Shown here in pieces: positions 1 to 64,000 of a DNA stretch of 64,000 bases (position 1 is the first letter of the stretch; every line of letters starts with the position of its first letter). The notes below the pieces were generated by a model that had not been told where the DNA came from, searched no databases, and was given only the letters and a program-made list of their open reading frames with translations. A program made the position numbers and the translations under genes. Where the stretch lies: NCBI GenBank assembly GCA_977017645.1, contig OZ360239.1, positions 56,110,001 through 56,174,000 on the forward strand. Direction: 5' to 3'. Origin of the DNA: Torpedo marmorata. Lineage: Eukaryota.

Positions 1-1101
1 CGGTTACACGCCCTACATTGCGACCTCTGCCACCCAGGAGTTACCAGGCTCTTTCACTTCGTGAAGTCACAGAACCTGCCATACTCCCTGGAAGAAGTCA
101 GGACCATGATCAGCAGCTGCCGGGTCTGTGCGGAGTGCAAACCGCAATTCTACCGCCCCGACAAGGCACAGCTGATCAAGGCCAACCGCCCTTTCGATCG
201 TCTTAGTATCGACTTCAAGGGCCCCCTTCCCTCCACGAACCGCAATGTGTATTTTCTCAACATCATTGATGAATACTCGCGGTTCCCCTTCGCCATCCCC
301 TGCCCCGATACCTCGGCATCCTCTTCTATTAAAGCCCTCCGCCAGGTATTCACATTATTCGGGTTCCCCTGCTATATCCATAGTGACCGGGGATCTGCGT
401 TTATGAGTGAGGAATTGTGGCAGTACTTGCAGACCCGAGGCATCGCCACCAGCAGAACCACGGGGTACAACCCACGGGGAAACGGGCAGGTGGAGAGGGA
501 GAACGCTACCGTATGGAAGGCCACACTCCTGGCCCTGAAATCTAAAGGGTGGCCGGTGGCCCGTTGGCAGGAGGTTCTCCCGGACGCTCTCCACTCCATA
601 CGATCCCTCTTGTGTACCTCTACCAATGCTACCCCTCATGAACGTCTTCTTTCCTTCCCCAGAAAGTCGACCACCGGAACCACCCTCCCTGCCTGGCTGA
701 CGTCCCCGGGACCAGTGCTACTCCGCAAGCATCTTCGGAGTAGCAAGTACGAGCCCTTAGTCGAGGGGGTGCAGCTGACCCACGCGAACCCGCAATACGC
801 ATTTGTGGTCTTCCCTGATGGGCGGGAAGACACAGTATCGATATGGGACCTGGCGCCTGCAGGAGCGCCGGAAGAGGTCCCTGACAGCGAGAACGCCTGG
901 TCGCAGCTGCCTCCCCCGCCCCCCAGCACGGCGGGCCCAACACCCCTGCTGGGGCTGAATGGGCCACAAGCCAGGCAGGAGACAACCCAGACACCTCCTA
1001 CCCCATCACAACTACCACTACCATCATCGCCCGCCCCGTCACCATGGGTTCTACGCAGGTCGCAGCGGCGGATTCGACCGCCGGATAGACTCGACCTGTA
1101 A
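1..1101 (+). mobile_element. Ty3/Gypsy LTR retrotransposon pol, integrase region (5' part outside window)
   Basis: ORF 61-1101: zinc-finger remnant CRVC, catalytic D (SIDFKGP), D (HSDRG) and E (NGQVE) with 35 residues between the last two; Pro-rich tail ending LRRSQRRIRPPDRL, typical of fish Gypsy integrases. Confidence 0.93.
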
Positions 1102-1192
1102 ATGTAATGGTCGCTGTGATTCTAACTGTATATATTTGTACTCGACCTGTAAATGTAATGGTCGCTGTAAATCTAACTGTATATATCTGTGT
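1089..1192 (+). repeat. 51-bp tandem duplication spanning the pol stop codon
   Basis: actcgacctgtaaatgtaatggtcgctgt... starts at 1089 and again at 1140. Confidence 0.9.
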
Positions 1193-1277
1193 ATACGCGG
1201 GATTCGTCGGGTGTGTGGGTGAATAATCACGGTGGCCACTTCACCCCGGTGGACTTCTTTTAAAAAGGAGGGGTGAA

Positions 1278-1531
1278 TGTGGTAAACCACTATTGTATAT
1301 ACTATGGGCTGAGGACAAGTCTGAGCATGCCCTGCTGTCTGTCCCGGTGGCTCCTCCCCCTTCCCCCTTGAATAAAGGCCTTGAGCCACTGCCCCCGCCC
1401 CCAGTTCCGGGACAGTCCAGCAGGTCTCAGCAGGTCAATTGTAGCTTGGCCCTGGCTCGGTTTTACTGTTAATAAAAGCCTTTGATCTCCCAGTACTTCC
1501 TGCCTCTGATGAGTCATTGATAGGTATATCA
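1278..1531 (+). mobile_element. Gypsy 3' LTR (~254 bp) preceded by polypurine tract
   Basis: PPT aaaaaggaggggtgaa at 1262-1277, then TG(tggta)...(tatat)CA; AATAAA at 1371 and 1471. Confidence 0.8.
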
Positions 1532-2206
1532 ATTGTATGAAATGAATGTTTCTGATTGGAGTTGGTATAATGATCAACTACAGGTAGAATGGCAGAAAAT
1601 AATTTTGATTTTATTTATTTATCAAATGAGTATTGTCCCAAGGAAATGGGAGAAAAGTGTGGTTAAATGCACTTTGAAACGTTGAATTGAGACAAGCAAA
1701 CCAGGAGCGTCATATTGAGTAATCCTGAAACATGTCAGGTTGAGATGTGAGAACATTGATTCATGTGTCATGCACGAGAATGCGACTGAAGTCTTTAAAA
1801 AAATGTATGCATGAGTGGAATTTGGGACTGAGGCTGGATCTGAGGTTTGGCTTTGCCCTCTTTTTGCATTCATGAATTATGTGCTAGCATTTGTTGTGCA
1901 TGTTTGGGCACAATGAATGCTTATTTGGATGGGACCAACACCAAGTGCAGTGTGGTCCAACACTATTGAGATTGCAGGCAGTAAAACTGGAAAAAAAAGA
2001 TTTTTAGGTGATTCCATGTTTTTCATAATTTAATTTGAGGATGAATAAAAATAATTGCCTTTTCTGAATAATGCAGAAAATGTTTCCTATTCAATATTTT
2101 AACTAAATTAAGAAACTGTAAAACTATATGAGTATGCACCCAGGTTTAGAGATGTGCTTGCCTCAAACTTTAATGCTGCTGCAAAAAACCTGTCATTGTT
2201 TTACAG

Positions 2207-2963
2207 AGTGGACCTTCTGGGACCGAAAGGCCTGAGACTGTTGCTTTTCCTACGAGGGATCCTCGGTGCTATAGCCATGATGTTGCTGTTCTACGCCATT
2301 CAACAGATGCATTTGGCTGATGCCACTGTCATAATGTTCAGTAACCCAGTCTTCGTCTCTGTATTTGCATGGATTTTTCTGAAGGAAAAATGCACTTTCT
2401 TGGATCCCATCTTCCTCATTTTTACTTTAGTCGGGGTCATTTTTATCGCTAGACCACAGTTTCTCTTTGGCACTGGCATTTCTGAATTTGAAAGCGACTA
2501 CAAGAATCACATCAAGGGGACGGTTGCTGCTTTTGGAAGTGCAATCAGCACGGCATTGACGTTGATAGTGATCCGGAAAATGGGCAAATCCGTCCATTAT
2601 TTCCACTCCATTTGGTACTATTCAGTGATTGGATCGGTGCTGAGTTTAAGTGCGGTCTTGATAATTCAGGAATGGCGCTTGCCCTTCTGTGGAATGGATC
2701 GAGCATTTTTAATCATAATCAGCCTACTTGGGATTGGAGGGCAGACCTTTCTCACAAAAGCTTTGCAGATAGAGAAAGCTGCCCCTGTGGCTCTTATAAA
2801 GACAATCGAAGTAGTTCTAGCTTTTATATTGCAATATTTATTCTTAAATCGTTCACCTACCTGGTGGAGTTTAGGAGGAACACTTTGTGTAACATGTGGC
2901 ACCAGTGGAGTTGCTATTCAGAAGTGGTACACCAGCACCAGAAAAAAGAAAAATCAAAATTAA
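2207..2963 (+). CDS. SLC35G1: Solute carrier family 35 member G1 (TMEM20, EamA/DMT fold), final coding exon
   Basis: Translation matches the recalled SLC35G1 C-terminal part (GPKG.R..L.LRG, LADATVI.FS.PVF, RKMGKSV.YF.SIWYY, LTKALQIEKA.PVA, PTWW..GG.LCV); acceptor ttgttttacAG at 2196-2206; stop TAA 2961-2963. The ORF-track start at 2154 is intronic. Confidence 0.95.
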
Positions 2964-3324
2964 CCAAAAGAAGCAAAGAAAAATACAAATTAACCAAAGT
3001 CCTTTATATTTTGAAATGAGGGAGATCGGCTCAAGAAGATGGCCGAATTTGAATATGGTTATTTTTCCACATCTATTTTCTGAACACTGAAAACATACTC
3101 AAAATTATAACTCAAGAATTTCACAGGATAATGCAAAATTGTAACTTTCTGCCATTTTTAAATTGAAACGTAATTATTTGGATTTCTGACATGTGAAATT
3201 CCATTGTAATAATGTTGCGTAACTGACTGAGATCTTGCACTATATTACTAAGTTTGTAAAATGATTTGCACTCGTCCAGAGTTCAGGAGACCATCCTGGG
3301 ACTCTGTCAATTCAGTATGGTTCC

Positions 3325-3835
3325 GTTTGACACATTTGCCTCCAAGTCAGGCCGTGGGTTCAAGCCTCTCTCCAGAGACTTGTGCATATCATCTGCACTG
3401 AGTGAGTGCCTTATAAATGAGGCAATAAACTTGAGGCCCTGACTGCCCCTCAAGGATTTAAGAGACACCAAAAGGTCCCACAACACTCCAAAGATGGGTC
3501 CCTGACTGCCCTCTCAAGAATGTAAGAGACACCAAAAGGTCCCATAACACTCCAAAGATGGGCCCCTGATTGCCCCCTCAAGGATATAAGAGACACCAAA
3601 AGGTCCCATAAAACTCCAAAGATGATTTACCATTAAATTCTCATTATGTCCAGATCAACTTTCATCCCTCAATGAATCAATAACTGATTATCTTTTTCTT
3701 GGTTTAATTTCTGCCTTGGAGACCTTTTTTAGTGTTCTGCCATCAGTGACTATGCCTCAAGCAACTCTAAGGTTGCAAAGCACTTTGGAGTATCCTGGAG
3801 TAATGAAAGGTGCTCCATTTATGCACTTCTTGCTT
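3325..3835 (+). mobile_element. Degenerate DeuSINE (SacSINE1/AmnSINE-like) downstream of the SLC35G1 stop
   Basis: B-box-like gggttcaagcc, Deu-domain-like gaggccctgactgcccctc, and 3' part cagtgactatg...gcactttgg...gaaaggtgct...atgca resembling the recalled DeuSINE consensus. Confidence 0.6.
3435..3624 (+). repeat. Three tandem copies of a 62-64 bp unit inside the DeuSINE
   Basis: ccctgactgccc(c)tcaag.at.taagagacaccaaaaggtccca.aacactccaaagatg at about 3435, 3497 and 3561. Confidence 0.92.
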
Positions 3836-6800
3836 TGCATTCAGATGAGTGCTGAACGGTACTGATTACCTGCTTACCTGGTAATAGCTTCATAATGCTT
3901 TCTTTAATTGGGTTCTGAAACTAAACTTTAATATTTTTCTGTTTTGTGGTCTTACACAATTATTAGAGAATATTTATTCATATTTGATAAAATATTGAAT
4001 GTTCTCATTTAATTGTTTAATTTGAAAGTAAAATTTAAATTTAGCATGAAGATAAAGTGTTTTAATGTGTGTAATGTAGATTATTTAATTGATGTCACAG
4101 ACCCTTTTTGTATGTGTTGAATAATCATCCAGCAACCTGCTGATTATCAAACTGCTGAGTACAAAGTTGGCTTGTTCCATAATGCCATCTGGACATGTGA
4201 TACATCAAATAGGGATTGTAACATGCATATTAAAGGTAATTTAAAATTGTAAAAGAATATTTGATATTTATGACCATTTCTGCAATTATCTTTTTTTGTG
4301 GCAAATACCAAAATGTACAACATGGAGGGTAAACTTTGTAACAAAGCCAAAGTGCTTATGAAATGTTCCTGGATAGTTATTCCTTCTATTGTTAAAAATA
4401 ATCCTCTAAAAATGCAATGATACAAGAAGGTTTCAAAGTATTATTAGCACATTCTTTTATGGTGCAGTCGTTTTGCTAATAGTTTCCCGCAATTTGTAAT
4501 GGGGCAGTTGTTGTCAATACTAACACTTGACCAGTTGCCTGGGCTTTGGCTTCTTTGCTTCTCTTGAATTTTACTGCCACAAACTGTTGCATATGTAGCC
4601 TAAGATAGAACATAATGGCATATCTAAGAGTGAGGAGACCACATGATGAACTTTAAGGGGAGCACGGTTCTGTTCACTGCAGGTGCTATGCCATTTAACT
4701 TTCATCTTTTGAGTGAAGCATTAACACCTGTCTCCCCATTTCCTTTGTGCTGCACTCAAAATTTGACTCGGCATTACCTGGTGTGGAGATGCAAAAGACT
4801 TCAGATGCTGGAATCTGGAGCAAAAAATAAACTCAGTGTGTCAGGTAGCATCTATGGAAGCAAAAGTGGGGGGGGGGGTTTGGTTGAGACCATTTTTCAC
4901 CATTTCTTAGGGTGAATCACCTAAGAACTGGTATGATTTTAACATCAAGGGAGCACTAGGTGGTATCAATTCCAGTGAAATACTCTCTTTGAAGTATTGC
5001 AGGAAAATATAGTGACTTGCATTGTGGGACAACAGTTTTACTTGCATCGTATCAGCTAGGAGACCCAGGAGGCATGTAAAGTACTTGCGCAGATCTTTAT
5101 GAACCATGTAGCTTTACTTACCCCTGGGTACAGAAACAAACCCCTATACCATCCTTCAACTTGCTGCCAATGTTCCTTTTCCAGCCTCCTCTCAACCATC
5201 CCAACATGTTGCCAATACAGTTTGTCCCCAGTAAATGAAGGGGTTCCATCCATAAATTATTTTGTCCACAGGTCAGAAAATACACAAAGCCACTCCAAAT
5301 GAACATACCTCCAGAATATTGTAATGAATGGCATCAAAAGTACATTAGACTGATAGAAAAATTGCAAAATGTGGAGGGAGAATGAGGAACCTAGTTCTGT
5401 CTTTTGTGGAATCAAATGTGTGTACTACCTGTGTTAGACTTCTGAATTTAAGATTCTTATAGGAGCATGTTCATATCAGGATGTCCATTGGTCAGGTGTT
5501 TGTAACCCAGGACAACTGTTGTCTTTTTTTTCCTTCCTTTGCAAACAAAAAAACCTTAAATAATTCATTTTATACCTCCCACAAAGTAGCAGAAGGCACT
5601 CTTTAGTATACATCTGTTCCACAATAATATTTTTACAGAAATTCCCAGACCTTGTCCTCTGTTTGAGTTGTATTCGTCTGCCACGAGCCAAACTAAAGTA
5701 GAAAATGGTGACATATTTAAGAGAGGAAAGATGAAGGGGTTTGTGACTGATGATCTCCTAAGCTTGGCAAGGGACCAAGAACTGGGTGGCACTGACATGA
5801 AAATGTGAAATGCCTGGCCACTTGGCCTTGGGTGCAAGTTTTCACCAGAACACCACCAATCAAATGATCACTGATGCTCTGCTGCTGCACGATAGTATTT
5901 ATCCTGTTCTCATTTAGCCTTTGTTCCTATTGTATCACGTAACTTGCCACAACTTCCTTTGCATTAATGAACATAAAATAAAAAGAACTGAGGAAATGAT
6001 GCTGTTGACCTTTTCGCAGCTCTTGTTTAACTAAAAGACTTTGTGTTTTTGTTGTTCCTGTATCCTGTTTAGCTACATTTTTCATTGCTTCAGGAACTTA
6101 ACACTCATTGCCTATCTCTGATCTTTTTTTACCTATCTGCTTGTGAAAACCTTGCTGTAATTATTTCAGCTCTAAGTTCTGTAATTCCATCTATAAGCCC
6201 CTGTTTAACTTTTTTTCTTTTTAAGTGACTTGTTTAACAGAGCAGTTTGATCTTTTAGTCACCTTCCTTAATATTCTATTGCATGGGAGGGTGTCACATT
6301 GTGTGCGATAATACCTGTGAAGCATTTAAATAATATATATTGAGTATGTAGTGTAAATACATCATTTTTTGGCAGGATCCTGTGTGATTTTTATCTGCAC
6401 CTGGAGGCCTGTGATATTTGCTGATTAGCTTAGGATAGAAGTGAAAGTAAATTCTTTTTTTTACCAGTAGGGTCCTATGGTTTCAACTACTTTCTCATAA
6501 GTGCACTGTTGTGACTTGTTTTGGCCTTCAGTCTGTGGTTATGGTTAGGTGTTGCAGAGAACTGCATCTTTTGACACTGATAACCCACTGTGATATTGAC
6601 TCTGAATGTATTACGTCATTGGGTTTTGCGTTTGCAGATTGAGGCCATACTTGTGAAGTTGTCTCTTCTGCTGGTGACACTGGGCCAACCCAACTTCAAT
6701 TCTGCTGGCTCATTTGAAATTGGAAACTGAAAGCTCTGTCTTCCTGTAAATTCCACATTCAAAGACAGCAAGCCACCCATATCAATGTTCTCTAGTATTG

Positions 6801-7454
6801 CACATAGAAAAAACATCAGGAAGAAGAAGCAGAAAAAAATGCCCCAAATCCAACGTTAAAGATTACTTATCCAATGTGGAGTCTAATATGAAGTGCGTTG
6901 AGAGCGTTAGGCTCATCAGATGTACTTGATGTCATTCATTAATTTTCAGTTGTGCAGTGTCATCTATTTAGTGAAACATCTTCCAATATGCATGACAAAT
7001 ATTTACCAACAGTTTTATAGCAATGTTTTTTTAATCAAATATTTGATTTGCTTTCCCTTGAATGACCAGTCATATTTTCTGTCATTTGTTAACAATACAC
7101 AGACAATAATGGATTTGGGTTGCATAGTTTCCTATTCTTTTATCCCAATGTGTGCAGCTCAATGCAGCTTTGAGTAATTTTTGTGTTTTTTTTCTCTCTC
7201 CTTCATTCTCTCTCTCATTTTAAGTTTTTCCATAAACTCAGTAGATTGTGAACAGGAATGCCAGTACAAACTGTACCAAAGATGGAGATTCTTTGTCTGC
7301 GAAAAGGGGTGAGTGCTTTTCATGACTTTCTCACTGCAGGCTTGCTATTCTGTGCATCAACAAGTCCTTTCTGGTGTAACATTAAATTGCAAAGTAGGGA
7401 TATCTTCTGGAGAGTTTCCTGGTAAAAGTGTCCCATGTTATGGATTTGCTTTGG

Positions 7455-7760
7455 TGGGGAGTCTGGGACCAGAGGACACAGCCTCTGAATAAAAACGTCC
7501 CTTTAAAACAGAGATGCCAAGGAATTTCTTTACCCAGAGGGTGGTGCATCTATGCAATTTGTTGCTGTGGATGGCTATGGAGGCTGTCATTTGGTATATT
7601 TAAGACTGAGGTAGATAAGTTCTTGATTAAGAAGGGAAACAAAAGTTACGGGGTGAAGGCGGGAGAATGGAGTTGAAAAAAATGGTAAATCAGCCACAAT
7701 GGAATGGCAGGGCCATCTTGATGGGCTGAATGGCCTAATTCTGCTCTTGTGTGTCTTTTG
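7455..7760 (+). mobile_element. CR1 LINE 3' fragment
   Basis: ggggagtctgggaccagaggacacagcct...aatttctttacccagagggtggtg...gatgggctgaatggcctaattctgctc, CR1 ORF2 end and 3' UTR. Confidence 0.75.
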
Positions 7761-7915
7761 GTCTTGTGTGGTGTTCATAGATCTTAGCAAAACTTTCAAC
7801 GAAGCCCTGCTTAACAGACTGGTGACGAAATTAAAATCTTGTGTGAGCCAACTGAAGGTAATCCAAAACTACCTCAGTAGCAGGGACGTGCAGGTTAATG
7901 GCCAGTAGGAAGTTA

Positions 7916-9611
7916 CCGTATATTTCGGCGTATAAGTGGAGTCTTGAAACCCTCAAAAATCTCTCAAAAATGGGGGTCGACTTGTACGCCAGATACACTT
8001 TTGAGACCTTAAATTCAATTCAAAAAACCGCTCGACTCCGATTCGGCGTATAAGTCGACCCTTGAAAAACCAAAAAAAACAACCAACTACAACAAATTTT
8101 CATGCTACCAGTATATTAGAACAAATTTTTAATTGAAAAAAAAAAACGCATTTAGAATCCTTCAAAATCACTATCATCGTCTGAGGCAAAGATCACGGCA
8201 AGCACATCCACACTCTCACTGTTTAAACAGTCATCATACAGGTCCCAGTCTGTATCTGATGAGGCGGCTTCAGCTTCATCGTCAGTGTCCCACAATAAAT
8301 CATCTTCCGTACCATCCATTGAACACGAGATACCGCACTTTTTAAACGATTTTATTACAGTCTTTACTTTCACTTTATCCCATGCTTTAAGCACAGTCAC
8401 ACAGCACATCAAGTAATGCAGCACGCATTGCCCTGTCTTTTGTGAACGATTTTTCTGCACTCATCATCCATGTATTCCGTTCTTCACGCACATGGTCTTT
8501 GAATGGCTTGTTCAAGCAGACATTGAGAGGTTACAATAAAGACGTCAGACCACCCGGGATAACTGCCATGTAAGTATTATTTAGTGCTAATCTACTTTGT
8601 CTTCTCAGTTAAGTGGCTACGAAACATATCCCAGACCAGCAAACTCTGTTCCTTGAGTAAACCGCCTGGGCGCCTGTTCCACACATTGTCTATCCATAGT
8701 TTTACACCATTTTCATCCATCCATCCTTTTTCATGAAAATGTACAAAAATATCTGCAGGGAATTTCATTTTAGGTTTAAGTTTGCGTTTGAAGATTACCA
8801 TGGGTCTTAACTTCGTCCCGTCAGCCATGCACGATAACACCACCGTAAACCTGGTCCTTTCATGGCCCGTACTTCTGGCTTGCACAGTTTTCACACCTTT
8901 ACACTTCACTGTTCTATTGCCTATCATGTCAAAATTCATGGGGGTTTCGTCCATGTTTCCAATATTTGCCAATGCAAACTGGTGTTTCTGCCGGTTACGT
9001 ATAATAAACTGGTGAAAACTTACAACTTTATGATCAAGATCTTTTGGTAGTTTCTGAGCAATTTTTGTCTTTTATCGTAATACCAGATTTTTCCTGTTCA
9101 TGAAACGGTTGCACCAGCCTACTGTAGCTTCAAAATCTTTACTGCGTTCTGGGTGCGACTTTGCCCACTTCAGTGTAAATGTTCTTATTTTATTTCACGT
9201 GACTATGTAGCAATCTTGCCTCTGTTCACGTAACCATGCTGCAACGTGATTTTCCAACTCTGGCCAACGAAGGAGTCCTCTTCTTATCGAACATTGCCTC
9301 TTTTGTATTTTTCTTAAAGTCACTTCTTTCTTTCTCCAATCTCTTACCAACTTCTCATATATCTCAAATTTTCTTGCAGCCACACAGTTGCTGGATTTCT
9401 TGGCCATTTCTATTACTTTTAACTTAAAACTCGCTTCATACTTTCGTCGTTTTGCTGGAGGCGCCATGATAACAACCACCCTCAGCCAACGCCCAACAGC
9501 TCAGTCATCGCTATTTTTGGGGGGTCGACTTATACGCCCGATATATGATATAAACCATAAAAATGGGGACATGACTTATCTGAAGGTTGACTTATACACC
9601 AAAATATATGG
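7916..9611 (-). mobile_element. pogo-superfamily DNA transposon (POGK/Passer-like), full length, decayed
   Basis: TIRs ccgtatatttcggcgtataag / cttatacaccaaaatatatgg with TA on both sides; transposase pieces MAPPAKRRKYEASFKLKVI (Brinker-type HTH), CENP-B HTH, NMDETP, LVWDMFRSH, acidic tail; stops and frameshifts; third catalytic motif reads PLNV. Confidence 0.92.
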
Positions 9612-10109
9612 TAATAACAAAATGGCAGCATGAGGTCGGGTTATACATGATAATGGAATGGCTTCTTTTGTTTCTTCTGGTGATATCAATGACAAACTTG
9701 TTATGGTACAATCAAAAGGTTTGCAATAATACACACAATAACTATAGAGAGGAAATGACACTAACAACCAGAACTGCACAGCAGTGCATTTACAGCTGGA
9801 CATGTGTGCTTTACCAAGGGCACCACATCTGGCAACACCACATGTCAGCATATTCTAAGATACAGGGTTGCTCCAGACTATCATGAAGGGCATCACCAGG
9901 AACAATTGGCAGTTTGTGTAAGGCCATTGTGCTTTTACAGAGTGGCAGGTGTCACAAAACTCCAAGGGGCCAAGGATTACCTTAAAAACCTACTTTGCTT
10001 TATAACATGACCTGTGTCTAGTCAAATGTATTTTACTCTGTTTTTGACTAGCATCACATGTAACTGAATGCTCAGCCCCTGTGAGTTGCCACGAGGTTCT
10101 TGCCATAAG

Positions 10110-10340
10110 AGAAACACAGAAGCTGCAGATGGTGTAATCTTGAGGATATGACAAGAATCTGAAAAACCTCAGTGGGTCAGACAGCACCCATGGATAAAAA
10201 AGGTCAGTCAACAGTTTGGATTGGGAGTCTTTATCGAGACCCGGTCAAAGGGTCCTGATCCAAAACATTGACTGACCATTTCTAACCAGGGATGCTACCT
10301 GAGTACCTGCAATGTTCCTCCAGCAGCTCATTGTTTACTC
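10110..10340. mobile_element. Old fold-back Penelope pLTR fragment
   Basis: Imperfect inverted arms ggtcagtcaacagtttggatt / atccaaaacattgactgacc around ~10242; pLTR-like ctgcagatg..., ctcagtgggtcagacagca. Confidence 0.55.
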
Positions 10341-11682
10341 CTGTCTGTTTGCTTTCCTTAAGACAGAAAAGCCCATCGCTAAGCCGATATTGCACATAGC
10401 TCAGCAGGCCTGAAAAGTTAACTCCACTTTCTCTTTTCACAAATAATGTCTGACCTGGTGAACATCACCAGCTTTTTCTCCGTTTATCCCTCAACTTGTC
10501 TGCAGATGACGCCATTGGTCAAATTGCTAAAGTAGTGCCACAATCTGAATGTTGACGGACAGCAGTGAAAATTATGACCTCAAGTCTTCTTCATGTTCTC
10601 CTGCATTACAAAATAACCACAATTCTAAATTGCCGATTTAAAATACCTTGGAACATCCTGACTTTGTGGGGAAAACAATTTGAGTGCCAGCATTTTAATT
10701 TAAAATATCTGTCCAAGTTAATTAAGATAAACTTCAAGTAAACCGAGAAGCTTATAATGTTTTTTATTCTTTGTTAATTTCTTAATTATTTTAAATGAAT
10801 TTGTTTTTGTGCAATCAGTCGGTTTCTCTGATATTTTCCTCAAAATCTCTCCACAAAAGTTGAGACATGATGAACAATTTAAAGTGGGTTATCTGTCTCT
10901 ATTCCATTTCAGCCACATAACCCAAAATTTTCCTGAGCACCTTGGTGATCCTTGTTTAAGGAAATCGAGGATTGTGGGGTTAGTGAAGGGAAGCGTGGCT
11001 GAGATGAAGATCAGCCATGGTCTTACTTTGACGCTGGTGCAGGACAAGAAACTGAATGGCCGATGCCTAATTCTACATGTTCCCCATCCCTGCATTGTTC
11101 AGCATGGTTTATAAACTAAGAATTTTTAAAAAATCTTTAAACAAACAAAGTAACCAGGTCACATGGAGCAGCTGGACTGCTTACTAGATAAGTGTTGTAG
11201 GAATAGTTGGAGGCGATTGGACAAAAACATGAAGAGTCCTGAGGTTTGGCTATTCCAATGGTCATGGTGAATGGTACAAAGAGCGAGGGGACTTGATATC
11301 CTGGCAAAAAGTTGTTTTAAAAAAAAACTCTTGGTTCATTTGTGCTTCCCAAGAGGAAAGTTCTGTTGTTTTTACTTGGTCTAGCCTAATGTGACACCAG
11401 TTAGGATTTTTAATGGCCTTCTTAAACAACACTGAAAACTCTCAATTTAACACCATTAAATATAATACTGTATATGAAATAGCAGAAGGACTAGAAATGT
11501 AGTCCAATGCTCTTAGGAGTTCCAGAATTTAAACCTGACAATATGCTTTGTGTGACTAAGAGAGGAGACAACAGTGATTACTTCCATTCATTTGAGTTTC
11601 TTGTCTGTCTTGGTGGTTGAAGTTGCAGGTTTGTAAGGTGCTGTCAGTATAACCGAGGGAAGTAAGTGGAGTAGTATACACT

Positions 11683-12321
11683 GTCGATGAAGAGCAGCCG
11701 TATGTATGAGTTGCTGTTTTCGAGGTGATCCAGAGCTGAGTGGAGAGCCAGCGATATTGCATCTGCTGTGGAGCGATTGTGACGATAGCCGAATTGCAGT
11801 GGGTCCAGATCTTTGCTTAGGTACGTGTTAATTCTGGCCATGACCAGCCTCTCAAAGCATTTCATCACAGTAGAAGTTAGTGCTACTGGGCGGTAGTCGT
11901 TGAGGCAGCCCGCACTACTCTTCTTGGGTACCGAGATGATTGATGCCCTTTTGAAGCAGGTGGGAACCTCTGACTGCCGCAATGAGAGGTTGAAAATGTC
12001 CGTGAACACTCCGGCTAGATGGTTGGTGCAGATTTTCAGTACCCTGCCAGGTACACTGTCAGGGCCTGACGCCTTGAATGATGTCCTGACGTCGCCCTCA
12101 GAGACAGATATCACAGGGTCCTCAGCCTTTTCAGGGATTCTAGTAGGCACTGTTTGGTTCTTCTTCTCAAAGCGGGCATAGAAGGTGATCAGCTCATCGG
12201 GTAGTGAAGCATCACAGCCGTCTATAGTGTTCGCCCTCGCTTTGTAGGCTGTAATGGCCTGCACTCCCTGCCATAGCTGGCGTGTATCTGTCTCTGACTC
12301 TAGCTTCCACCGGAATTGCCA
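11683..12321 (-). mobile_element. Rex1/Babar-type LINE (subfamily A) internal fragment without 3' tail
   Basis: ORF 11644-12339 nearly identical to the RT linker/N-terminus of the copies at 17 kb and 36.7-37.3 kb ([32 protein letters not shown]). Confidence 0.9.
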
Positions 12322-12379
12322 AGTTATAACACCCGCCATGGTGTGGTTTTCTCCTTAATTCTCATTAATTTTATTTTTA

Positions 12380-14450
12380 CGAGTGCTCCATAAACACAAT
12401 TCAGGCATCTATTGCCTTCATGTTGATGGTACCCACAGTTTATCTTAAAATTCAGCTATTTGGTGCATGTTTGGATCAAAGCTGTAATGATATCTGAAGC
12501 TGAGGAGTACTGGCACAACACAATCTAAACATCAGTGACCTAGCTATTGAAATGCTACTTAATAGCATTGCAATGTTGCCTACAACCCATCTACCTGATT
12601 TAAGTCTGACAATATATGTCTAATTAACTTGGTGTATATTCTAATTAAACATTCCAACCACACCAGCTGGGGTCAGGACTTTATCCAGGTGATGGTGTTG
12701 TTCTTAGCTGTACTTCTGTGTCCATCGTTCTTCTGCATGATTTCAGTCTATTTTTCCACCTTTCTAAAAACACATCTGAGCTGTGTTGGTTTGAATTGAG
12801 CTGGTGTGGATTGGGCATGGGAAATGTTTATATATAGCCTGGCTTGAGCTTGATTTGGATTGCCTGTGGGTGGATTGGGTATGTAAAGTGTTACAAATAT
12901 ATCATCTTGAATCAAGTTTGGATTAGCTATGGTTGTGTTGGATCGTAAATACCAGGCATCAGTTGGGTTTGAATTGGTCATAGTTGTTATGACGGAGCAG
13001 AATTCCACCTTCTTCCATCTTGTTATTGATCAAGAGTGGATTGATGGGACAGTCATTGGCCAGGACACATCCAGGTTATTTTAGTGCTTGGTCAGGTAGG
13101 TATTGAAAGGGGTTGGTTGAGGGCATGGCTTCTTCAGGAGCAGAAAACTTCAACAATACAACCAGGACTTTGCTGGCATTCATCGATTTTTTATTTATTT
13201 ATTTTTTTCAACTGCACTCAACCAATTCTTTGTGTCACGTGGAAGGAATCAAATTAACTGAAGTCTTACTTCCATTGGTGAGTAGTCCTGAAGGCTAGGA
13301 AATCATGCACTTGATACTTCCAACTGAAGGTAATTGCAAACACTTCACCTGGTCTTTTTGCACTCATGTGAGCAGCTGCATGATCATCAGTGGTGCGATG
13401 GGGAATCCCCTCAGGAACTGTAACATACCACCACCATTCATGACTGGGTGTGAAAGAACTACCACTGATCTCATCTTCTCTTGTTGGATTTGTCAGCTGA
13501 AACAAAACTGCTGATGACCCAGGTGGTTGTCCAGTTTTGAATTTCTAAATCTTTTGAGTCTTACCTGTTTAACTTTGGTATGTGCCACACAACAGAAGGA
13601 TGTGAAGCCAAATCATCATCTCCACAAGTATGGTGCAGTGATCACTCCTACTGCCATGGTCATGGGCAGATGCATCTGCAAAGCTGGTTGGCAAGGACAA
13701 GGTCAGATAGAGCTTTCTTGTGTTGGTGTCTCTCACAACCAGCTACCAGTTTGGTGGCTAAATTTTTGAGACACCCAACTAGATCAGTGATGGTGTGAGC
13801 AACCCACACAGATTTTTTTAACCAAAAGTTGACTTTATTCACAATAAATTATTGAAAAAGGAAAACTGTTCAAAGTCTCTTCCCACCCTTAGTTTCGTAT
13901 CCATATATTTCCATCATTGTACATTGTTGCATTCATTTCTATTTACACCATTGCCACCACTGTGGCACCTTGTCGTTACTCGCCCCTGTTGTTTGAGGGG
14001 CTTCCCCTTGGTCTCAGCCCCTCAATGCCCAGTAACTGAAAGACTCTAGTAACCCACACACTGTGATGAATATTATTCTTCCATCCAGTGTGCAATAGTA
14101 TCAGTAATGTTTCTTCCAAGTGAAGTTTAATGTGGACGAAAACTGACTCATCAGTGGATGGTATGTGGTAATCAACAGGAGATTTCCTTCCCTGCCTTTG
14201 ATTAATGTCACATGTCTTCCTTAGATCCTCAGGCAATGTTAAGTGTCCAGAGTCAATGTTGATTCACATGCCTCTTCCTCCCAACTGCATTCCATTAAGC
14301 CCTCAGCCCAGTAGAATCTGTCCACCTGTCAGGACAGAGCAAGTTTGGGATAATAGAGTCCAGGAGAATGAGTGAAAGCTTGATTGAGAGCCCTTTGTTT
14401 GACTATGTGTTGAGTCCTCAGAGTTCATTACCTTTCTCAAGCTGAACACC
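12380..14450 (-). mobile_element. Highly decayed ancient LINE (CR1/L2 group, unresolved)
   Basis: Only patchy resemblance to recalled old elasmobranch LINE sequence; no usable ORF. Confidence 0.35.
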
Positions 14451-15356
14451 AAGAGATTGTTTTTAGTGTTGTAGCACTTTTGTACTATGGATAGTTAGCT
14501 ATATTATTGTCCAACAGGTTTCCTTCACTAAAGGAATGATAATCTCAGTCATCATTACTGATCGCCATTTCCACCACTTTCTCCTCCATTACATTTGAGA
14601 AAGCAACCAGAACCAGCAAGCAAAGGCAAAGTAGCAGTGCATAGTAGCCCATAGACAGGAAATAATTGGCTTATGTGGTGTGCATTGCAATATGGAAATA
14701 CATTTTCTTTGCTTATACTTGGTCGTCTTGTGCTATTCAATGATTATCCCAGACTAACATTGATACACAGCAAAATATTTCACACAAATGCCTGAGTGAT
14801 GGTCACTTGTAAAACCTGGTTCTGCTCCAGCCACTTTAATTCATGTAAAATAAATGCTGACATTTGGATAGTGTAATTTAAAGGCCTAAGACATTTTTTG
14901 TCTTGGAGGGAAATGACCCAATAATTCTGCAGCTCTATGCTGAGTATTTCATAAATTTCAATGAATTGAATATCTATTGTTGAATCATACAATGAACCCT
15001 TTTTAACAACAAATCTATAAACAGCAGCTGCATAAACTCATTACTTTTTTTTCCCCTGACATAAAAGGTGGAAGGAAATTGTTGTAGATAATTAAAATTG
15101 TGGAAGTGCTGTTTGGAATGAGTTACTCTTGCTGTTTTGTGTTATATTTTGTCAATGACTACTTTTATGACATTATTGTCTGGTTTTCATACATCCAGTA
15201 GGACACACTGGGTATCGCAAGACCATTGGCTACATTTTTTAAAACCTAGATCTTCCCCCTAGTAAAACATCATTCCAGGGCCAATAAATGCATTGTATGG
15301 GTAACAACATTATGATGATATCAGTAATTCATCATTACATATATGCACATGGTGAA

Positions 15357-16169
15357 ATAATGGCGGCGCTGCCGCTGGTGCGAACCTGCGGGGAGCGTGG
15401 GAGCAGAGATACAGCGCTCCCGCGGGGTCCAGCCTCCCAGTCCACTGCCGTCGGTTCCGCACGGGCTTTGAACGGCCCGTTAAAGGAGCCGACGGTGGTT
15501 TTATTTAAGATCCCGCGACCACGGGGTCTGCGCCCAAGATGGCAGCGCCTTTTAACTGGCAGCAGCCACGAGGGGCTGCAGATTCCAGGGAAGTGGAGGA
15601 CTGGAGTAGGGCACCAGAGGACGGGAAGTTCAACCCCCGTCTGAGAAGGAGAAACGGAGGAGACGACCCACGGGATGGTGACCACGGCGGCGGACCGGTG
15701 AGGGGCTCTGAGGCTGAAGGACCTGTGCATGCGGCAGGCTGCTGGCGACTCGAGGCGAGGAACCCGCGGAGGCTGTGGGCTGCTGGAGACTGCTGTCGGG
15801 GGACTCACGCCGGGCTGCGGACTGCTGGAGGCTGGCTCGAACTGGCTGGAGGAGTACCAGGTATCGGAACCGGGATGCGAGGGGGTCCCGAGGGCAACCT
15901 GACCGTGTCGGAGGTTCGGATCTGAAGCTCGGGTTGCCGATTGTTTGGACTGGACTCTGTGTGGCTGCGGAAGCGCTGGAGGCGAATCTATGGACACTCG
16001 GTGACTCTGGGGGGACTCTCTTGCTTCTCTTTCTCTGACTAAGGAATGTTAGAGGCGCTAAGGCAATTTCTGCCGGTGGCGAATCTGTCTGCCTTGCAGC
16101 AGGCAAAAAGAAATTTCATGGAATATGACACTGTCTTATTACTATGACAATAAATTGAATCTTGAATCT
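15357..16169 (+). mobile_element. GC-rich non-autonomous retroelement with Rex1-type 3' end, apparently full length
   Basis: Starts ataatggcggcg; ends aatttcatg...tgacaataaa(ttgaatc)2; 5'-truncated sister copies at 33907-34514 and 55911-56215. Confidence 0.8.
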
Positions 16170-16806
16170 GTATAAGTAAATAGAAAAAAGCCGTATGTTA
16201 TTCAAGAGGGTTAGAGTTAGATTAATGCTTTTATGTCTTTTATAATATTGCTTTTACTTTTGTGATTTTGTAAATGTCATCATGAAAACTTAAATCCACT
16301 AAAATCCATTTAGTCTATTTTCTGATAATGGCATTTGTCTTTCTTTAGTTCACAGAACTATATATTATTGTACCACTTAAGAGAATAAGCAACCTTCACT
16401 TGGCTTTCCACCATCAGCACTGTAAAACATGCACATAGTGACTTATAATTCCACCAGCTTTCTCTCTCATCAGCACAGAATAGGAATTTCCACTCAAGTG
16501 GCCACCATTTTGCCTTCACAGAATATTAAGAATCCATAAATTTTGTCAAGTAAAGCACATACTTCCATTTTTAGACACAGTTTTATTTTCCACATTTGAA
16601 ATGGGAACACGGGTAGGCTGTTGGGTCATTTGGACCCGCTACATCATTCAGTATGACAATGGAGGACCATCCACTTTGGGACCTTGTTCTTGCCTCCCCC
16701 TCCCCCACACCATCCCACATTGCTTGAGCATTCAAGAAATTTATCAGTCTATTTATGACAATAATGCTACTACAATTATGCAGATATTGACCATTTAGTC
16801 ACATAT

Positions 16807-19123
16807 AGCACTGTGATAAACAGCCATGAGACAGCACAGCCTGATGCCTTCTCGATCATTGTGGGAGACTTCAATCAGGTCAATCTGAAGAAGTCACTGA
16901 CAAACTACCACCAACACATCACATGCGAGACCAGGGGAACCAACACACTCGACCACTGCTACACCACCGTGAAGAACGCATACCGAGCCATACCATGACC
17001 GCACTTCGGCAAGTCTGATCACCTGGCTGTACTTCTACTCCCGGCGAACAAGCAGAGACTGAAGACCACAGCACCAGTGGTGAGGACGGCGAAAGTATGG
17101 TTGAGGAGCGTCTGCAGGACTGCTTTGGATCGGTGGACTGGAACATATTCAAGAACTCATGCATAGACCTGAATGAGTATGCAACAGGTGTCACCGACTT
17201 CATCAAGACCTGCGTGGAAGAGTGTGTGCCCAAGTGCAAATACCGGGTGTTCCCCAACCAGAAGCCCTGGATGAATCAGAGAACTCGCAACCTGCTGAGG
17301 GCGAGAACAAGGGTGTTTAAGGCTGGGGACCTGGATCTTTACAAGAAGTCCAGGCACGTCCTGCAGAAGGCCATCTCTGAGGTAAAGTGGCAATTCCGGA
17401 GGAAGGTAGAGATAGAGACAGATACACGCCAGCTATGGCAGGGAGTGCAGGCCATTACAGCCTACAAAGCGAGGGCGAACACTATAGACGGCTGTGATGC
17501 TTCACTACCCGATGAGCTGATCACCTTCTATGCCCGCTTTGAGAAGAAGAACCAAACAGTGCCTACTAGAATCCCTGTAAAAGCTGAGGACCCTGTGATG
17601 TCTGTCTCTGAGGGCAACATCAGAACATCATTCAAGAGGGTGAACCTTCGCAAGGCGTCAGGCCCTCACGGCGTACCTAGCAGGGTACGGAAAAGCTGCG
17701 CCAACAAACTAGCAGGACATTTTCAACCTCTCACTGCGGCAGTCAGAGGTTCCCACCTTCTTCAAAAGGGCATCAATCATCCCAGTACCCAAGAAGAGTA
17801 GTGTGGGCTGCCTCAACGACTACTGCCCAGTGCACTAACTTCTACTGTGATGAAATGCTTTGAGAGGCTGGTCATGGCCAGAATTAACACATAACTAAGC
17901 AAAGATCTGGACCCACTGCAATTCGCCTATCGTCACAATCACTCCCCAGCAGATGCAATATCGCTGGCTCTCCACTCAGCTCTGGATCACCTCGAAAACA
18001 GCAACTCATACATACGGCTGCTCTTTATCGACTATAGCTCGGTCTTCAATACCATTATTCCCTCAGTGCTGGTCAAGAAGCTACAAACTCTAGGCCTCTG
18101 TACCCCACTCTGCAACTGGATCCTTGACTTTCTCATCAGAAGACCACAGTCAGTACGAATTGGAAACAACGTCTCCTCCTCACTGATTATCAACACAGGC
18201 GCACCCCAAGGATGCGTACTTAGTCCACTGATCTACTCCTTATACACCCATGACTGTGTGGCCAGGCACAATTCCAATGCCATCTACAAGTTTGCCGATG
18301 ACACCACAGTTGTCGGCAGAATCACAAACGGCAATGAGAAAGCGTACAGGAGGGAGGTAGATCAGCTCGTTGAATGGTGTAACGACAATAACCTTGAGCT
18401 CAACGTCAGCAAAACCAAGGAGATAATTGTGGACCTCAGGGGGAAGTCAGGGGAACACGACCCAGTCCTCATCGAAGGCTCAGTAGTGGAGAGGGTCAAG
18501 AACTTCAAATTCCTGGGTGTCAACATCTCCGAGGATCTGCCCTGGAGCCTCCACATTGATGCAATCACAAAGAAGGCTCGCCAGCGGCTATACTTTGTGA
18601 GGTGTCTGAGGAGATTCGGTATGTCACCGAAGACTCTCGTAAACTTCTACAGGTGTACCATGGAGAGCATTCTGGCTGGTTGCATCACTGCCTGGTATGG
18701 AGGCACCAACTCTCAGGACAAGAATAAACTCCAGAGGGTGGTTAACTCGGCCTGCGACATCACAGGCACCAGACTTCACTCCATCGAGGACATCTACATG
18801 AGGCGGTGTCTTAAAAAAGCAGCATCTATCCTCAAAGACCCCCACCACCCAGGCCATGCCTTTTTCACTCTGCTACCATTGGGAAAAAGGTACAGGAGCC
18901 TAAAGACGAACACTCAACGGCACAAGGACAGCTTCTTCCCCGTTGCCATCAGATTCCTGAATAATCAATGAACCAAAGACACTGCCTTACTTTTCATGCA
19001 CTATTATTTATATTTTTTTATAGTAATGTCGTAAGATGGTTATAATATGAATGTTTGCACTGTGATGCTTCCGCCAAACACCGAATTTCATGACTTGTTC
19101 CTGACAATAAATTCTGATTCTGA
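16807..19123 (+). mobile_element. Rex1/Babar-type LINE subfamily A, 5'-truncated, frameshifted
   Basis: APE end (GDFNQ, TLDHCY), RT ([15 protein letters not shown]), 3' end gacaataa(attctg)n. Confidence 0.95.
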
Positions 19124-19156
19124 ACTAGCATAAAAGAAGACAAGTGTGATTTTCTT

Positions 19157-19321
19157 TAGACCTACAGCATGGTAACCGGCCCATGAGTCCGTGCCGCCCA
19201 ATTACACCCAATTAACCTTCAACCACTGTACGTTTTGAAGGGTGGGAGGAAAGCGGAGCACCCGGAAGAAATCCATGCAGACACGGTGAACGTACAAGCT
19301 CCTTGCAGACAGCACCGGATT
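19157..19321 (-). mobile_element. V-SINE (HE1-like), 5'-truncated
   Basis: Reverse complement of the V-domain and tail seen at 29507-29760. Confidence 0.8.
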
Positions 19322-19397
19322 GTTGGAGGTCAGACTCTACAATATTCCTCAGGTGATCGAGTTGGATCTGACAAACATTGTATGGTTAAAAGTGGGA

Positions 19398-20884
19398 TGT
19401 GTTCATTTTCAATCTGTCCCTAGCCAAGGCAGTTGTTCCAACGAGCTTCAAGATCGCTACTATCGTGCCAGTGCCGAAGTGTTCTGCTGTCAGGAGCTTG
19501 AATGATTACCGTCCAGTTGCACTTACTCCCATCATCGCAAAGTGTTTTGAGAGATTGGTTTTATCACATTTGAAATTCTGTTTGCCTGCCACTATGGACT
19601 CTCATCAATTTGCCTACCGTACCAACAGGTCGACCGAGGATGCTATTTCTACAGTGCTCCACTCTGCTTTGACACACTTGGACAGCTCTAACTCTTATGT
19701 CAGAATGCTGTTCATAGATTTTAGCTCGGCTTTCCATACTGTTATTCCCTCCAAGCTGATTACCAAACTTCGTTTGCTTGGTATCAGCTCATCCCTCTGC
19801 AATTGGATTTTGGACTTCCTAACGAGCAGACCCCAATCTGTTAAGTTAGGCAATCTTTTTTCCTCCATTCTCACCTCAGGGTTGTGTGCTGAGCCCTCTT
19901 TTGTATTCCCTTTTTACCTTCGACTGCGTTCCTGTACATAGTACGAACTGCATAATCAAGTTCGCAGATGACACCACGGTGGTTGGCCTGATCAGAGGGG
20001 ACGATGAAACGGCCTATAGGGATGAGGTTCAGCACCTGGCCTTGTGGTGTGCCAATAATAACCTGATACTTAATACTCAGAAGACCAAGGAGATCATTGT
20101 GGACTTTAGGCGTGCTGGAAGCCACACTCAGGTCCCCATTTACATTCATGGAGTTGTGGTGGAACGTGTGTCAAGTTTTAAATTTCTTGGCGTCCAGATT
20201 TCTGAAGATCTTACTTGGTCCTTGAATTCTTCAAAGCTGATTAAAAAGGCACAACAGCGTCTTTACTTTCTGCGAAGCATGAGGAAGGAACACCTCTGTC
20301 CTAGGATATTATTGGATTTCTATAGATGTACCATTGAGAGCGTATTGACATATGGTATCTCGGCGTGGTATGGTAACTGCCTAGTACAAGACCGCAAAGT
20401 ACTCCAGCGGGTGGTGAAAACTGCCCAGAGGATTATTGGCTTGCAGTTGCCCACCATCGAGAACATCTATAGAGAACGGTGTCTGGGCAGAGCGAGGAAC
20501 ATTATTAAGGATGCATCTCACCCTAACCACGGACTTTTTACTCTTCTTCCATCGGGCAGACGCTACAGGAGCCTTCGCTCGCGTACCAGCAGGCTGAAGA
20601 AGAGTTTCTTTCATGAAGCTGTGAGCCTGATGAACACTGAATCACAGCGTTGAGTGGTACTGCACTCACAGTGTAATATCAGTACTTTTATAATAGTTTG
20701 TTGTTGAATAGGTTGTCGTTGTTGATTAGGTTATTGTTGGTTTTTATTGCACATGTTTTATTGTAATGTATATAGCACTATTTGTTTAACTTCTGGTTGG
20801 ATGCTAGTTGTATCTCATTGGCTTGTTTTGAACTGGTACAATGACAATAAAGTGCATCTAATCTAATCTAATCTAATCTAATCT
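19398..20884 (+). mobile_element. Rex1/Babar-type LINE subfamily B, 5'-truncated
   Basis: RT ORFs 19399-19941 and 19886-20653 ([22 protein letters not shown]); tail gacaataaa...(tctaa)n. Confidence 0.93.
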
Positions 20885-21119
20885 TATAATCATCCAATGT
20901 TCAATTCAATTGGCAACTCCTCTGATAAGAAGTAGCCTTTTCCCTACACACAGGACACCCTGGAAAATATTTAGGCTTAGCCTAATAAGTGTTCAGTAAT
21001 AGGAGTACTTCCCCTTACTCCACAATTTAATACCAACAACAACTTCCTATTTTTCACCAGCAATCAGAGATTTATCAGGTCTAATCATGTAAATAAAACA
21101 ATAACAGGACAATTAGACT

Positions 21120-21605
21120 GTTGTTAGTGATTCACCTCCTGTCTATCCAAGCCCCACCTGCCAGTCTGAAACACTCTTCATTTGGCTGGATGAGTACAGT
21201 GTCAACATCACTCATGAAGCACAACACTGAGAGACTCTGTTTGATTGGCATCTCCTTCATCACAGACACTCATACCCTCCATTGCTGCTGTATTACAGCT
21301 GGGGTATTTACTGTCTTCAAGATACACTGCAGGAGTTCTTCAAGCTTTCTTTAATAGCACTTCCCAAACCTGTAAGCTCAACCATCACAAAGGGCAAAGA
21401 TCACAGTTTCATGTATATGCCACTTTCAAGTTTCTCTCCAAGGCACGCACAATAATCATGATCATTCCTTCGTCTCATTACGTGGAAATCAACCACCAAT
21501 GCTGAGGGAACGCCTTCACTTTCACGACTGCAGCGGTTTAAGAAAGTGCACACCACCAGCTTCTCAAATTATTTAGGATCATTTAGGATGGGCAATAAAT
21601 AGGCA
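21120..21605 (+). mobile_element. Decayed ancient LINE 3' end
   Basis: ggctggatgagtacag...caagatacactgcagg...ttaggatgggcaataaat resembles a recalled old elasmobranch LINE 3' end. Confidence 0.45.
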
Positions 21606-22717
21606 ATGATTTCTCCATCTATTGTATGAATAACTGATGTTCGTGCACGTGTGGATCATATTACTATTTTTGGATGAGGTTGACAACAGGTAGCATGTGG
21701 ATGAGAAACAGGAAAGAACCAGTGGCAAGAATGCAAGAGTGGAAGATAAAATGTTGAAGATGATCTTCTCATTATGACCAGATACAGTAGATAAGAATGG
21801 GGGCTTGTTACCATGCTGTATGTCTAAATTTTAAAATATATATATAAAAAATTTAAATGGAAGTAGCTGAGTGCAGTCTCACCCAAAAGAACAATGAGGG
21901 AGGCGCATTGGATGAAGGTAAACAAAGAGAGACAGCATCCAGAGAGAAACAATCATCAACCATAACAACCAATATGGAAATCACAATCGGAAGTTGGTCA
22001 GCAGCTTGGCAGTTGAGAAAGCAAGAATTGGAGGGTCATGTCAGTAAATTGGAGGAAGAAAACTAAAAAAAGTTGTTGGAGTAGTAACAAATCTTAGGGG
22101 TATAGTCTGGCAGACTGATGGTGAGGGAAGGAGTTGTGACTTCGAACAGGTGATGGATGTGGGGGGGGGTGGGGGATTCAAGGGTGATGGTGGATAGTGG
22201 AAGAGTCATAGAATCATAGAACACATAGAGCTTTCCAGCCCCCATCCCCATGGTGACCATTAAATACTTCTCTATGCTAATCTGATTTGGCAGCTCTCAC
22301 TCTAGCTTTCTATGCCCTAGTGATCTAAGCGTTTATATGGATGTTTTGTAATTGTTGTGCGAGTACCTGCCTCCGCTATCCCCTCAGATACGGCATTCCA
22401 GATTCCAACAGCTGTGTGCTGAAAACATTCTACCTTATATCCCCTGAAACATCATGCTACTTACATTAAGTTTATACATACGCAGTACAATGTACAGATT
22501 CAATGAAAGTCTTACTTGCTGCAGCATCCCAGGTACGAAACACACTAACACCATTTAACACACAAGAAGCTAAAAATAAAGATAAATACAAATAGAAGAG
22601 GAATAAATAAATATATAGATAATAAATATTTTTATTTGGCCAGTGGTGCAAAAAATGTGCTGTGGCAGTAGGACAATGTACTGTAACTGTAGTATACTTA
22701 TGTCTCTAGTTTTAGAC

Positions 22718-23093
22718 CAGTGGTTTTCAAACTGCCCCCCTAAACTCACATTCCACCTTAAGCAATCCCTATGCCATAAGTGCTCTGTGATTAGTAAAGG
22801 ATTGCTTAAGGTGGTATGTGAGTGGAAAGAAAAAGGTTTGAAAACCACTGTTTTAATCGTATCTAATTGACTCGTTATGTGCACGGTTTCATAACTCCAA
22901 AGGAAATGGGCCAATGATAATTTTTCTCAAGCAAAATATTTCAGTAACAATTGGGTCTAGAGCAGTGGTTCCCAACCTTCCCTTCCCACTCACATACCAC
23001 CTTAAGCAATCCCTTACCAAACACAGAGCAATTATGGCATAGGGATTGCTTAAGGTGGAATGTGAGTTTAGGGGGGCAGTTTGAAAACCACTG
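22718..23093. mobile_element. hAT (Charlie-type) MITE, composite
   Basis: TIR cagtggttttcaaactgcccccc / ggggggcagtttgaaaaccactg; perfect 8-bp TSD ttttagac (22710-22717, 23094-23101). Confidence 0.93.
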
Positions 23094-23814
23094 TTTTAGA
23101 CCATGGGGAAAGATTTCCTACCATCTACTCTATCTAAGCCCCTCATAATTTTTCATACTTTCTCAGGTCCCCTCTCACCCTCTGCTTAAAGGAAAGCATA
23201 CATAATCTATCTAGTCTCTTCTCTTAACTGAAATGTTGCATCTGAGATAATATCCTGGTGAATCTCCTCTGCATCCTCTCAAATGAAGCCAAGGAATATT
23301 CTGACATTTTAGGATAAGCCTTGAATATTGAGCAATGTTCAAAGCAATGTTTTCTGCAGCTCAGCCTGACCTGGCATGGTATGGATAAACCCGTTCGCTC
23401 TGCACTTCCAGAACTTGGCAGATGTGATCTGGACTGGGGGTAAAGGGCAGGGTGAGGGACACCAATAGTTTAATGGGACCAAGACAACAAAGATGGAAAT
23501 ATGAGCATGTCAGCAGGTAAATAGGTCAAAATCAGGAGCAATTGAGTTGGAAGAGTAATGGGGAAATGAGGATAGAAAGAAGGAAAAGTTCAGCAATGGC
23601 TTATTTATATTTGAGATGATGGAGAATACTGACGGACTCCAAGGTAATGAGTCGTGTCACTAACCATGATGCAATGGGTGGGCTTACCATTTACATCAAC
23701 TTTGGAGTGTGAAGAAGAATTTTAACAAGAAATTTGAATATAGTCATTTTGTTTAAACAGTCAAATCAATAAATGTAGTTTGTTTTTTACACTAATGTGC
23801 TGTCTTAAGTTGGA

Positions 23815-26170
23815 GTCTCTTCTTCACTGTGGAAGAAATTAGTAGCATACCAGACTCTCAAGGGACTCTGGGAAGAGAAGTGAGTGCAGTCAAGATCACA
23901 AGAGAGAAGGTACTTGGGAAGCCAAAAGGTCTTAGGATAGATAAGTCTCCTGGACCAGATAGAATGCACCCTCAGGTTCTGAAGGAGGTAGCTATAGAGA
24001 TTGTGGGGGCATTGGTAATGATCTTCCAGGAATTAATTGATTCTGGCATAGTTCCAAAGGGAAGGGCGAGGGACACCCTGGAAGGGAGAGAGGCAGCAGA
24101 ATGGAAATTATAGACCTATTAGCCTGATGTTGGTGGTTGGGAAGCTGTTGGACTCGATTGTCAAGGATGAGGTTACGGAGTACCTAGAGGAGTATGTCAA
24201 GATAGGCCCAAGTCAACATGGCTGCCTTAAAAGAAAATTATGCCTGACAATGTTACATGAGATTTAAATCAGGTTTGGTGGGTTCACAGAAAAGCGAGTC
24301 CAGACACAGGCTAACAAACAAAGGATGATCTTTATTGTGCACACGGGGAAATTGTAACGGGGAAGACACAAAACAACACTTGATACTAAAACAATATAAG
24401 CATTCAAATCGGATACAGCGATCTCCGATACCAGTAGTCGCCTACTCTCTCTCTCTTTATTACACACGTGCAGTAATATTCGGTAACTAGCACACTCTTA
24501 CAAGACAGAGACTTCAACACACACTCCTGATTCCCTATACCAACGGGGTGCGGCTCAATGCTAAGTATTCCCACACAATACTATGGTCCCGCTCTAAGTG
24601 TAGTGCACACCTTACCAACGACTCCTCCAGCGATGTCCACAGTTCGTCACCTAGCGTAGAGCAGCATTCGTAATCAGGACCAAGGAGCTAAGAGGATGAT
24701 CTGCTGCATGTGATAGGCTTTTAAAGTGCAGTAAGCTAGGGAGTCCGGCCTAGGTAATCATTAAGTGATTTAAAGGGGCCAATGGTCAGGTTTGCACTAA
24801 TGGGTGGGCAGAGTCCAACCTTGATTGGCAGGTGATGCGCATTCTGACTAGGTTCCAGATGGAGAGGTCACGTGAACCTCCACAATCCATATTCCCACGT
24901 AGTTTCAGTCGAGAGGCCACATGAGTCTTCGCAATCCATATTGCCACTAAGTTCCAGACGGAGAGGCCACATGACCTTCCACAATCCACACTTTTTTGAA
25001 CAGATCACAAGTAGAATAGACAGGGGAGATGCAGTGGATGTTGTGTATTTGGACTTTCAAAGGCTTTCGACAAGGTGCCACACATGAAGCTGCTAAACAA
25101 GATGAGAGCCCATGGAATTACAGGAAGGATACTAGCATTGGCTGATTGGCAGAAAACAGAGTAGGAATAAAGGGATCCTATTCTGGTTGGCTCCCGGTTA
25201 CCAGTGGTATTCAGCAGGGGTTGGTATTGGTGCCGCTTATCTTTACATTGTATATAAATGATTTGGATTATGCAATATATGGCTTTGTGGCTAAATTTGC
25301 AGATGACACTAAAATAGATGGTAGGGGAGGTGGTGCTGAGGACACGGAAAGGCTACAGAGAGACTTGGATAAATTAGGAGAATGGGCAAAGAGGCGGCAG
25401 ATGAAATACAATGTTGGAAAGTGTACGTTCATGCACTTTGGTAGAAGAAATAGACGGGCAGACTATTATTTAGATGGGGAGAAAATTCAAAATTTGGAGG
25501 TGCAAAGAGACTTGGGAGTCCTTGTGCAGAATACCCTAAAGGTTGATCTCCAGGTTGAGTCCGTGGTGAAGAAGGCAAATGCAATGTTGGCATTCATTTC
25601 TAGAGAAATAGCATATAAGAGCAGGGATGTAATGTTGAGACTCTATAGGACACTGTTGAGACCTCACGGAGTACTGTGTACAGTTTTGAGCACCGTATTT
25701 GAGAAAAGACGTGCTGGCATGGAGGGGGTTCAGAGAAGATTTACTAGAATAATACCAGGAATGAAAGGATTAGCATATGAGGAACGATTGTCGGCTCTTG
25801 GACTGTACTTGTTGGAGTACAGAAGGATGAGGGGGAACCTCATAGAGACATTTCGAATGCTGAAAGGCCTGAACAGAGTAGATATGGCAAGGTTGTTTCC
25901 CATGGTAGGGGAGTCTAGGACAAGAGGGTACAACTTCAGGATAAAAGGGCGTCAATTTAAAACAGAGATGCAGAAAAAATTCTTGAGCGGTCATTGGGTG
26001 CATTTAAGGCAGAGATTGACAGGTATTTGATTCATCAGGGCATCAAGGGTTATGGGGAGAAGGCCAGGAAGTGGGGATGAGTGGGAGGATGGATCAGCTC
26101 ATGATTGAATAGCAGAGCAGACTTGACGGGCTGATTGGCCTACTTCTGCTCTTATATCTTGTAATCTTGT
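23815..26170 (+). mobile_element. CR1 LINE, 5'-truncated, interrupted by a solo LTR
   Basis: KSPGPD.MHP.VLKE (23829 ORF), VDVVYLDFQ, GWLPVTSG..QG.VL, KFADDTK; CR1 3' UTR at 26040-26170. Confidence 0.92.
24251..24990 (-). mobile_element. Solo LTR inserted in CR1
   Basis: Non-CR1 block with TG...CA ends; minus-strand AATAAA at 24331-24336; CCAAT boxes near 24780 and 24823; three ~49-bp repeats at 24851-24990; no clear TSD. Confidence 0.65.
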
Positions 26171-27179
26171 GATAAAGCTGGACGCAATTCTAGCCTGTAC
26201 ACAGTGCCCAAGGGGTGTGTTGTTTCTTCTTTTAAGGTAGCAGGAGATGGTGGTACCATTTCCCAGCAATTGTTTGCTGTGAAAGTTCATGCAATTTGCA
26301 GTTAATAGACCTCAGTCATGCCAACCAATATTTGGTACAGATTAAGGATGAAAGCTTGGTTTGTAAAATACTTAAGGCTTGAGTCCATGTTCAGTAACTC
26401 TGAAAGTTGTGGTTATCTTTGCATTTCCTTGCAGCTACTGGTCCTCTGCCTATACATTTCGATATGTAGAAAAAATATATATTGCACATTGATATTTTTT
26501 TTTAGTTTTAAAATGTGCCTTTCCAACTTGGGTGAACCTTGCACCCAGATTCACTGAAACAAGAAATATGTCACATGTCAAATTTCCATCATTTGCATCT
26601 AATTATGATACATCTACACATACCTAGGCAAATCTTTTAATGCTGGCAACATTTCTAATGGAAGATACCAGAGGTAGCAAGGGGAAATAGGGAACTGACA
26701 GAACAGCACACAAAGACATTTCAGTAACTGGAATGGAAAATCTGGGTTATAGTTTCTGAAATGTGTGCCAAGTTTACTCCGATGTGAAAGCTTAGCAATA
26801 CTCATGTTTTCCAGGTGCTTCCTATGTCAAACCATTGTGACTCAAGTTTGTTCACTTTATGACACCCAGAACTGGCCTCAACTTGGTCCGTGTTTAGTCA
26901 AACTAGGGACTATTGGAAAATTGCATTAGTGCCACACAATGTGGGAGGTGACGACACTGATCCATGGTTCATTTGTCTGGTTGAATCTCATCTGGAGAAC
27001 AGTTTTGCAGAGGTTGCAGTGGCATTTAGGAATGGGCCACAGATCCCTTTGTGTGCATTGTAACTTTGCTGACAAGAACTAATATTATAGCCTTTCGGCA
27101 AATGCAAAGTGCTGTAACTGGCTCTCAGAAGAACTGGTCCAACTAAACCAGAAACATGAGGATTCACGAGTCAGGAAAG

Positions 27180-27560
27180 AATGAGTCTCTTTTATGAGAA
27201 AAAGAGGTTGAAGAGCAACCTACTTTTTAAAAATTTAATATCTTGAAAAAATTATAACCTTTGACAAGATGGATACAGAAGAAATATTTCCACATAAATT
27301 AGAAAACAATAATAACAGAGAATATAGAATGAACTTCTTTCTCCAAAGAGTGGTGACAATGTGAAATTTGCTATCACAGGGATTGATTGGTGAATAGTAT
27401 GGATACATTTAAAAATAAACTGGGCGAGCATGTGAGGAAAGATAGAATAGAGAGTGATGCTGATAGATTTAGATCAAGAAAAACAGGAAGAGGATCATGT
27501 AGAGCATAAACACTAGCATGAACAGGATTGTCAAATAACCTTTCTCTGTGCTGAATAAGA
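27180..27560 (+). mobile_element. Old CR1 3' fragment
   Basis: aacttctttctccaaagagtggtgacaatgtgaaatttgcta...gatacatttaa...agcataaacactagcatg. Confidence 0.55.
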
Positions 27561-28435
27561 TCTGATGGAAAATCTGTGTTTTCTGCCATTGAGAAATGGA
27601 AAGATGTGCAGGCTTGGTTTGGTGCCCTTTGATCTCATTGATCGACAACTATTGTACATTTAAAAGATGGCAGTTAAAATGCTTTTAGGAGCTAATAAAA
27701 ATAGTTTCCAAAAAATTATCCCAATAGTACATGTTGGAGGATTAAACTTTGTTCCCTGTATATTAGAGGAAGATTTAGCACAGTTGAGAGTGGCTTCTCA
27801 CCTTGCTACATAAAGTTAACTAATCCAATGCACAGTTTGACAACATTCGTAATAAACAACGTGGTTGGAATGCATCAAAGTTGCAGGGACAATCCCTTCC
27901 GCGCTGAAACGGATGCTGGCTGTTCCCAAGATTGTAATGTCTGGGCTCAATCGGCACCACTTTGCTGGATTCCCTGTTTGTAATTTCCATAGCAACGTGT
28001 AACTTTAATTGGAGCTTCAGCTTCAGATTTCAGCCTGGACAGAATGTCCAAAAGCAATAGTGCACATCAATGCAGTGTTACCTGCGTATAGGCAAACAAT
28101 AACATTTTCTGTCAACATAGGGTGACAGGGAAAATATATGGGCTGCCTTATCAAAATTGATCATTGTTCCTTGATGTAGGCATGGCATCAGAAACAGAGA
28201 ATGCTGGGCATTTTGCCCATTGCTGATCTTCATGAATGCACAGCACAGCCATTGTTCTGTTTCACTGGATCACATTGCCATGACACAGTACTTCTGTGTT
28301 GGCCATGAAATGGGACACAAAGCGTGCTGGTCCAAAGTTCCTTCCAACTTCATCTTATTCATATAATGTGCTTGCTGCCATTGACATTTTCATACGATTT
28401 ATCTCATAGTCCTTTTTCAAATCTGGGTACAGAAG

Positions 28436-28955
28436 AATCAGAATCAGGTTTATTGTCATGAACATGTGTCACAAAATTTGTTGTTTTGCAGCAGCAGTAT
28501 TGTGCATTACAGGTGCAAAATTGCTATAAGTTACAGTTCTGTAAATACAATATTTAAAAATAAATAATTAGTGCAAAAAAGAGAAAAGAGTGAGGTAGTG
28601 TCTATAGGTTAATTATCCATTCAGAAATCTGATGGCAGAGGGGAAGAAGCTGTTTTTGTAATGTTGGGTGTGTGTCTTCAGGCTCCTGTACCTCCTTCCT
28701 GATGGTAGCAGTGGGAAGAGGACATGGCCTGGGTGCTGAGGGTACTTGATGATAGAGGCTGTTTTCTTGAGACACCACCTCTTAAAGATGTCCTTAATGG
28801 AGTGAAGACTAATGCCCATGATGGCGCTGGCCGTTTACAACCCTCTGCAGCTTTTTCCTGTCCTGTGCATTGGCACCTGCACACCAGACAGTGATGCTCT
28901 CTATGATACACATTTAGAAATTTGCAAGTCTTTGGTGACATACCAAATCACCTGA
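28436..28955 (-). mobile_element. Rex1-type LINE 3' fragment (older, (attctg)n tail)
   Basis: LLPSGRRYRSLKT...SFFPSAIRFLN on minus; tail gaatcagaatcagg. Confidence 0.85.
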
Positions 28956-29117
28956 GAAAGCTAGTGCTTGCTGAGGTCAGAATGTCAACAGTGCTCATTT
29001 TAACGACGACAACCATTGACATTGTATATGGCATCAAGGATAGGAAAGCGGGAGTGAGTTTAGGGATTGAGGATGTTGAATTCCTTTTTTTATATATTAC
29101 ATATTCTATTTCAGTCT

Positions 29118-29342
29118 ACACGGTTAGTGTCATGGTTCGTACAATGCTATTACAGCGCCAGCAACCCAGGTTTGAATCCGGTGCTGTCTGTAGGAGTTTG
29201 TATGTTCTCCCTGTGTCTGTGTGGGTTCTTCCCGGTTCTCTGGTTTCCTCCCACATTCCAAAGATGTAGAGTTAGTAGGTTAATTGGTGTATTTGGGTGG
29301 CATGGGCTCATGGACCTGTTACCATGCTGTATCTCTAAATTA
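29118..29342 (+). mobile_element. V-SINE (HE1-like), degenerate
   Basis: tRNA-like head, ggtttgaatcc B box, V-domain ggagtttgtatgttctccctgtgtctgtgtggg. Confidence 0.82.
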
Positions 29343-29506
29343 ACAAAAAAAAAGAAAATTAAATTACTTTACAGATGACCTACATGGCAGGATTAATTGC
29401 AAGCAGTGAACACATTTATTTATTTTTTGTCCTTGTATCTCTCCTTCTTTCATGCATGGTAATGTTCTGATCACATCACTTGTATAACATTTGTGACAGC
29501 TATTGA

Positions 29507-29760
29507 GGCGGCATGGTTAGCGTAGCGGTTAGCACAACGCTGTTACAACGCCAGCGATCGGGACCGGGTTCGAATCCCGCACTGTCTGCAAGGAGTTTGT
29601 ACGTTCTCACCGTGTCTGCGTGGGTTTCCTCCGGGGGCTCCGGTTTTCTCCCACCGTTCGAAATGTACCGGGGGTTGGAGGTCAATTGGGTGAAATTGGG
29701 CGGCATGGGCTCGTGGGCCGAAATGGCTTGTAACCATGCTGTATGACTAAATTTAAATTT
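29507..29760 (+). mobile_element. V-SINE (HE1-like), full length
   Basis: A box tagcgtagcgg, B box ggttcgaatcc, V-domain ggagtttgtacgttctcaccgtgtctgcgtgggtttcctccgg, tail (taaatt)n. Confidence 0.9.
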
Positions 29761-31185
29761 AAAAAGTATTGAAGTATAGATTTTATCAGAACGTAAGAAC
29801 TGCAAGTGGGTGTAGGCCTTTTGGCCCCTCATGACTGCTACACCATTCAACAATATCATGGCAGAACATTTACCTCAGTGACTCTTTGCTGCACTAATCC
29901 CACATTGTTTGATTTCCTTAATATCTAACAATCTTTCAGGCTCGGTCATCAGCTGAACACTCAATGTAGAATTCAGAAAAGGAGAACTCGGCACTTTAAA
30001 TTTTCCCCCATAATCTCACCACAGCCTCAAATTACTGGAGTAATGAGCCGAAGGGCAGATTGACCAAGGATCGATGGAGGATACTGGGGAAAGGGGACAG
30101 TGAAATAGAAGAAAGTGACAACAAGGAGATGTCAAGGTGGAGGTGCTGCTGCAGCTGTTATAACTGCAGCACTGCTGCTGCTGCGGGCCTGGGAGGAGTA
30201 GGGAAGCAGAGATGCATCTTTCGGTGCTCCTCCACAGGGTCCTAGTACCCAGCTGTCCCACCTGACACACTCGTGTGGGCTTAAATTGGCTGTGGAATGA
30301 GCCCAGTGACATTTCTTTTTACAGTGAAGACCCATGGAAGTCCATGCCCAAGATGGCAATACCCATGCTCAGCATCCCAGACCTCGGGGGTTGCAGGCTC
30401 TGGGGGTGGACCAGGCTGGCGCAGAGCACCAGTGTTGGAGAACACTCTCCCCACAACCATGAAGGAGAAGTCTGGAAGAGGACCCTACACGGTAAGAGAC
30501 CATATCAGTGAACCAGTGTGGAGCTTGGTGGCTGAAGGACACATTCCAAGGCATGGGAAGCTGAAGACCTGCTTGTGGGAACTAGGTATCAGGATGTCAT
30601 TACAGAAGCAGGTTGAAGGCTGGGTATCTTGCAATGTGTGATTCTCAAGAAGCTTGGTTGGCCTATTTGGGGGTGAGGTCCAACAATTCTGGTGAGTCTT
30701 GAGCAACAGAATCTAAAGGCACGATTTTGAGTAATGCACGGTGGGCTTAAAGTGAAAGATTATATTCACTACTACCAAATAAGAAACCAGTAGTACGAAA
30801 ACAAGGATTATCCCAGGAATAATTAAAGGAGAAGGAATGTTGTTGAACCAAGGGACCATTAAATCCCCTGCCTGTGAGTATGTAGGCCAGGATTAAAACA
30901 TCAGTAAAAAGGATTGGAATAGATACATGAAGTGCAGGAATATGTAATAATCTGGAGGAAAAAGAGTGCTGTATGTAGAATGTTCTCATTCTGAAAACTC
31001 ATCTTTATTGACTGGAGTTTGTGCTGATCTCATCTTCCAGTTCAGTCCGTGAATCCCTTCTCCACTGTCAGCTTGCTCCTCCTCCTGTCTCTCCTTTTTT
31101 CCACCCCTTCCCTTCTCCACCTTGGTCTGATTCTTCCCAGATGAGCTCAGGTATTCAACTATGAGAGGCTGACTCTTTGTACATA

Positions 31186-31752
31186 AAGTTCAAATTTCAG
31201 ATTTATTGTCAGAGAACGTACATGACCTCACATACAACCCTGAGATTCATTTTTCCTGTGGGCCAGGCAGTATTTCTACTTATCTGTAGTGCAAAAAAAC
31301 TGTACTCAAAAAAAAAAAAAGATGCGTATACAAAGAAAGAAATGTAAACAAACTGACTGTGCAATGCAGAAAAAAAAATTTCAGTAATAAATAATGTGCA
31401 AAGTAAAAGTCTCTAATTGAGTTTGTTGTTTAGGAGTCGGGTGGTGGAAGGGTACCAACTGTTCCTGAACCTGGTGTTATGAGTCTTGTGGCACCCATAC
31501 CTCTTTCCTGATGGCAGCAGCGAGAACAGAGCATGTCCTGGGTGGTGGATCCTTGATGATTGCTGCTGCTTACCAACGGCAGCGTTCCCTGTAGATGTTC
31601 TCGATAGTGGGGAGAGTTTTGCCTGTGATGTCCTGGGCTGTGTCCACTACCTTTTGCAGGGCTTTTCACTCAGGGGTATTGGCACCCCCATACTAGGGCG
31701 TGATGCAGCCGGTCAGCACACTTTCCACTGCACATCTGTATAAGTTTGCCAC
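31186..31752 (-). mobile_element. Rex1-type LINE subfamily D 3' fragment
   Basis: Tail ttcaaatttcagatttattgtca; 3' UTR shared with 32083-32421 and 45014-45503. Confidence 0.85.
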
Positions 31753-32082
31753 AACATAATCTCTGTGCATTTCATTTAGTCATAGGGTTATACTGCACGA
31801 ACAGGGCATTCAGCCCAACTTGCCCATGCTAACCAAGTTGGCACTCTGGGCTGTCCCATTTGGTCCAGGTCCTTCTCAGCCCTTCTTATCCATCTGATGA
31901 GATGGAATACAACTAACCAAACGGTCAGCCCTTGGTATAAAATTTATGGCAATGAAAAGACTCAGTTTACCTTTTAAATTCTTTTAAACGAGTGTGGATT
32001 ATTTCTAAGCATCACTGTTTACTTTAACCAGTCAAAATCCTGCACAGGTGGAGCATGAGACACAGAGGTTTCAAAAGGAAAT

Positions 32083-32421
32083 TCCAGATTTATTGTCAGA
32101 GTACATACATTTCATCACATACAACCCTGAGATTCCTTTTTCCTGTGGGCGCGGCAGAATTACCATTAATTGGTAGTGCAAAAATAAACTGTACACAGCG
32201 TAAACATGTAAACAAATAAAAGAACTGTAAACAGATAACAAATGTAAACAAACTGACTGTGCAATACAGAGAGAACAAAAAGAAAATCAATAAAGTGCAC
32301 AAGTAAGAGTCCTTAAATGAGTTCCTGATTGAGTTTGTTGTTGAGGGGTCTGATGGTGGAGGGGTAGCAGCTGTTCCTGAACCTGGTGGTGCGAGTCTTG
32401 TGGCACCTATACCTCTTCCCT
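32083..32421 (-). mobile_element. Rex1-type LINE subfamily D 3' fragment
   Basis: cagatttattgtcagagtacatacat...caaccctgagattc, same 3' UTR as the 31.2 kb and 45.0 kb copies. Confidence 0.85.
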
Positions 32422-32505
32422 GTTATTCTACTTGATGGAGGGATATGGATCATGTGCATGCAGATATAGACATAGAACACTTATTTCAGAATTTGCACAG
32501 ACATA

Positions 32506-33089
32506 TCGTATATACTCGTGTAATAGTCGATCCCATGTAATAGTTGACCCCCCCACCTTTTTTTGGCCCAAAAAATCACGCATTTTCCATATGACCCGTG
32601 TAAAAGTCGACCCCCACCCCCCTATTTTTGGCCCTGACTACCTGCCCATTCGAGCTCCCGACCTCCCCGACCATGGATCCTCGTCCCGACCGCCTGCCCA
32701 CCGGAGCTCTTGACACCCCGACCGCAAACCCTCGCCTCGGCTGCATGCCCATCCGAGCTCCCGACGCCCCGACCGCGGACCCTCGCCCGGCTGCCCAAAC
32801 ACCAGAGCTGCCAACGCCCTGAACACGGACTTACCACCCAGTCCCGGCCATCCGAGCTCCCGACGCTTTGCATGATGTAGGTATTTACCGCTGTCAAAAG
32901 TAGTACCCCCCCCCAAATTTGACCTAAAAAATTGGTCCTCAAAACTCGACTTACACACGGTACTTTTGGATTCTTGTGTAAATTTTAGCTCCTTTAAAGT
33001 ATGACCCATGTAAAAGTTGACACCCCCCACCCCAAACTTGACCCGAAAAATTGGTCCAAAAAACTCGACTATTACATGAGTATATACGG
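32506..33089. mobile_element. pogo-type MITE with internal GC-rich ~40-bp repeats, inserted in a CR1 3' tail
   Basis: TIR tcgtatatactcgtgtaatagtcga / tcgactattacatgagtatatacgg with TA flanks; repeats cccatccgagctcccgac... at 32640-32870. Confidence 0.88.
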
Positions 33090-33575
33090 TAGACATTATG
33101 GGTGAAGGCTCTGTTCCTGTGTTGCACTGTTTCATGTTCTGTAAGCACTGATTAAAGAAAGCATGGTTCATCATCTGTAGAGATCAGATAGAGATAGGGA
33201 CACTACACTTATAAACAACTTGCCAAGTCAAAAACAATGTTAAATAATTCTGACATAACATGCTTAAAAATTGTTAATCCTGATTGATCAAGGCTGTAGT
33301 TATTTGATTGTCTTTAGTGTGAGCAGTGGGTAATTATCCTGGGTACACCATTGCAGTGATTTGTGCTGCAAAAAAATGATTGCTGCACTGTCTGCTGAAT
33401 AATTTGTTGAACTAGACCTTGACCTCTATACACAAATGTAAGAGTATCTCAAAAATCTTGTAGTGAACTCATTCACTGACAAAGACTGGAGACCTTGGGC
33501 TGGGCTGTCTCTATGCAACTTCTAACTACTTTAAACTAATGTTTATATCACATCCCTGTACTAAAACACAGTAAA

Positions 33576-33735
33576 GAGTGAAACACTAAAGCCTGCAGAC
33601 GCTGTGATCGTAGTAAAGACACACCGAAATGCTGGAGGAAGTCAGCCGGTCTTTTCAGCGTCCATAAAATATATCTTTGCTTTTTATGTACGCTGAAAAG
33701 ACCGACTGAGTTCCTCCAGCATTTCAGTGTGTTTT
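33576..33735. mobile_element. Fold-back Penelope (family A) mini-insertion
   Basis: pLTR terminus gtgaaacac..., inverted arms; 14-bp TSD taaaacacagtaaa (33562-33575, 33736-33749). Confidence 0.85.
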
Positions 33736-33906
33736 TAAAACACAGTAAAAATCCACCTTGAGATAGGAGCAATTGTGACTAAGTTAACCTAACCTATCAG
33801 CAGAAAGGTGCCATGCTTAGAAGGTGATGGTGGGCCATGGTGGTATTATTCCCACCATTATATTCAGAAGGAAATTCCAGAATATTGATAAGGTGATTGT
33901 CAAGGA

Positions 33907-34514
33907 AAGATTCAAGATTCCTTTATTGTCATATAATAAAGACAGTTCAATATTACACCAAATTTGCTTTTGTCTGCCACAAGGCAGACAGATTCACCAT
34001 CGGCAGAAATTGTCTGAAGCGCCTCTTACAGTCAGAGAAAGATAAGCAAAAGAGGGTCCCCCCCCAGAGTCACCGAGTGTCCGTGGATTCGCCTCCAGCG
34101 CTCCCGAAGCCTCTGCAGCCACACAGACTCCAGACCAAACCATCAGCAGCCTGAGCTCTAGATCCGAACCTCCGACATGATCAGGAAACCATCAGTGCCC
34201 TCGGAACCCTCTCGCATCGCGGTTGCAATACCTGATATTCCTTCAGTCAGTCTCGAGCCAGTCTCCAGCTGTCCGCCACCTGGTGTGAATCCCTCGACCG
34301 CAGTCACCAGTAGCCCACAGCCTGTGTGGGTTCCTCGTCTTGGGTCGCCAACAGCCCACCGCTTGTGTGTTCTTCAGCCGCAGAACCCCTCACTGGTCGG
34401 CCGTCGTGGTCACCGTCCCGTAGATTGTTCCCTCTGATTCTCTTTCTTAAACGGGGGGTGTTCTCCCTGTTTTCTGGTGCTCTGCACCAGTCCTCTGCTT
34501 CCCCGGAGTTTGCA
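33907..34514 (-). mobile_element. 5'-truncated copy of the GC-rich Rex1-tailed non-autonomous element
   Basis: Diverged reverse complement of ~15585-16169; tail aagattcaagattc. Confidence 0.82.
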
Positions 34515-34935
34515 ATACATTTCCATGTCTGAATTCTGTGTGGCTTGAAAGGAAACCAGATATTATGGTGATGCTGCAACATTGCTGTTTTATTTCAATT
34601 TCCCACCATGAGAAGTCATGCAAGAAAGAAGCCTGTCAAAGTTATTTTAGAAATGCGTGCCAGTGCACCTTTAAGAGCATGGATAATAAAGAAGCAACTG
34701 CTCTGTTCTTAATGGTGTTTAGATTTTTACATTGGATTCAACTTGAAGAATGGTGGAAATGTAAAGATTCTTCTGCATTGAGTCTTGCTTTGAAAGTATC
34801 AGTGTTAGATTGAAGATTAATAATTGACCCAGTATTAAGTAATATCCAGTGTCCAGGATTTTTTTAAACTTTGCTTCTGAAAGAAAAACATACAATTATA
34901 AAAATATCCAACAAGTCAGCCAGTATCCATGGAGA

Positions 34936-35165
34936 GTGAAACACGGAAGTCTGCAGACGTTGTGATTGTAGTAAAACACACACAGAAATGCTGGAGGAAC
35001 TCAGCCGGTGTTGCTATGTCCATAGGAGGTAAAGATATATTACAGATGTTTCGGGCCTGAGCCCTTCTTCAAAGTATGGTACCTTGAAGAAGGGCTCAGG
35101 CCCGAAACGTCAGTAATATATATCTTTACCCGCTATGGACACTGCGACACCAGCTGAGTTCCTCG
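34936..35165. mobile_element. Fold-back Penelope (family A-like) mini-insertion with two opposed hammerhead cores
   Basis: 14-bp TSD agtatccatggaga (34922-34935, 35166-35179); ~85-bp inverted arms centred near 35078. Confidence 0.9.
35079..35117 (+). ncRNA. Minimal type I hammerhead ribozyme motif (PLE-associated, C3U variant)
   Basis: cc-TTGAAGA-a-GGGC-tcag-GCCC-GAAAC-GTC: core boxes, 4-bp stem II, palindromic ACGT stem III. Confidence 0.7.
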
Positions 35166-35260
35166 AGTATCCATGGAGAAACAATTTAAATTTTGCTTAT
35201 GACACAGGAACCAATTTGGGCTATCAACTTCATGTCAGCTCTCAGGGAAATCCAATATTC

Positions 35261-38200
35261 AAAATGGCGCCTTACATCGGCGACTCTTTGCGAGCAGCTC
35301 TGAAGGGAATAATCAAATATTCCCGTTCAGAACTTCTAAAAATCAAACAAAAGACGAGAAACATAAAATCAAACTTACCCAACAACATGGATGTACTAAG
35401 ATCGCTGGCAGACCTTAGAATCGGCAGTCTCAGTCGGGCCGCGGGAACTTTAAACAGCTCGCGCAAGTACAACAACAACACCGCGGGAATTTTAAACAGA
35501 CAGAGAACAGGCCATTTAAACTTTGCGGGAGTCGCAGACAGCAGGCACTCAGCAAACTTAAACATCGTGGAGGATTTAAAGAGACAGTTCCCACGGTGTT
35601 TAAATGGACCGTGCGCTATCAGCAGCGGACTCACGGGCCAGGTAAAGAAGACCCGACAACGTGGACGCAGAGGGGGGGGGGCTACAGGTCAAGATGAGAT
35701 ACCGGGACCTGAGGCTTCCGCTCCCTACCATCCTGGCCAACGTACAATCCTTGGAGAACAAACCTGATGAACTCCAAGCCAGACTTCAACATCAGAGAAT
35801 CATCAGGGAGTGCTGCGTGATGTGCTTTACAGAAACATGGCTAAACGTGGACATTCCAGACACAGCGCTGCAGCCCAAGGGCTACATCCTCCATCGCGCT
35901 GACCGAACACCGGCGTCTGGAAAAACCAGGGGAGGCGGCGTTTGTGTCATCATCAACTCATCGTGGTGCACAGACGTGACGGTCATGTCCCAGTCCTGCT
36001 CCCCCGACCTGGAACATCTGGCGATCAAGTGTCGCCCATTCTACCTGCCGAGGGAGTTCACCGCCATCATCCTGGTCGCAGTGTACATTCCACCCCAGGC
36101 TAACGTCAGGCTGGCACTGGAGGGACTGAGCACTGTGATAAACAGTCATGAGACAGCACATCTTGATGCCTTCCCGATCATCGTGGGAGACTTCAATCAG
36201 GCCAACCTGAAGGAGTCTCTGACAAACTACCACCATGCGAGACCAGGGGAACCAACACACTCGACTACTGCTGCACCACCATGAAGAACGCATACTGAGC
36301 CATACCACAACCGCACTTCGGCAAGTCTGATCACCTGGCTGTACTACTCCCGGCGTACAAGCAGAGACTGAAGACCACAGCACCAGTGGTGAAGACGGCG
36401 AAGGTATGGTCGAGGAAGGCGGAGGAGCGTCTGCAGGACTGCTTTGAATCGGTGGACTGGAACATATTCAAGAACTCATGCATAGACCTGAATGAATATG
36501 CAACAGGTGTCACCGACTTCATCAAGACCTGCGTGGATGAGTGTATGCCCACGCGCAAATACCGGGTGTTTCACAACCAGAAGCCCTGGATGAATCAGAG
36601 AGTTCGCAACCTGCTGAGGGCGAGAACAAGGGCGTTTAAGACCGGGGATCGGGATCTTTACAAGAAGTCCAGGCACGACCTGCAGAAGGCCATCTCTGAA
36701 GCAAAGTGGCAATTCTGGAGGAAGCTAGAGACAGAGACAGATACACGCCAGCTATGGCAGGGAGTGCAGGCCATTACAGCCTACAAAGCGAGGGCGAACA
36801 CTATAGACGGCTGTGATGCTTCACAACCCGATGAGCTGAACACCTTCTATGCCTGCTTTGAGAAGAGGAACCAAACAGTGCCTACTAGAATCCCTGAAAG
36901 GGCTGAGGACCCTGTGATATCTGTCTCTGAGGGTGACGTCAGAACATCATTCAAGAGGGTGAACCCTCGCAAGGCGTCAGGCCCTGACAGCGTACCTGGC
37001 AGGGTACTGAAAATCTGCGCCAACCAACTAGCCGGAGTGTTCACGGACATTTTCAACCTCTCATTGCGGCAGACAGAGGTTCCCACCTTCTTCAAAAGGG
37101 CATCAATCATCCCGGTACCCAAGAAAAGTACTGTGAGCTGCCTCAACTAACTTCTACTGTGATGAAATGCTTTGAGAGGCTGGTCATGGCCAGAATTAAC
37201 ACGTGCCTAAGCAAAGATCTGGACCCACTGCAATTCGCCTATTGTCACAATCGCTCCACAGCAGATGAAATATCGCTGGCTCTCCACTCAGCTCTGGATC
37301 ACCTCGAAAACAGCAATTCATACATACGGCTGCTCTTCATTGACTACAGCTCGGCCTTCAATACCATTATTCCCTCAGTGCTGGTCAAGAAGCTACAAAC
37401 TCTAGGCCTCTGTACCCCACTCTGCAACTGGATCCTTGACTTTCTCATCAGAAGACCACAGTCAGTACGAATTGGAAACGACGTCTCCTCCTCACTGATC
37501 ATCAACACAGGCGCACCCCAAGGATGCGTGCTTAGCCCACTACTCTACTCGTTATACACCCATGACTGTGTGACCAGGCACAATTCCAATGCCATCTACA
37601 AGTTTGCCGATGACACCACAGTTGTCAGCAGAATCACAAACGGCAATGAGGAAGTGTACAGGAGGGAGATAGATCAGCTCGTTGAATGGTGTAAAGACAA
37701 CAACCTTGCGCTCAATGTCAGCAAAACCAAGGAGATGATTTTGGACTTCAAGAGGAAGTCAGGGGAACACGTTCCAGTCCTCATCGAGGGCTCAGTAGTG
37801 GAGAGGGTCAAGAACTTCAAATTCTTGGCTGTCAACATCTTCGAGGATCTGTCCTGGAACCTCCACGTTGATGCAATCACAAAGAAGGCTCACCAGCGGC
37901 TATCCTTTGTGAGGTGTCTGAGGAGATTCGGTATGTCACCGAAGACTCTCGTAAACTTCTACAGGTGTACCGTGGAGTGCATTCTGGCTGGTTGCATCAC
38001 TGCCTGGTATGGAGATGCCAACTCTCAGGACAAGAATAAAATCCAGAGGGTTGTTAACTTGGCCTGTGACATCACAGGCACCAAACTTCACTCCATCGAG
38101 GACATCTACATGAGGCGGTGTCTTAAAAAAGCAGCCTCTATCCTCAAAGACCCCCACCACCCAGGCCATGCCCTCTTCACTCTGCTACCATCGGGAAAAA

Positions 38201-38440
38201 GGTACAGGAGCCTAAAGACGAGCACTCAACAGCACAAGGACAGCTTCTTCCCCGCTGCCATCAGATTCCTGAATAATCAATGAACCAAAGACACTGCCTT
38301 ACTTTTCGTGCACTATTATTTATAATTTTTTATAGTAATATCGTAAGATGGTTATAATATGAATGTTAATTTCACTATGGTGCTGCAGCAAAACACCGAA
38401 TTTCATGACTTGTTCATGACAATAAATTCTGATTCTGATT
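35261..38440 (+). mobile_element. Rex1/Babar-type LINE subfamily A, apparently full length (~3.2 kb), inactivated
   Basis: Starts aaaatggcgcc; N-term YSRSELLKIK...RQRGRRGG; APE (ILANVQSLENK, CFTETWL, VYIPP, GDFNQ); RT ([13 protein letters not shown]); (attctg)n tail; frameshifts near 35675, 36235, 36345 and a deletion at ~37148. Confidence 0.95.
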
Positions 38441-38451
38441 ACTCTTTTATA

Positions 38452-38570
38452 TTGAGGTGAACAACCCCTCATATTCCACCGGGGCACCCTCCAACCAGAT
38501 GGCATTAACATCGACTTCTCCAGTTTGCGTTAGCACCCCGCCCCCCACCCCCCCCCCCCCAACCCACCCA
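38452..38570 (+). mobile_element. Penelope GIY-YIG C-terminal fragment
   Basis: gaacaacccctcatattc...ggcaccctccaaccagatggcattaacatcgacttctc = EQ.LIF..GTLQPDGINIDFS. Confidence 0.75.
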
Positions 38571-38583
38571 TCTACCCCTATGT

Positions 38584-38790
38584 AAAAGATGAAAATCTGT
38601 AGACACCGTGGTTGAAGTAAAAAACACAAATGCTGAAGAAACTCAGCAGGTCAAACAGTGTCTTTTATGTAGCAAAGGTAGAAATACATAACCGACGTTT
38701 CGGCCCGAAACGTCGGTTATGTATTTCTACCTTTGCTACATAAAATACAATGTTTGACCTGCTGAGTTTCTTCAGCATTTGTGTTTTTTA
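38584..38790. mobile_element. Fold-back Penelope (family B) mini-insertion, near-perfect palindrome
   Basis: 15-bp TSD catctacccctatgt (38569-38583, 38791-38805); ~86-bp arms centred on gacgtttcgg-c-ccgaaacgtc at ~38704. Confidence 0.92.
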
Positions 38791-40252
38791 CATCTACCCC
38801 TATGTCTCTTTTCCCTCTCTCTATTCCCCAAGCTCTGCATTCACAGAGCCAACTCGTCCCTCCCCATATCAATTCTCACCTTTCCTCTCTCCTGTCCTCC
38901 TATCCATACCCAGCTTTAGTGTGTTTTTACTGCAATCAGCCGTGTTTCACCCCCAAGTGCATATTCCACACACAGACTGCACTCGAGGTCAGATTTGAAC
39001 TCAGGTCTCTGAATCTATGAATGAACAGTGTTAAGGAGAAGCAGCCAGAATTACAGATTACAATGTGGCAGTCGTTAATAAAACTAAGAACCAGCATTCA
39101 CACTACTTTGAAATGTAACCTATAAGCAGTAATCAGCTTTGAAATTACAAAGACAACTGTACAAAGAAACAACACTGTCTATGAAGGGAATCCGCTTACT
39201 GGATCACAGCAGGACACCATAAGAAATATGCTCTGGAAACTGACAAGACAGTGAGATAAAAAGAGCAGTGGTTGAAATACTGTACTCAGTAGGTTAGGCC
39301 ATAGCTGTGGGGTGTGGGGGTAACAGAATTAACTGTCCAGGTTGAAGACTCTGCATCAGAACTGGGAAGAAGACAAAAGAAACTTGTTAAATTGCAGGGA
39401 AGGTGGGGGTGGGGGATATCCCTGAAAGGGTAACACCAGGATAATGATGGGAGATAAGCTGTAAACAAGGTTATCTAATCAATGAGTAAATGGCAGCAGA
39501 CAGAGAATGATAAAATAGACAAAAGAACATAGATAAAAGAATGTAGGAGTTGTAAAGTGCAGAACAGAAAGTTATGACCTTCAGGTCATGTTGGTGATGT
39601 CCTCTCCTCCACCCCCAGAGGAAAAACAGAGTGAAACACGAAAGTCCGCAGACTTTGTGATTGTAGTAAAAACACACCGAAACGTTAGAGGAACTCAGCC
39701 AGTCTTTTCAGCGTCTACAGGAGACATAGATATATTGCCAACGTTTCAGGTCTGTGTCCTTCTTCAAGGAATAAGCAGAATAAATCGGAAACAAGTCTCA
39801 GAATTCAGACAATGCTGGCTGGGGAAGGAATCCAGACCAACAAAAGGTGTTAATTGGATATGATAAGGGGGAGACAGAACTAGGGGAAGGCGACTGGGGG
39901 GGGGGGATTAACGAAAGCCAGAGAAGTCGATATTAATGCCATCCGGTTGGAGGGTGCAAAGTCGGAAGGTGAGATGTTGTTCTTCCAATGTGCGGGTGGT
40001 CTTAGTCTGGAAGTGCATGAGACCATGGACAGACATGTCAGCAAGGGAATGGGATGGAGAATTGAAATGGATGGCCACTGGGAGATCCACACTATTGCGG
40101 TGGACAGAGCCGAGGTGCTCAACAATGCGATCTCCCAGTCTGCATCCAGTCTCTTCGATGTAGAGGAGACCACAACGGGAGCACCGGATGCAGTAGATGA
40201 CCCCTGCAGATTCACAAGTGAAATGTTGCTTCACCCTGTACCCTGTAAGGAT

Positions 40253-40506
40253 TCAGAATCAGAATTTATTGTCATGAACAAGTCATGAAATTCGGTGTTT
40301 TGCGGAAGCATCATAGTGCAATTAACATTCATATTAACCATCTAACAACATTACTATAAAAAATTATAAACAATAGTGCACGAAAAGTAAGGCAGTGTCT
40401 TTGGTTCATTGATTATTCAGGAATCTGATGGCAGCGGGGAAGAAGCTGTCCTTGTGCCGTTGAGTGCTCGTCTTTAGGCTCCTGTACCTTTTTCCCATTG
40501 GAAGCA
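40253..40506 (-). mobile_element. Rex1 subfamily A 3' fragment nested in the Penelope element
   Basis: Tail tcagaatcagaatttattgtc; [29 protein letters not shown]. Confidence 0.92.
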
Positions 40507-40611
40507 TCTGCACCCAGGATGAGGACTTCCATGGCAGATCATCAGAGATGTCCTCCTTCAAACAACGTGGCTTTCCCTCTACCACCATCAACTTGGCGCT
40601 CACCTGTATAT

Positions 40612-41319
40612 AAAAGTAAACACGAAAATCTGTAGACACCGTGGTTGAAGTAAAAAACACAAAAGCTGGAGAACTCAGCAGGTCAAACAGTGTCTTTTAT
40701 GTAGCAAAGGTAGAAATACATAACAGACGTTTCAGGCTTGAGCCCTTCATCAAGGTATGAGAAAATGCCGGCAGGCGTCTGAACAAAGGAGTGAGGGGGG
40801 AAGGGGGGTGGGAAAGGCAGGAGATGATAGGTGGAGAAAGGAGGGAGGGGACAGCAGCAAAGAGGGGGAGGAGGGATGGCTGGGTGGGTGGGAAAAAACA
40901 GGAAGGACAGGTGAGGGGGAGGGGAAGGGAACAACAAGCAGGTTTAGTGGAAAGCAGAAAAGTCAATGTTAATTCCATCTGGCTGGAGAGTGCCGAGACG
41001 GAATATGAGATGTTGTTCCTCCAATTTGCGGGTAGTCTGGGTGGGATAGTACATGAGGCCATGGACAGACATGTGAGTGTGGGAGTGTGACCCAGAATTG
41101 AAATGGTTGGCTACTGGGAGGTCGCTGTTGTTGCGGACGGAGAGGAGGTGCTCAGCAAAGCGGTCTCCCAATCTACGACCGGTCTCTCCAATGTATAGAA
41201 AGCCACAAAGGGAGCACCGGATGCAGTAAATAAGTCCTCTGGATGTACAAGTGAAGTGTAGTTTCACTTGGAAGGCCTGTTTGGGGCCCTGGACCGTGGT
41301 GAGGGGGGAGGTGTGGGCG
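40612..41319 (-). mobile_element. Penelope family B 3' fragment nested in family A
   Basis: GIY-YIG ORF 40944-41267 (LIYCIRC..CGFLYIGETGRRLGDRFAEH); 11-bp TSD cacctgtatat (40601-40611, 41320-41330). Confidence 0.9.
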
Positions 41320-42197
41320 CACCTGTATATCCTCCATTACCTGCACATCTCCCCTGGCCCCTTCCACCCCCACATGCAACAAGGACAGGACTCCTCTTGT
41401 CCTCACCTACCATCCCACCAGCCTCCGCATCCAACACGTCCTCCTCCACCATTTCCGCCACCTACTACGTGATCCCTCCACTAGACACATATTCCCCTCT
41501 CCTCCCCTCTCCACCTTCCGCAGGGACCGCTCCCTCCGTGACTCCCTTGTCCACTCCTCCCTCCCCACCAATCGTCCCCTTGGGACCTATCCCTGTGACC
41601 GCAGGAGATGCTCTACTTGCGCCCACACCTCCTCCCTCACCACCATTCGGGGCCACAAATAGTCCTTCCAAGTGAAGCAACATTTCACTTGTGAATCTGC
41701 AGGGGTCATCTACTGCATCCGGTGCTCCTGTTGTGGTCTCCTCTACATCGGAGAGAATGGACGCATACTGGGAGATCGCTTTGTTGAGCACATCGGCTCT
41801 GTCCGCCACAATAGCGTGGATCTCCCAGTGGCCACCCATTTCAATTCTCTATCCCATTCCCTTGCTGACATGTCTGTTCATGGTCTCATGCACTGCCAGA
41901 CTGAGACCACCCATAAATTGGAGGAACAACACCTCATCTTCCAACTGGGCACCCTCCGACTGGATGGCATTAATATCGACTTCTCTGGCTTTCATTAAAC
42001 CCCCCCCCTTCTTCCCCCGTCGCCTTTCCCTATCTCTGTCTCTCCATTCCGTCTCCTTTCACACAAACATGATAAATTCTTACCTCACCCCTTATCATAT
42101 CCAATTAACAACTTTTGTTGGTCTGGATTCCTTCCCCAGCCAGCATTCTCTGAATTCTGAGACTTCCTGAGATTTCCTGCTTCTGTCTTATTCTGCT

Positions 42198-42238
42198 TAT
42201 TCCTTGAAGAAGCACTCAGGCCCGAAACGTTGGCAATA
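42198..42238 (+). ncRNA. Minimal hammerhead ribozyme motif in family A pLTR (stem II damaged)
   Basis: tattcc-TTGAAGA-agcactcaggccc-GAAAC-GTT-ggcaata. Confidence 0.6.
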
Positions 42239-43729
42239 TATCTTTGTCTCCTATAGACGCTGAAAAGACCGGCTGAGTGCCTCCAGCATTTCTGAGTGAT
42301 TTTTATAGATGATGCCTGTCGAGAGTTTGTCTCCCGAGATGGAGACAGAGAGATCAAGGAAAGGGAAAGTGTTGCTAGAGATGGACCAAATGAATTTGAG
42401 GTCGGGGTGGAAGTTGGCAGCAAAGTGGATGAAGTCAAGGAGCTCATCATGGGTACATGAGACAGCACCAAAGTAGTCATCGATGTAGCAGAGGAAAGGT
42501 TGAGGGGCCTTGCATGTGTAGGCTTGTAGCATGGATTGCTCCACGTAGCCAACAAAAAGGCAGGCATAGCTGAGGCCCATGCAGGTATCCATGGCAACCC
42601 CTTTGACCTGGAGAAAGTGGGATGAGTCAAAGGAGAAACTTTTGAAGGTGAGGACAAGTTCTGCCAGCCGGAGGAGGGTGGTGGTGGAGGGGGACTGGTT
42701 GGGTCTATTGTCAAGAAAGAAACGAAGGACTTTGAAGCCTTCAGTATGGGGGTTGGAGGTGAATAGGCATTGGATATCCATGGTAAACATGAGGCGATTG
42801 AGTTCAGGGAACTAGAATTTGTTGAAGTGATGGAGGGCATGTGAAGTGTCCCGGATGTAGTCGGGGAGGGACAGAAACAGGGGTGACAAAACAGAGTTGA
42901 GGTAAGCAGAGACCAATTCGGTGGGGCAGGAGCATGTGGACACGATGGGTCTGCCAGGACAATTGGGTTTGTGGATCTTCGGTAGGAGGTAGAAACGGGT
43001 TGGAGGCCGTGCCAGAGAGGTGACCGGAAGTGATGAGTTCAGAGATGGTGTGTGATACAGTGGTTTGATGAATTTTGTTGCGGTCCTGTTAGAGGGTAAG
43101 TAAGAGGAGGTGTCTGAGAGTTGTCATCTGGCTTCGGCCAGATAGAGGTCAGTGCGCCAGACCACAACAGCAACACCCTTGTCTGCAGGTTTGATGGTGA
43201 GGTTCGGATTGGTGCGGAGAGAGCGGAGGACCAGGCATTCCGAGTGGGTGAAATTGGAATGAGTGAGGGGAGTAGTGAAGTCGATACGGTTGATGTCACG
43301 GCAGCAGTTGGAAATATAAAGGTCCAGAGCAGGCAGAAGACCAGAATGAAGTGTCCAGGAGGAGGAAGAATGTTTGAAGCGGGAGAAGGGATCTGTGGTT
43401 GTGGAAGTAGGCATAGAGATGGAGCCGATGGAGGAAGAGTTCAGCATCATGGCATGCGCGGAACTCGTTAAGGTGTGGACGAAGGGGGACGAAAGTGAGG
43501 CTTCTACTGAGGACAGAGCATTCAGTCTTCGAGAGGGGAAGGTCGGCGGGGATGGTGAAGACTAGGCAGGGGTTAGGGAGAGGTTCAATGGGGTGGAGGG
43601 TGTCGGGGAAGGGAGGAGGATGGGATGGATCAGGAGGTGGAGGGTAGGAATGGTCCAGGGGAGGATTGGGAGGGTTGGGAAAGTCAGAGGGTGGAGGGAG
43701 AGAGCCCTGTGGGCTCCCGGAGCCAGGAT

Positions 43730-44150
43730 GGGAGTTCACGACGGAGGCTCAGTCCTGTAGATCGCAGGGGCCAAGGTGGAAATCTGCTTCCGATGCTCGG
43801 TTCTGTAGGTCGCCTAGTTCAGGGTGAAAGTTCATGTCGGATGCTTGATCCTGTACATTGTCGAGGCTGAGACAGAGACCCACGTGTGAAGCCCAGTCCT
43901 ATGGGCCGGCGGGTTCAGGGTGGAAGTTCATGTCGGAGGCTTGATCCTGTAGGTTGCCGGGGACGAGATGGAGACCCGTGTTTGAAGCCCGGTCCTGAGG
44001 GCCGGCGTATTCAGGGTGAAAGTTCATGTCGGAGGCTCAGTCCTGTAGATCGCTGAGGCCAAGGTGGAGACCCACGTCAGGAGCTCGGTCCTGTAAACCA
44101 CCAAGGCCAGAGTGGAGACCCACGTGGGAGTTCACCGAGGCGGCTGTCTC
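43730..44150. repeat. ~96-bp imperfect tandem repeats in the Penelope N-terminal linker
   Basis: ttcagggtgaaagttcatgtcgga.gct recurs at about 43818, 43914 and 44011. Confidence 0.8.
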
Positions 44151-45013
44151 CAGGGACGCGAGCTTCCGATCCTTGATGGATGCCAGGTGTGCGTAGAATC
44201 AGCGGTTGATCCCATGGATCCAGCGGAGGATGAAGTGTAGGAGAGGTCCATGACAGATCGTAGCGAGTGAGGTACGGAGCCGTGGTAGTGAGAGCTCGCT
44301 GGTACCTGCGCATCAAGCTGAGGGTAGTCCATAGGATACGCGGGCGAAGCGAAGAGAGCAGGAGTCAATGCAGTGCAGGTACCTGAGATCCCGGTGGGGC
44401 CAAACTGGAAGGCTTGGAACCGGAGCTGGAATCCACGTGACACCAGATGGCTGCGGAGGCAAATAGCCAGGAAAGACACATGGTTGTGGAAGCGAGTCTG
44501 GGTGAGAACATGGTCGTAGAGCTTGAGAGCAGCACGGAGTGCAGATAGGGAGCAGTGAGAGGACTCTCACCGAACTCCCTTCGAAGAGAGGAGAATTTCT
44601 TCAGGGTAGGCATCCCTCAAAGAGATTTCGCAGTGGATTAACTGAACTGAGTGAAACACGGAAGTCTGCAGACGCTGTGACTGTAGTAAAAACACACCGA
44701 AATGCTGGAGGAACTCAGCCGGTCTTTTCAGCGTCTATAGGAGACAAAGATTTATTGCTGACGTTTCGGGCCTGAACCCTTCAAGGAATAAGCAGAATAA
44801 AACAGAAGCATGAAATCTCAGGAAGTCTCAGAATTCAGACAATGCTGGCTGGGGGAGGTGTTAATTGGATATGATAAGGAACGAGGTAAGAATTTATCAT
44901 GTTTGTGCGAAAGGAGTCCAGAAAACTGCAACATGCCCAGATGAAAGATGAGGCATCGTTCCTCATTGTAACAGTTCAGGAGGGCACAGACTGATAAGTC
45001 AGAGCGGGAGTGG

Positions 45014-45503
45014 GACTCCCTGCAATAGCCATGCAAAAGGTAGCGGGCACAGCCGAGGACATCACAGCCAAAACCCTCCCCACTCTCGAGAACATCTACA
45101 GGGAACACTGCTGTTGGAGAGCAGCAGCAATCATCAAGGATCCACACCACCCACCACACACTCTGTTCTCGCTGCTAACCATCAGGAAAGAGGTATAGGT
45201 GCCACAAGACTTGCACCACCAACTTCAGGAACAGCTGCTACCCCTCCACCATCAGACTCCTCAACAACAAACTCAATCACGGACTTATTTAAGGACTCTT
45301 ACTTTTGCACTTTATTGGTTTTCTTTCTCTCTGTATTGCACAGTCAGTTTGTTAACATTTCTTTATTTGTTTACATCTGTACGTTGAGTACAGTTTTTTT
45401 TGCACTACCAATAGTGGTAATTCTGCATCACACACAGGAAAAAGAATCTCAGGGTTGTATGTGATGTCATGTATGTACTCTTTGACAATAAATCTGAAAT
45501 CTG
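45014..45503 (+). mobile_element. Rex1-type LINE subfamily D 3' fragment
   Basis: LPTLENIYREHC..RAAAIIKDPHHP; tail gacaataaatctgaaatctga. Confidence 0.88.
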
Positions 45504-46014
45504 ATGATGGGGGATAAGGTGCAAACAAGGTTAGTGAGTCAATGAGTAAATGGGAGCAGATAGAGAATGATAATATAGACAAAAGAACATAGTTGAAAGA
45601 ATGTAGGAGTTGTAAAGTGCAGAACAGAAAGATAAGTCCTGCAGGTCAGGCTGGGGATGTCTTCTCCTCCACTCCACTCCCAGAGGTAAAACAGTCCAGA
45701 AGACTGCAACGTGCCCAGATGAAAGATGAGGTGCTGTTCCTCATTGTAACAGTTCAGGAGGGCACAGACTGATAAGTCAGAGTGGGAGTGGCAGGCAATG
45801 GGAACAGCACTCTATCTTCCGATCAAATTCTGCTCAAGCACCTATGTACAAATTGTAACAAAGATTGGATGACTGTTTCACTGAACAACCACGCTCTGTG
45901 GGTCTGAGCTTGAGCTTTCTGTAGCCAACCATTTCAACTCATCCAACCATTCTTACAGTTTAATTTCTGTCCTTTGCCCCATCCATTGTCAGGGGGAAGC
46001 CAAATTCCACCTGT

Positions 46015-46680
46015 TCAAGTTTATTATATGCGATTGTACATATAGAACCTGACGAAACAGCTCTCTCCAGAACATGGTGTGTGCAGAAAAATACACAATA
46101 CACTGTACATAAAGATCCCATAAATAATCAAAATTTTAAAAAAAAATATATATATATAAATATTTGGGATGACTTTCCCGGTAACAGGATACTCTTTATC
46201 AGTCTCACACCATGTGGGAAGAAGCTATTCCCCAGCCTGGCAGTCCTGATTTTGATGCTCCTCTGCTGTCTTCTTGATGGTAGTGGGTTGAAGATACTGT
46301 GTGCTGGATGGAAAGCATCTTCTATAATTCCTTGAGCCCTATTTAGACAGCGCTACCAGTAAAAGTTGTCTATAGAGGAAAGGGAGACCCCAGTGACCCT
46401 CTCGGCTGTTTTGTTTTTCAAAATATATTTATTGACATCAAAAACAAATTCATACACATTATACAGATATACATTGTGCTCCTATTTTCCTTTTTTAACA
46501 GAAAAACCAACATACATATGCACAAATATTCACATACACCCTCAGACACACGCCCGGGACTCCCACTCCCTCACCACCTTGCCGCCTTTGTTGACAGTAT
46601 TATCAGTATATTTCAGCTGTTTTAATGTTCCTCTGTATAGACTTCCAGTCTGATGCTTTGCAGCTACGATATCACACAAC
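46015..46680 (-). mobile_element. Old Rex1-type 3' fragment with a ~200-bp insert (46413-46615) flanked by gctgtttt
   Basis: ttcaagtttatt tail, gggaagaagctattccccagcctgg; direct repeat at 46405-46412 and 46616-46623. Confidence 0.6.
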
Positions 46681-46795
46681 TGGAACAACATGGGTCACAT
46701 GGGCATAATTGAGTGGCATGTGCTCTTGTGCTGGAAGTGCCTGTTACTATGCTCTACTTCTAAATTAAATAAACTAAATTAAACACATCATATTT

Positions 46796-46918
46796 CTCCT
46801 GGACAGCCTGAAACCTAACGAGACAAGTACCGATTTTTAAAAATGTAGGTAACTCCCACCCCCACCTAGATTTTGAAAAATCGGTACTTGTCTCATTAGG
46901 TTTCAGGCTGTCCAGGAG
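46796..46918. repeat. 123-bp hairpin, unclassified MITE-like fold-back
   Basis: ctcctggacagcctgaaacctaacgagacaagtaccgatttt / aaaatcggtacttgtctcattaggtttcaggctgtccaggag. Confidence 0.85.
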
Positions 46919-47042
46919 GCTTCTATGCTCAACACTGAATCCTTCAATTTCCTGCATTTTCTGATTTTATTTTCAAGTTTCAGCTCCTGCATTATTTTCC
47001 TTGATAATTCTACAATAAGACAGAGCTCCCTTTTTATACAGT

Positions 47043-47519
47043 TAAACAGGAAAGTCTGTAGACGCTGTGATTGTAGTGCAATACACAAAGAGCTGGAGAA
47101 ACTCAGCAGGTCACGCAGCAGCCATCAGAAGCAAAGGTGTACAGTATAACCAACATTTCGGGCCTGAGCCCTTTGTCAAGGTATGAGCAGAAAGCAGGCA
47201 GGCACCTGAATAAAAAGGTAGGGGGAGGAGGGAAGAAAGAGCAGGGGGAGGAGCACAGGCCAACAGGCAAGAGGATGTAGGTCGATATGGGTGGGAGGGC
47301 AGAAGAGAAAATAGCTGAGAAGTAATGGGGGAGGTGGTAGCTCTCTGAATGGAGAGGGAAAGGGGTGGGGAGCTGGAAGCAAGGAGACAGAGGGATAGGG
47401 AAGAGAGAGAGAGAGGCAGGGGAGGGCCTAACAGAAATCAGAGAAGTCGATGTTAATGCCATCTGGTTGGAGAGCGCCCAGACGGAATATTAGGTGTTGT
47501 TACTCCAAATTGCAGGTGA
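47043..47519 (-). mobile_element. Penelope (third family) 3' fragment with pLTR
   Basis: GIY-YIG tail gaagtcgatgttaatgccatctgg; degenerate hammerhead at 47150-47185; imperfect TSD cctttttatacagt / ccttttttacagt. Confidence 0.8.
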
Positions 47520-47537
47520 CCTTTTTTACAGTCCTTT

Positions 47538-50222
47538 TCAAGTCAAGTCAAGTTTATTGTCATCTGATTGTACAAGTACAACCCAACAAAACAGTGTTCT
47601 CCGGTCCTCGGTGCAAAACATAGACACACAACCAGACATAACACACATACAGACAAATAATACATATGCAGGACAAGTATTATATCTATAAAAGTAAATA
47701 AATAAATATTGTTTTGTACAAATGAGAGTCTTGGATGGTTAGTGTGAGCAGTTCCTTTGGCCGTTCAGCAATCTCACTGCCCGTGGGAAGAAGCTGTTCT
47801 TCAACCTGGTGGTGCTGGCTCTGATACTCCTGTATCTCTTTCCCGATGAGAGCAGCTGAAAGATGCTGTGTGCAGGGTGGAAGGGATCCTCAATGATTTT
47901 GCGCGCCATCTTCAGACAATGATCCCGGTAGATCACGTCGATGGGGGCGGGGGGAGGGAGACCCCAGTGATCCTCTTTGCCACTCTTATGGTCCTGTGGA
48001 TTGACCTCCGATCCATTTCTCTGCAGCAACCGTACCACACTGTGATGCAGCCAGCCAGGACGCTCTCGATAGAGCTCCTGTAGAAGGTTGACATAATGGC
48101 GGCCGGTAGCCTTGCCCGCTTCAGTCTTCTGAGGAAGTGCAGTCGCTGTTGCACCTTCCTGACAAGTGAGGAGATGTTGAGTGTCCATGATAGGTCACTA
48201 GTTAAGTGAACTCCAAGGAACTTGGTGCTCTCCACTCTCTCCACTACAGAGTTGTTGATGTGTAGTGGAGGGTGGTCATTCCTGGTCCTCCTGAAGTCCA
48301 CGATTATCCCTTTCGTCTTGTCCACGTTGAGACTCAGGTTGTTACTCTCGCACCATTTCACGAGATTTTCCACCTCTTCTCTGTAGTGCAACTCATTGTT
48401 TCTGATGAGGCTAACTACTGTTATGTCATCTGGAAACTTGATGACACTGTTGGAGCTCGATCTGGTGATGCAGTCGTGGGTCAGTAGTGTGAACAGGAGC
48501 GGGCTGAGCACACAGCCCTGAGGTACACTAGTGCTCAGCGTGACGGTGCTCAATATTCTGCTACTGACCCGGACAGACTGTGGTCTTTCTGTTACGAAGT
48601 CCAGGATCCAGTTACAGAGAGGGGTGTTGAGTCCCAGCGAGGACAGCTTCTCCACCAGCCTCTGGGGAATGATCATATTAAATGCCGAGCTGAAGTCAAT
48701 GAACAGCAGTCTGGTGTATGAGCTGTCGTTCTCCAGGCGGGCCAGGACAGAGTGAAGTGACAAGGCTATAGCATCGTCTGTGGAAAGGTTTCTTCTATAG
48801 GCGAATTGAAATGGATCTAGCGTCTCTGATAGATGTGCTTTGATGTGTTCCATCACCAAACGCTCGAAGCATTTCAGAATCAAAATCAGAATCAGAATTT
48901 ATTGTCATAAACAAGTCATGAAATTCGGTGTTTTGCGGCAGCATCATAGTGCAATTAACATTCATATTATAACCATCTTACGACATTACTATAAAAATTA
49001 TAAATAATAGTGCACGAAAAGTAAGGCAGTGTCTTTGGTTCATTGATTATTCAGGAATCTGATGACAGCGGGGAAGAAGCTGTCCTTGTGCCGTTGAGTG
49101 CTCGTCTTTAGGCTCCTGTACCTTTTTCCCGATGGAAGCAGAGTGAAGAGGGCATGGCCTGGGTGGTGGGGGTCTTTGAGGATAGAGGCTGCTTTTTTAA
49201 GACACCGCATCATGTAGATGTCCTCGATGGAGTGAAGTTTGGTGCCTGTGATGTCACAGGCCGTTAACAACCCTCTGGAGTTTACTCTTGTCCTGAGAGT
49301 TGGCGCCTCCATACCAGGCAGTGATGCAACCAGCCAGAATACTCTCCACGGTACACCTGTAGAAGTTTACGAGAGTCTTCGGTGACATACCGAATCTCCT
49401 CAGACACCTCACGAAGTATAGCCGCTGGTGAGCCTTCTTTGTGATTGCATCATTGTGGAGGCTCCAAGACAGATCCTCGGAGATGTTGACACCCAGGAAT
49501 TTGAAGTTCTTGACCCTCTCCACTACTGAGCCCTCGATGAGGACTGGGTCGTGTTCCCTTGACTTCCTCCTGAAGTCCACAATCATCTCCTTGGTTTTGC
49601 TGACGTTGAGCTCAAGGTTGTTGTCGTTACTCCATTCAATGAGCTGATCTATCTCCCTCCTGTATGCTTCCTCATTGCCGTTTGTGATTCTGCCGACAAC
49701 TGTGGTGTCATCGGCAAACTTGTAGATGGCATTGGAATTGTGCCTGGCCTCACGGTCATGGGTGTATAACGAGTAGAGCAGTGGACTAAGCACGCATCCT
49801 TGGGGTGCGCCTGTGTTGATAATCAGTGAGGAGGAGACGTTGTTTCAAATTCGTACTGACTGTGGTCTTCCAATGAGAAAGTCAAGGATCCAGTTGCAGA
49901 GTGGGGTACAGAGGCCTAGAGTTTGTAGCTTCTTGACCAGCACTGAGGGAATAATGGTTTTGAAGGCCTAGCTGTAGTCGATGAAGAGCAGCCGTATGTA
50001 TGAATTGCTGTTTTTGAGATGATCCAGAGCTGAGTGGAGAGCCTGCGATATTGCATTTGCTGTGGAGCGATTGTGACGAAAGGCGAATTGCAGTGGGTCA
50101 GTGCCACAGGGCGGTAGTCATTGAGGCCTGCTATTATTGCCCTCTTGGTTACCAGGATGATGGTGGCTGTCTTGAACCCTGCGGGTACGATGGACTGCTG
50201 CAGTGAGGTGTTGAAGATGTCT
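47538..50222 (-). mobile_element. Rex1-type LINE subfamily C ((ttgac)n tail), interrupted by a subfamily A copy
   Basis: RT ORF 47933-48883; 5' remainder [17 protein letters not shown]...NDYRPVALT at 50097-50222; tail tcaagtcaagtcaag. Confidence 0.9.
48874..50099 (-). mobile_element. Rex1 subfamily A, 5'-truncated, nested in subfamily C
   Basis: ORFs 49254-49793 and 49040-49312; tail tcagaatcaaaatcagaatcagaat. Confidence 0.93.
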
Positions 50223-50954
50223 CTTCTCCCCACCTTAATCTGCTTTTAACTTCCTAATTCTGGTGAAAGTTCATCACCGGAAAACATTAACTGTTTCTCT
50301 GCTTGGTTTGCTGACATGACCAGTATTTTGAGTCCTTCAGATACTTTCAGTACCTTCTCGAACATTAACTATGTTCGGCAGTTCTGAGTTAAATGTTAAG
50401 TCCTAAATTAAATATCAGATGCCTTTAATTTCCACACTTGATCAAATTCTCGTTTTCATACTTAAACACACCGTTTTGAATACTCAGTGTGACACAGTTG
50501 GATGGGATTTCCTTTGCCTAATCGCTTACTAACTGCGGACAGAAAACTACTCAGAAGAAAAAAAATCTTTCCTTCTCCTTTGTCACCCCTTAAATCCTCT
50601 TGGTGTCTATTTCTGTTCCCCTTCAAGTTACCACTTTTGTGATGTCTGTTAAAAAATAACCACTGTCTGTCACCTAATTTATTATCTCTAATTTGTCACA
50701 ATGCACCCCTCCAGCACTGGAAGGGCAGAAATGTTCTCCCACCATAGATTAGAAAGACTGAAGCCTATGTCGCTGGCACAAAACAACGAATTTCGTGACA
50801 CATGTTCATGGCAATAAATTCTGATTCTTCTGGTGCTCACTATAATCTTCATTCACCAGCCCTCGACTCCTCTTCCAGGCAATGGAGAGTCTAAACAGGG
50901 CCGTTTGCAACCCTAGGATCATATTTGACTTTGACATGAATTTCGGACACCATG

Positions 50955-51060
50955 TACTACGAAGGGTTTCGGCCCGAAAGATTGACATTCTTTTTCTCCC
51001 AGTGATACTGCTCGGCCCGCTGAGTTCCTCCAGCGGATTGTGTTCAGCTTTCAATAACAA
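50955..51060 (+). mobile_element. Old Penelope pLTR fragment with degenerate hammerhead
   Basis: acgaagggtttcggcccgaaagattgac...gctgagttcctccagc. Confidence 0.6.
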
Positions 51061-51199
51061 CGCGTACCTTCCTTATCTCAGGCTGAATCACCCCTTCAAA
51101 ATGTTCTGTTACTTCGAGACTCTGCACAGTCTCCTAACTGGCTTCTTAATGCCTTTCGTGTTAAACGAGGGGGCACCTCTAAGCTCTTGTTTATTGCAT

Positions 51200-51720
51200 T
51201 CAATCTTGCCACCTACATGCATCGGCATCATCAGGTTCGATGACCAGGGCTGACCCGGCACACGACCAGGTCCCAATCGCGTAACTTTTTTTGACTAACA
51301 TTCCATCTTTGATCACTCGGGTGACCAGAAGACTGGGAACTTTGAAGTCACCGGGCGCAATGAGCGTGCGCTGAATGGCCGCTCCCACAACCCAGGTGGA
51401 GTTGACCACGCTGATTGGTTAAGTCCAGGGGCCTCTGCTACATTCCAAACGCCTTGTCCCTTTTAACTGTAAGTAAGTAAGGGGGTGCGTTCTACTTTTC
51501 TGCATTCCCCTTCTCCAAGTAGACTAGGGCTTTGACTGCACTTTTCCTAGGGACGAATGTGAAGATGAGAAACCCTTCCCCCCACTATTTCGGCACCGTC
51601 CCCTTCCCCTTTGGTACTGGCTCTTTGCGAAGTTGGAAGCATAATAATTCCGTGAACGGTTCGCGTCGTCCCTCCGCACATTTATAGCGTCGGGAACAGC
51701 ACTTAAATTGTTGCAACATT
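51200..51720. promoter_or_regulatory. CpG-retaining non-repeat segment, candidate promoter or first exon
   Basis: Many intact CpGs outside any recognisable TE; NF-Y-type ctgattggtt at 51411-51420; donor-like gtaagtaagtaag at 51469. Confidence 0.4.
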
Positions 51721-52458
51721 TGTGGTGGATGAAGTGGGAGACTTTTTTTTTCCTTACAAGATTTCTCAGTCAAGTTTTACTCAAGAAAGCCTGAAGATCT
51801 GGAAGACAAATCTTTACAAGAGGGAGACGAGATTGTTGCAAGCTACATTCCTGTTAATTGAACAGTTTCATGTGCAATGAACAGTGAAGTGTAACCAATG
51901 TACTGCTTGGGAAGCAAAAATGCCGTTGATAGTGGTTCGGAGCTCAGCACAACGACTTGTATGCCAAAATATGTCATTGGATTTTATTGTTCACCTGAAT
52001 CACAGAAATATACAAGGCATTTCGTTCAGAGAAGTACCTCTGATAGTATTATAGCAATTAACTGATAATTTATGTGCTGAAGTCTTTCTTTGGGTCATGA
52101 CGAACGATTTTACTAATTGATCCAAGTTGTAGTCTTCTGAGGTTGCGGTGTTTGTTGGTGGGTACATTCTCAAAAAGAATTTTAATGAGACTGCTGCTGC
52201 CACTTTACTGTGTGTTAATATAATGAACGTGAAGGCCTGGTATTCCAAGTAAACAAGTTTTGCCAAACAAAGAATATCACTGAACTGGCCTAAATATTTT
52301 TGACCCTAAAATAGACAAAGCTTTTTCAAGAATAAACCAGCTCTCATTGTATTAGTTACAAGGTATTGAATTGTTGAACAATCATGGTTTGTTTGGCTAT
52401 CAGTTCTTTCTAAATTAGTGTTCATGCTGAACTGAGATGGAGTCTTTTGTAAACAAGT

Positions 52459-53625
52459 AAAACACGAAAATCTGTAGACACCGTGGTTGGAGTAAAAAAC
52501 ACAAATGCTGGAGAAACTCAGCAGGTCAAACAGTGTCCTTTATGTAGCAAAGGTAGAAATACATAACCGACGTTTCGGGCTTGAGCCCTTCATCAAAGTA
52601 TGAGAAAATGCCGGCAGGCGTCGGAACAAAAGAGTGAGGGGGGGAAGGGGGGTGGCAAAGGCAGGAGATGATAGGTGGAGAAAGGAGGGAGGGGACAGCA
52701 GCAAAGAGGGGGAGGAGGGATGGCTGGGTGGGTGGAAAAAAACAGGAAGGACAGGGGAGGGGAAGGAAACGACAAGCAGGTTTAGTGGAAAGCAGAAAAG
52801 TCAATGTTAATGCCATCTGGCTGGAGAGTGCCCAGACGGAAAATGAGATGTTGTTCCTCCAATTTGCGGGTAGTCTGGGTGGGATAGTACATAAGGGCAT
52901 GGACAGACATGTGAGTGTGGGAGTGTGACTCGGAATTGAAATGGCTGGCTACTGGGAGGTCGCTGTTTTTGCGGACGGAGAGGAGGTGCTCAGCAAAGCG
53001 ATCTCCCAATCTACGACCGGTCTCTCCGACGTAGAGAAAGCCACAAAGGGAGCACCGGATGTAGTAAATAAGTTCTCTGGATGTACAAGTGAAGTGTAGT
53101 TTCACTTGAAAGGCCTGTTTGGGGCCCCGGACCGTGGTGAGGGGGCAGGTGTGGGCGCAGGTGTTGCACCTCCTGCAGGCACAGGGGAAGGTGCTGGGGG
53201 TGCGATGGGTGGGGAGGGATGAGTGCATGAGGGAATCATGGAGGGAGCGGTCCCTGCGGAAGGCCGAGAGGGGAGGAGAAGGAAAAATGTGTCTGGTGGT
53301 GGGATCCTGTAGTAAGTGCCGGAAATTCTGGCGGATAATGTGTTGGATGTGGAGGCTGGTGGGGTGGTACGTGAGGATGAGGGGGATTCTATGTTTGTTG
53401 CGTCTGGGGGCAGAGGGGGCCAGGGCAGATGAGCGGGAAATGGAGTAGATGCGGGTGAGGGCTGAGTTGATGGTGGTGGAGGGGAAGCCTCGTTTGTGGA
53501 AGAAGGCAGACATTTCAGAAGATCTGGACTGGAAGACCTCATCTTGGGAACAGATGCGGCGGAGACGGAGAAATTGAGAGAAGGGGATGGAATCCTTGCA
53601 GGGGACAGGGTGTGAGGAAGTGTAG
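52459..53625 (-). mobile_element. Penelope family B, 5'-truncated (RT thumb, GIY-YIG, pLTR)
   Basis: ORF 52782-53513 open through GIY-YIG; pLTR starting aaaacacgaaaatctgtagacacc. Confidence 0.92.
52562..52602 (-). ncRNA. Minimal hammerhead ribozyme motif in family B pLTR
   Basis: Minus strand: catact-TTGATGA-a-GGGC-tcaa-GCCC-GAAAC-GTC-ggttatg. Confidence 0.7.
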
Positions 53626-53755
53626 GACGGAGAAATTGAGAGAAGGGGATGGAATCCTTGCAGGGGACAGGGTGTGAGGAAGTGTAGTATGGAGAAATTG
53701 AGAGAAGGGGATGTATACCTGTAGTATACCTATAGTATACCTGTATACCTGTAGC
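53566..53755. repeat. ~60-bp tandem reiteration plus gtatacct micro-repeats at the 5' junction of the Penelope B copy
   Basis: ggagaaattgagagaaggggatg occurs three times (about 53568, 53629, 53691), followed by gtatacctgtagtatacctatagtatacctgtatacctgtag. Confidence 0.9.
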
Positions 53756-55334
53756 CAGCAGTGAAACTAGATAGCCAAAAATATTCCTGAATATACCCAT
53801 TCTTTATATCTGCATCAACTTTCACAGGCGATTTACTTGTTGCTGTACAGAAAACCCTTCATTGAATGTTTGTTTCTATTTCTCAGAAATAAAGCCCACT
53901 GGCCTTTTGGGAAAGATTAAACATTTTTGCTCATCTTTACTGATACTGGCTATTTTGCTACAAGTGATAATTGAATTAAAGATCAGTTTCTGGCATGCTT
54001 CTAAAGGATAATGCAAAATGGAATATTTGTTGCTTGGAAACAGAAATGAAAAGCTTTAATCCGCATAAGCGAATTACACAAGAATGCATGTGTGGGTGTA
54101 CAGAATAATTAATTTCACTGAAAATGCCAAAGTGAAAACAGCAGATTTCATTTTTCTATGTTCTTTATTCCCATTTCTTCAAACCACTGTTATGTTCTCT
54201 CCTAATACAATGATGATACTGGCAGATAACAATGCATCAACTGGATTCTTTAAAGAATCCCTTAAAATCAAACCTTTGATTGTTTTGGCCAGAAATGGTA
54301 GGATAATGCCAAAGCTTGAAAGATCTTTGTCAGCTGTTTTCTCACATGCACTGAAAAACTTGCACTTTTTTTTTATTATTTCAAGGGCTTTTCAGGCATA
54401 ATTCTCTTTGTAGTAATTGTCTCATTTAAGTTGGCTAAACACAGAATTGTTTCAGCAACGATTATTTTTAAGCCAGAATTTTTAGGAAAAGAAATAGTCG
54501 GAAAGAGCCAATTCGTACCTTGCAATTGAATGTAATCAGAAATAATGAGAGTCCAGAGCCATAACATACTTTGCACAAAAGTGAATGGAATTTTTGACTA
54601 TGCTTACCTTCTTTAGGTGAAGTGGATTCAGTGCAGTTAGCCTGATTGCTCACAACACTGAATAAAAGAAACATTGTTTCTTCAAGTCCTACTAATTCTG
54701 TCTTCTAATGCTTAGATCTCAGATTTGAGAGAACAAAAAGGAATAGAATTATTTGGAACTTAGAACAGAGTGACTGAGAACCCTGTTGGCTTTGAGATTT
54801 TGTGCTTGATAAAGTTACACTTGATTGGCTATGTCAATTTAACTATTTAACGTAGAGAGGGAGAGATGCAATGTTTTCCTCGCTTGTTTTGTCGCTTCTT
54901 CTGGCAGGTCATTGATAGTTCAAATGGAGACTTCAATAACCATTTCCTAACAAATTGTAAAGTGGCAGGCTTACATGTCAGATGTAAATCACGAAAATCT
55001 GTAGACACCGTGGTTGAAGTAAAAAACACAAATGCTGGAGAAGCTCAGCAGGTCAAACAGTGTCCTTTATGTAGCAAAGGTAGAAATACATAACCGACGT
55101 TTCGGGCTTGAGCCCTTCAACAAAGTATGAGAAAATGCCGCCAGGCGTCCGAAAAAAAGAGTAGGGGGGTGGGGGGGGGCAAAGGCAGGAGATGATAGAT
55201 GGAGAAAGGAAGGAGGGGACAGCAGCAATAAGGGGGAGGAGGGATGGCTGGGTGGGTGGAAGAACTGGAAGGACAGGGAAGGGGGGAGGGGAAGGAAAAG
55301 TCGAGCAGGTTTAGTGGAAAGCAGAAAAGTCAAT

Positions 55335-56229
55335 AGCCCCTTTTATACTGAAAAGAAAGCGACGTTAAAGACAGAACATTTCTGTCTTTAAGTCGCCTCA
55401 CTTACCTTTATAAAAAGGCAGATGGTGGATTGCCAAGGCGTAATCCAAAACGACTAGGAGGTAGACACAGAGGTGGAGCGAATCTCTCCACCTCCTCTAT
55501 AAAAAGAAAGCAGCCTAAAGCGTCTGGCAAGGGCGGTCTGATGACGTTGCAATGACACCATCAGCCCGCGACCCACGAGAGTTGATCTGTATGGCAATGG
55601 CCGTCTTCATTACCCATAATCCCCCACGCAGCTGGAACCGCTCTGCGTTTCCCTGACGCTGGCGCTGGCACTGACAGAGCAGTTCCAGCTGCGTGGGGGA
55701 TTATGGGTAACGAAGACGGCCATTGCTTGGCGCGTATGTTTGACTTCACGGCGGCGGGCGGCGCTACTGCACCACTCGCTCCACCTCCCTATGATCGGGA
55801 TGCCGGCTCCCGACCCAGCTCTGCATAAAGACAACGCTGGAAACGTCATGTAGGTCGTCTCCATAAAAAGTAAGTTCACCTTTTTATTTTTTTTCTTGAG
55901 CCTTCTTTATCAAGATTCAGTTTCAAGATTCAATTTATTGTCATAGTAATAAGACAGTGTCATATTCCATGAAATTTCTTTTTGCCTGCTGCAAGGCAGA
56001 CAGATTCGCCACCGGCAGAAATTGGCTAAGCGCCTCTAACATTCCTTACAGTCAGAGAAAGAGAAGCAAAAGAGAGTCCCCCCCAGAGTCACCGAGTGTC
56101 CGTAGATTCACCTCCAGCGCTTCTGCAGCCACACAGAGTCCAGTCAAAACCATCGGCAACGCGAGCTCCAGATCCGAACCTCCAACGCGGTCAGGTCGCC
56201 CTCGGCACCCTCGCACCATAAAAAGGGCT
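55335..56229. mobile_element. PIF/Harbinger-type non-autonomous DNA element
   Basis: TIR agccccttttat / ataaaaagggct; 3-bp TSD aat, and removal restores PLE sequence aaagtcaatgttaatgcc; internal ~52-bp-arm palindrome at 55594-55726. Confidence 0.72.
55911..56215 (-). mobile_element. 5'-truncated copy of the GC-rich Rex1-tailed non-autonomous element
   Basis: Close reverse complement of ~15875-16169. Confidence 0.88.
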
Positions 56230-56639
56230 AATGTTAATGCCATCTGGCTGGAGAGTGCCCAGACGGAAAATAAGGTGTTGTTCCTCCAATTTGCGGGTGG
56301 TCTGGGTGGGATAGTACATAAGGCCATGGACAGACATGTGAGTGTGGGAGTGTGACTCAGAATTGAAATGGCTGGCTACTGGGAGGTCGCTGTTGTTGCG
56401 GACGGAGAGGAGGTGCTCAGCGAAGCGATCTCCCAATCTACAACCGGTCTCTCCGATGTAGAGAAAGCCGTGTCACATGTTAGATGTTACATGTCAGATG
56501 TCCATGTCTGTGTAGTTTGGCTACAGATAATTGGCTCGTATTTTGAAAAAGCACTGAGACCAACAACAGAGCTATTGAACTACTGTTCTGGGGCTTTGTT
56601 TTATGGCTTTGATGGCATTTGCACCTTTGGGAAGGGAGA

Positions 56640-57325
56640 GATCAGATAGATTGGGTTTATTTTTCCAGGAGTGAATGAGGCTGACTGACATGAGTGTAAA
56701 AAGACTTGAACGGCATTCTTTGTAAATAGTCCTTTTCGAGACAAGGTACGTCTGATGACAATGTGCAGAAATGACAAAGTGCCACAGTGTTGGTAACGGT
56801 GTATTGAGAGAACAATGTAACAATGTACATTGATGAGAATTTATAGATATGACTGACACTATGAATGTAAAAAGTCTTGAATGGTTTTCATGCTTGTAAA
56901 TAATTTATTGTGAATAAAGTATATTTTGGAAAAAAAAAGAATGAGGCTGACGGGTGACCTGATTGAGGTATGTAAGATGATTTGAAGCATAGATAGGGTA
57001 TATAGTCAAAATCTTTGTCCCATGGTAGGAGCATTAAAAACAAGAGGGCATAGATTTAAGGTGAATGGAAGGAGTTTTAAAGAGACCCTGAGGGGTAAGT
57101 TTTTAAGCAGTGAGCTGTTAATATCTGGAATATGCTGCCAGAGGAGATGATGGAATTGGATACAATCACGGCATTTAAGAGACATTTAGACGGGCACTTG
57201 AATAGACAAGGCATAGAATGACATGGACCTAATGCAGTCAAATAGGATTACTGTAGATGGGCAAAAAGGTTGGTATGGACATGGTGCAACAAAGGGTCCG
57301 TTTCTGCGCTGTGCGGCTCTATGGC
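56640..57325 (+). mobile_element. CR1 3' fragment
   Basis: gaggctgacgggtgacctgattgaggtatgtaagat...acaagagggcatagatttaaggtg...gggtccgtttctgcgctgt. Confidence 0.8.
56686..56938 (+). mobile_element. Poly(A)-tailed retroposed fragment (probably L1/Tx1 3' end) in CR1
   Basis: 13-bp TSD gaatgaggctgac (56673-56685, 56939-56951); AATAAA followed by an A-tail. Confidence 0.8.
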
Positions 57326-57337
57326 AAAAATAAATGA

Positions 57338-57798
57338 CCGTAAATCTCTGATAATCTGGCATCTGATTATTCAGTAATTCTGATGTTCTGGCATCTGGCT
57401 CACTAAGTGGCCCAGAATGTGAGCTAGAGCTCCAAAGATGTGGCTCTGGTGTGCATCTTGAGCTGGGATCTGTTCTGTGGCTGGGTGAATGGCTGAAGCC
57501 GGTGTTGGGGTCCCAAGTACTTGGGGTGTCTCTGAAATGAAGTGATTGTATCCAGTTCCAACCCTTCCTCTGGCAGCATGTTCCAGGATAAGTGTAAATT
57601 TCTGGCCAAGATCATGGTCTGGACTACTTGTATATTTCTTGCTTCCTTTACACTCAAATTGGAAAATGTGTTATGATACTGCGTAACGTTAAAACAAGTA
57701 TGTTGGGTATTAATAGGAATATCCTCCAATAGCCCAGAAAGTCTGCTTGTCTGGGACTGGCAATGTTCCAAGAATGCTAGGTTATTGGAGCTTTACTG
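57338..57798. mobile_element. Old Tigger-like MITE
   Basis: Degenerate TIRs ccgtaaatctctgataatctggcat / atgctaggttattggagctttactg. Confidence 0.5.
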
Positions 57799-57845
57799 TG
57801 TTTAGTTATTATTATATTGCTGTTTATGGGAATTTGTTGTGAATA

Positions 57846-59882
57846 CAGTGCCCTCCATAATGTTTGGGGCAAATAAACATTTTATTTCCTTTATTTGCCC
57901 CTGTGCTCCACAGTTTTAAATTTGTAATCAAACAATTCACATATAATTGAAGTGCACATTCCAGATTTTATTCAAAGTTAATTTTATACATTTTGATTTG
58001 ACCATGTAGAAATTACAGCACTTTTTATACATAGTCCCCTCATTTCAGGGCAGCATCATGTTTAGTACTTTGTTGCATATCCCTTGCATACAATGACTGC
58101 TTGAAGTCTGTGATTCATAGACATCACCAGGTGCTGAGTATCTTCTCTGGTGAAGCTCTGCCAGGCCTCTACTGCAGCTATCTTCAGCTCCTGCTTGTTT
58201 CAGGGGCTTGTCCCCTTAGGTTTTCTCTTCAGCATATGGAAAGCATGCTCAATTGGATTTAGATCGGGTGAGTGACTTGGCCATTCAAGAATTTTCCAGT
58301 TTTTAGCTTTGAAAAACTCACGTGTTGCTTTAGCAGTATGTTTGGAATCATTGTCTTGCTGTAGGATGAAGTGTCATCCAATGAGTTTGGAGGCATTTGC
58401 TCAAACTTGAGCAGATAAGATGTTTCTTTACAACTCAGAATTCATTTTGCTACTGCCATCACCAGTTACATCATCAATGAAGATATGTGCGTCAGTACCT
58501 GTGGCAGCCATACATGCCCAGGCCATATCACCCCCACCACCATGTTTCACAGATGAGGTGGTATGATTTGGATCTTTGGCAATTCCTTTATGCCTCCACA
58601 CTTTGCTCTTGCTATCACTCTGATACAGGTTAATCTTGGTCTCATCTGTCAACAAGTCCTTTTTCCAGAATTCTGCAGGCTCTTTTAAATGGTAAACTGT
58701 AATCTGGCCATCCTGTTTCTGTGGCTAACTAGTGATTTGCATCTTGCAGTGTAGCCTCTGTATTTCTGTTCATGAAGTCTTCTGCGGACTGTAGTCATTG
58801 AAACATCCACACCTGCCTCCTGAAGAGTGTTTCTAATCTGTCAGACAGTCATCTGGATTTTCTTCATTATTATGAGAATTCTTCTGTCATCAGCAGTAGA
58901 GGTCTTCCTTGGCCTGCCAATCCCTTTGCGATTACTGAGCTCACCACAGGGTCGGCGCCAAGGGGGGGCATTCGCAGGCATTTTCCCCCCAAGTGAGGTG
59001 CTGTGCCCCCATACACTCGCGGCCATCGCTCGCAGTCAGACCTGCCCCCGCCTGCGTCACTAGCGTGCGTCAAGCGTCACTAGCGCCTAGCTTGACGCAT
59101 GCTAGTGACTCTCCACCCGCCCCTGCCACTAGCGTTCGTTAAGCATCACTAGCGTCTAGCTTGATGCACGCTAGTGACTCTCCACGCAATAAAACCAGCG
59201 CTTTCGTCTGCTACGTCGGAGGGATGGAGACGTTAACGTTTGTCTGGCAGGTAGGTACCAGCACCCCCCCGTTTGGCAGTTAGGTACTAGCACCCCCCCC
59301 CACCCCCGCTGAGCGAGTTTACGACTGTCGGACTATGACCCCCCCTGGTTACCCTAATGCCCCCCTCTAACACTCGTTCTGGTGCCGACTCTGGCTCACC
59401 AGTACGCTCTTTCTTCTTAATGATGTTCCAAACAGTTGATTTTCCTAATCCTAAGGTTTGGGTGATGTCTCTTACTGTTTTATTCTTGTTTTTCACCGTC
59501 ACAATCACTTCTTTGACTTTCATTGGCACAACTCTGGTCCTCATGTTGAAAAATGGTAACTACAGACTCCAAAGGTGATCAAAAGCTTAGAAGCAAGGTG
59601 AGCTCTCTTATACCTGCACCAATGAAGCAATTAAACCTACCTGACTAATCACTAATACCTGTGAAGCCAAATATCTTAAAACTTTGGTGCCCTGGAATGG
59701 GGGAATTGTCTGTAAAAAGTGCTGTAAACCTACATGGTCAAACCAAAATGTATACAAATAACCTTAAATAAACTCGGGAATGTGCATGTGAATTGTTTGA
59801 TTACAAATTTAAAACTCTGGAGCACAGGGGCAAATAAAGGAAAAAAAAAGTGTCTTTGTCCCAAACATTATGGAGGGCATTG
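57846..59882 (-). mobile_element. Tc1 DNA transposon with long (IR/DR-type) TIRs, decayed
   Basis: cagtgccctccataatgtttggg / cccaaacattatggagggcattg with TA on both sides, ~200-bp TIRs; paired-like HTH (KSTVWNIIKK), GRPRKT, TDETKINL, VKHGGG..MAW. Confidence 0.93.
58947..59393. mobile_element. hAT MITE inside the Tc1 transposase
   Basis: 8-bp TSD gctcacca (58939-58946, 59394-59401); TIR cagggtcggcgcca / tggtgccgactctg. Confidence 0.9.
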
Positions 59883-60299
59883 TAAATTGTTTGCTACAAT
59901 TCTAATGTTACAACAGTGATTACATTCAAAATCACTTTGGCTGTATGGCTCTTTGGGATTTCTGGTAATAATTAAATACACTCTGCTGGGGTGATACTGG
60001 AATTAACACTCTGTAATATTGCATGAAGGGGATAATAAGGAATGGAGAACAATGTATATAAGCAAAATATAGTTTACTTGGGGCTATATTTCCATTTCTA
60101 AAATGTATTGCTTAGGCTTTTTAAAAAAAATGGCCAATTTGGTGAAACAGAAGACAGTTGTGTACGAAGACAAGGCAGATTAGCAGTCTCGTCACAACAG
60201 CCGTTTTACCATCTTGTGCTAATTTGTTGTTTGCAAATTTGGATTAGGTGGGAAGTGAATTTCCCAGACCTAAAGGTGTTAAATCCTCTCAGTGTAATA

Positions 60300-60450
60300 C
60301 ACAAATGTGCTGGACAAACTCAGCATGCCACACAGCATCCACAGGAAGAAAAGGATAACCAATATTTCGAGCCTGAGCCCTTTGTCAGGTCTAAGCAAAA
60401 ACAGGCAGGTGCCTGAATAAAAAGGTGGGGGACAAGGAGAAGAGGGAGTG
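60300..60450 (-). mobile_element. Old Penelope pLTR fragment
   Basis: gctggacaaactcagc...atttcgagcctgagccctttgtcagg. Confidence 0.65.
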
Positions 60451-60939
60451 TATTAGCAATAAGGAGAAGTTGGATGAACCTTTTTTGCAAAGTTATTTAC
60501 TTCAAGAGTGGTGGGTGCCTGGAATAAGCTGCCAGGGGAGGTGATATGAAGCAGACAATAAAAGCAATATTTAAGAGGCATTTCAACAAACATGTGAACA
60601 GGCAGGGAACAGAGGGATATGCAGGCTGATGGGATTAATTAGACTGGGGTGATAGTGATCTGAAGGGCCTGTTCCAGTATTGTACTGCTCTATGTACTGT
60701 ATGCTTCTTTATAGCCTGACTAGATAGATCACTATGAACAGCAGGATGCTAAAGCAATGCTCTCTTTCATGCATACACACACATGCACAAATATACACAT
60801 CAATAGTTGCACACCACACACTTCCTGGACCAACTCCCACCTCACCCCACCATTGATAATCTATACCATCCAACCTGATAGGTGCTACCTGATTAGTTGG
60901 ATGTTTCCAATACCTACAGAAGTTGTCATTTGGGCTCTT

Positions 60940-61877
60940 CCAGAATCAGAATCAGAATTTATTGTCATGAACAAGTCATGAAATTCGGTGTTTTTGCGGC
61001 AGTATCATAGTGCAATTAACATTCATATTAACCATCTTACGACATTACTATAAAAAATTATAAATAATAGTGCACGAAAAGTAAGGCAGTGTCTTTGGTT
61101 CATTGATTATTCAAGAATCTGATGGCAGCGGGGAAGAAGCTGTCCTTGTGCCGTTGAGTGCTCATCTTTAGGCTCCTGTACCTTTTTCCCAAAGAGGGCA
61201 TGGCCTGGGCGGTGGAGGTCTTTGAGGATAGAGGCTGCTTTTTTAAGACACCGCCTCATGTAGATGTCCTCGATGGAGTGAAGTTTGGTGCCTGTGATGT
61301 CACAGGCCGAGTTAACAACCCTCTGGAGTTTACTCTTGTCCTGGGAGTTGGCACCTCTATACCAGGCAGTGATGCAACCAGCCTGAATGCTCTCCACGGT
61401 ACACCTGTAGAAGTTTACGAGAGTCTTCGGTGACATACCGAATATCCGCAGACACCTCACAAAGTATAGCCGCTGACGAGCCTTCTTTGTGATTGCATCA
61501 ACGTGGATGCTCCAGGACAGATCCTCGGAGATGTTGACACCCAGGAATTTGAAGTTCTTGACACTCTCCACTACTGAGCCCTCGATGAGGACTGGGTCGT
61601 GTTCCCCTGTCTTCCTCTTGAAGTCCACAATCATCTCCTTGGTTTTGCTGACGTTGAGCTCAAGGTTGTTGCCATTACACCATTCAACGAGCTGATCTAT
61701 CTCCCTCCTGTACGCTTCCTCATTGCCGTTTGTGATTCTGCCGACAACTGTGGTGTCATCGGCAAACTTGTAGATGGCATTGGAATTGTGCCTGGCCACA
61801 CAGTAATGGGTGTATAACGAGTAGAGCAGTGGACTAAGCACGCATCCTTGGGGTGCGCCTGTGTTGATAATCAGTGA
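60940..61877 (-). mobile_element. Rex1 subfamily A, 5'-truncated
   Basis: ORF 61107-61841 (KFADD); tail cagaatcagaatcagaatttattgtc. Confidence 0.94.
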
Positions 61878-62039
61878 ACCACAAGTATATCATGGGAGTG
61901 GTTAGGAGTGGAGTGTGAAGAGGATCCCTTGAATTCCATTGCAGACTTCTTAAGAGATGTGCCTCTCTGTTAGGAGGTCCCCATAACTAGCATGCTACCC
62001 TCTTCTGCCTACCTGGGAAACAAGCAGGGATGGTCCATT

Positions 62040-62185
62040 AGACCATAAGACATAGGAGCAGAAATAGGCTATTCAGCCCATCAAGTCTGCCCCACCATTC
62101 AATCGTGAGCTGATCCATTCTCCCACTCAGCCCCACTGCCCGGCCTTCTCCCCATAACCTTTGATGCCCTGGCTAATCAAGAACT
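62040..62185 (-). mobile_element. CR1 3' tail
   Basis: ataagacataggagcagaaataggctattcagcccatc, reverse complement of the CR1 3' UTR seen at 26040-26170. Confidence 0.8.
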
Positions 62186-62994
62186 TCTAAATGTTTCAAT
62201 GAGATGAAGAAAACAGTGATATACAATCCAGTTTCCAGGCATGAGTGTATTAGTTTTCAGCAATCTATTGATTCCTATATTTGTCCTCCTCATTATTTTT
62301 TTTAGCTTCACGTACTTCCAAATTGGGCAGTTTTATTTCTACATAAAATTGGCTTGTTTGAACATTAGTTATTGAAGTAATTTATTCTAAATCAGTTTGA
62401 ACCCAAGACCAGACACAACACAGTTTTCTGATGCTATCTGCAGTGGATTCATAATTAAAAACATAGTGCGTGCAAATTCACTGACACTAAACAATATTGG
62501 TATTGATACAGCAGAGCTGCTGAGCAGTGTACGCACACAGAGGAGAGTTTCCCCTCACTTCAAATGCAGGTGCAGAAATCCTGATAACTTTCTGCTGAGA
62601 ACAGATTTATGGAGTATGGTTCACAAATTGACTAACAATAAACCTTTTGTTCCAGGCAAATAGATCTTATTCTGCAAAAAAAAGCATAAAACTATGCTTT
62701 ATTCTGTGCAAATGGAGTGCAAAAGGACTGCATCAGCTAAGTTCATTTAAATACTGTGGCTGCCAGTAAAACAAGACTGCAGAACTTGTTTCCCAATTTA
62801 TAAGGCTTTCCTTCCTTCTCTCCTCACCCCCTTGCACCCCCCACCCCATCACATTTTCTTTTTTAACTTGAAGTTTTTCTGTCAGGAGAGAATGGTTGGC
62901 AACTCTGAACAGAGTGGAGGTTGCAGTGTTGTACTTCTGAGGAAACTGTTGAATTGAGCCATTGTTTTCGTGAGATAGCATACATATTTCACTG

Positions 62995-63361
62995 GACAGG
63001 GGGGACGGGGCGTAAAAAGGCACCTTGTGTGTGAATGCTGTCAGATCGTTGGAAGCGAATAAAATGCGAACAAGGTCCAGGCAACCCAGTGCAAATCGCT
63101 ATTCAAAACCCCTCGCAAGTGGAGTTAGCTCAGACATTCCAAAGTTCTGACACAGCCCAGGGAACTCTGCTTCACAGCTTATCTGAGGTTAGCCTGGTAT
63201 TTCACATGCTGAATCTGCCGCTGAACTTTCACTCACTGTAGCACAATGGCTGCAGCTCAGTCTGCCTAGTATTGTCTGTAACGGGCAGGGCAGTCATCTC
63301 TGGACAGAGGCACATAGCAGCCAGCAGCTTGTGTGAACTGGGATGCAGCTGGAAGGTAAGT
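62995..63361 (+). promoter_or_regulatory. Candidate promoter plus non-coding exon ending in a consensus donor
   Basis: GC box ggggacggggcg at 63001, taaaaa at 63013, GAAG|GTAAGT with the intron starting at 63356; no TE similarity noticed. Confidence 0.3.
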
Positions 63362-64000
63362 GAAGAGAAGGCTCATGCATGATGCTTCTGAAGGGATCAT
63401 GGGTAAATAAGATGACTTGGGATGGAACTTCATAATGTTCTTGGATTTTGGACACTTGATTGTTGATGCTGACTGCAAGTTAAATGAATCTAGATATATG
63501 CACAAAAAGACCTTCTGGATTTTTTAAAACTAAAGAAGGTTTTTCAGTGAGGCATCTATTTAATTAATATTGTTTGTCAGAGAAAAATTGTAGACTACCA
63601 ATGCTCAGAATTGTAGCACCTAATTCCAGTGCACCAATTACTTTGAATAATACAAGAGTTTGACACACAGTAATCCATATACCGGTACTTCACCACAGGT
63701 ACTATGCATTTTACACTAATAGTTGTTTAATTGAGCCACTTTTCTTACAGTACCACTGGTTTCTTTATGTCACTTGAAAGTTTATAGGATGAATTTTTTT
63801 AAACTACAATTGCAGATTTTTCGCTTGCTGTTCTTATCAAACCACAGCATTACTTGGAGTGACTTTGGAGCACTTATCAGGATGTATGAAAAATGTCTCA
63901 TTATTGCCCTCCCCTTTCCCCAATTTTGACTGCTTAACTGCAGAAGCGATAGAAAAAAATGTTTTTTCTTCATTCTTCGGGTAAGATGTTCACATTAAAT

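Follow-up and report, generated by a model that had tools for sequence, protein, structure and literature searches.

Within a 64,000-nt stretch of the Torpedo marmorata genome (contig OZ360239.1; hereafter “the window”), four short insertions each consist of the terminus of a Penelope-like element (PLE) followed by an inverted copy of that terminus, i.e., they are joined head-to-head, and one family alone contributes roughly 3,000 such stubs to this genome. We consider it reasonably likely that stubs are PLE-terminus insertions made anew at each integration, with both target nicks priming a cDNA and the cDNA ends then being joined. Two cDNAs, one from each nicked strand, were very probably involved, and it is rather probable that both were copied from one source RNA molecule. 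On balance, we favor the 5′ end of the RNA as the stop for a short class of stubs.

Head-to-head stubs and their parent elements

Three of the four stubs are flanked by exact target site duplications (TSDs; plus-strand coordinates) of 14, 14, and 15 bp, in agreement with the initial annotation of this DNA, which had described three young fold-back insertions with clean 14–15 bp TSDs. In element 1 (TSD copies 33562–33575 and 33736–33749, 14 bp), a tailed arm at 33576–33669 on the minus strand, the sense of the element, covers positions ~1–94 of the family A terminus, and a tail-less inverted arm at 33670–33735 on the plus strand covers positions ~40–108, reaching ~14 nt further inward. Element 2 (TSD copies 34922–34935 and 35166–35179, 14 bp) pairs a tailed arm at 34936–35079 (minus strand; positions ~1–146 of an A-like family, with the whole minimal hammerhead motif on the minus strand) with a tail-less arm at 35080–35165 (plus strand; positions ~54–145), the two mismatching at about 12 of 91 aligned columns. 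The arms of element 3 (TSD copies 38569–38583 and 38791–38805, 15 bp), a tailed one at 38584–38704 (minus strand; family B positions 1–123) and a tail-less one at 38704–38790 (plus strand; positions 37–125), overlap by 1 nt at their junction inside stem II. Element 3 inserted into the 3′ part of an older PLE copy, and in two other copies of this host PLE (L145 and L009) both flanks lie close together with the stub absent; the flanks of elements 1, 2, and 4 have no second copy among the loci examined. Element 4 (10108–10345, strand unassigned, third family, center ~10243 near the ribozyme) is the older fold-back that had been noted at ~10110–10340: it is a decayed head-to-head stub, for which no exact TSD of at least 8 bp was found, and its best candidate for a decayed 14-bp TSD (10097–10110 vs. 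10350–10363) matches at 11 of 14 positions, borderline against chance.

The young stubs thus span two families, A-like and B, and their centers fall at or close to where they had first been placed: at C38704 within stem II (element 3), at 35079/35080 along the stem I 5′ strand (element 2), and at 33669/33670 ahead of the ribozyme core (element 1). The description of each as a terminus plus its own inverted copy stands for the head-to-head arrangement and fails for symmetry: the arms are not mirror copies, one carrying a 35–40 nt tail and the other beginning at position ~36–40, or at ~54 in element 2.

Stub termini run on into PLE coding sequence at 39629, 40614, 44649, 47040, 52456, and 54984. 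A longer family-B copy (52456–53560, minus strand) provided the coordinate reference (position 1 = 52456), with a predicted cut at 113/114, stem II at 122–133, the core at 134–140, and the stem I 5′ strand at ~141–148. The family-B terminus was found in tandem at both element ends, and partial tandems (pseudo-LTRs) gave 865 exact tandem junctions genome-wide, e.g., 44648/44649 in the window. An ORF of the family-B copy L166 matches the Pfam reverse transcriptase (RT) domain RVT_1 (32.2 bits, cut-off 29.6); the C-terminal ORF piece of this decayed copy had no Pfam match to a GIY-YIG endonuclease at E 0.001 or 10, and putative GIY-YIG-like and CCHH-like words are discernible by eye. Compared by eye with the hammerhead consensus, element 2 presumably has its core at 35084–35090, stem II at 35091–35103, GAAA at 35104–35107, and a predicted cut after 35111. 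Folding predictions partly recover the stem II and stem I pairing. Rfam returned no hammerhead match anywhere in the window at E ≤ 1, and only weak, sub-threshold miRNA matches on stub hairpins. In families A and B, no AG acceptor corresponding to the D. virilis-like intron 3′ end at helix I was seen by eye at the equivalent position. The putative hammerheads resemble the minimal ones of metazoan PLEs (Cervera and De la Pena 2014, PMC4209133) in their type I motif, short palindromic helix III, and additional base ahead of helix II, but have U rather than C at core position 3 in the families seen here (U3 variant).

Target sites and turn points across the genome

Among 118 eligible short inversions, 104 were flanked by an exact TSD of at least 10 bp. 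These TSDs had a mode of 14 bp, with 95 of the 104 measuring 13–16 bp, and TSD length was equal for short stubs and long insertions. This bore out the view that stubs arise by retrotransposition genome-wide. Both target edges display one base profile, with C enriched at −5 (0.43/0.40), A enriched at −3 (0.51/0.46), and G depleted at +1 (0.03/0.05). Together with the 14-bp mode, this profile supports a first step in which the element endonuclease, probably dimeric, would nick both strands 14 bp apart.

Turn points were sampled using six position windows along the family-B terminus and two along those of A-like families, and the counts cover only near-symmetric turn points inside these windows. 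Family-B junctions after positions 94, 110, 121, 140, 153, and 214 numbered 76, 116 (ribozyme cut site), 203 (stem II), 1,510 (hammerhead 5′ edge), 473, and 9, or about 82, 161, 422, 1,574, 597, and 11 once corrected for motif conservation and family share. These counts are not due to chance: backwards-read control patterns gave 0–2 matches per strand vs. 9–1,510 for the real ones. Inversion centers are therefore non-uniform and tied to the ribozyme region, as first suggested, and the genome-wide data show neither uniform centers nor a general lack of PLE-type TSDs in fold-backs. For A-like families, 497 vs. 33 junctions were counted, a weak second-family check since, among the 497, 15 loci were inspected and 6 of them belong to a family-B subfamily, and the counts have no downstream control window.

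The peak lies at the far edge of the ribozyme, neither at the cut site nor at the stem entry. Self-cleavage, one of the two RT stops proposed by the initial annotation, does not fit the 116 junctions at the cut site vs. 1,510 at the 5′ edge, nor arms that routinely extend through the cut site, and no pile-up of DNA ends was found at the cleavage site predicted after the GUC triplet. The other, a block by ribozyme structure, is at odds with a peak where RT would exit the fold rather than enter it. Microhomology was also considered as the cause of the main peak and rejected, the peak window offering less of it than its neighbors; it explains the 153 window (8-nt palindrome) and in part that of stem II. 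Ends of tailed arms showed a similar preference, with 10 at positions 141–149 in 1,046 nt at risk vs. 60 in 39,684 elsewhere, an interval picked after the junction data were seen, so that its Poisson P (6e-6) is post hoc.

Pairing, lengths, and alleles of the two arms

Arm pairing was evaluated in 104 loci chosen by junction only, of which 83 belong to family B. Among these 83, a tailed arm was combined with the inner site in 68, with a more internal start in 14, and with a second tailed arm in 1, and pairs of tail-less arms were absent (0), i.e., exactly one arm was tailed in 82/83 loci; the inner start fell at 33–44 in 65/69. This regularity supports a second step in which one nick would prime at an outer RT start site, yielding the tail, and the other at an inner site ~36 nt further in. 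Two such start sites have been measured in vitro for an anole PLE (PMC11167929).

Arm lengths were compared in 30 inversions found among 140 termini chosen by tail only, a sample drawn largely within the initial 16 Mb of one contig. The tail-less arm was longer by >10 nt in 14, the tailed arm in 12, and the two were within 10 nt in 4. Of the 15 inversions with a long arm, 8 had a tail-less arm that exceeded the tailed one by hundreds of bases. The 12 inversions with a longer tailed arm would, alone, suit a single cDNA folding back on itself. Both arms measured ≤210 nt in 15 inversions, both were longer in 13, and only 2 were mixed (Fisher P 2.4e-6). A distinct short class exists (15/30 inversions), with turn points peaking at the ribozyme 5′ edge; arm lengths overall run continuously up to >2 kb.

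Subfamily alleles likewise agreed between arms: at position 51, all 69 of 69 loci were concordant, where ~32 discordant loci would be expected if arms were independent, and some loci (L012, L219, L203) have private variants common to both arms. Shared alleles and length class support a third step in which both cDNAs would copy one RNA molecule, or two RNAs from one source. One molecule is not proven by this, as concordance is also expected if subfamilies were active at different times, if each cell had a single active source locus, or if one arm was converted by the other. Discordant non-CpG alleles recurred at positions 56 and 82 (3/71 and 3/76 loci; 5 and 8 discordant arms in a further locus set), which could reflect two templates or RT error hot spots; the mismatches between the arms of element 2 likewise weigh against a single template.

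In a fourth step, the cDNA 3′ ends would be end-joined, often on 1–8 nt of inverted microhomology, which would turn self-complementary words, stem II among them, into minor hot spots. The fifth and weakest step concerns the short class, which may copy RNAs with a 5′ end at ~141–180, peaking at the hammerhead 5′ edge. Such ends would most likely stem from 5′–3′ trimming halted by a folded or protein-bound ribozyme domain, the next candidate being a minor transcription start at that place, and the ribozyme would then serve as a structural border, not as a cutter. For R2 templates, it has been suggested that a folded 5′ ribozyme holds back exonucleases (PMC11331408).

Alternative origins of the stubs

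The initial annotation had offered another route, snap-back, in which RT is halted by the folded ribozyme or by self-cleavage, and the one cDNA made so far turns around and is extended on itself almost to the terminus; a published relative, self-priming on an antisense template, has been proposed for Penelope palindromes (PMC3846280). Alleles common to both arms suit this route, as do about 29 of 50 listed stem II junctions that turn at an intact stem-loop (counted by eye), and snap-back junctions occur at low frequency for R2 (PMC11331408). However, a copied arm cannot outrun its template, and the tail-less arm was the longer one in 14/30 inversions, window element 1 included; later central deletions might obscure the comparison where arms are short, though not where they differ by hundreds of bases. 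Of the 7 stem II junctions with a loop, 4 have it on the tail-less arm (L011, L173, L177, and L178 vs. L175, L181, and L183), perfect palindromes without a loop are common, the cut-site window is ten-fold below the peak, and snap-back gives no reason to halt at position ~37. It is thus largely refuted as the main route and very unlikely overall, a minority share of stubs being conceivable. Less probable still, to the point of being barely credible, is that the hairpins form a non-autonomous mobile family, MITE-like as first proposed or retrozyme-like, copied as a unit. Identical junctions do recur at different loci, three junction words being shared by 7, 6, and 4 of 39 inspected loci, yet these 39 loci hold 25 junction types, and the 6 loci with one identical palindrome span at least three subfamily allele sets, each matched between arms, i.e., recurrence crosses subfamilies rather than marking one family. 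The continuum of arm lengths to >2 kb, the TSD length shared with long insertions, and the unequal termini, one tailed and one tail-less, also argue against such a family.

Two further alternatives, each of which we consider unlikely, bear mainly on the stop of the short class. In one, transcription starts just upstream of the ribozyme and produces a short 5′ segment, on which RT coming from the 5′ repeat runs off at the cap, as in a strong-stop cDNA; this is a variant of the fifth step and compatible with the other four. Family B has at 142–148, and A-like copies at the matching place, an initiator-like word. This word doubles as a stem I strand and has ~7% chance odds in a 9-nt window. A precedent exists in D. 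virilis, where transcription starts 46 nt ahead of an intron ending at helix I (PMC2377424, PMC4209133). Against it, only 2/50 upstream tandem copies end at 141–149 vs. 10/120 (Fisher P 0.51; 4.3 expected) and 41/70 continue beyond position 179; because a sharp 141–149 peak or transcription-start pile-up, looked for in these tandem copies, was not seen, a dominant start site there is excluded. In the other, the two nicks prime on separate RNA molecules, which derive from one source locus and are bound by a dimer, and the joint stop arises when the complex releases after copying the protein-bound domain (tail to ribozyme), not at an RNA end. This would suit the pairing, the symmetric target, the allele concordance, and the recurrent discordant alleles, as well as the lack of an evident sharp peak in upstream tandem copies, which RT passes in elongation, and the predicted fold pairs across positions ~20–180. 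It gives, however, no reason for one start site per arm (82/83), and the end rate at 141–179 is about equal in upstream tandem copies (0.50% vs. 0.56% per nt).

Discussion

Short stubs are the short end of a published PLE layout. EN+ PLEs are described with an inverted 5′-truncated copy and a one-sided 30–40 bp tail (Craig et al. 2021, PMC8557442; Arkhipova et al. 2013, PMC3846280), and share with the stubs the head-to-head copy, the tail at one end, the TSD, the junction overlap or palindrome, and, as far as the motif can be read by eye, the hammerhead in the terminal repeat. They differ in that stubs here measure only 160–230 bp in all, without coding sequence, and have a 14-bp TSD vs. 8–10 bp in rotifer. 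While the overall layout was already known, the short ribozyme-edged class and the pairing of one start site per strand set these stubs apart. In these same two sources, the tail is explained by endonuclease resolution and palindromes by self-priming; the arm lengths observed here contradict the self-priming account. For the anole Poseidon PLE in vitro (Frangieh et al. 2024, PMC11167929), the protein cuts and extends both strands, two RT start sites bound the tail, a dimer is predicted, and ribozyme cleavage is dispensable. Start sites were alike on both strands in that system, whereas here we find strictly one site per strand, and that study is not known to account for inverted insertions. 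Animal retrozymes are likewise short, non-coding, and PLE-derived, but tandem (bioRxiv 10.64898/2026.07.22.740005).

MITEs are also short and shaped as inverted repeats, but move as a unit with equal termini; the stubs differ from both MITEs and retrozymes by their unequal termini and locus-specific junctions. In L1 twin priming, second-strand priming occurs upstream at a variable position and the two pieces barely overlap, whereas the second PLE start is fixed ~36 nt in, so that both cDNAs copy the same stretch and a hairpin results. In both processes, the element RNA is copied into another cDNA from a primer on the second target strand, and the joined products are TSD-flanked (bioRxiv 10.1101/2024.12.14.628481). 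A literature search, with most subscription papers and Repbase notes outside its scope, found no description of paired priming for PLEs, of ribozyme-edged stubs, or of shark or ray mini-elements.

The stubs themselves are dead by-products. Since weak Rfam miRNA matches fall on their hairpins, annotators should be aware that these are prone to miscalling as MITEs or microRNA precursors; long Penelope inverted repeats with dsRNA and small-RNA output have a precedent in Drosophila (PMC3681739). The origin of PLE inverted ends and tail was called undefined in a 2021 review (PMC8557442), and the products of this reaction, which number in the thousands in a single genome here, suffice to dismiss self-priming as its principal route. 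Paired priming makes sharp predictions for the anole in vitro system, namely one start site per strand, one source RNA, and an RNA end at the ribozyme edge. The stubs also bear on the role of the PLE hammerhead. As a tentative proposal, paired priming may be obligate: a dimer would cut 14 bp apart, two cDNAs would start on one RNA at the sites bounding the tail, and the hammerhead would mark, as a protected border and not as a cutter, where a short class of RNAs has its 5′ end, such that the inverted repeat, the one-sided tail, and the thousands of ribozyme-edged hairpins would all be products of one reaction.

Short inverted Penelope-like insertions and their abundance

Elements 1 (33576-33735), 2 (34936-35165) and 3 (38584-38790) each consist of a Penelope-like element (PLE) terminus followed by an inverted copy of the same terminus. 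All three are flanked in the window sequence by direct repeats that match exactly over 14, 14 and 15 bp, i.e., the three young fold-back elements with clean target-site duplications (TSDs) are present as the initial annotation described. In element 1, the tail-less arm extends ~14 nt further inward than the arm carrying the terminal tail. For the older stub (~10110-10340), whose arms are decayed, a search for an exact TSD found none, and an 11/14-match candidate was borderline. Longer copies of the same termini within the window reach PLE coding sequence, and one family-B copy elsewhere in the genome includes a reverse transcriptase (RT). Stubs also occur inside PLEs: element 3 sits in the 3′ region of an older PLE copy (both within 38464-38910), and the stub L176 is inserted in a family-B terminus. 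In a composite PLE block (39629-44916), a family-A terminus with its tail lies at 39629; a family-B copy runs from 40614 and inverts at ~41320; an inverted family-A end lacking the tail lies at ~42303; and at 44648/44649 an ORF start and a terminus meet in a tandem junction. The block seems to interrupt a repeat with an intact copy at ~45510-45760. Further hairpin-shaped stretches with weak Rfam miRNA matches and no PLE terminus (46813-46901, 22952-23104 and 55621-55699) are possibly DNA-transposon MITEs.

The repeat types appear to resemble those of a cartilaginous fish. Across the 6.2-Gb genome, exact matches to the 34-nt tail motif number 27,688. Of 140 termini picked by tail only (98 from the first 100 listed motif places and 42 from another locus set), 91 were single and another 6 were single but cut by the locus end; inversions with a tail-less arm numbered 29 and those with both tails 3, and 11 termini were inverted in other ways. 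Scaling the 15 short inversions in 140 to all motif occurrences puts the family at ~3,000 stubs; this is a rough lower bound, and the sample came largely from a single contig. The proposal that stubs form a MITE-like mobile family of their own is rejected: 39 loci displayed 25 junction types, and the six loci sharing one identical palindrome spanned at least three subfamily allele sets. At locus L166, LTR-type retroelement fragments (340-2790) and LINE reverse transcriptase fragments (3426-4860) adjoin a long PLE copy, as judged by eye.

Turn points cluster at the ribozyme edge

In family-B numbering (position 1 = window 52456), and against the hammerhead motif consensus, we take stem II of the hammerhead to occupy 122-133, the core 134-140 and the 5′ strand of stem I ~141-148, with a predicted cut at 113/114. 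Core position 3 is U instead of the usual C at 35084-35090, 52589-52595 and in most family-A and -B copies.

We then counted, genome-wide, near-symmetric junctions ≤15 nt past a 10-nt motif, with backward-read motifs as controls (0-1 junctions) and with counts corrected for motif conservation and family share. Junctions numbered 76 after position 94 (~82 corrected), 116 after 110, which spans the predicted cut site (~161), 203 after 121, in stem II (~422), 1,510 after 140, at the 5′ edge of the ribozyme (~1,574), 473 after 153 (~597) and 9 after 214 (~11). Since independent shortening of the two arms would yield a computed ~1-2 junctions per window, only the window after 214 is near that level. 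In the peak window, family B accounted for 28 of the 39 loci inspected, and less microhomology was on offer than in neighboring windows. Turn points are thus tied to the ribozyme, as had been proposed, but the cut site does not act as the stop (116 vs 1,510 junctions); element 2, turning beyond stem I, represents the modal turn, while element 3, turning in stem II, does not (203 junctions). In the tail-picked sample, tailed arms ended at 141-149, a window set after the data had been seen, at 0.96% per nt (10 ends) vs 0.15% at other positions, and the rate at 150-179 (0.42% per nt) formed a shoulder. For A-like families, counted in two matching windows, junctions numbered 33 and 497; since 6/15 inspected loci of the 497 belonged to a B subfamily, this peak is weaker evidence.

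Probable origin of each insertion from two cDNAs

Short inversions have unequal arms: one carries a 35-40 nt tail, while the second begins at 33-44 in 65/69. Family B made up 83 of the 104 loci chosen solely by junction; exactly one arm was tailed in 82 of those 83, and none lacked both tails. In 14/83, the second arm begins beyond the inner site, at positions ~50-102 (e.g., L177, L192, L206, L210, L211 and L213), and in some of these the second arm and the target end apparently have a few bases in common, as in conventional twin priming. At L215, the tailed arm contains a ~25-nt internal inversion just before the ribozyme (centre -60 to -30).

Arm lengths were compared in 30 inversions of the tail-picked sample, including L095, added by hand, and five lengths corrected where the alignment ended at an indel. 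Fifteen inversions had two arms of ≤210 nt, 13 had two longer arms and 2 had one of each (Fisher P 2.4e-6). The tailed arm was >10 nt longer in 12, and the tail-less arm exceeded it by hundreds of bases in 8/15 long cases. The initial annotation had a single cDNA snapping back to copy itself, which requires the copied arm to be contained in the first, yet the tail-less arm was >10 nt longer in 14/30. It also requires a loop, yet loopless palindromes with a 2-8 nt overlap were frequent. Arms overlapped in 72/104 short inversions, a set enriched for symmetric junctions, and in 7/14 of the tail-picked subset. Both features are thus often absent, which speaks against snap-back as the main route.

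Exact TSDs flanked 104/118 insertions (mode 14 bp), and the base profiles of the two target edges, read inward, matched. This agrees with an anole PLE, for which PMC11167929 describes cutting and extension of both strands, RT starts at two sites that bound the tail, and a predicted dimer. The arms have a common source: position 51 alleles were concordant in 69/69 loci, vs ~32 mismatches expected for random pairs, and a few private variants were common to both arms. Against a single RNA molecule, subfamilies may have had separate periods of activity, and discordant alleles recur between arms at positions 56 and 82. Arm differences at family-B 56, 66, 82, 98 and 101 are mostly changes to A, with the position-82 change on the tail-less arm in 8/8 discordant cases; this may reflect a site prone to RT error or the use of another template. 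Taken together, arm lengths, target symmetry and allele sharing argue strongly for two cDNAs per stub, and moderately for one source RNA.

Origin of the ribozyme-edge peak

Because RT runs from the tail inward, a blocking fold would stop it at entry (~107 or ~122), whereas the peak lies at the exit side. Coupled arm lengths and the hundred-fold drop by 214 instead suggest a shared limit, most simply the template RNA's 5′ end, at which both arms would end. A dominant transcription start at the ribozyme edge is not supported by tandem junctions (70 examined of 865), in which 41/70 upstream copies extend beyond 179 and 2/50 end at 141-149, vs 4.3 expected at the non-tandem rate; none of those examined ended within 117-140. 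We favor trimming, in which the RNA would be cut back to a folded or protein-bound domain, by analogy with R2 ribozymes, for which a barrier role has been proposed (PMC11331408). Besides trimming, the complex may be released there, or a minor transcription start may lie at the edge. In L368 and L381, arrays of repeated units (42 nt and 32 nt) follow the point at which the upstream tandem copy is truncated; the units are copies of the terminal sequence of the element itself.

The inverted-copy layout of PLE insertions (PMC8557442, PMC3846280), siRNA from long Penelope inverted repeats in Drosophila (PMC3681739) and twin priming in L1 (bioRxiv 10.1101/2024.12.14.628481) were already known, while a literature search, with most subscription papers outside its reach, found no paper on PLE paired priming or ribozyme-edged stubs. 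The mechanism initially proposed is half right: its link to the ribozyme stands, but snap-back as the main route and the cut site as the stop do not. The stubs are real and represent a short version of an insertion type already known for PLEs, and their value lies in the mechanistic statistics they provide.
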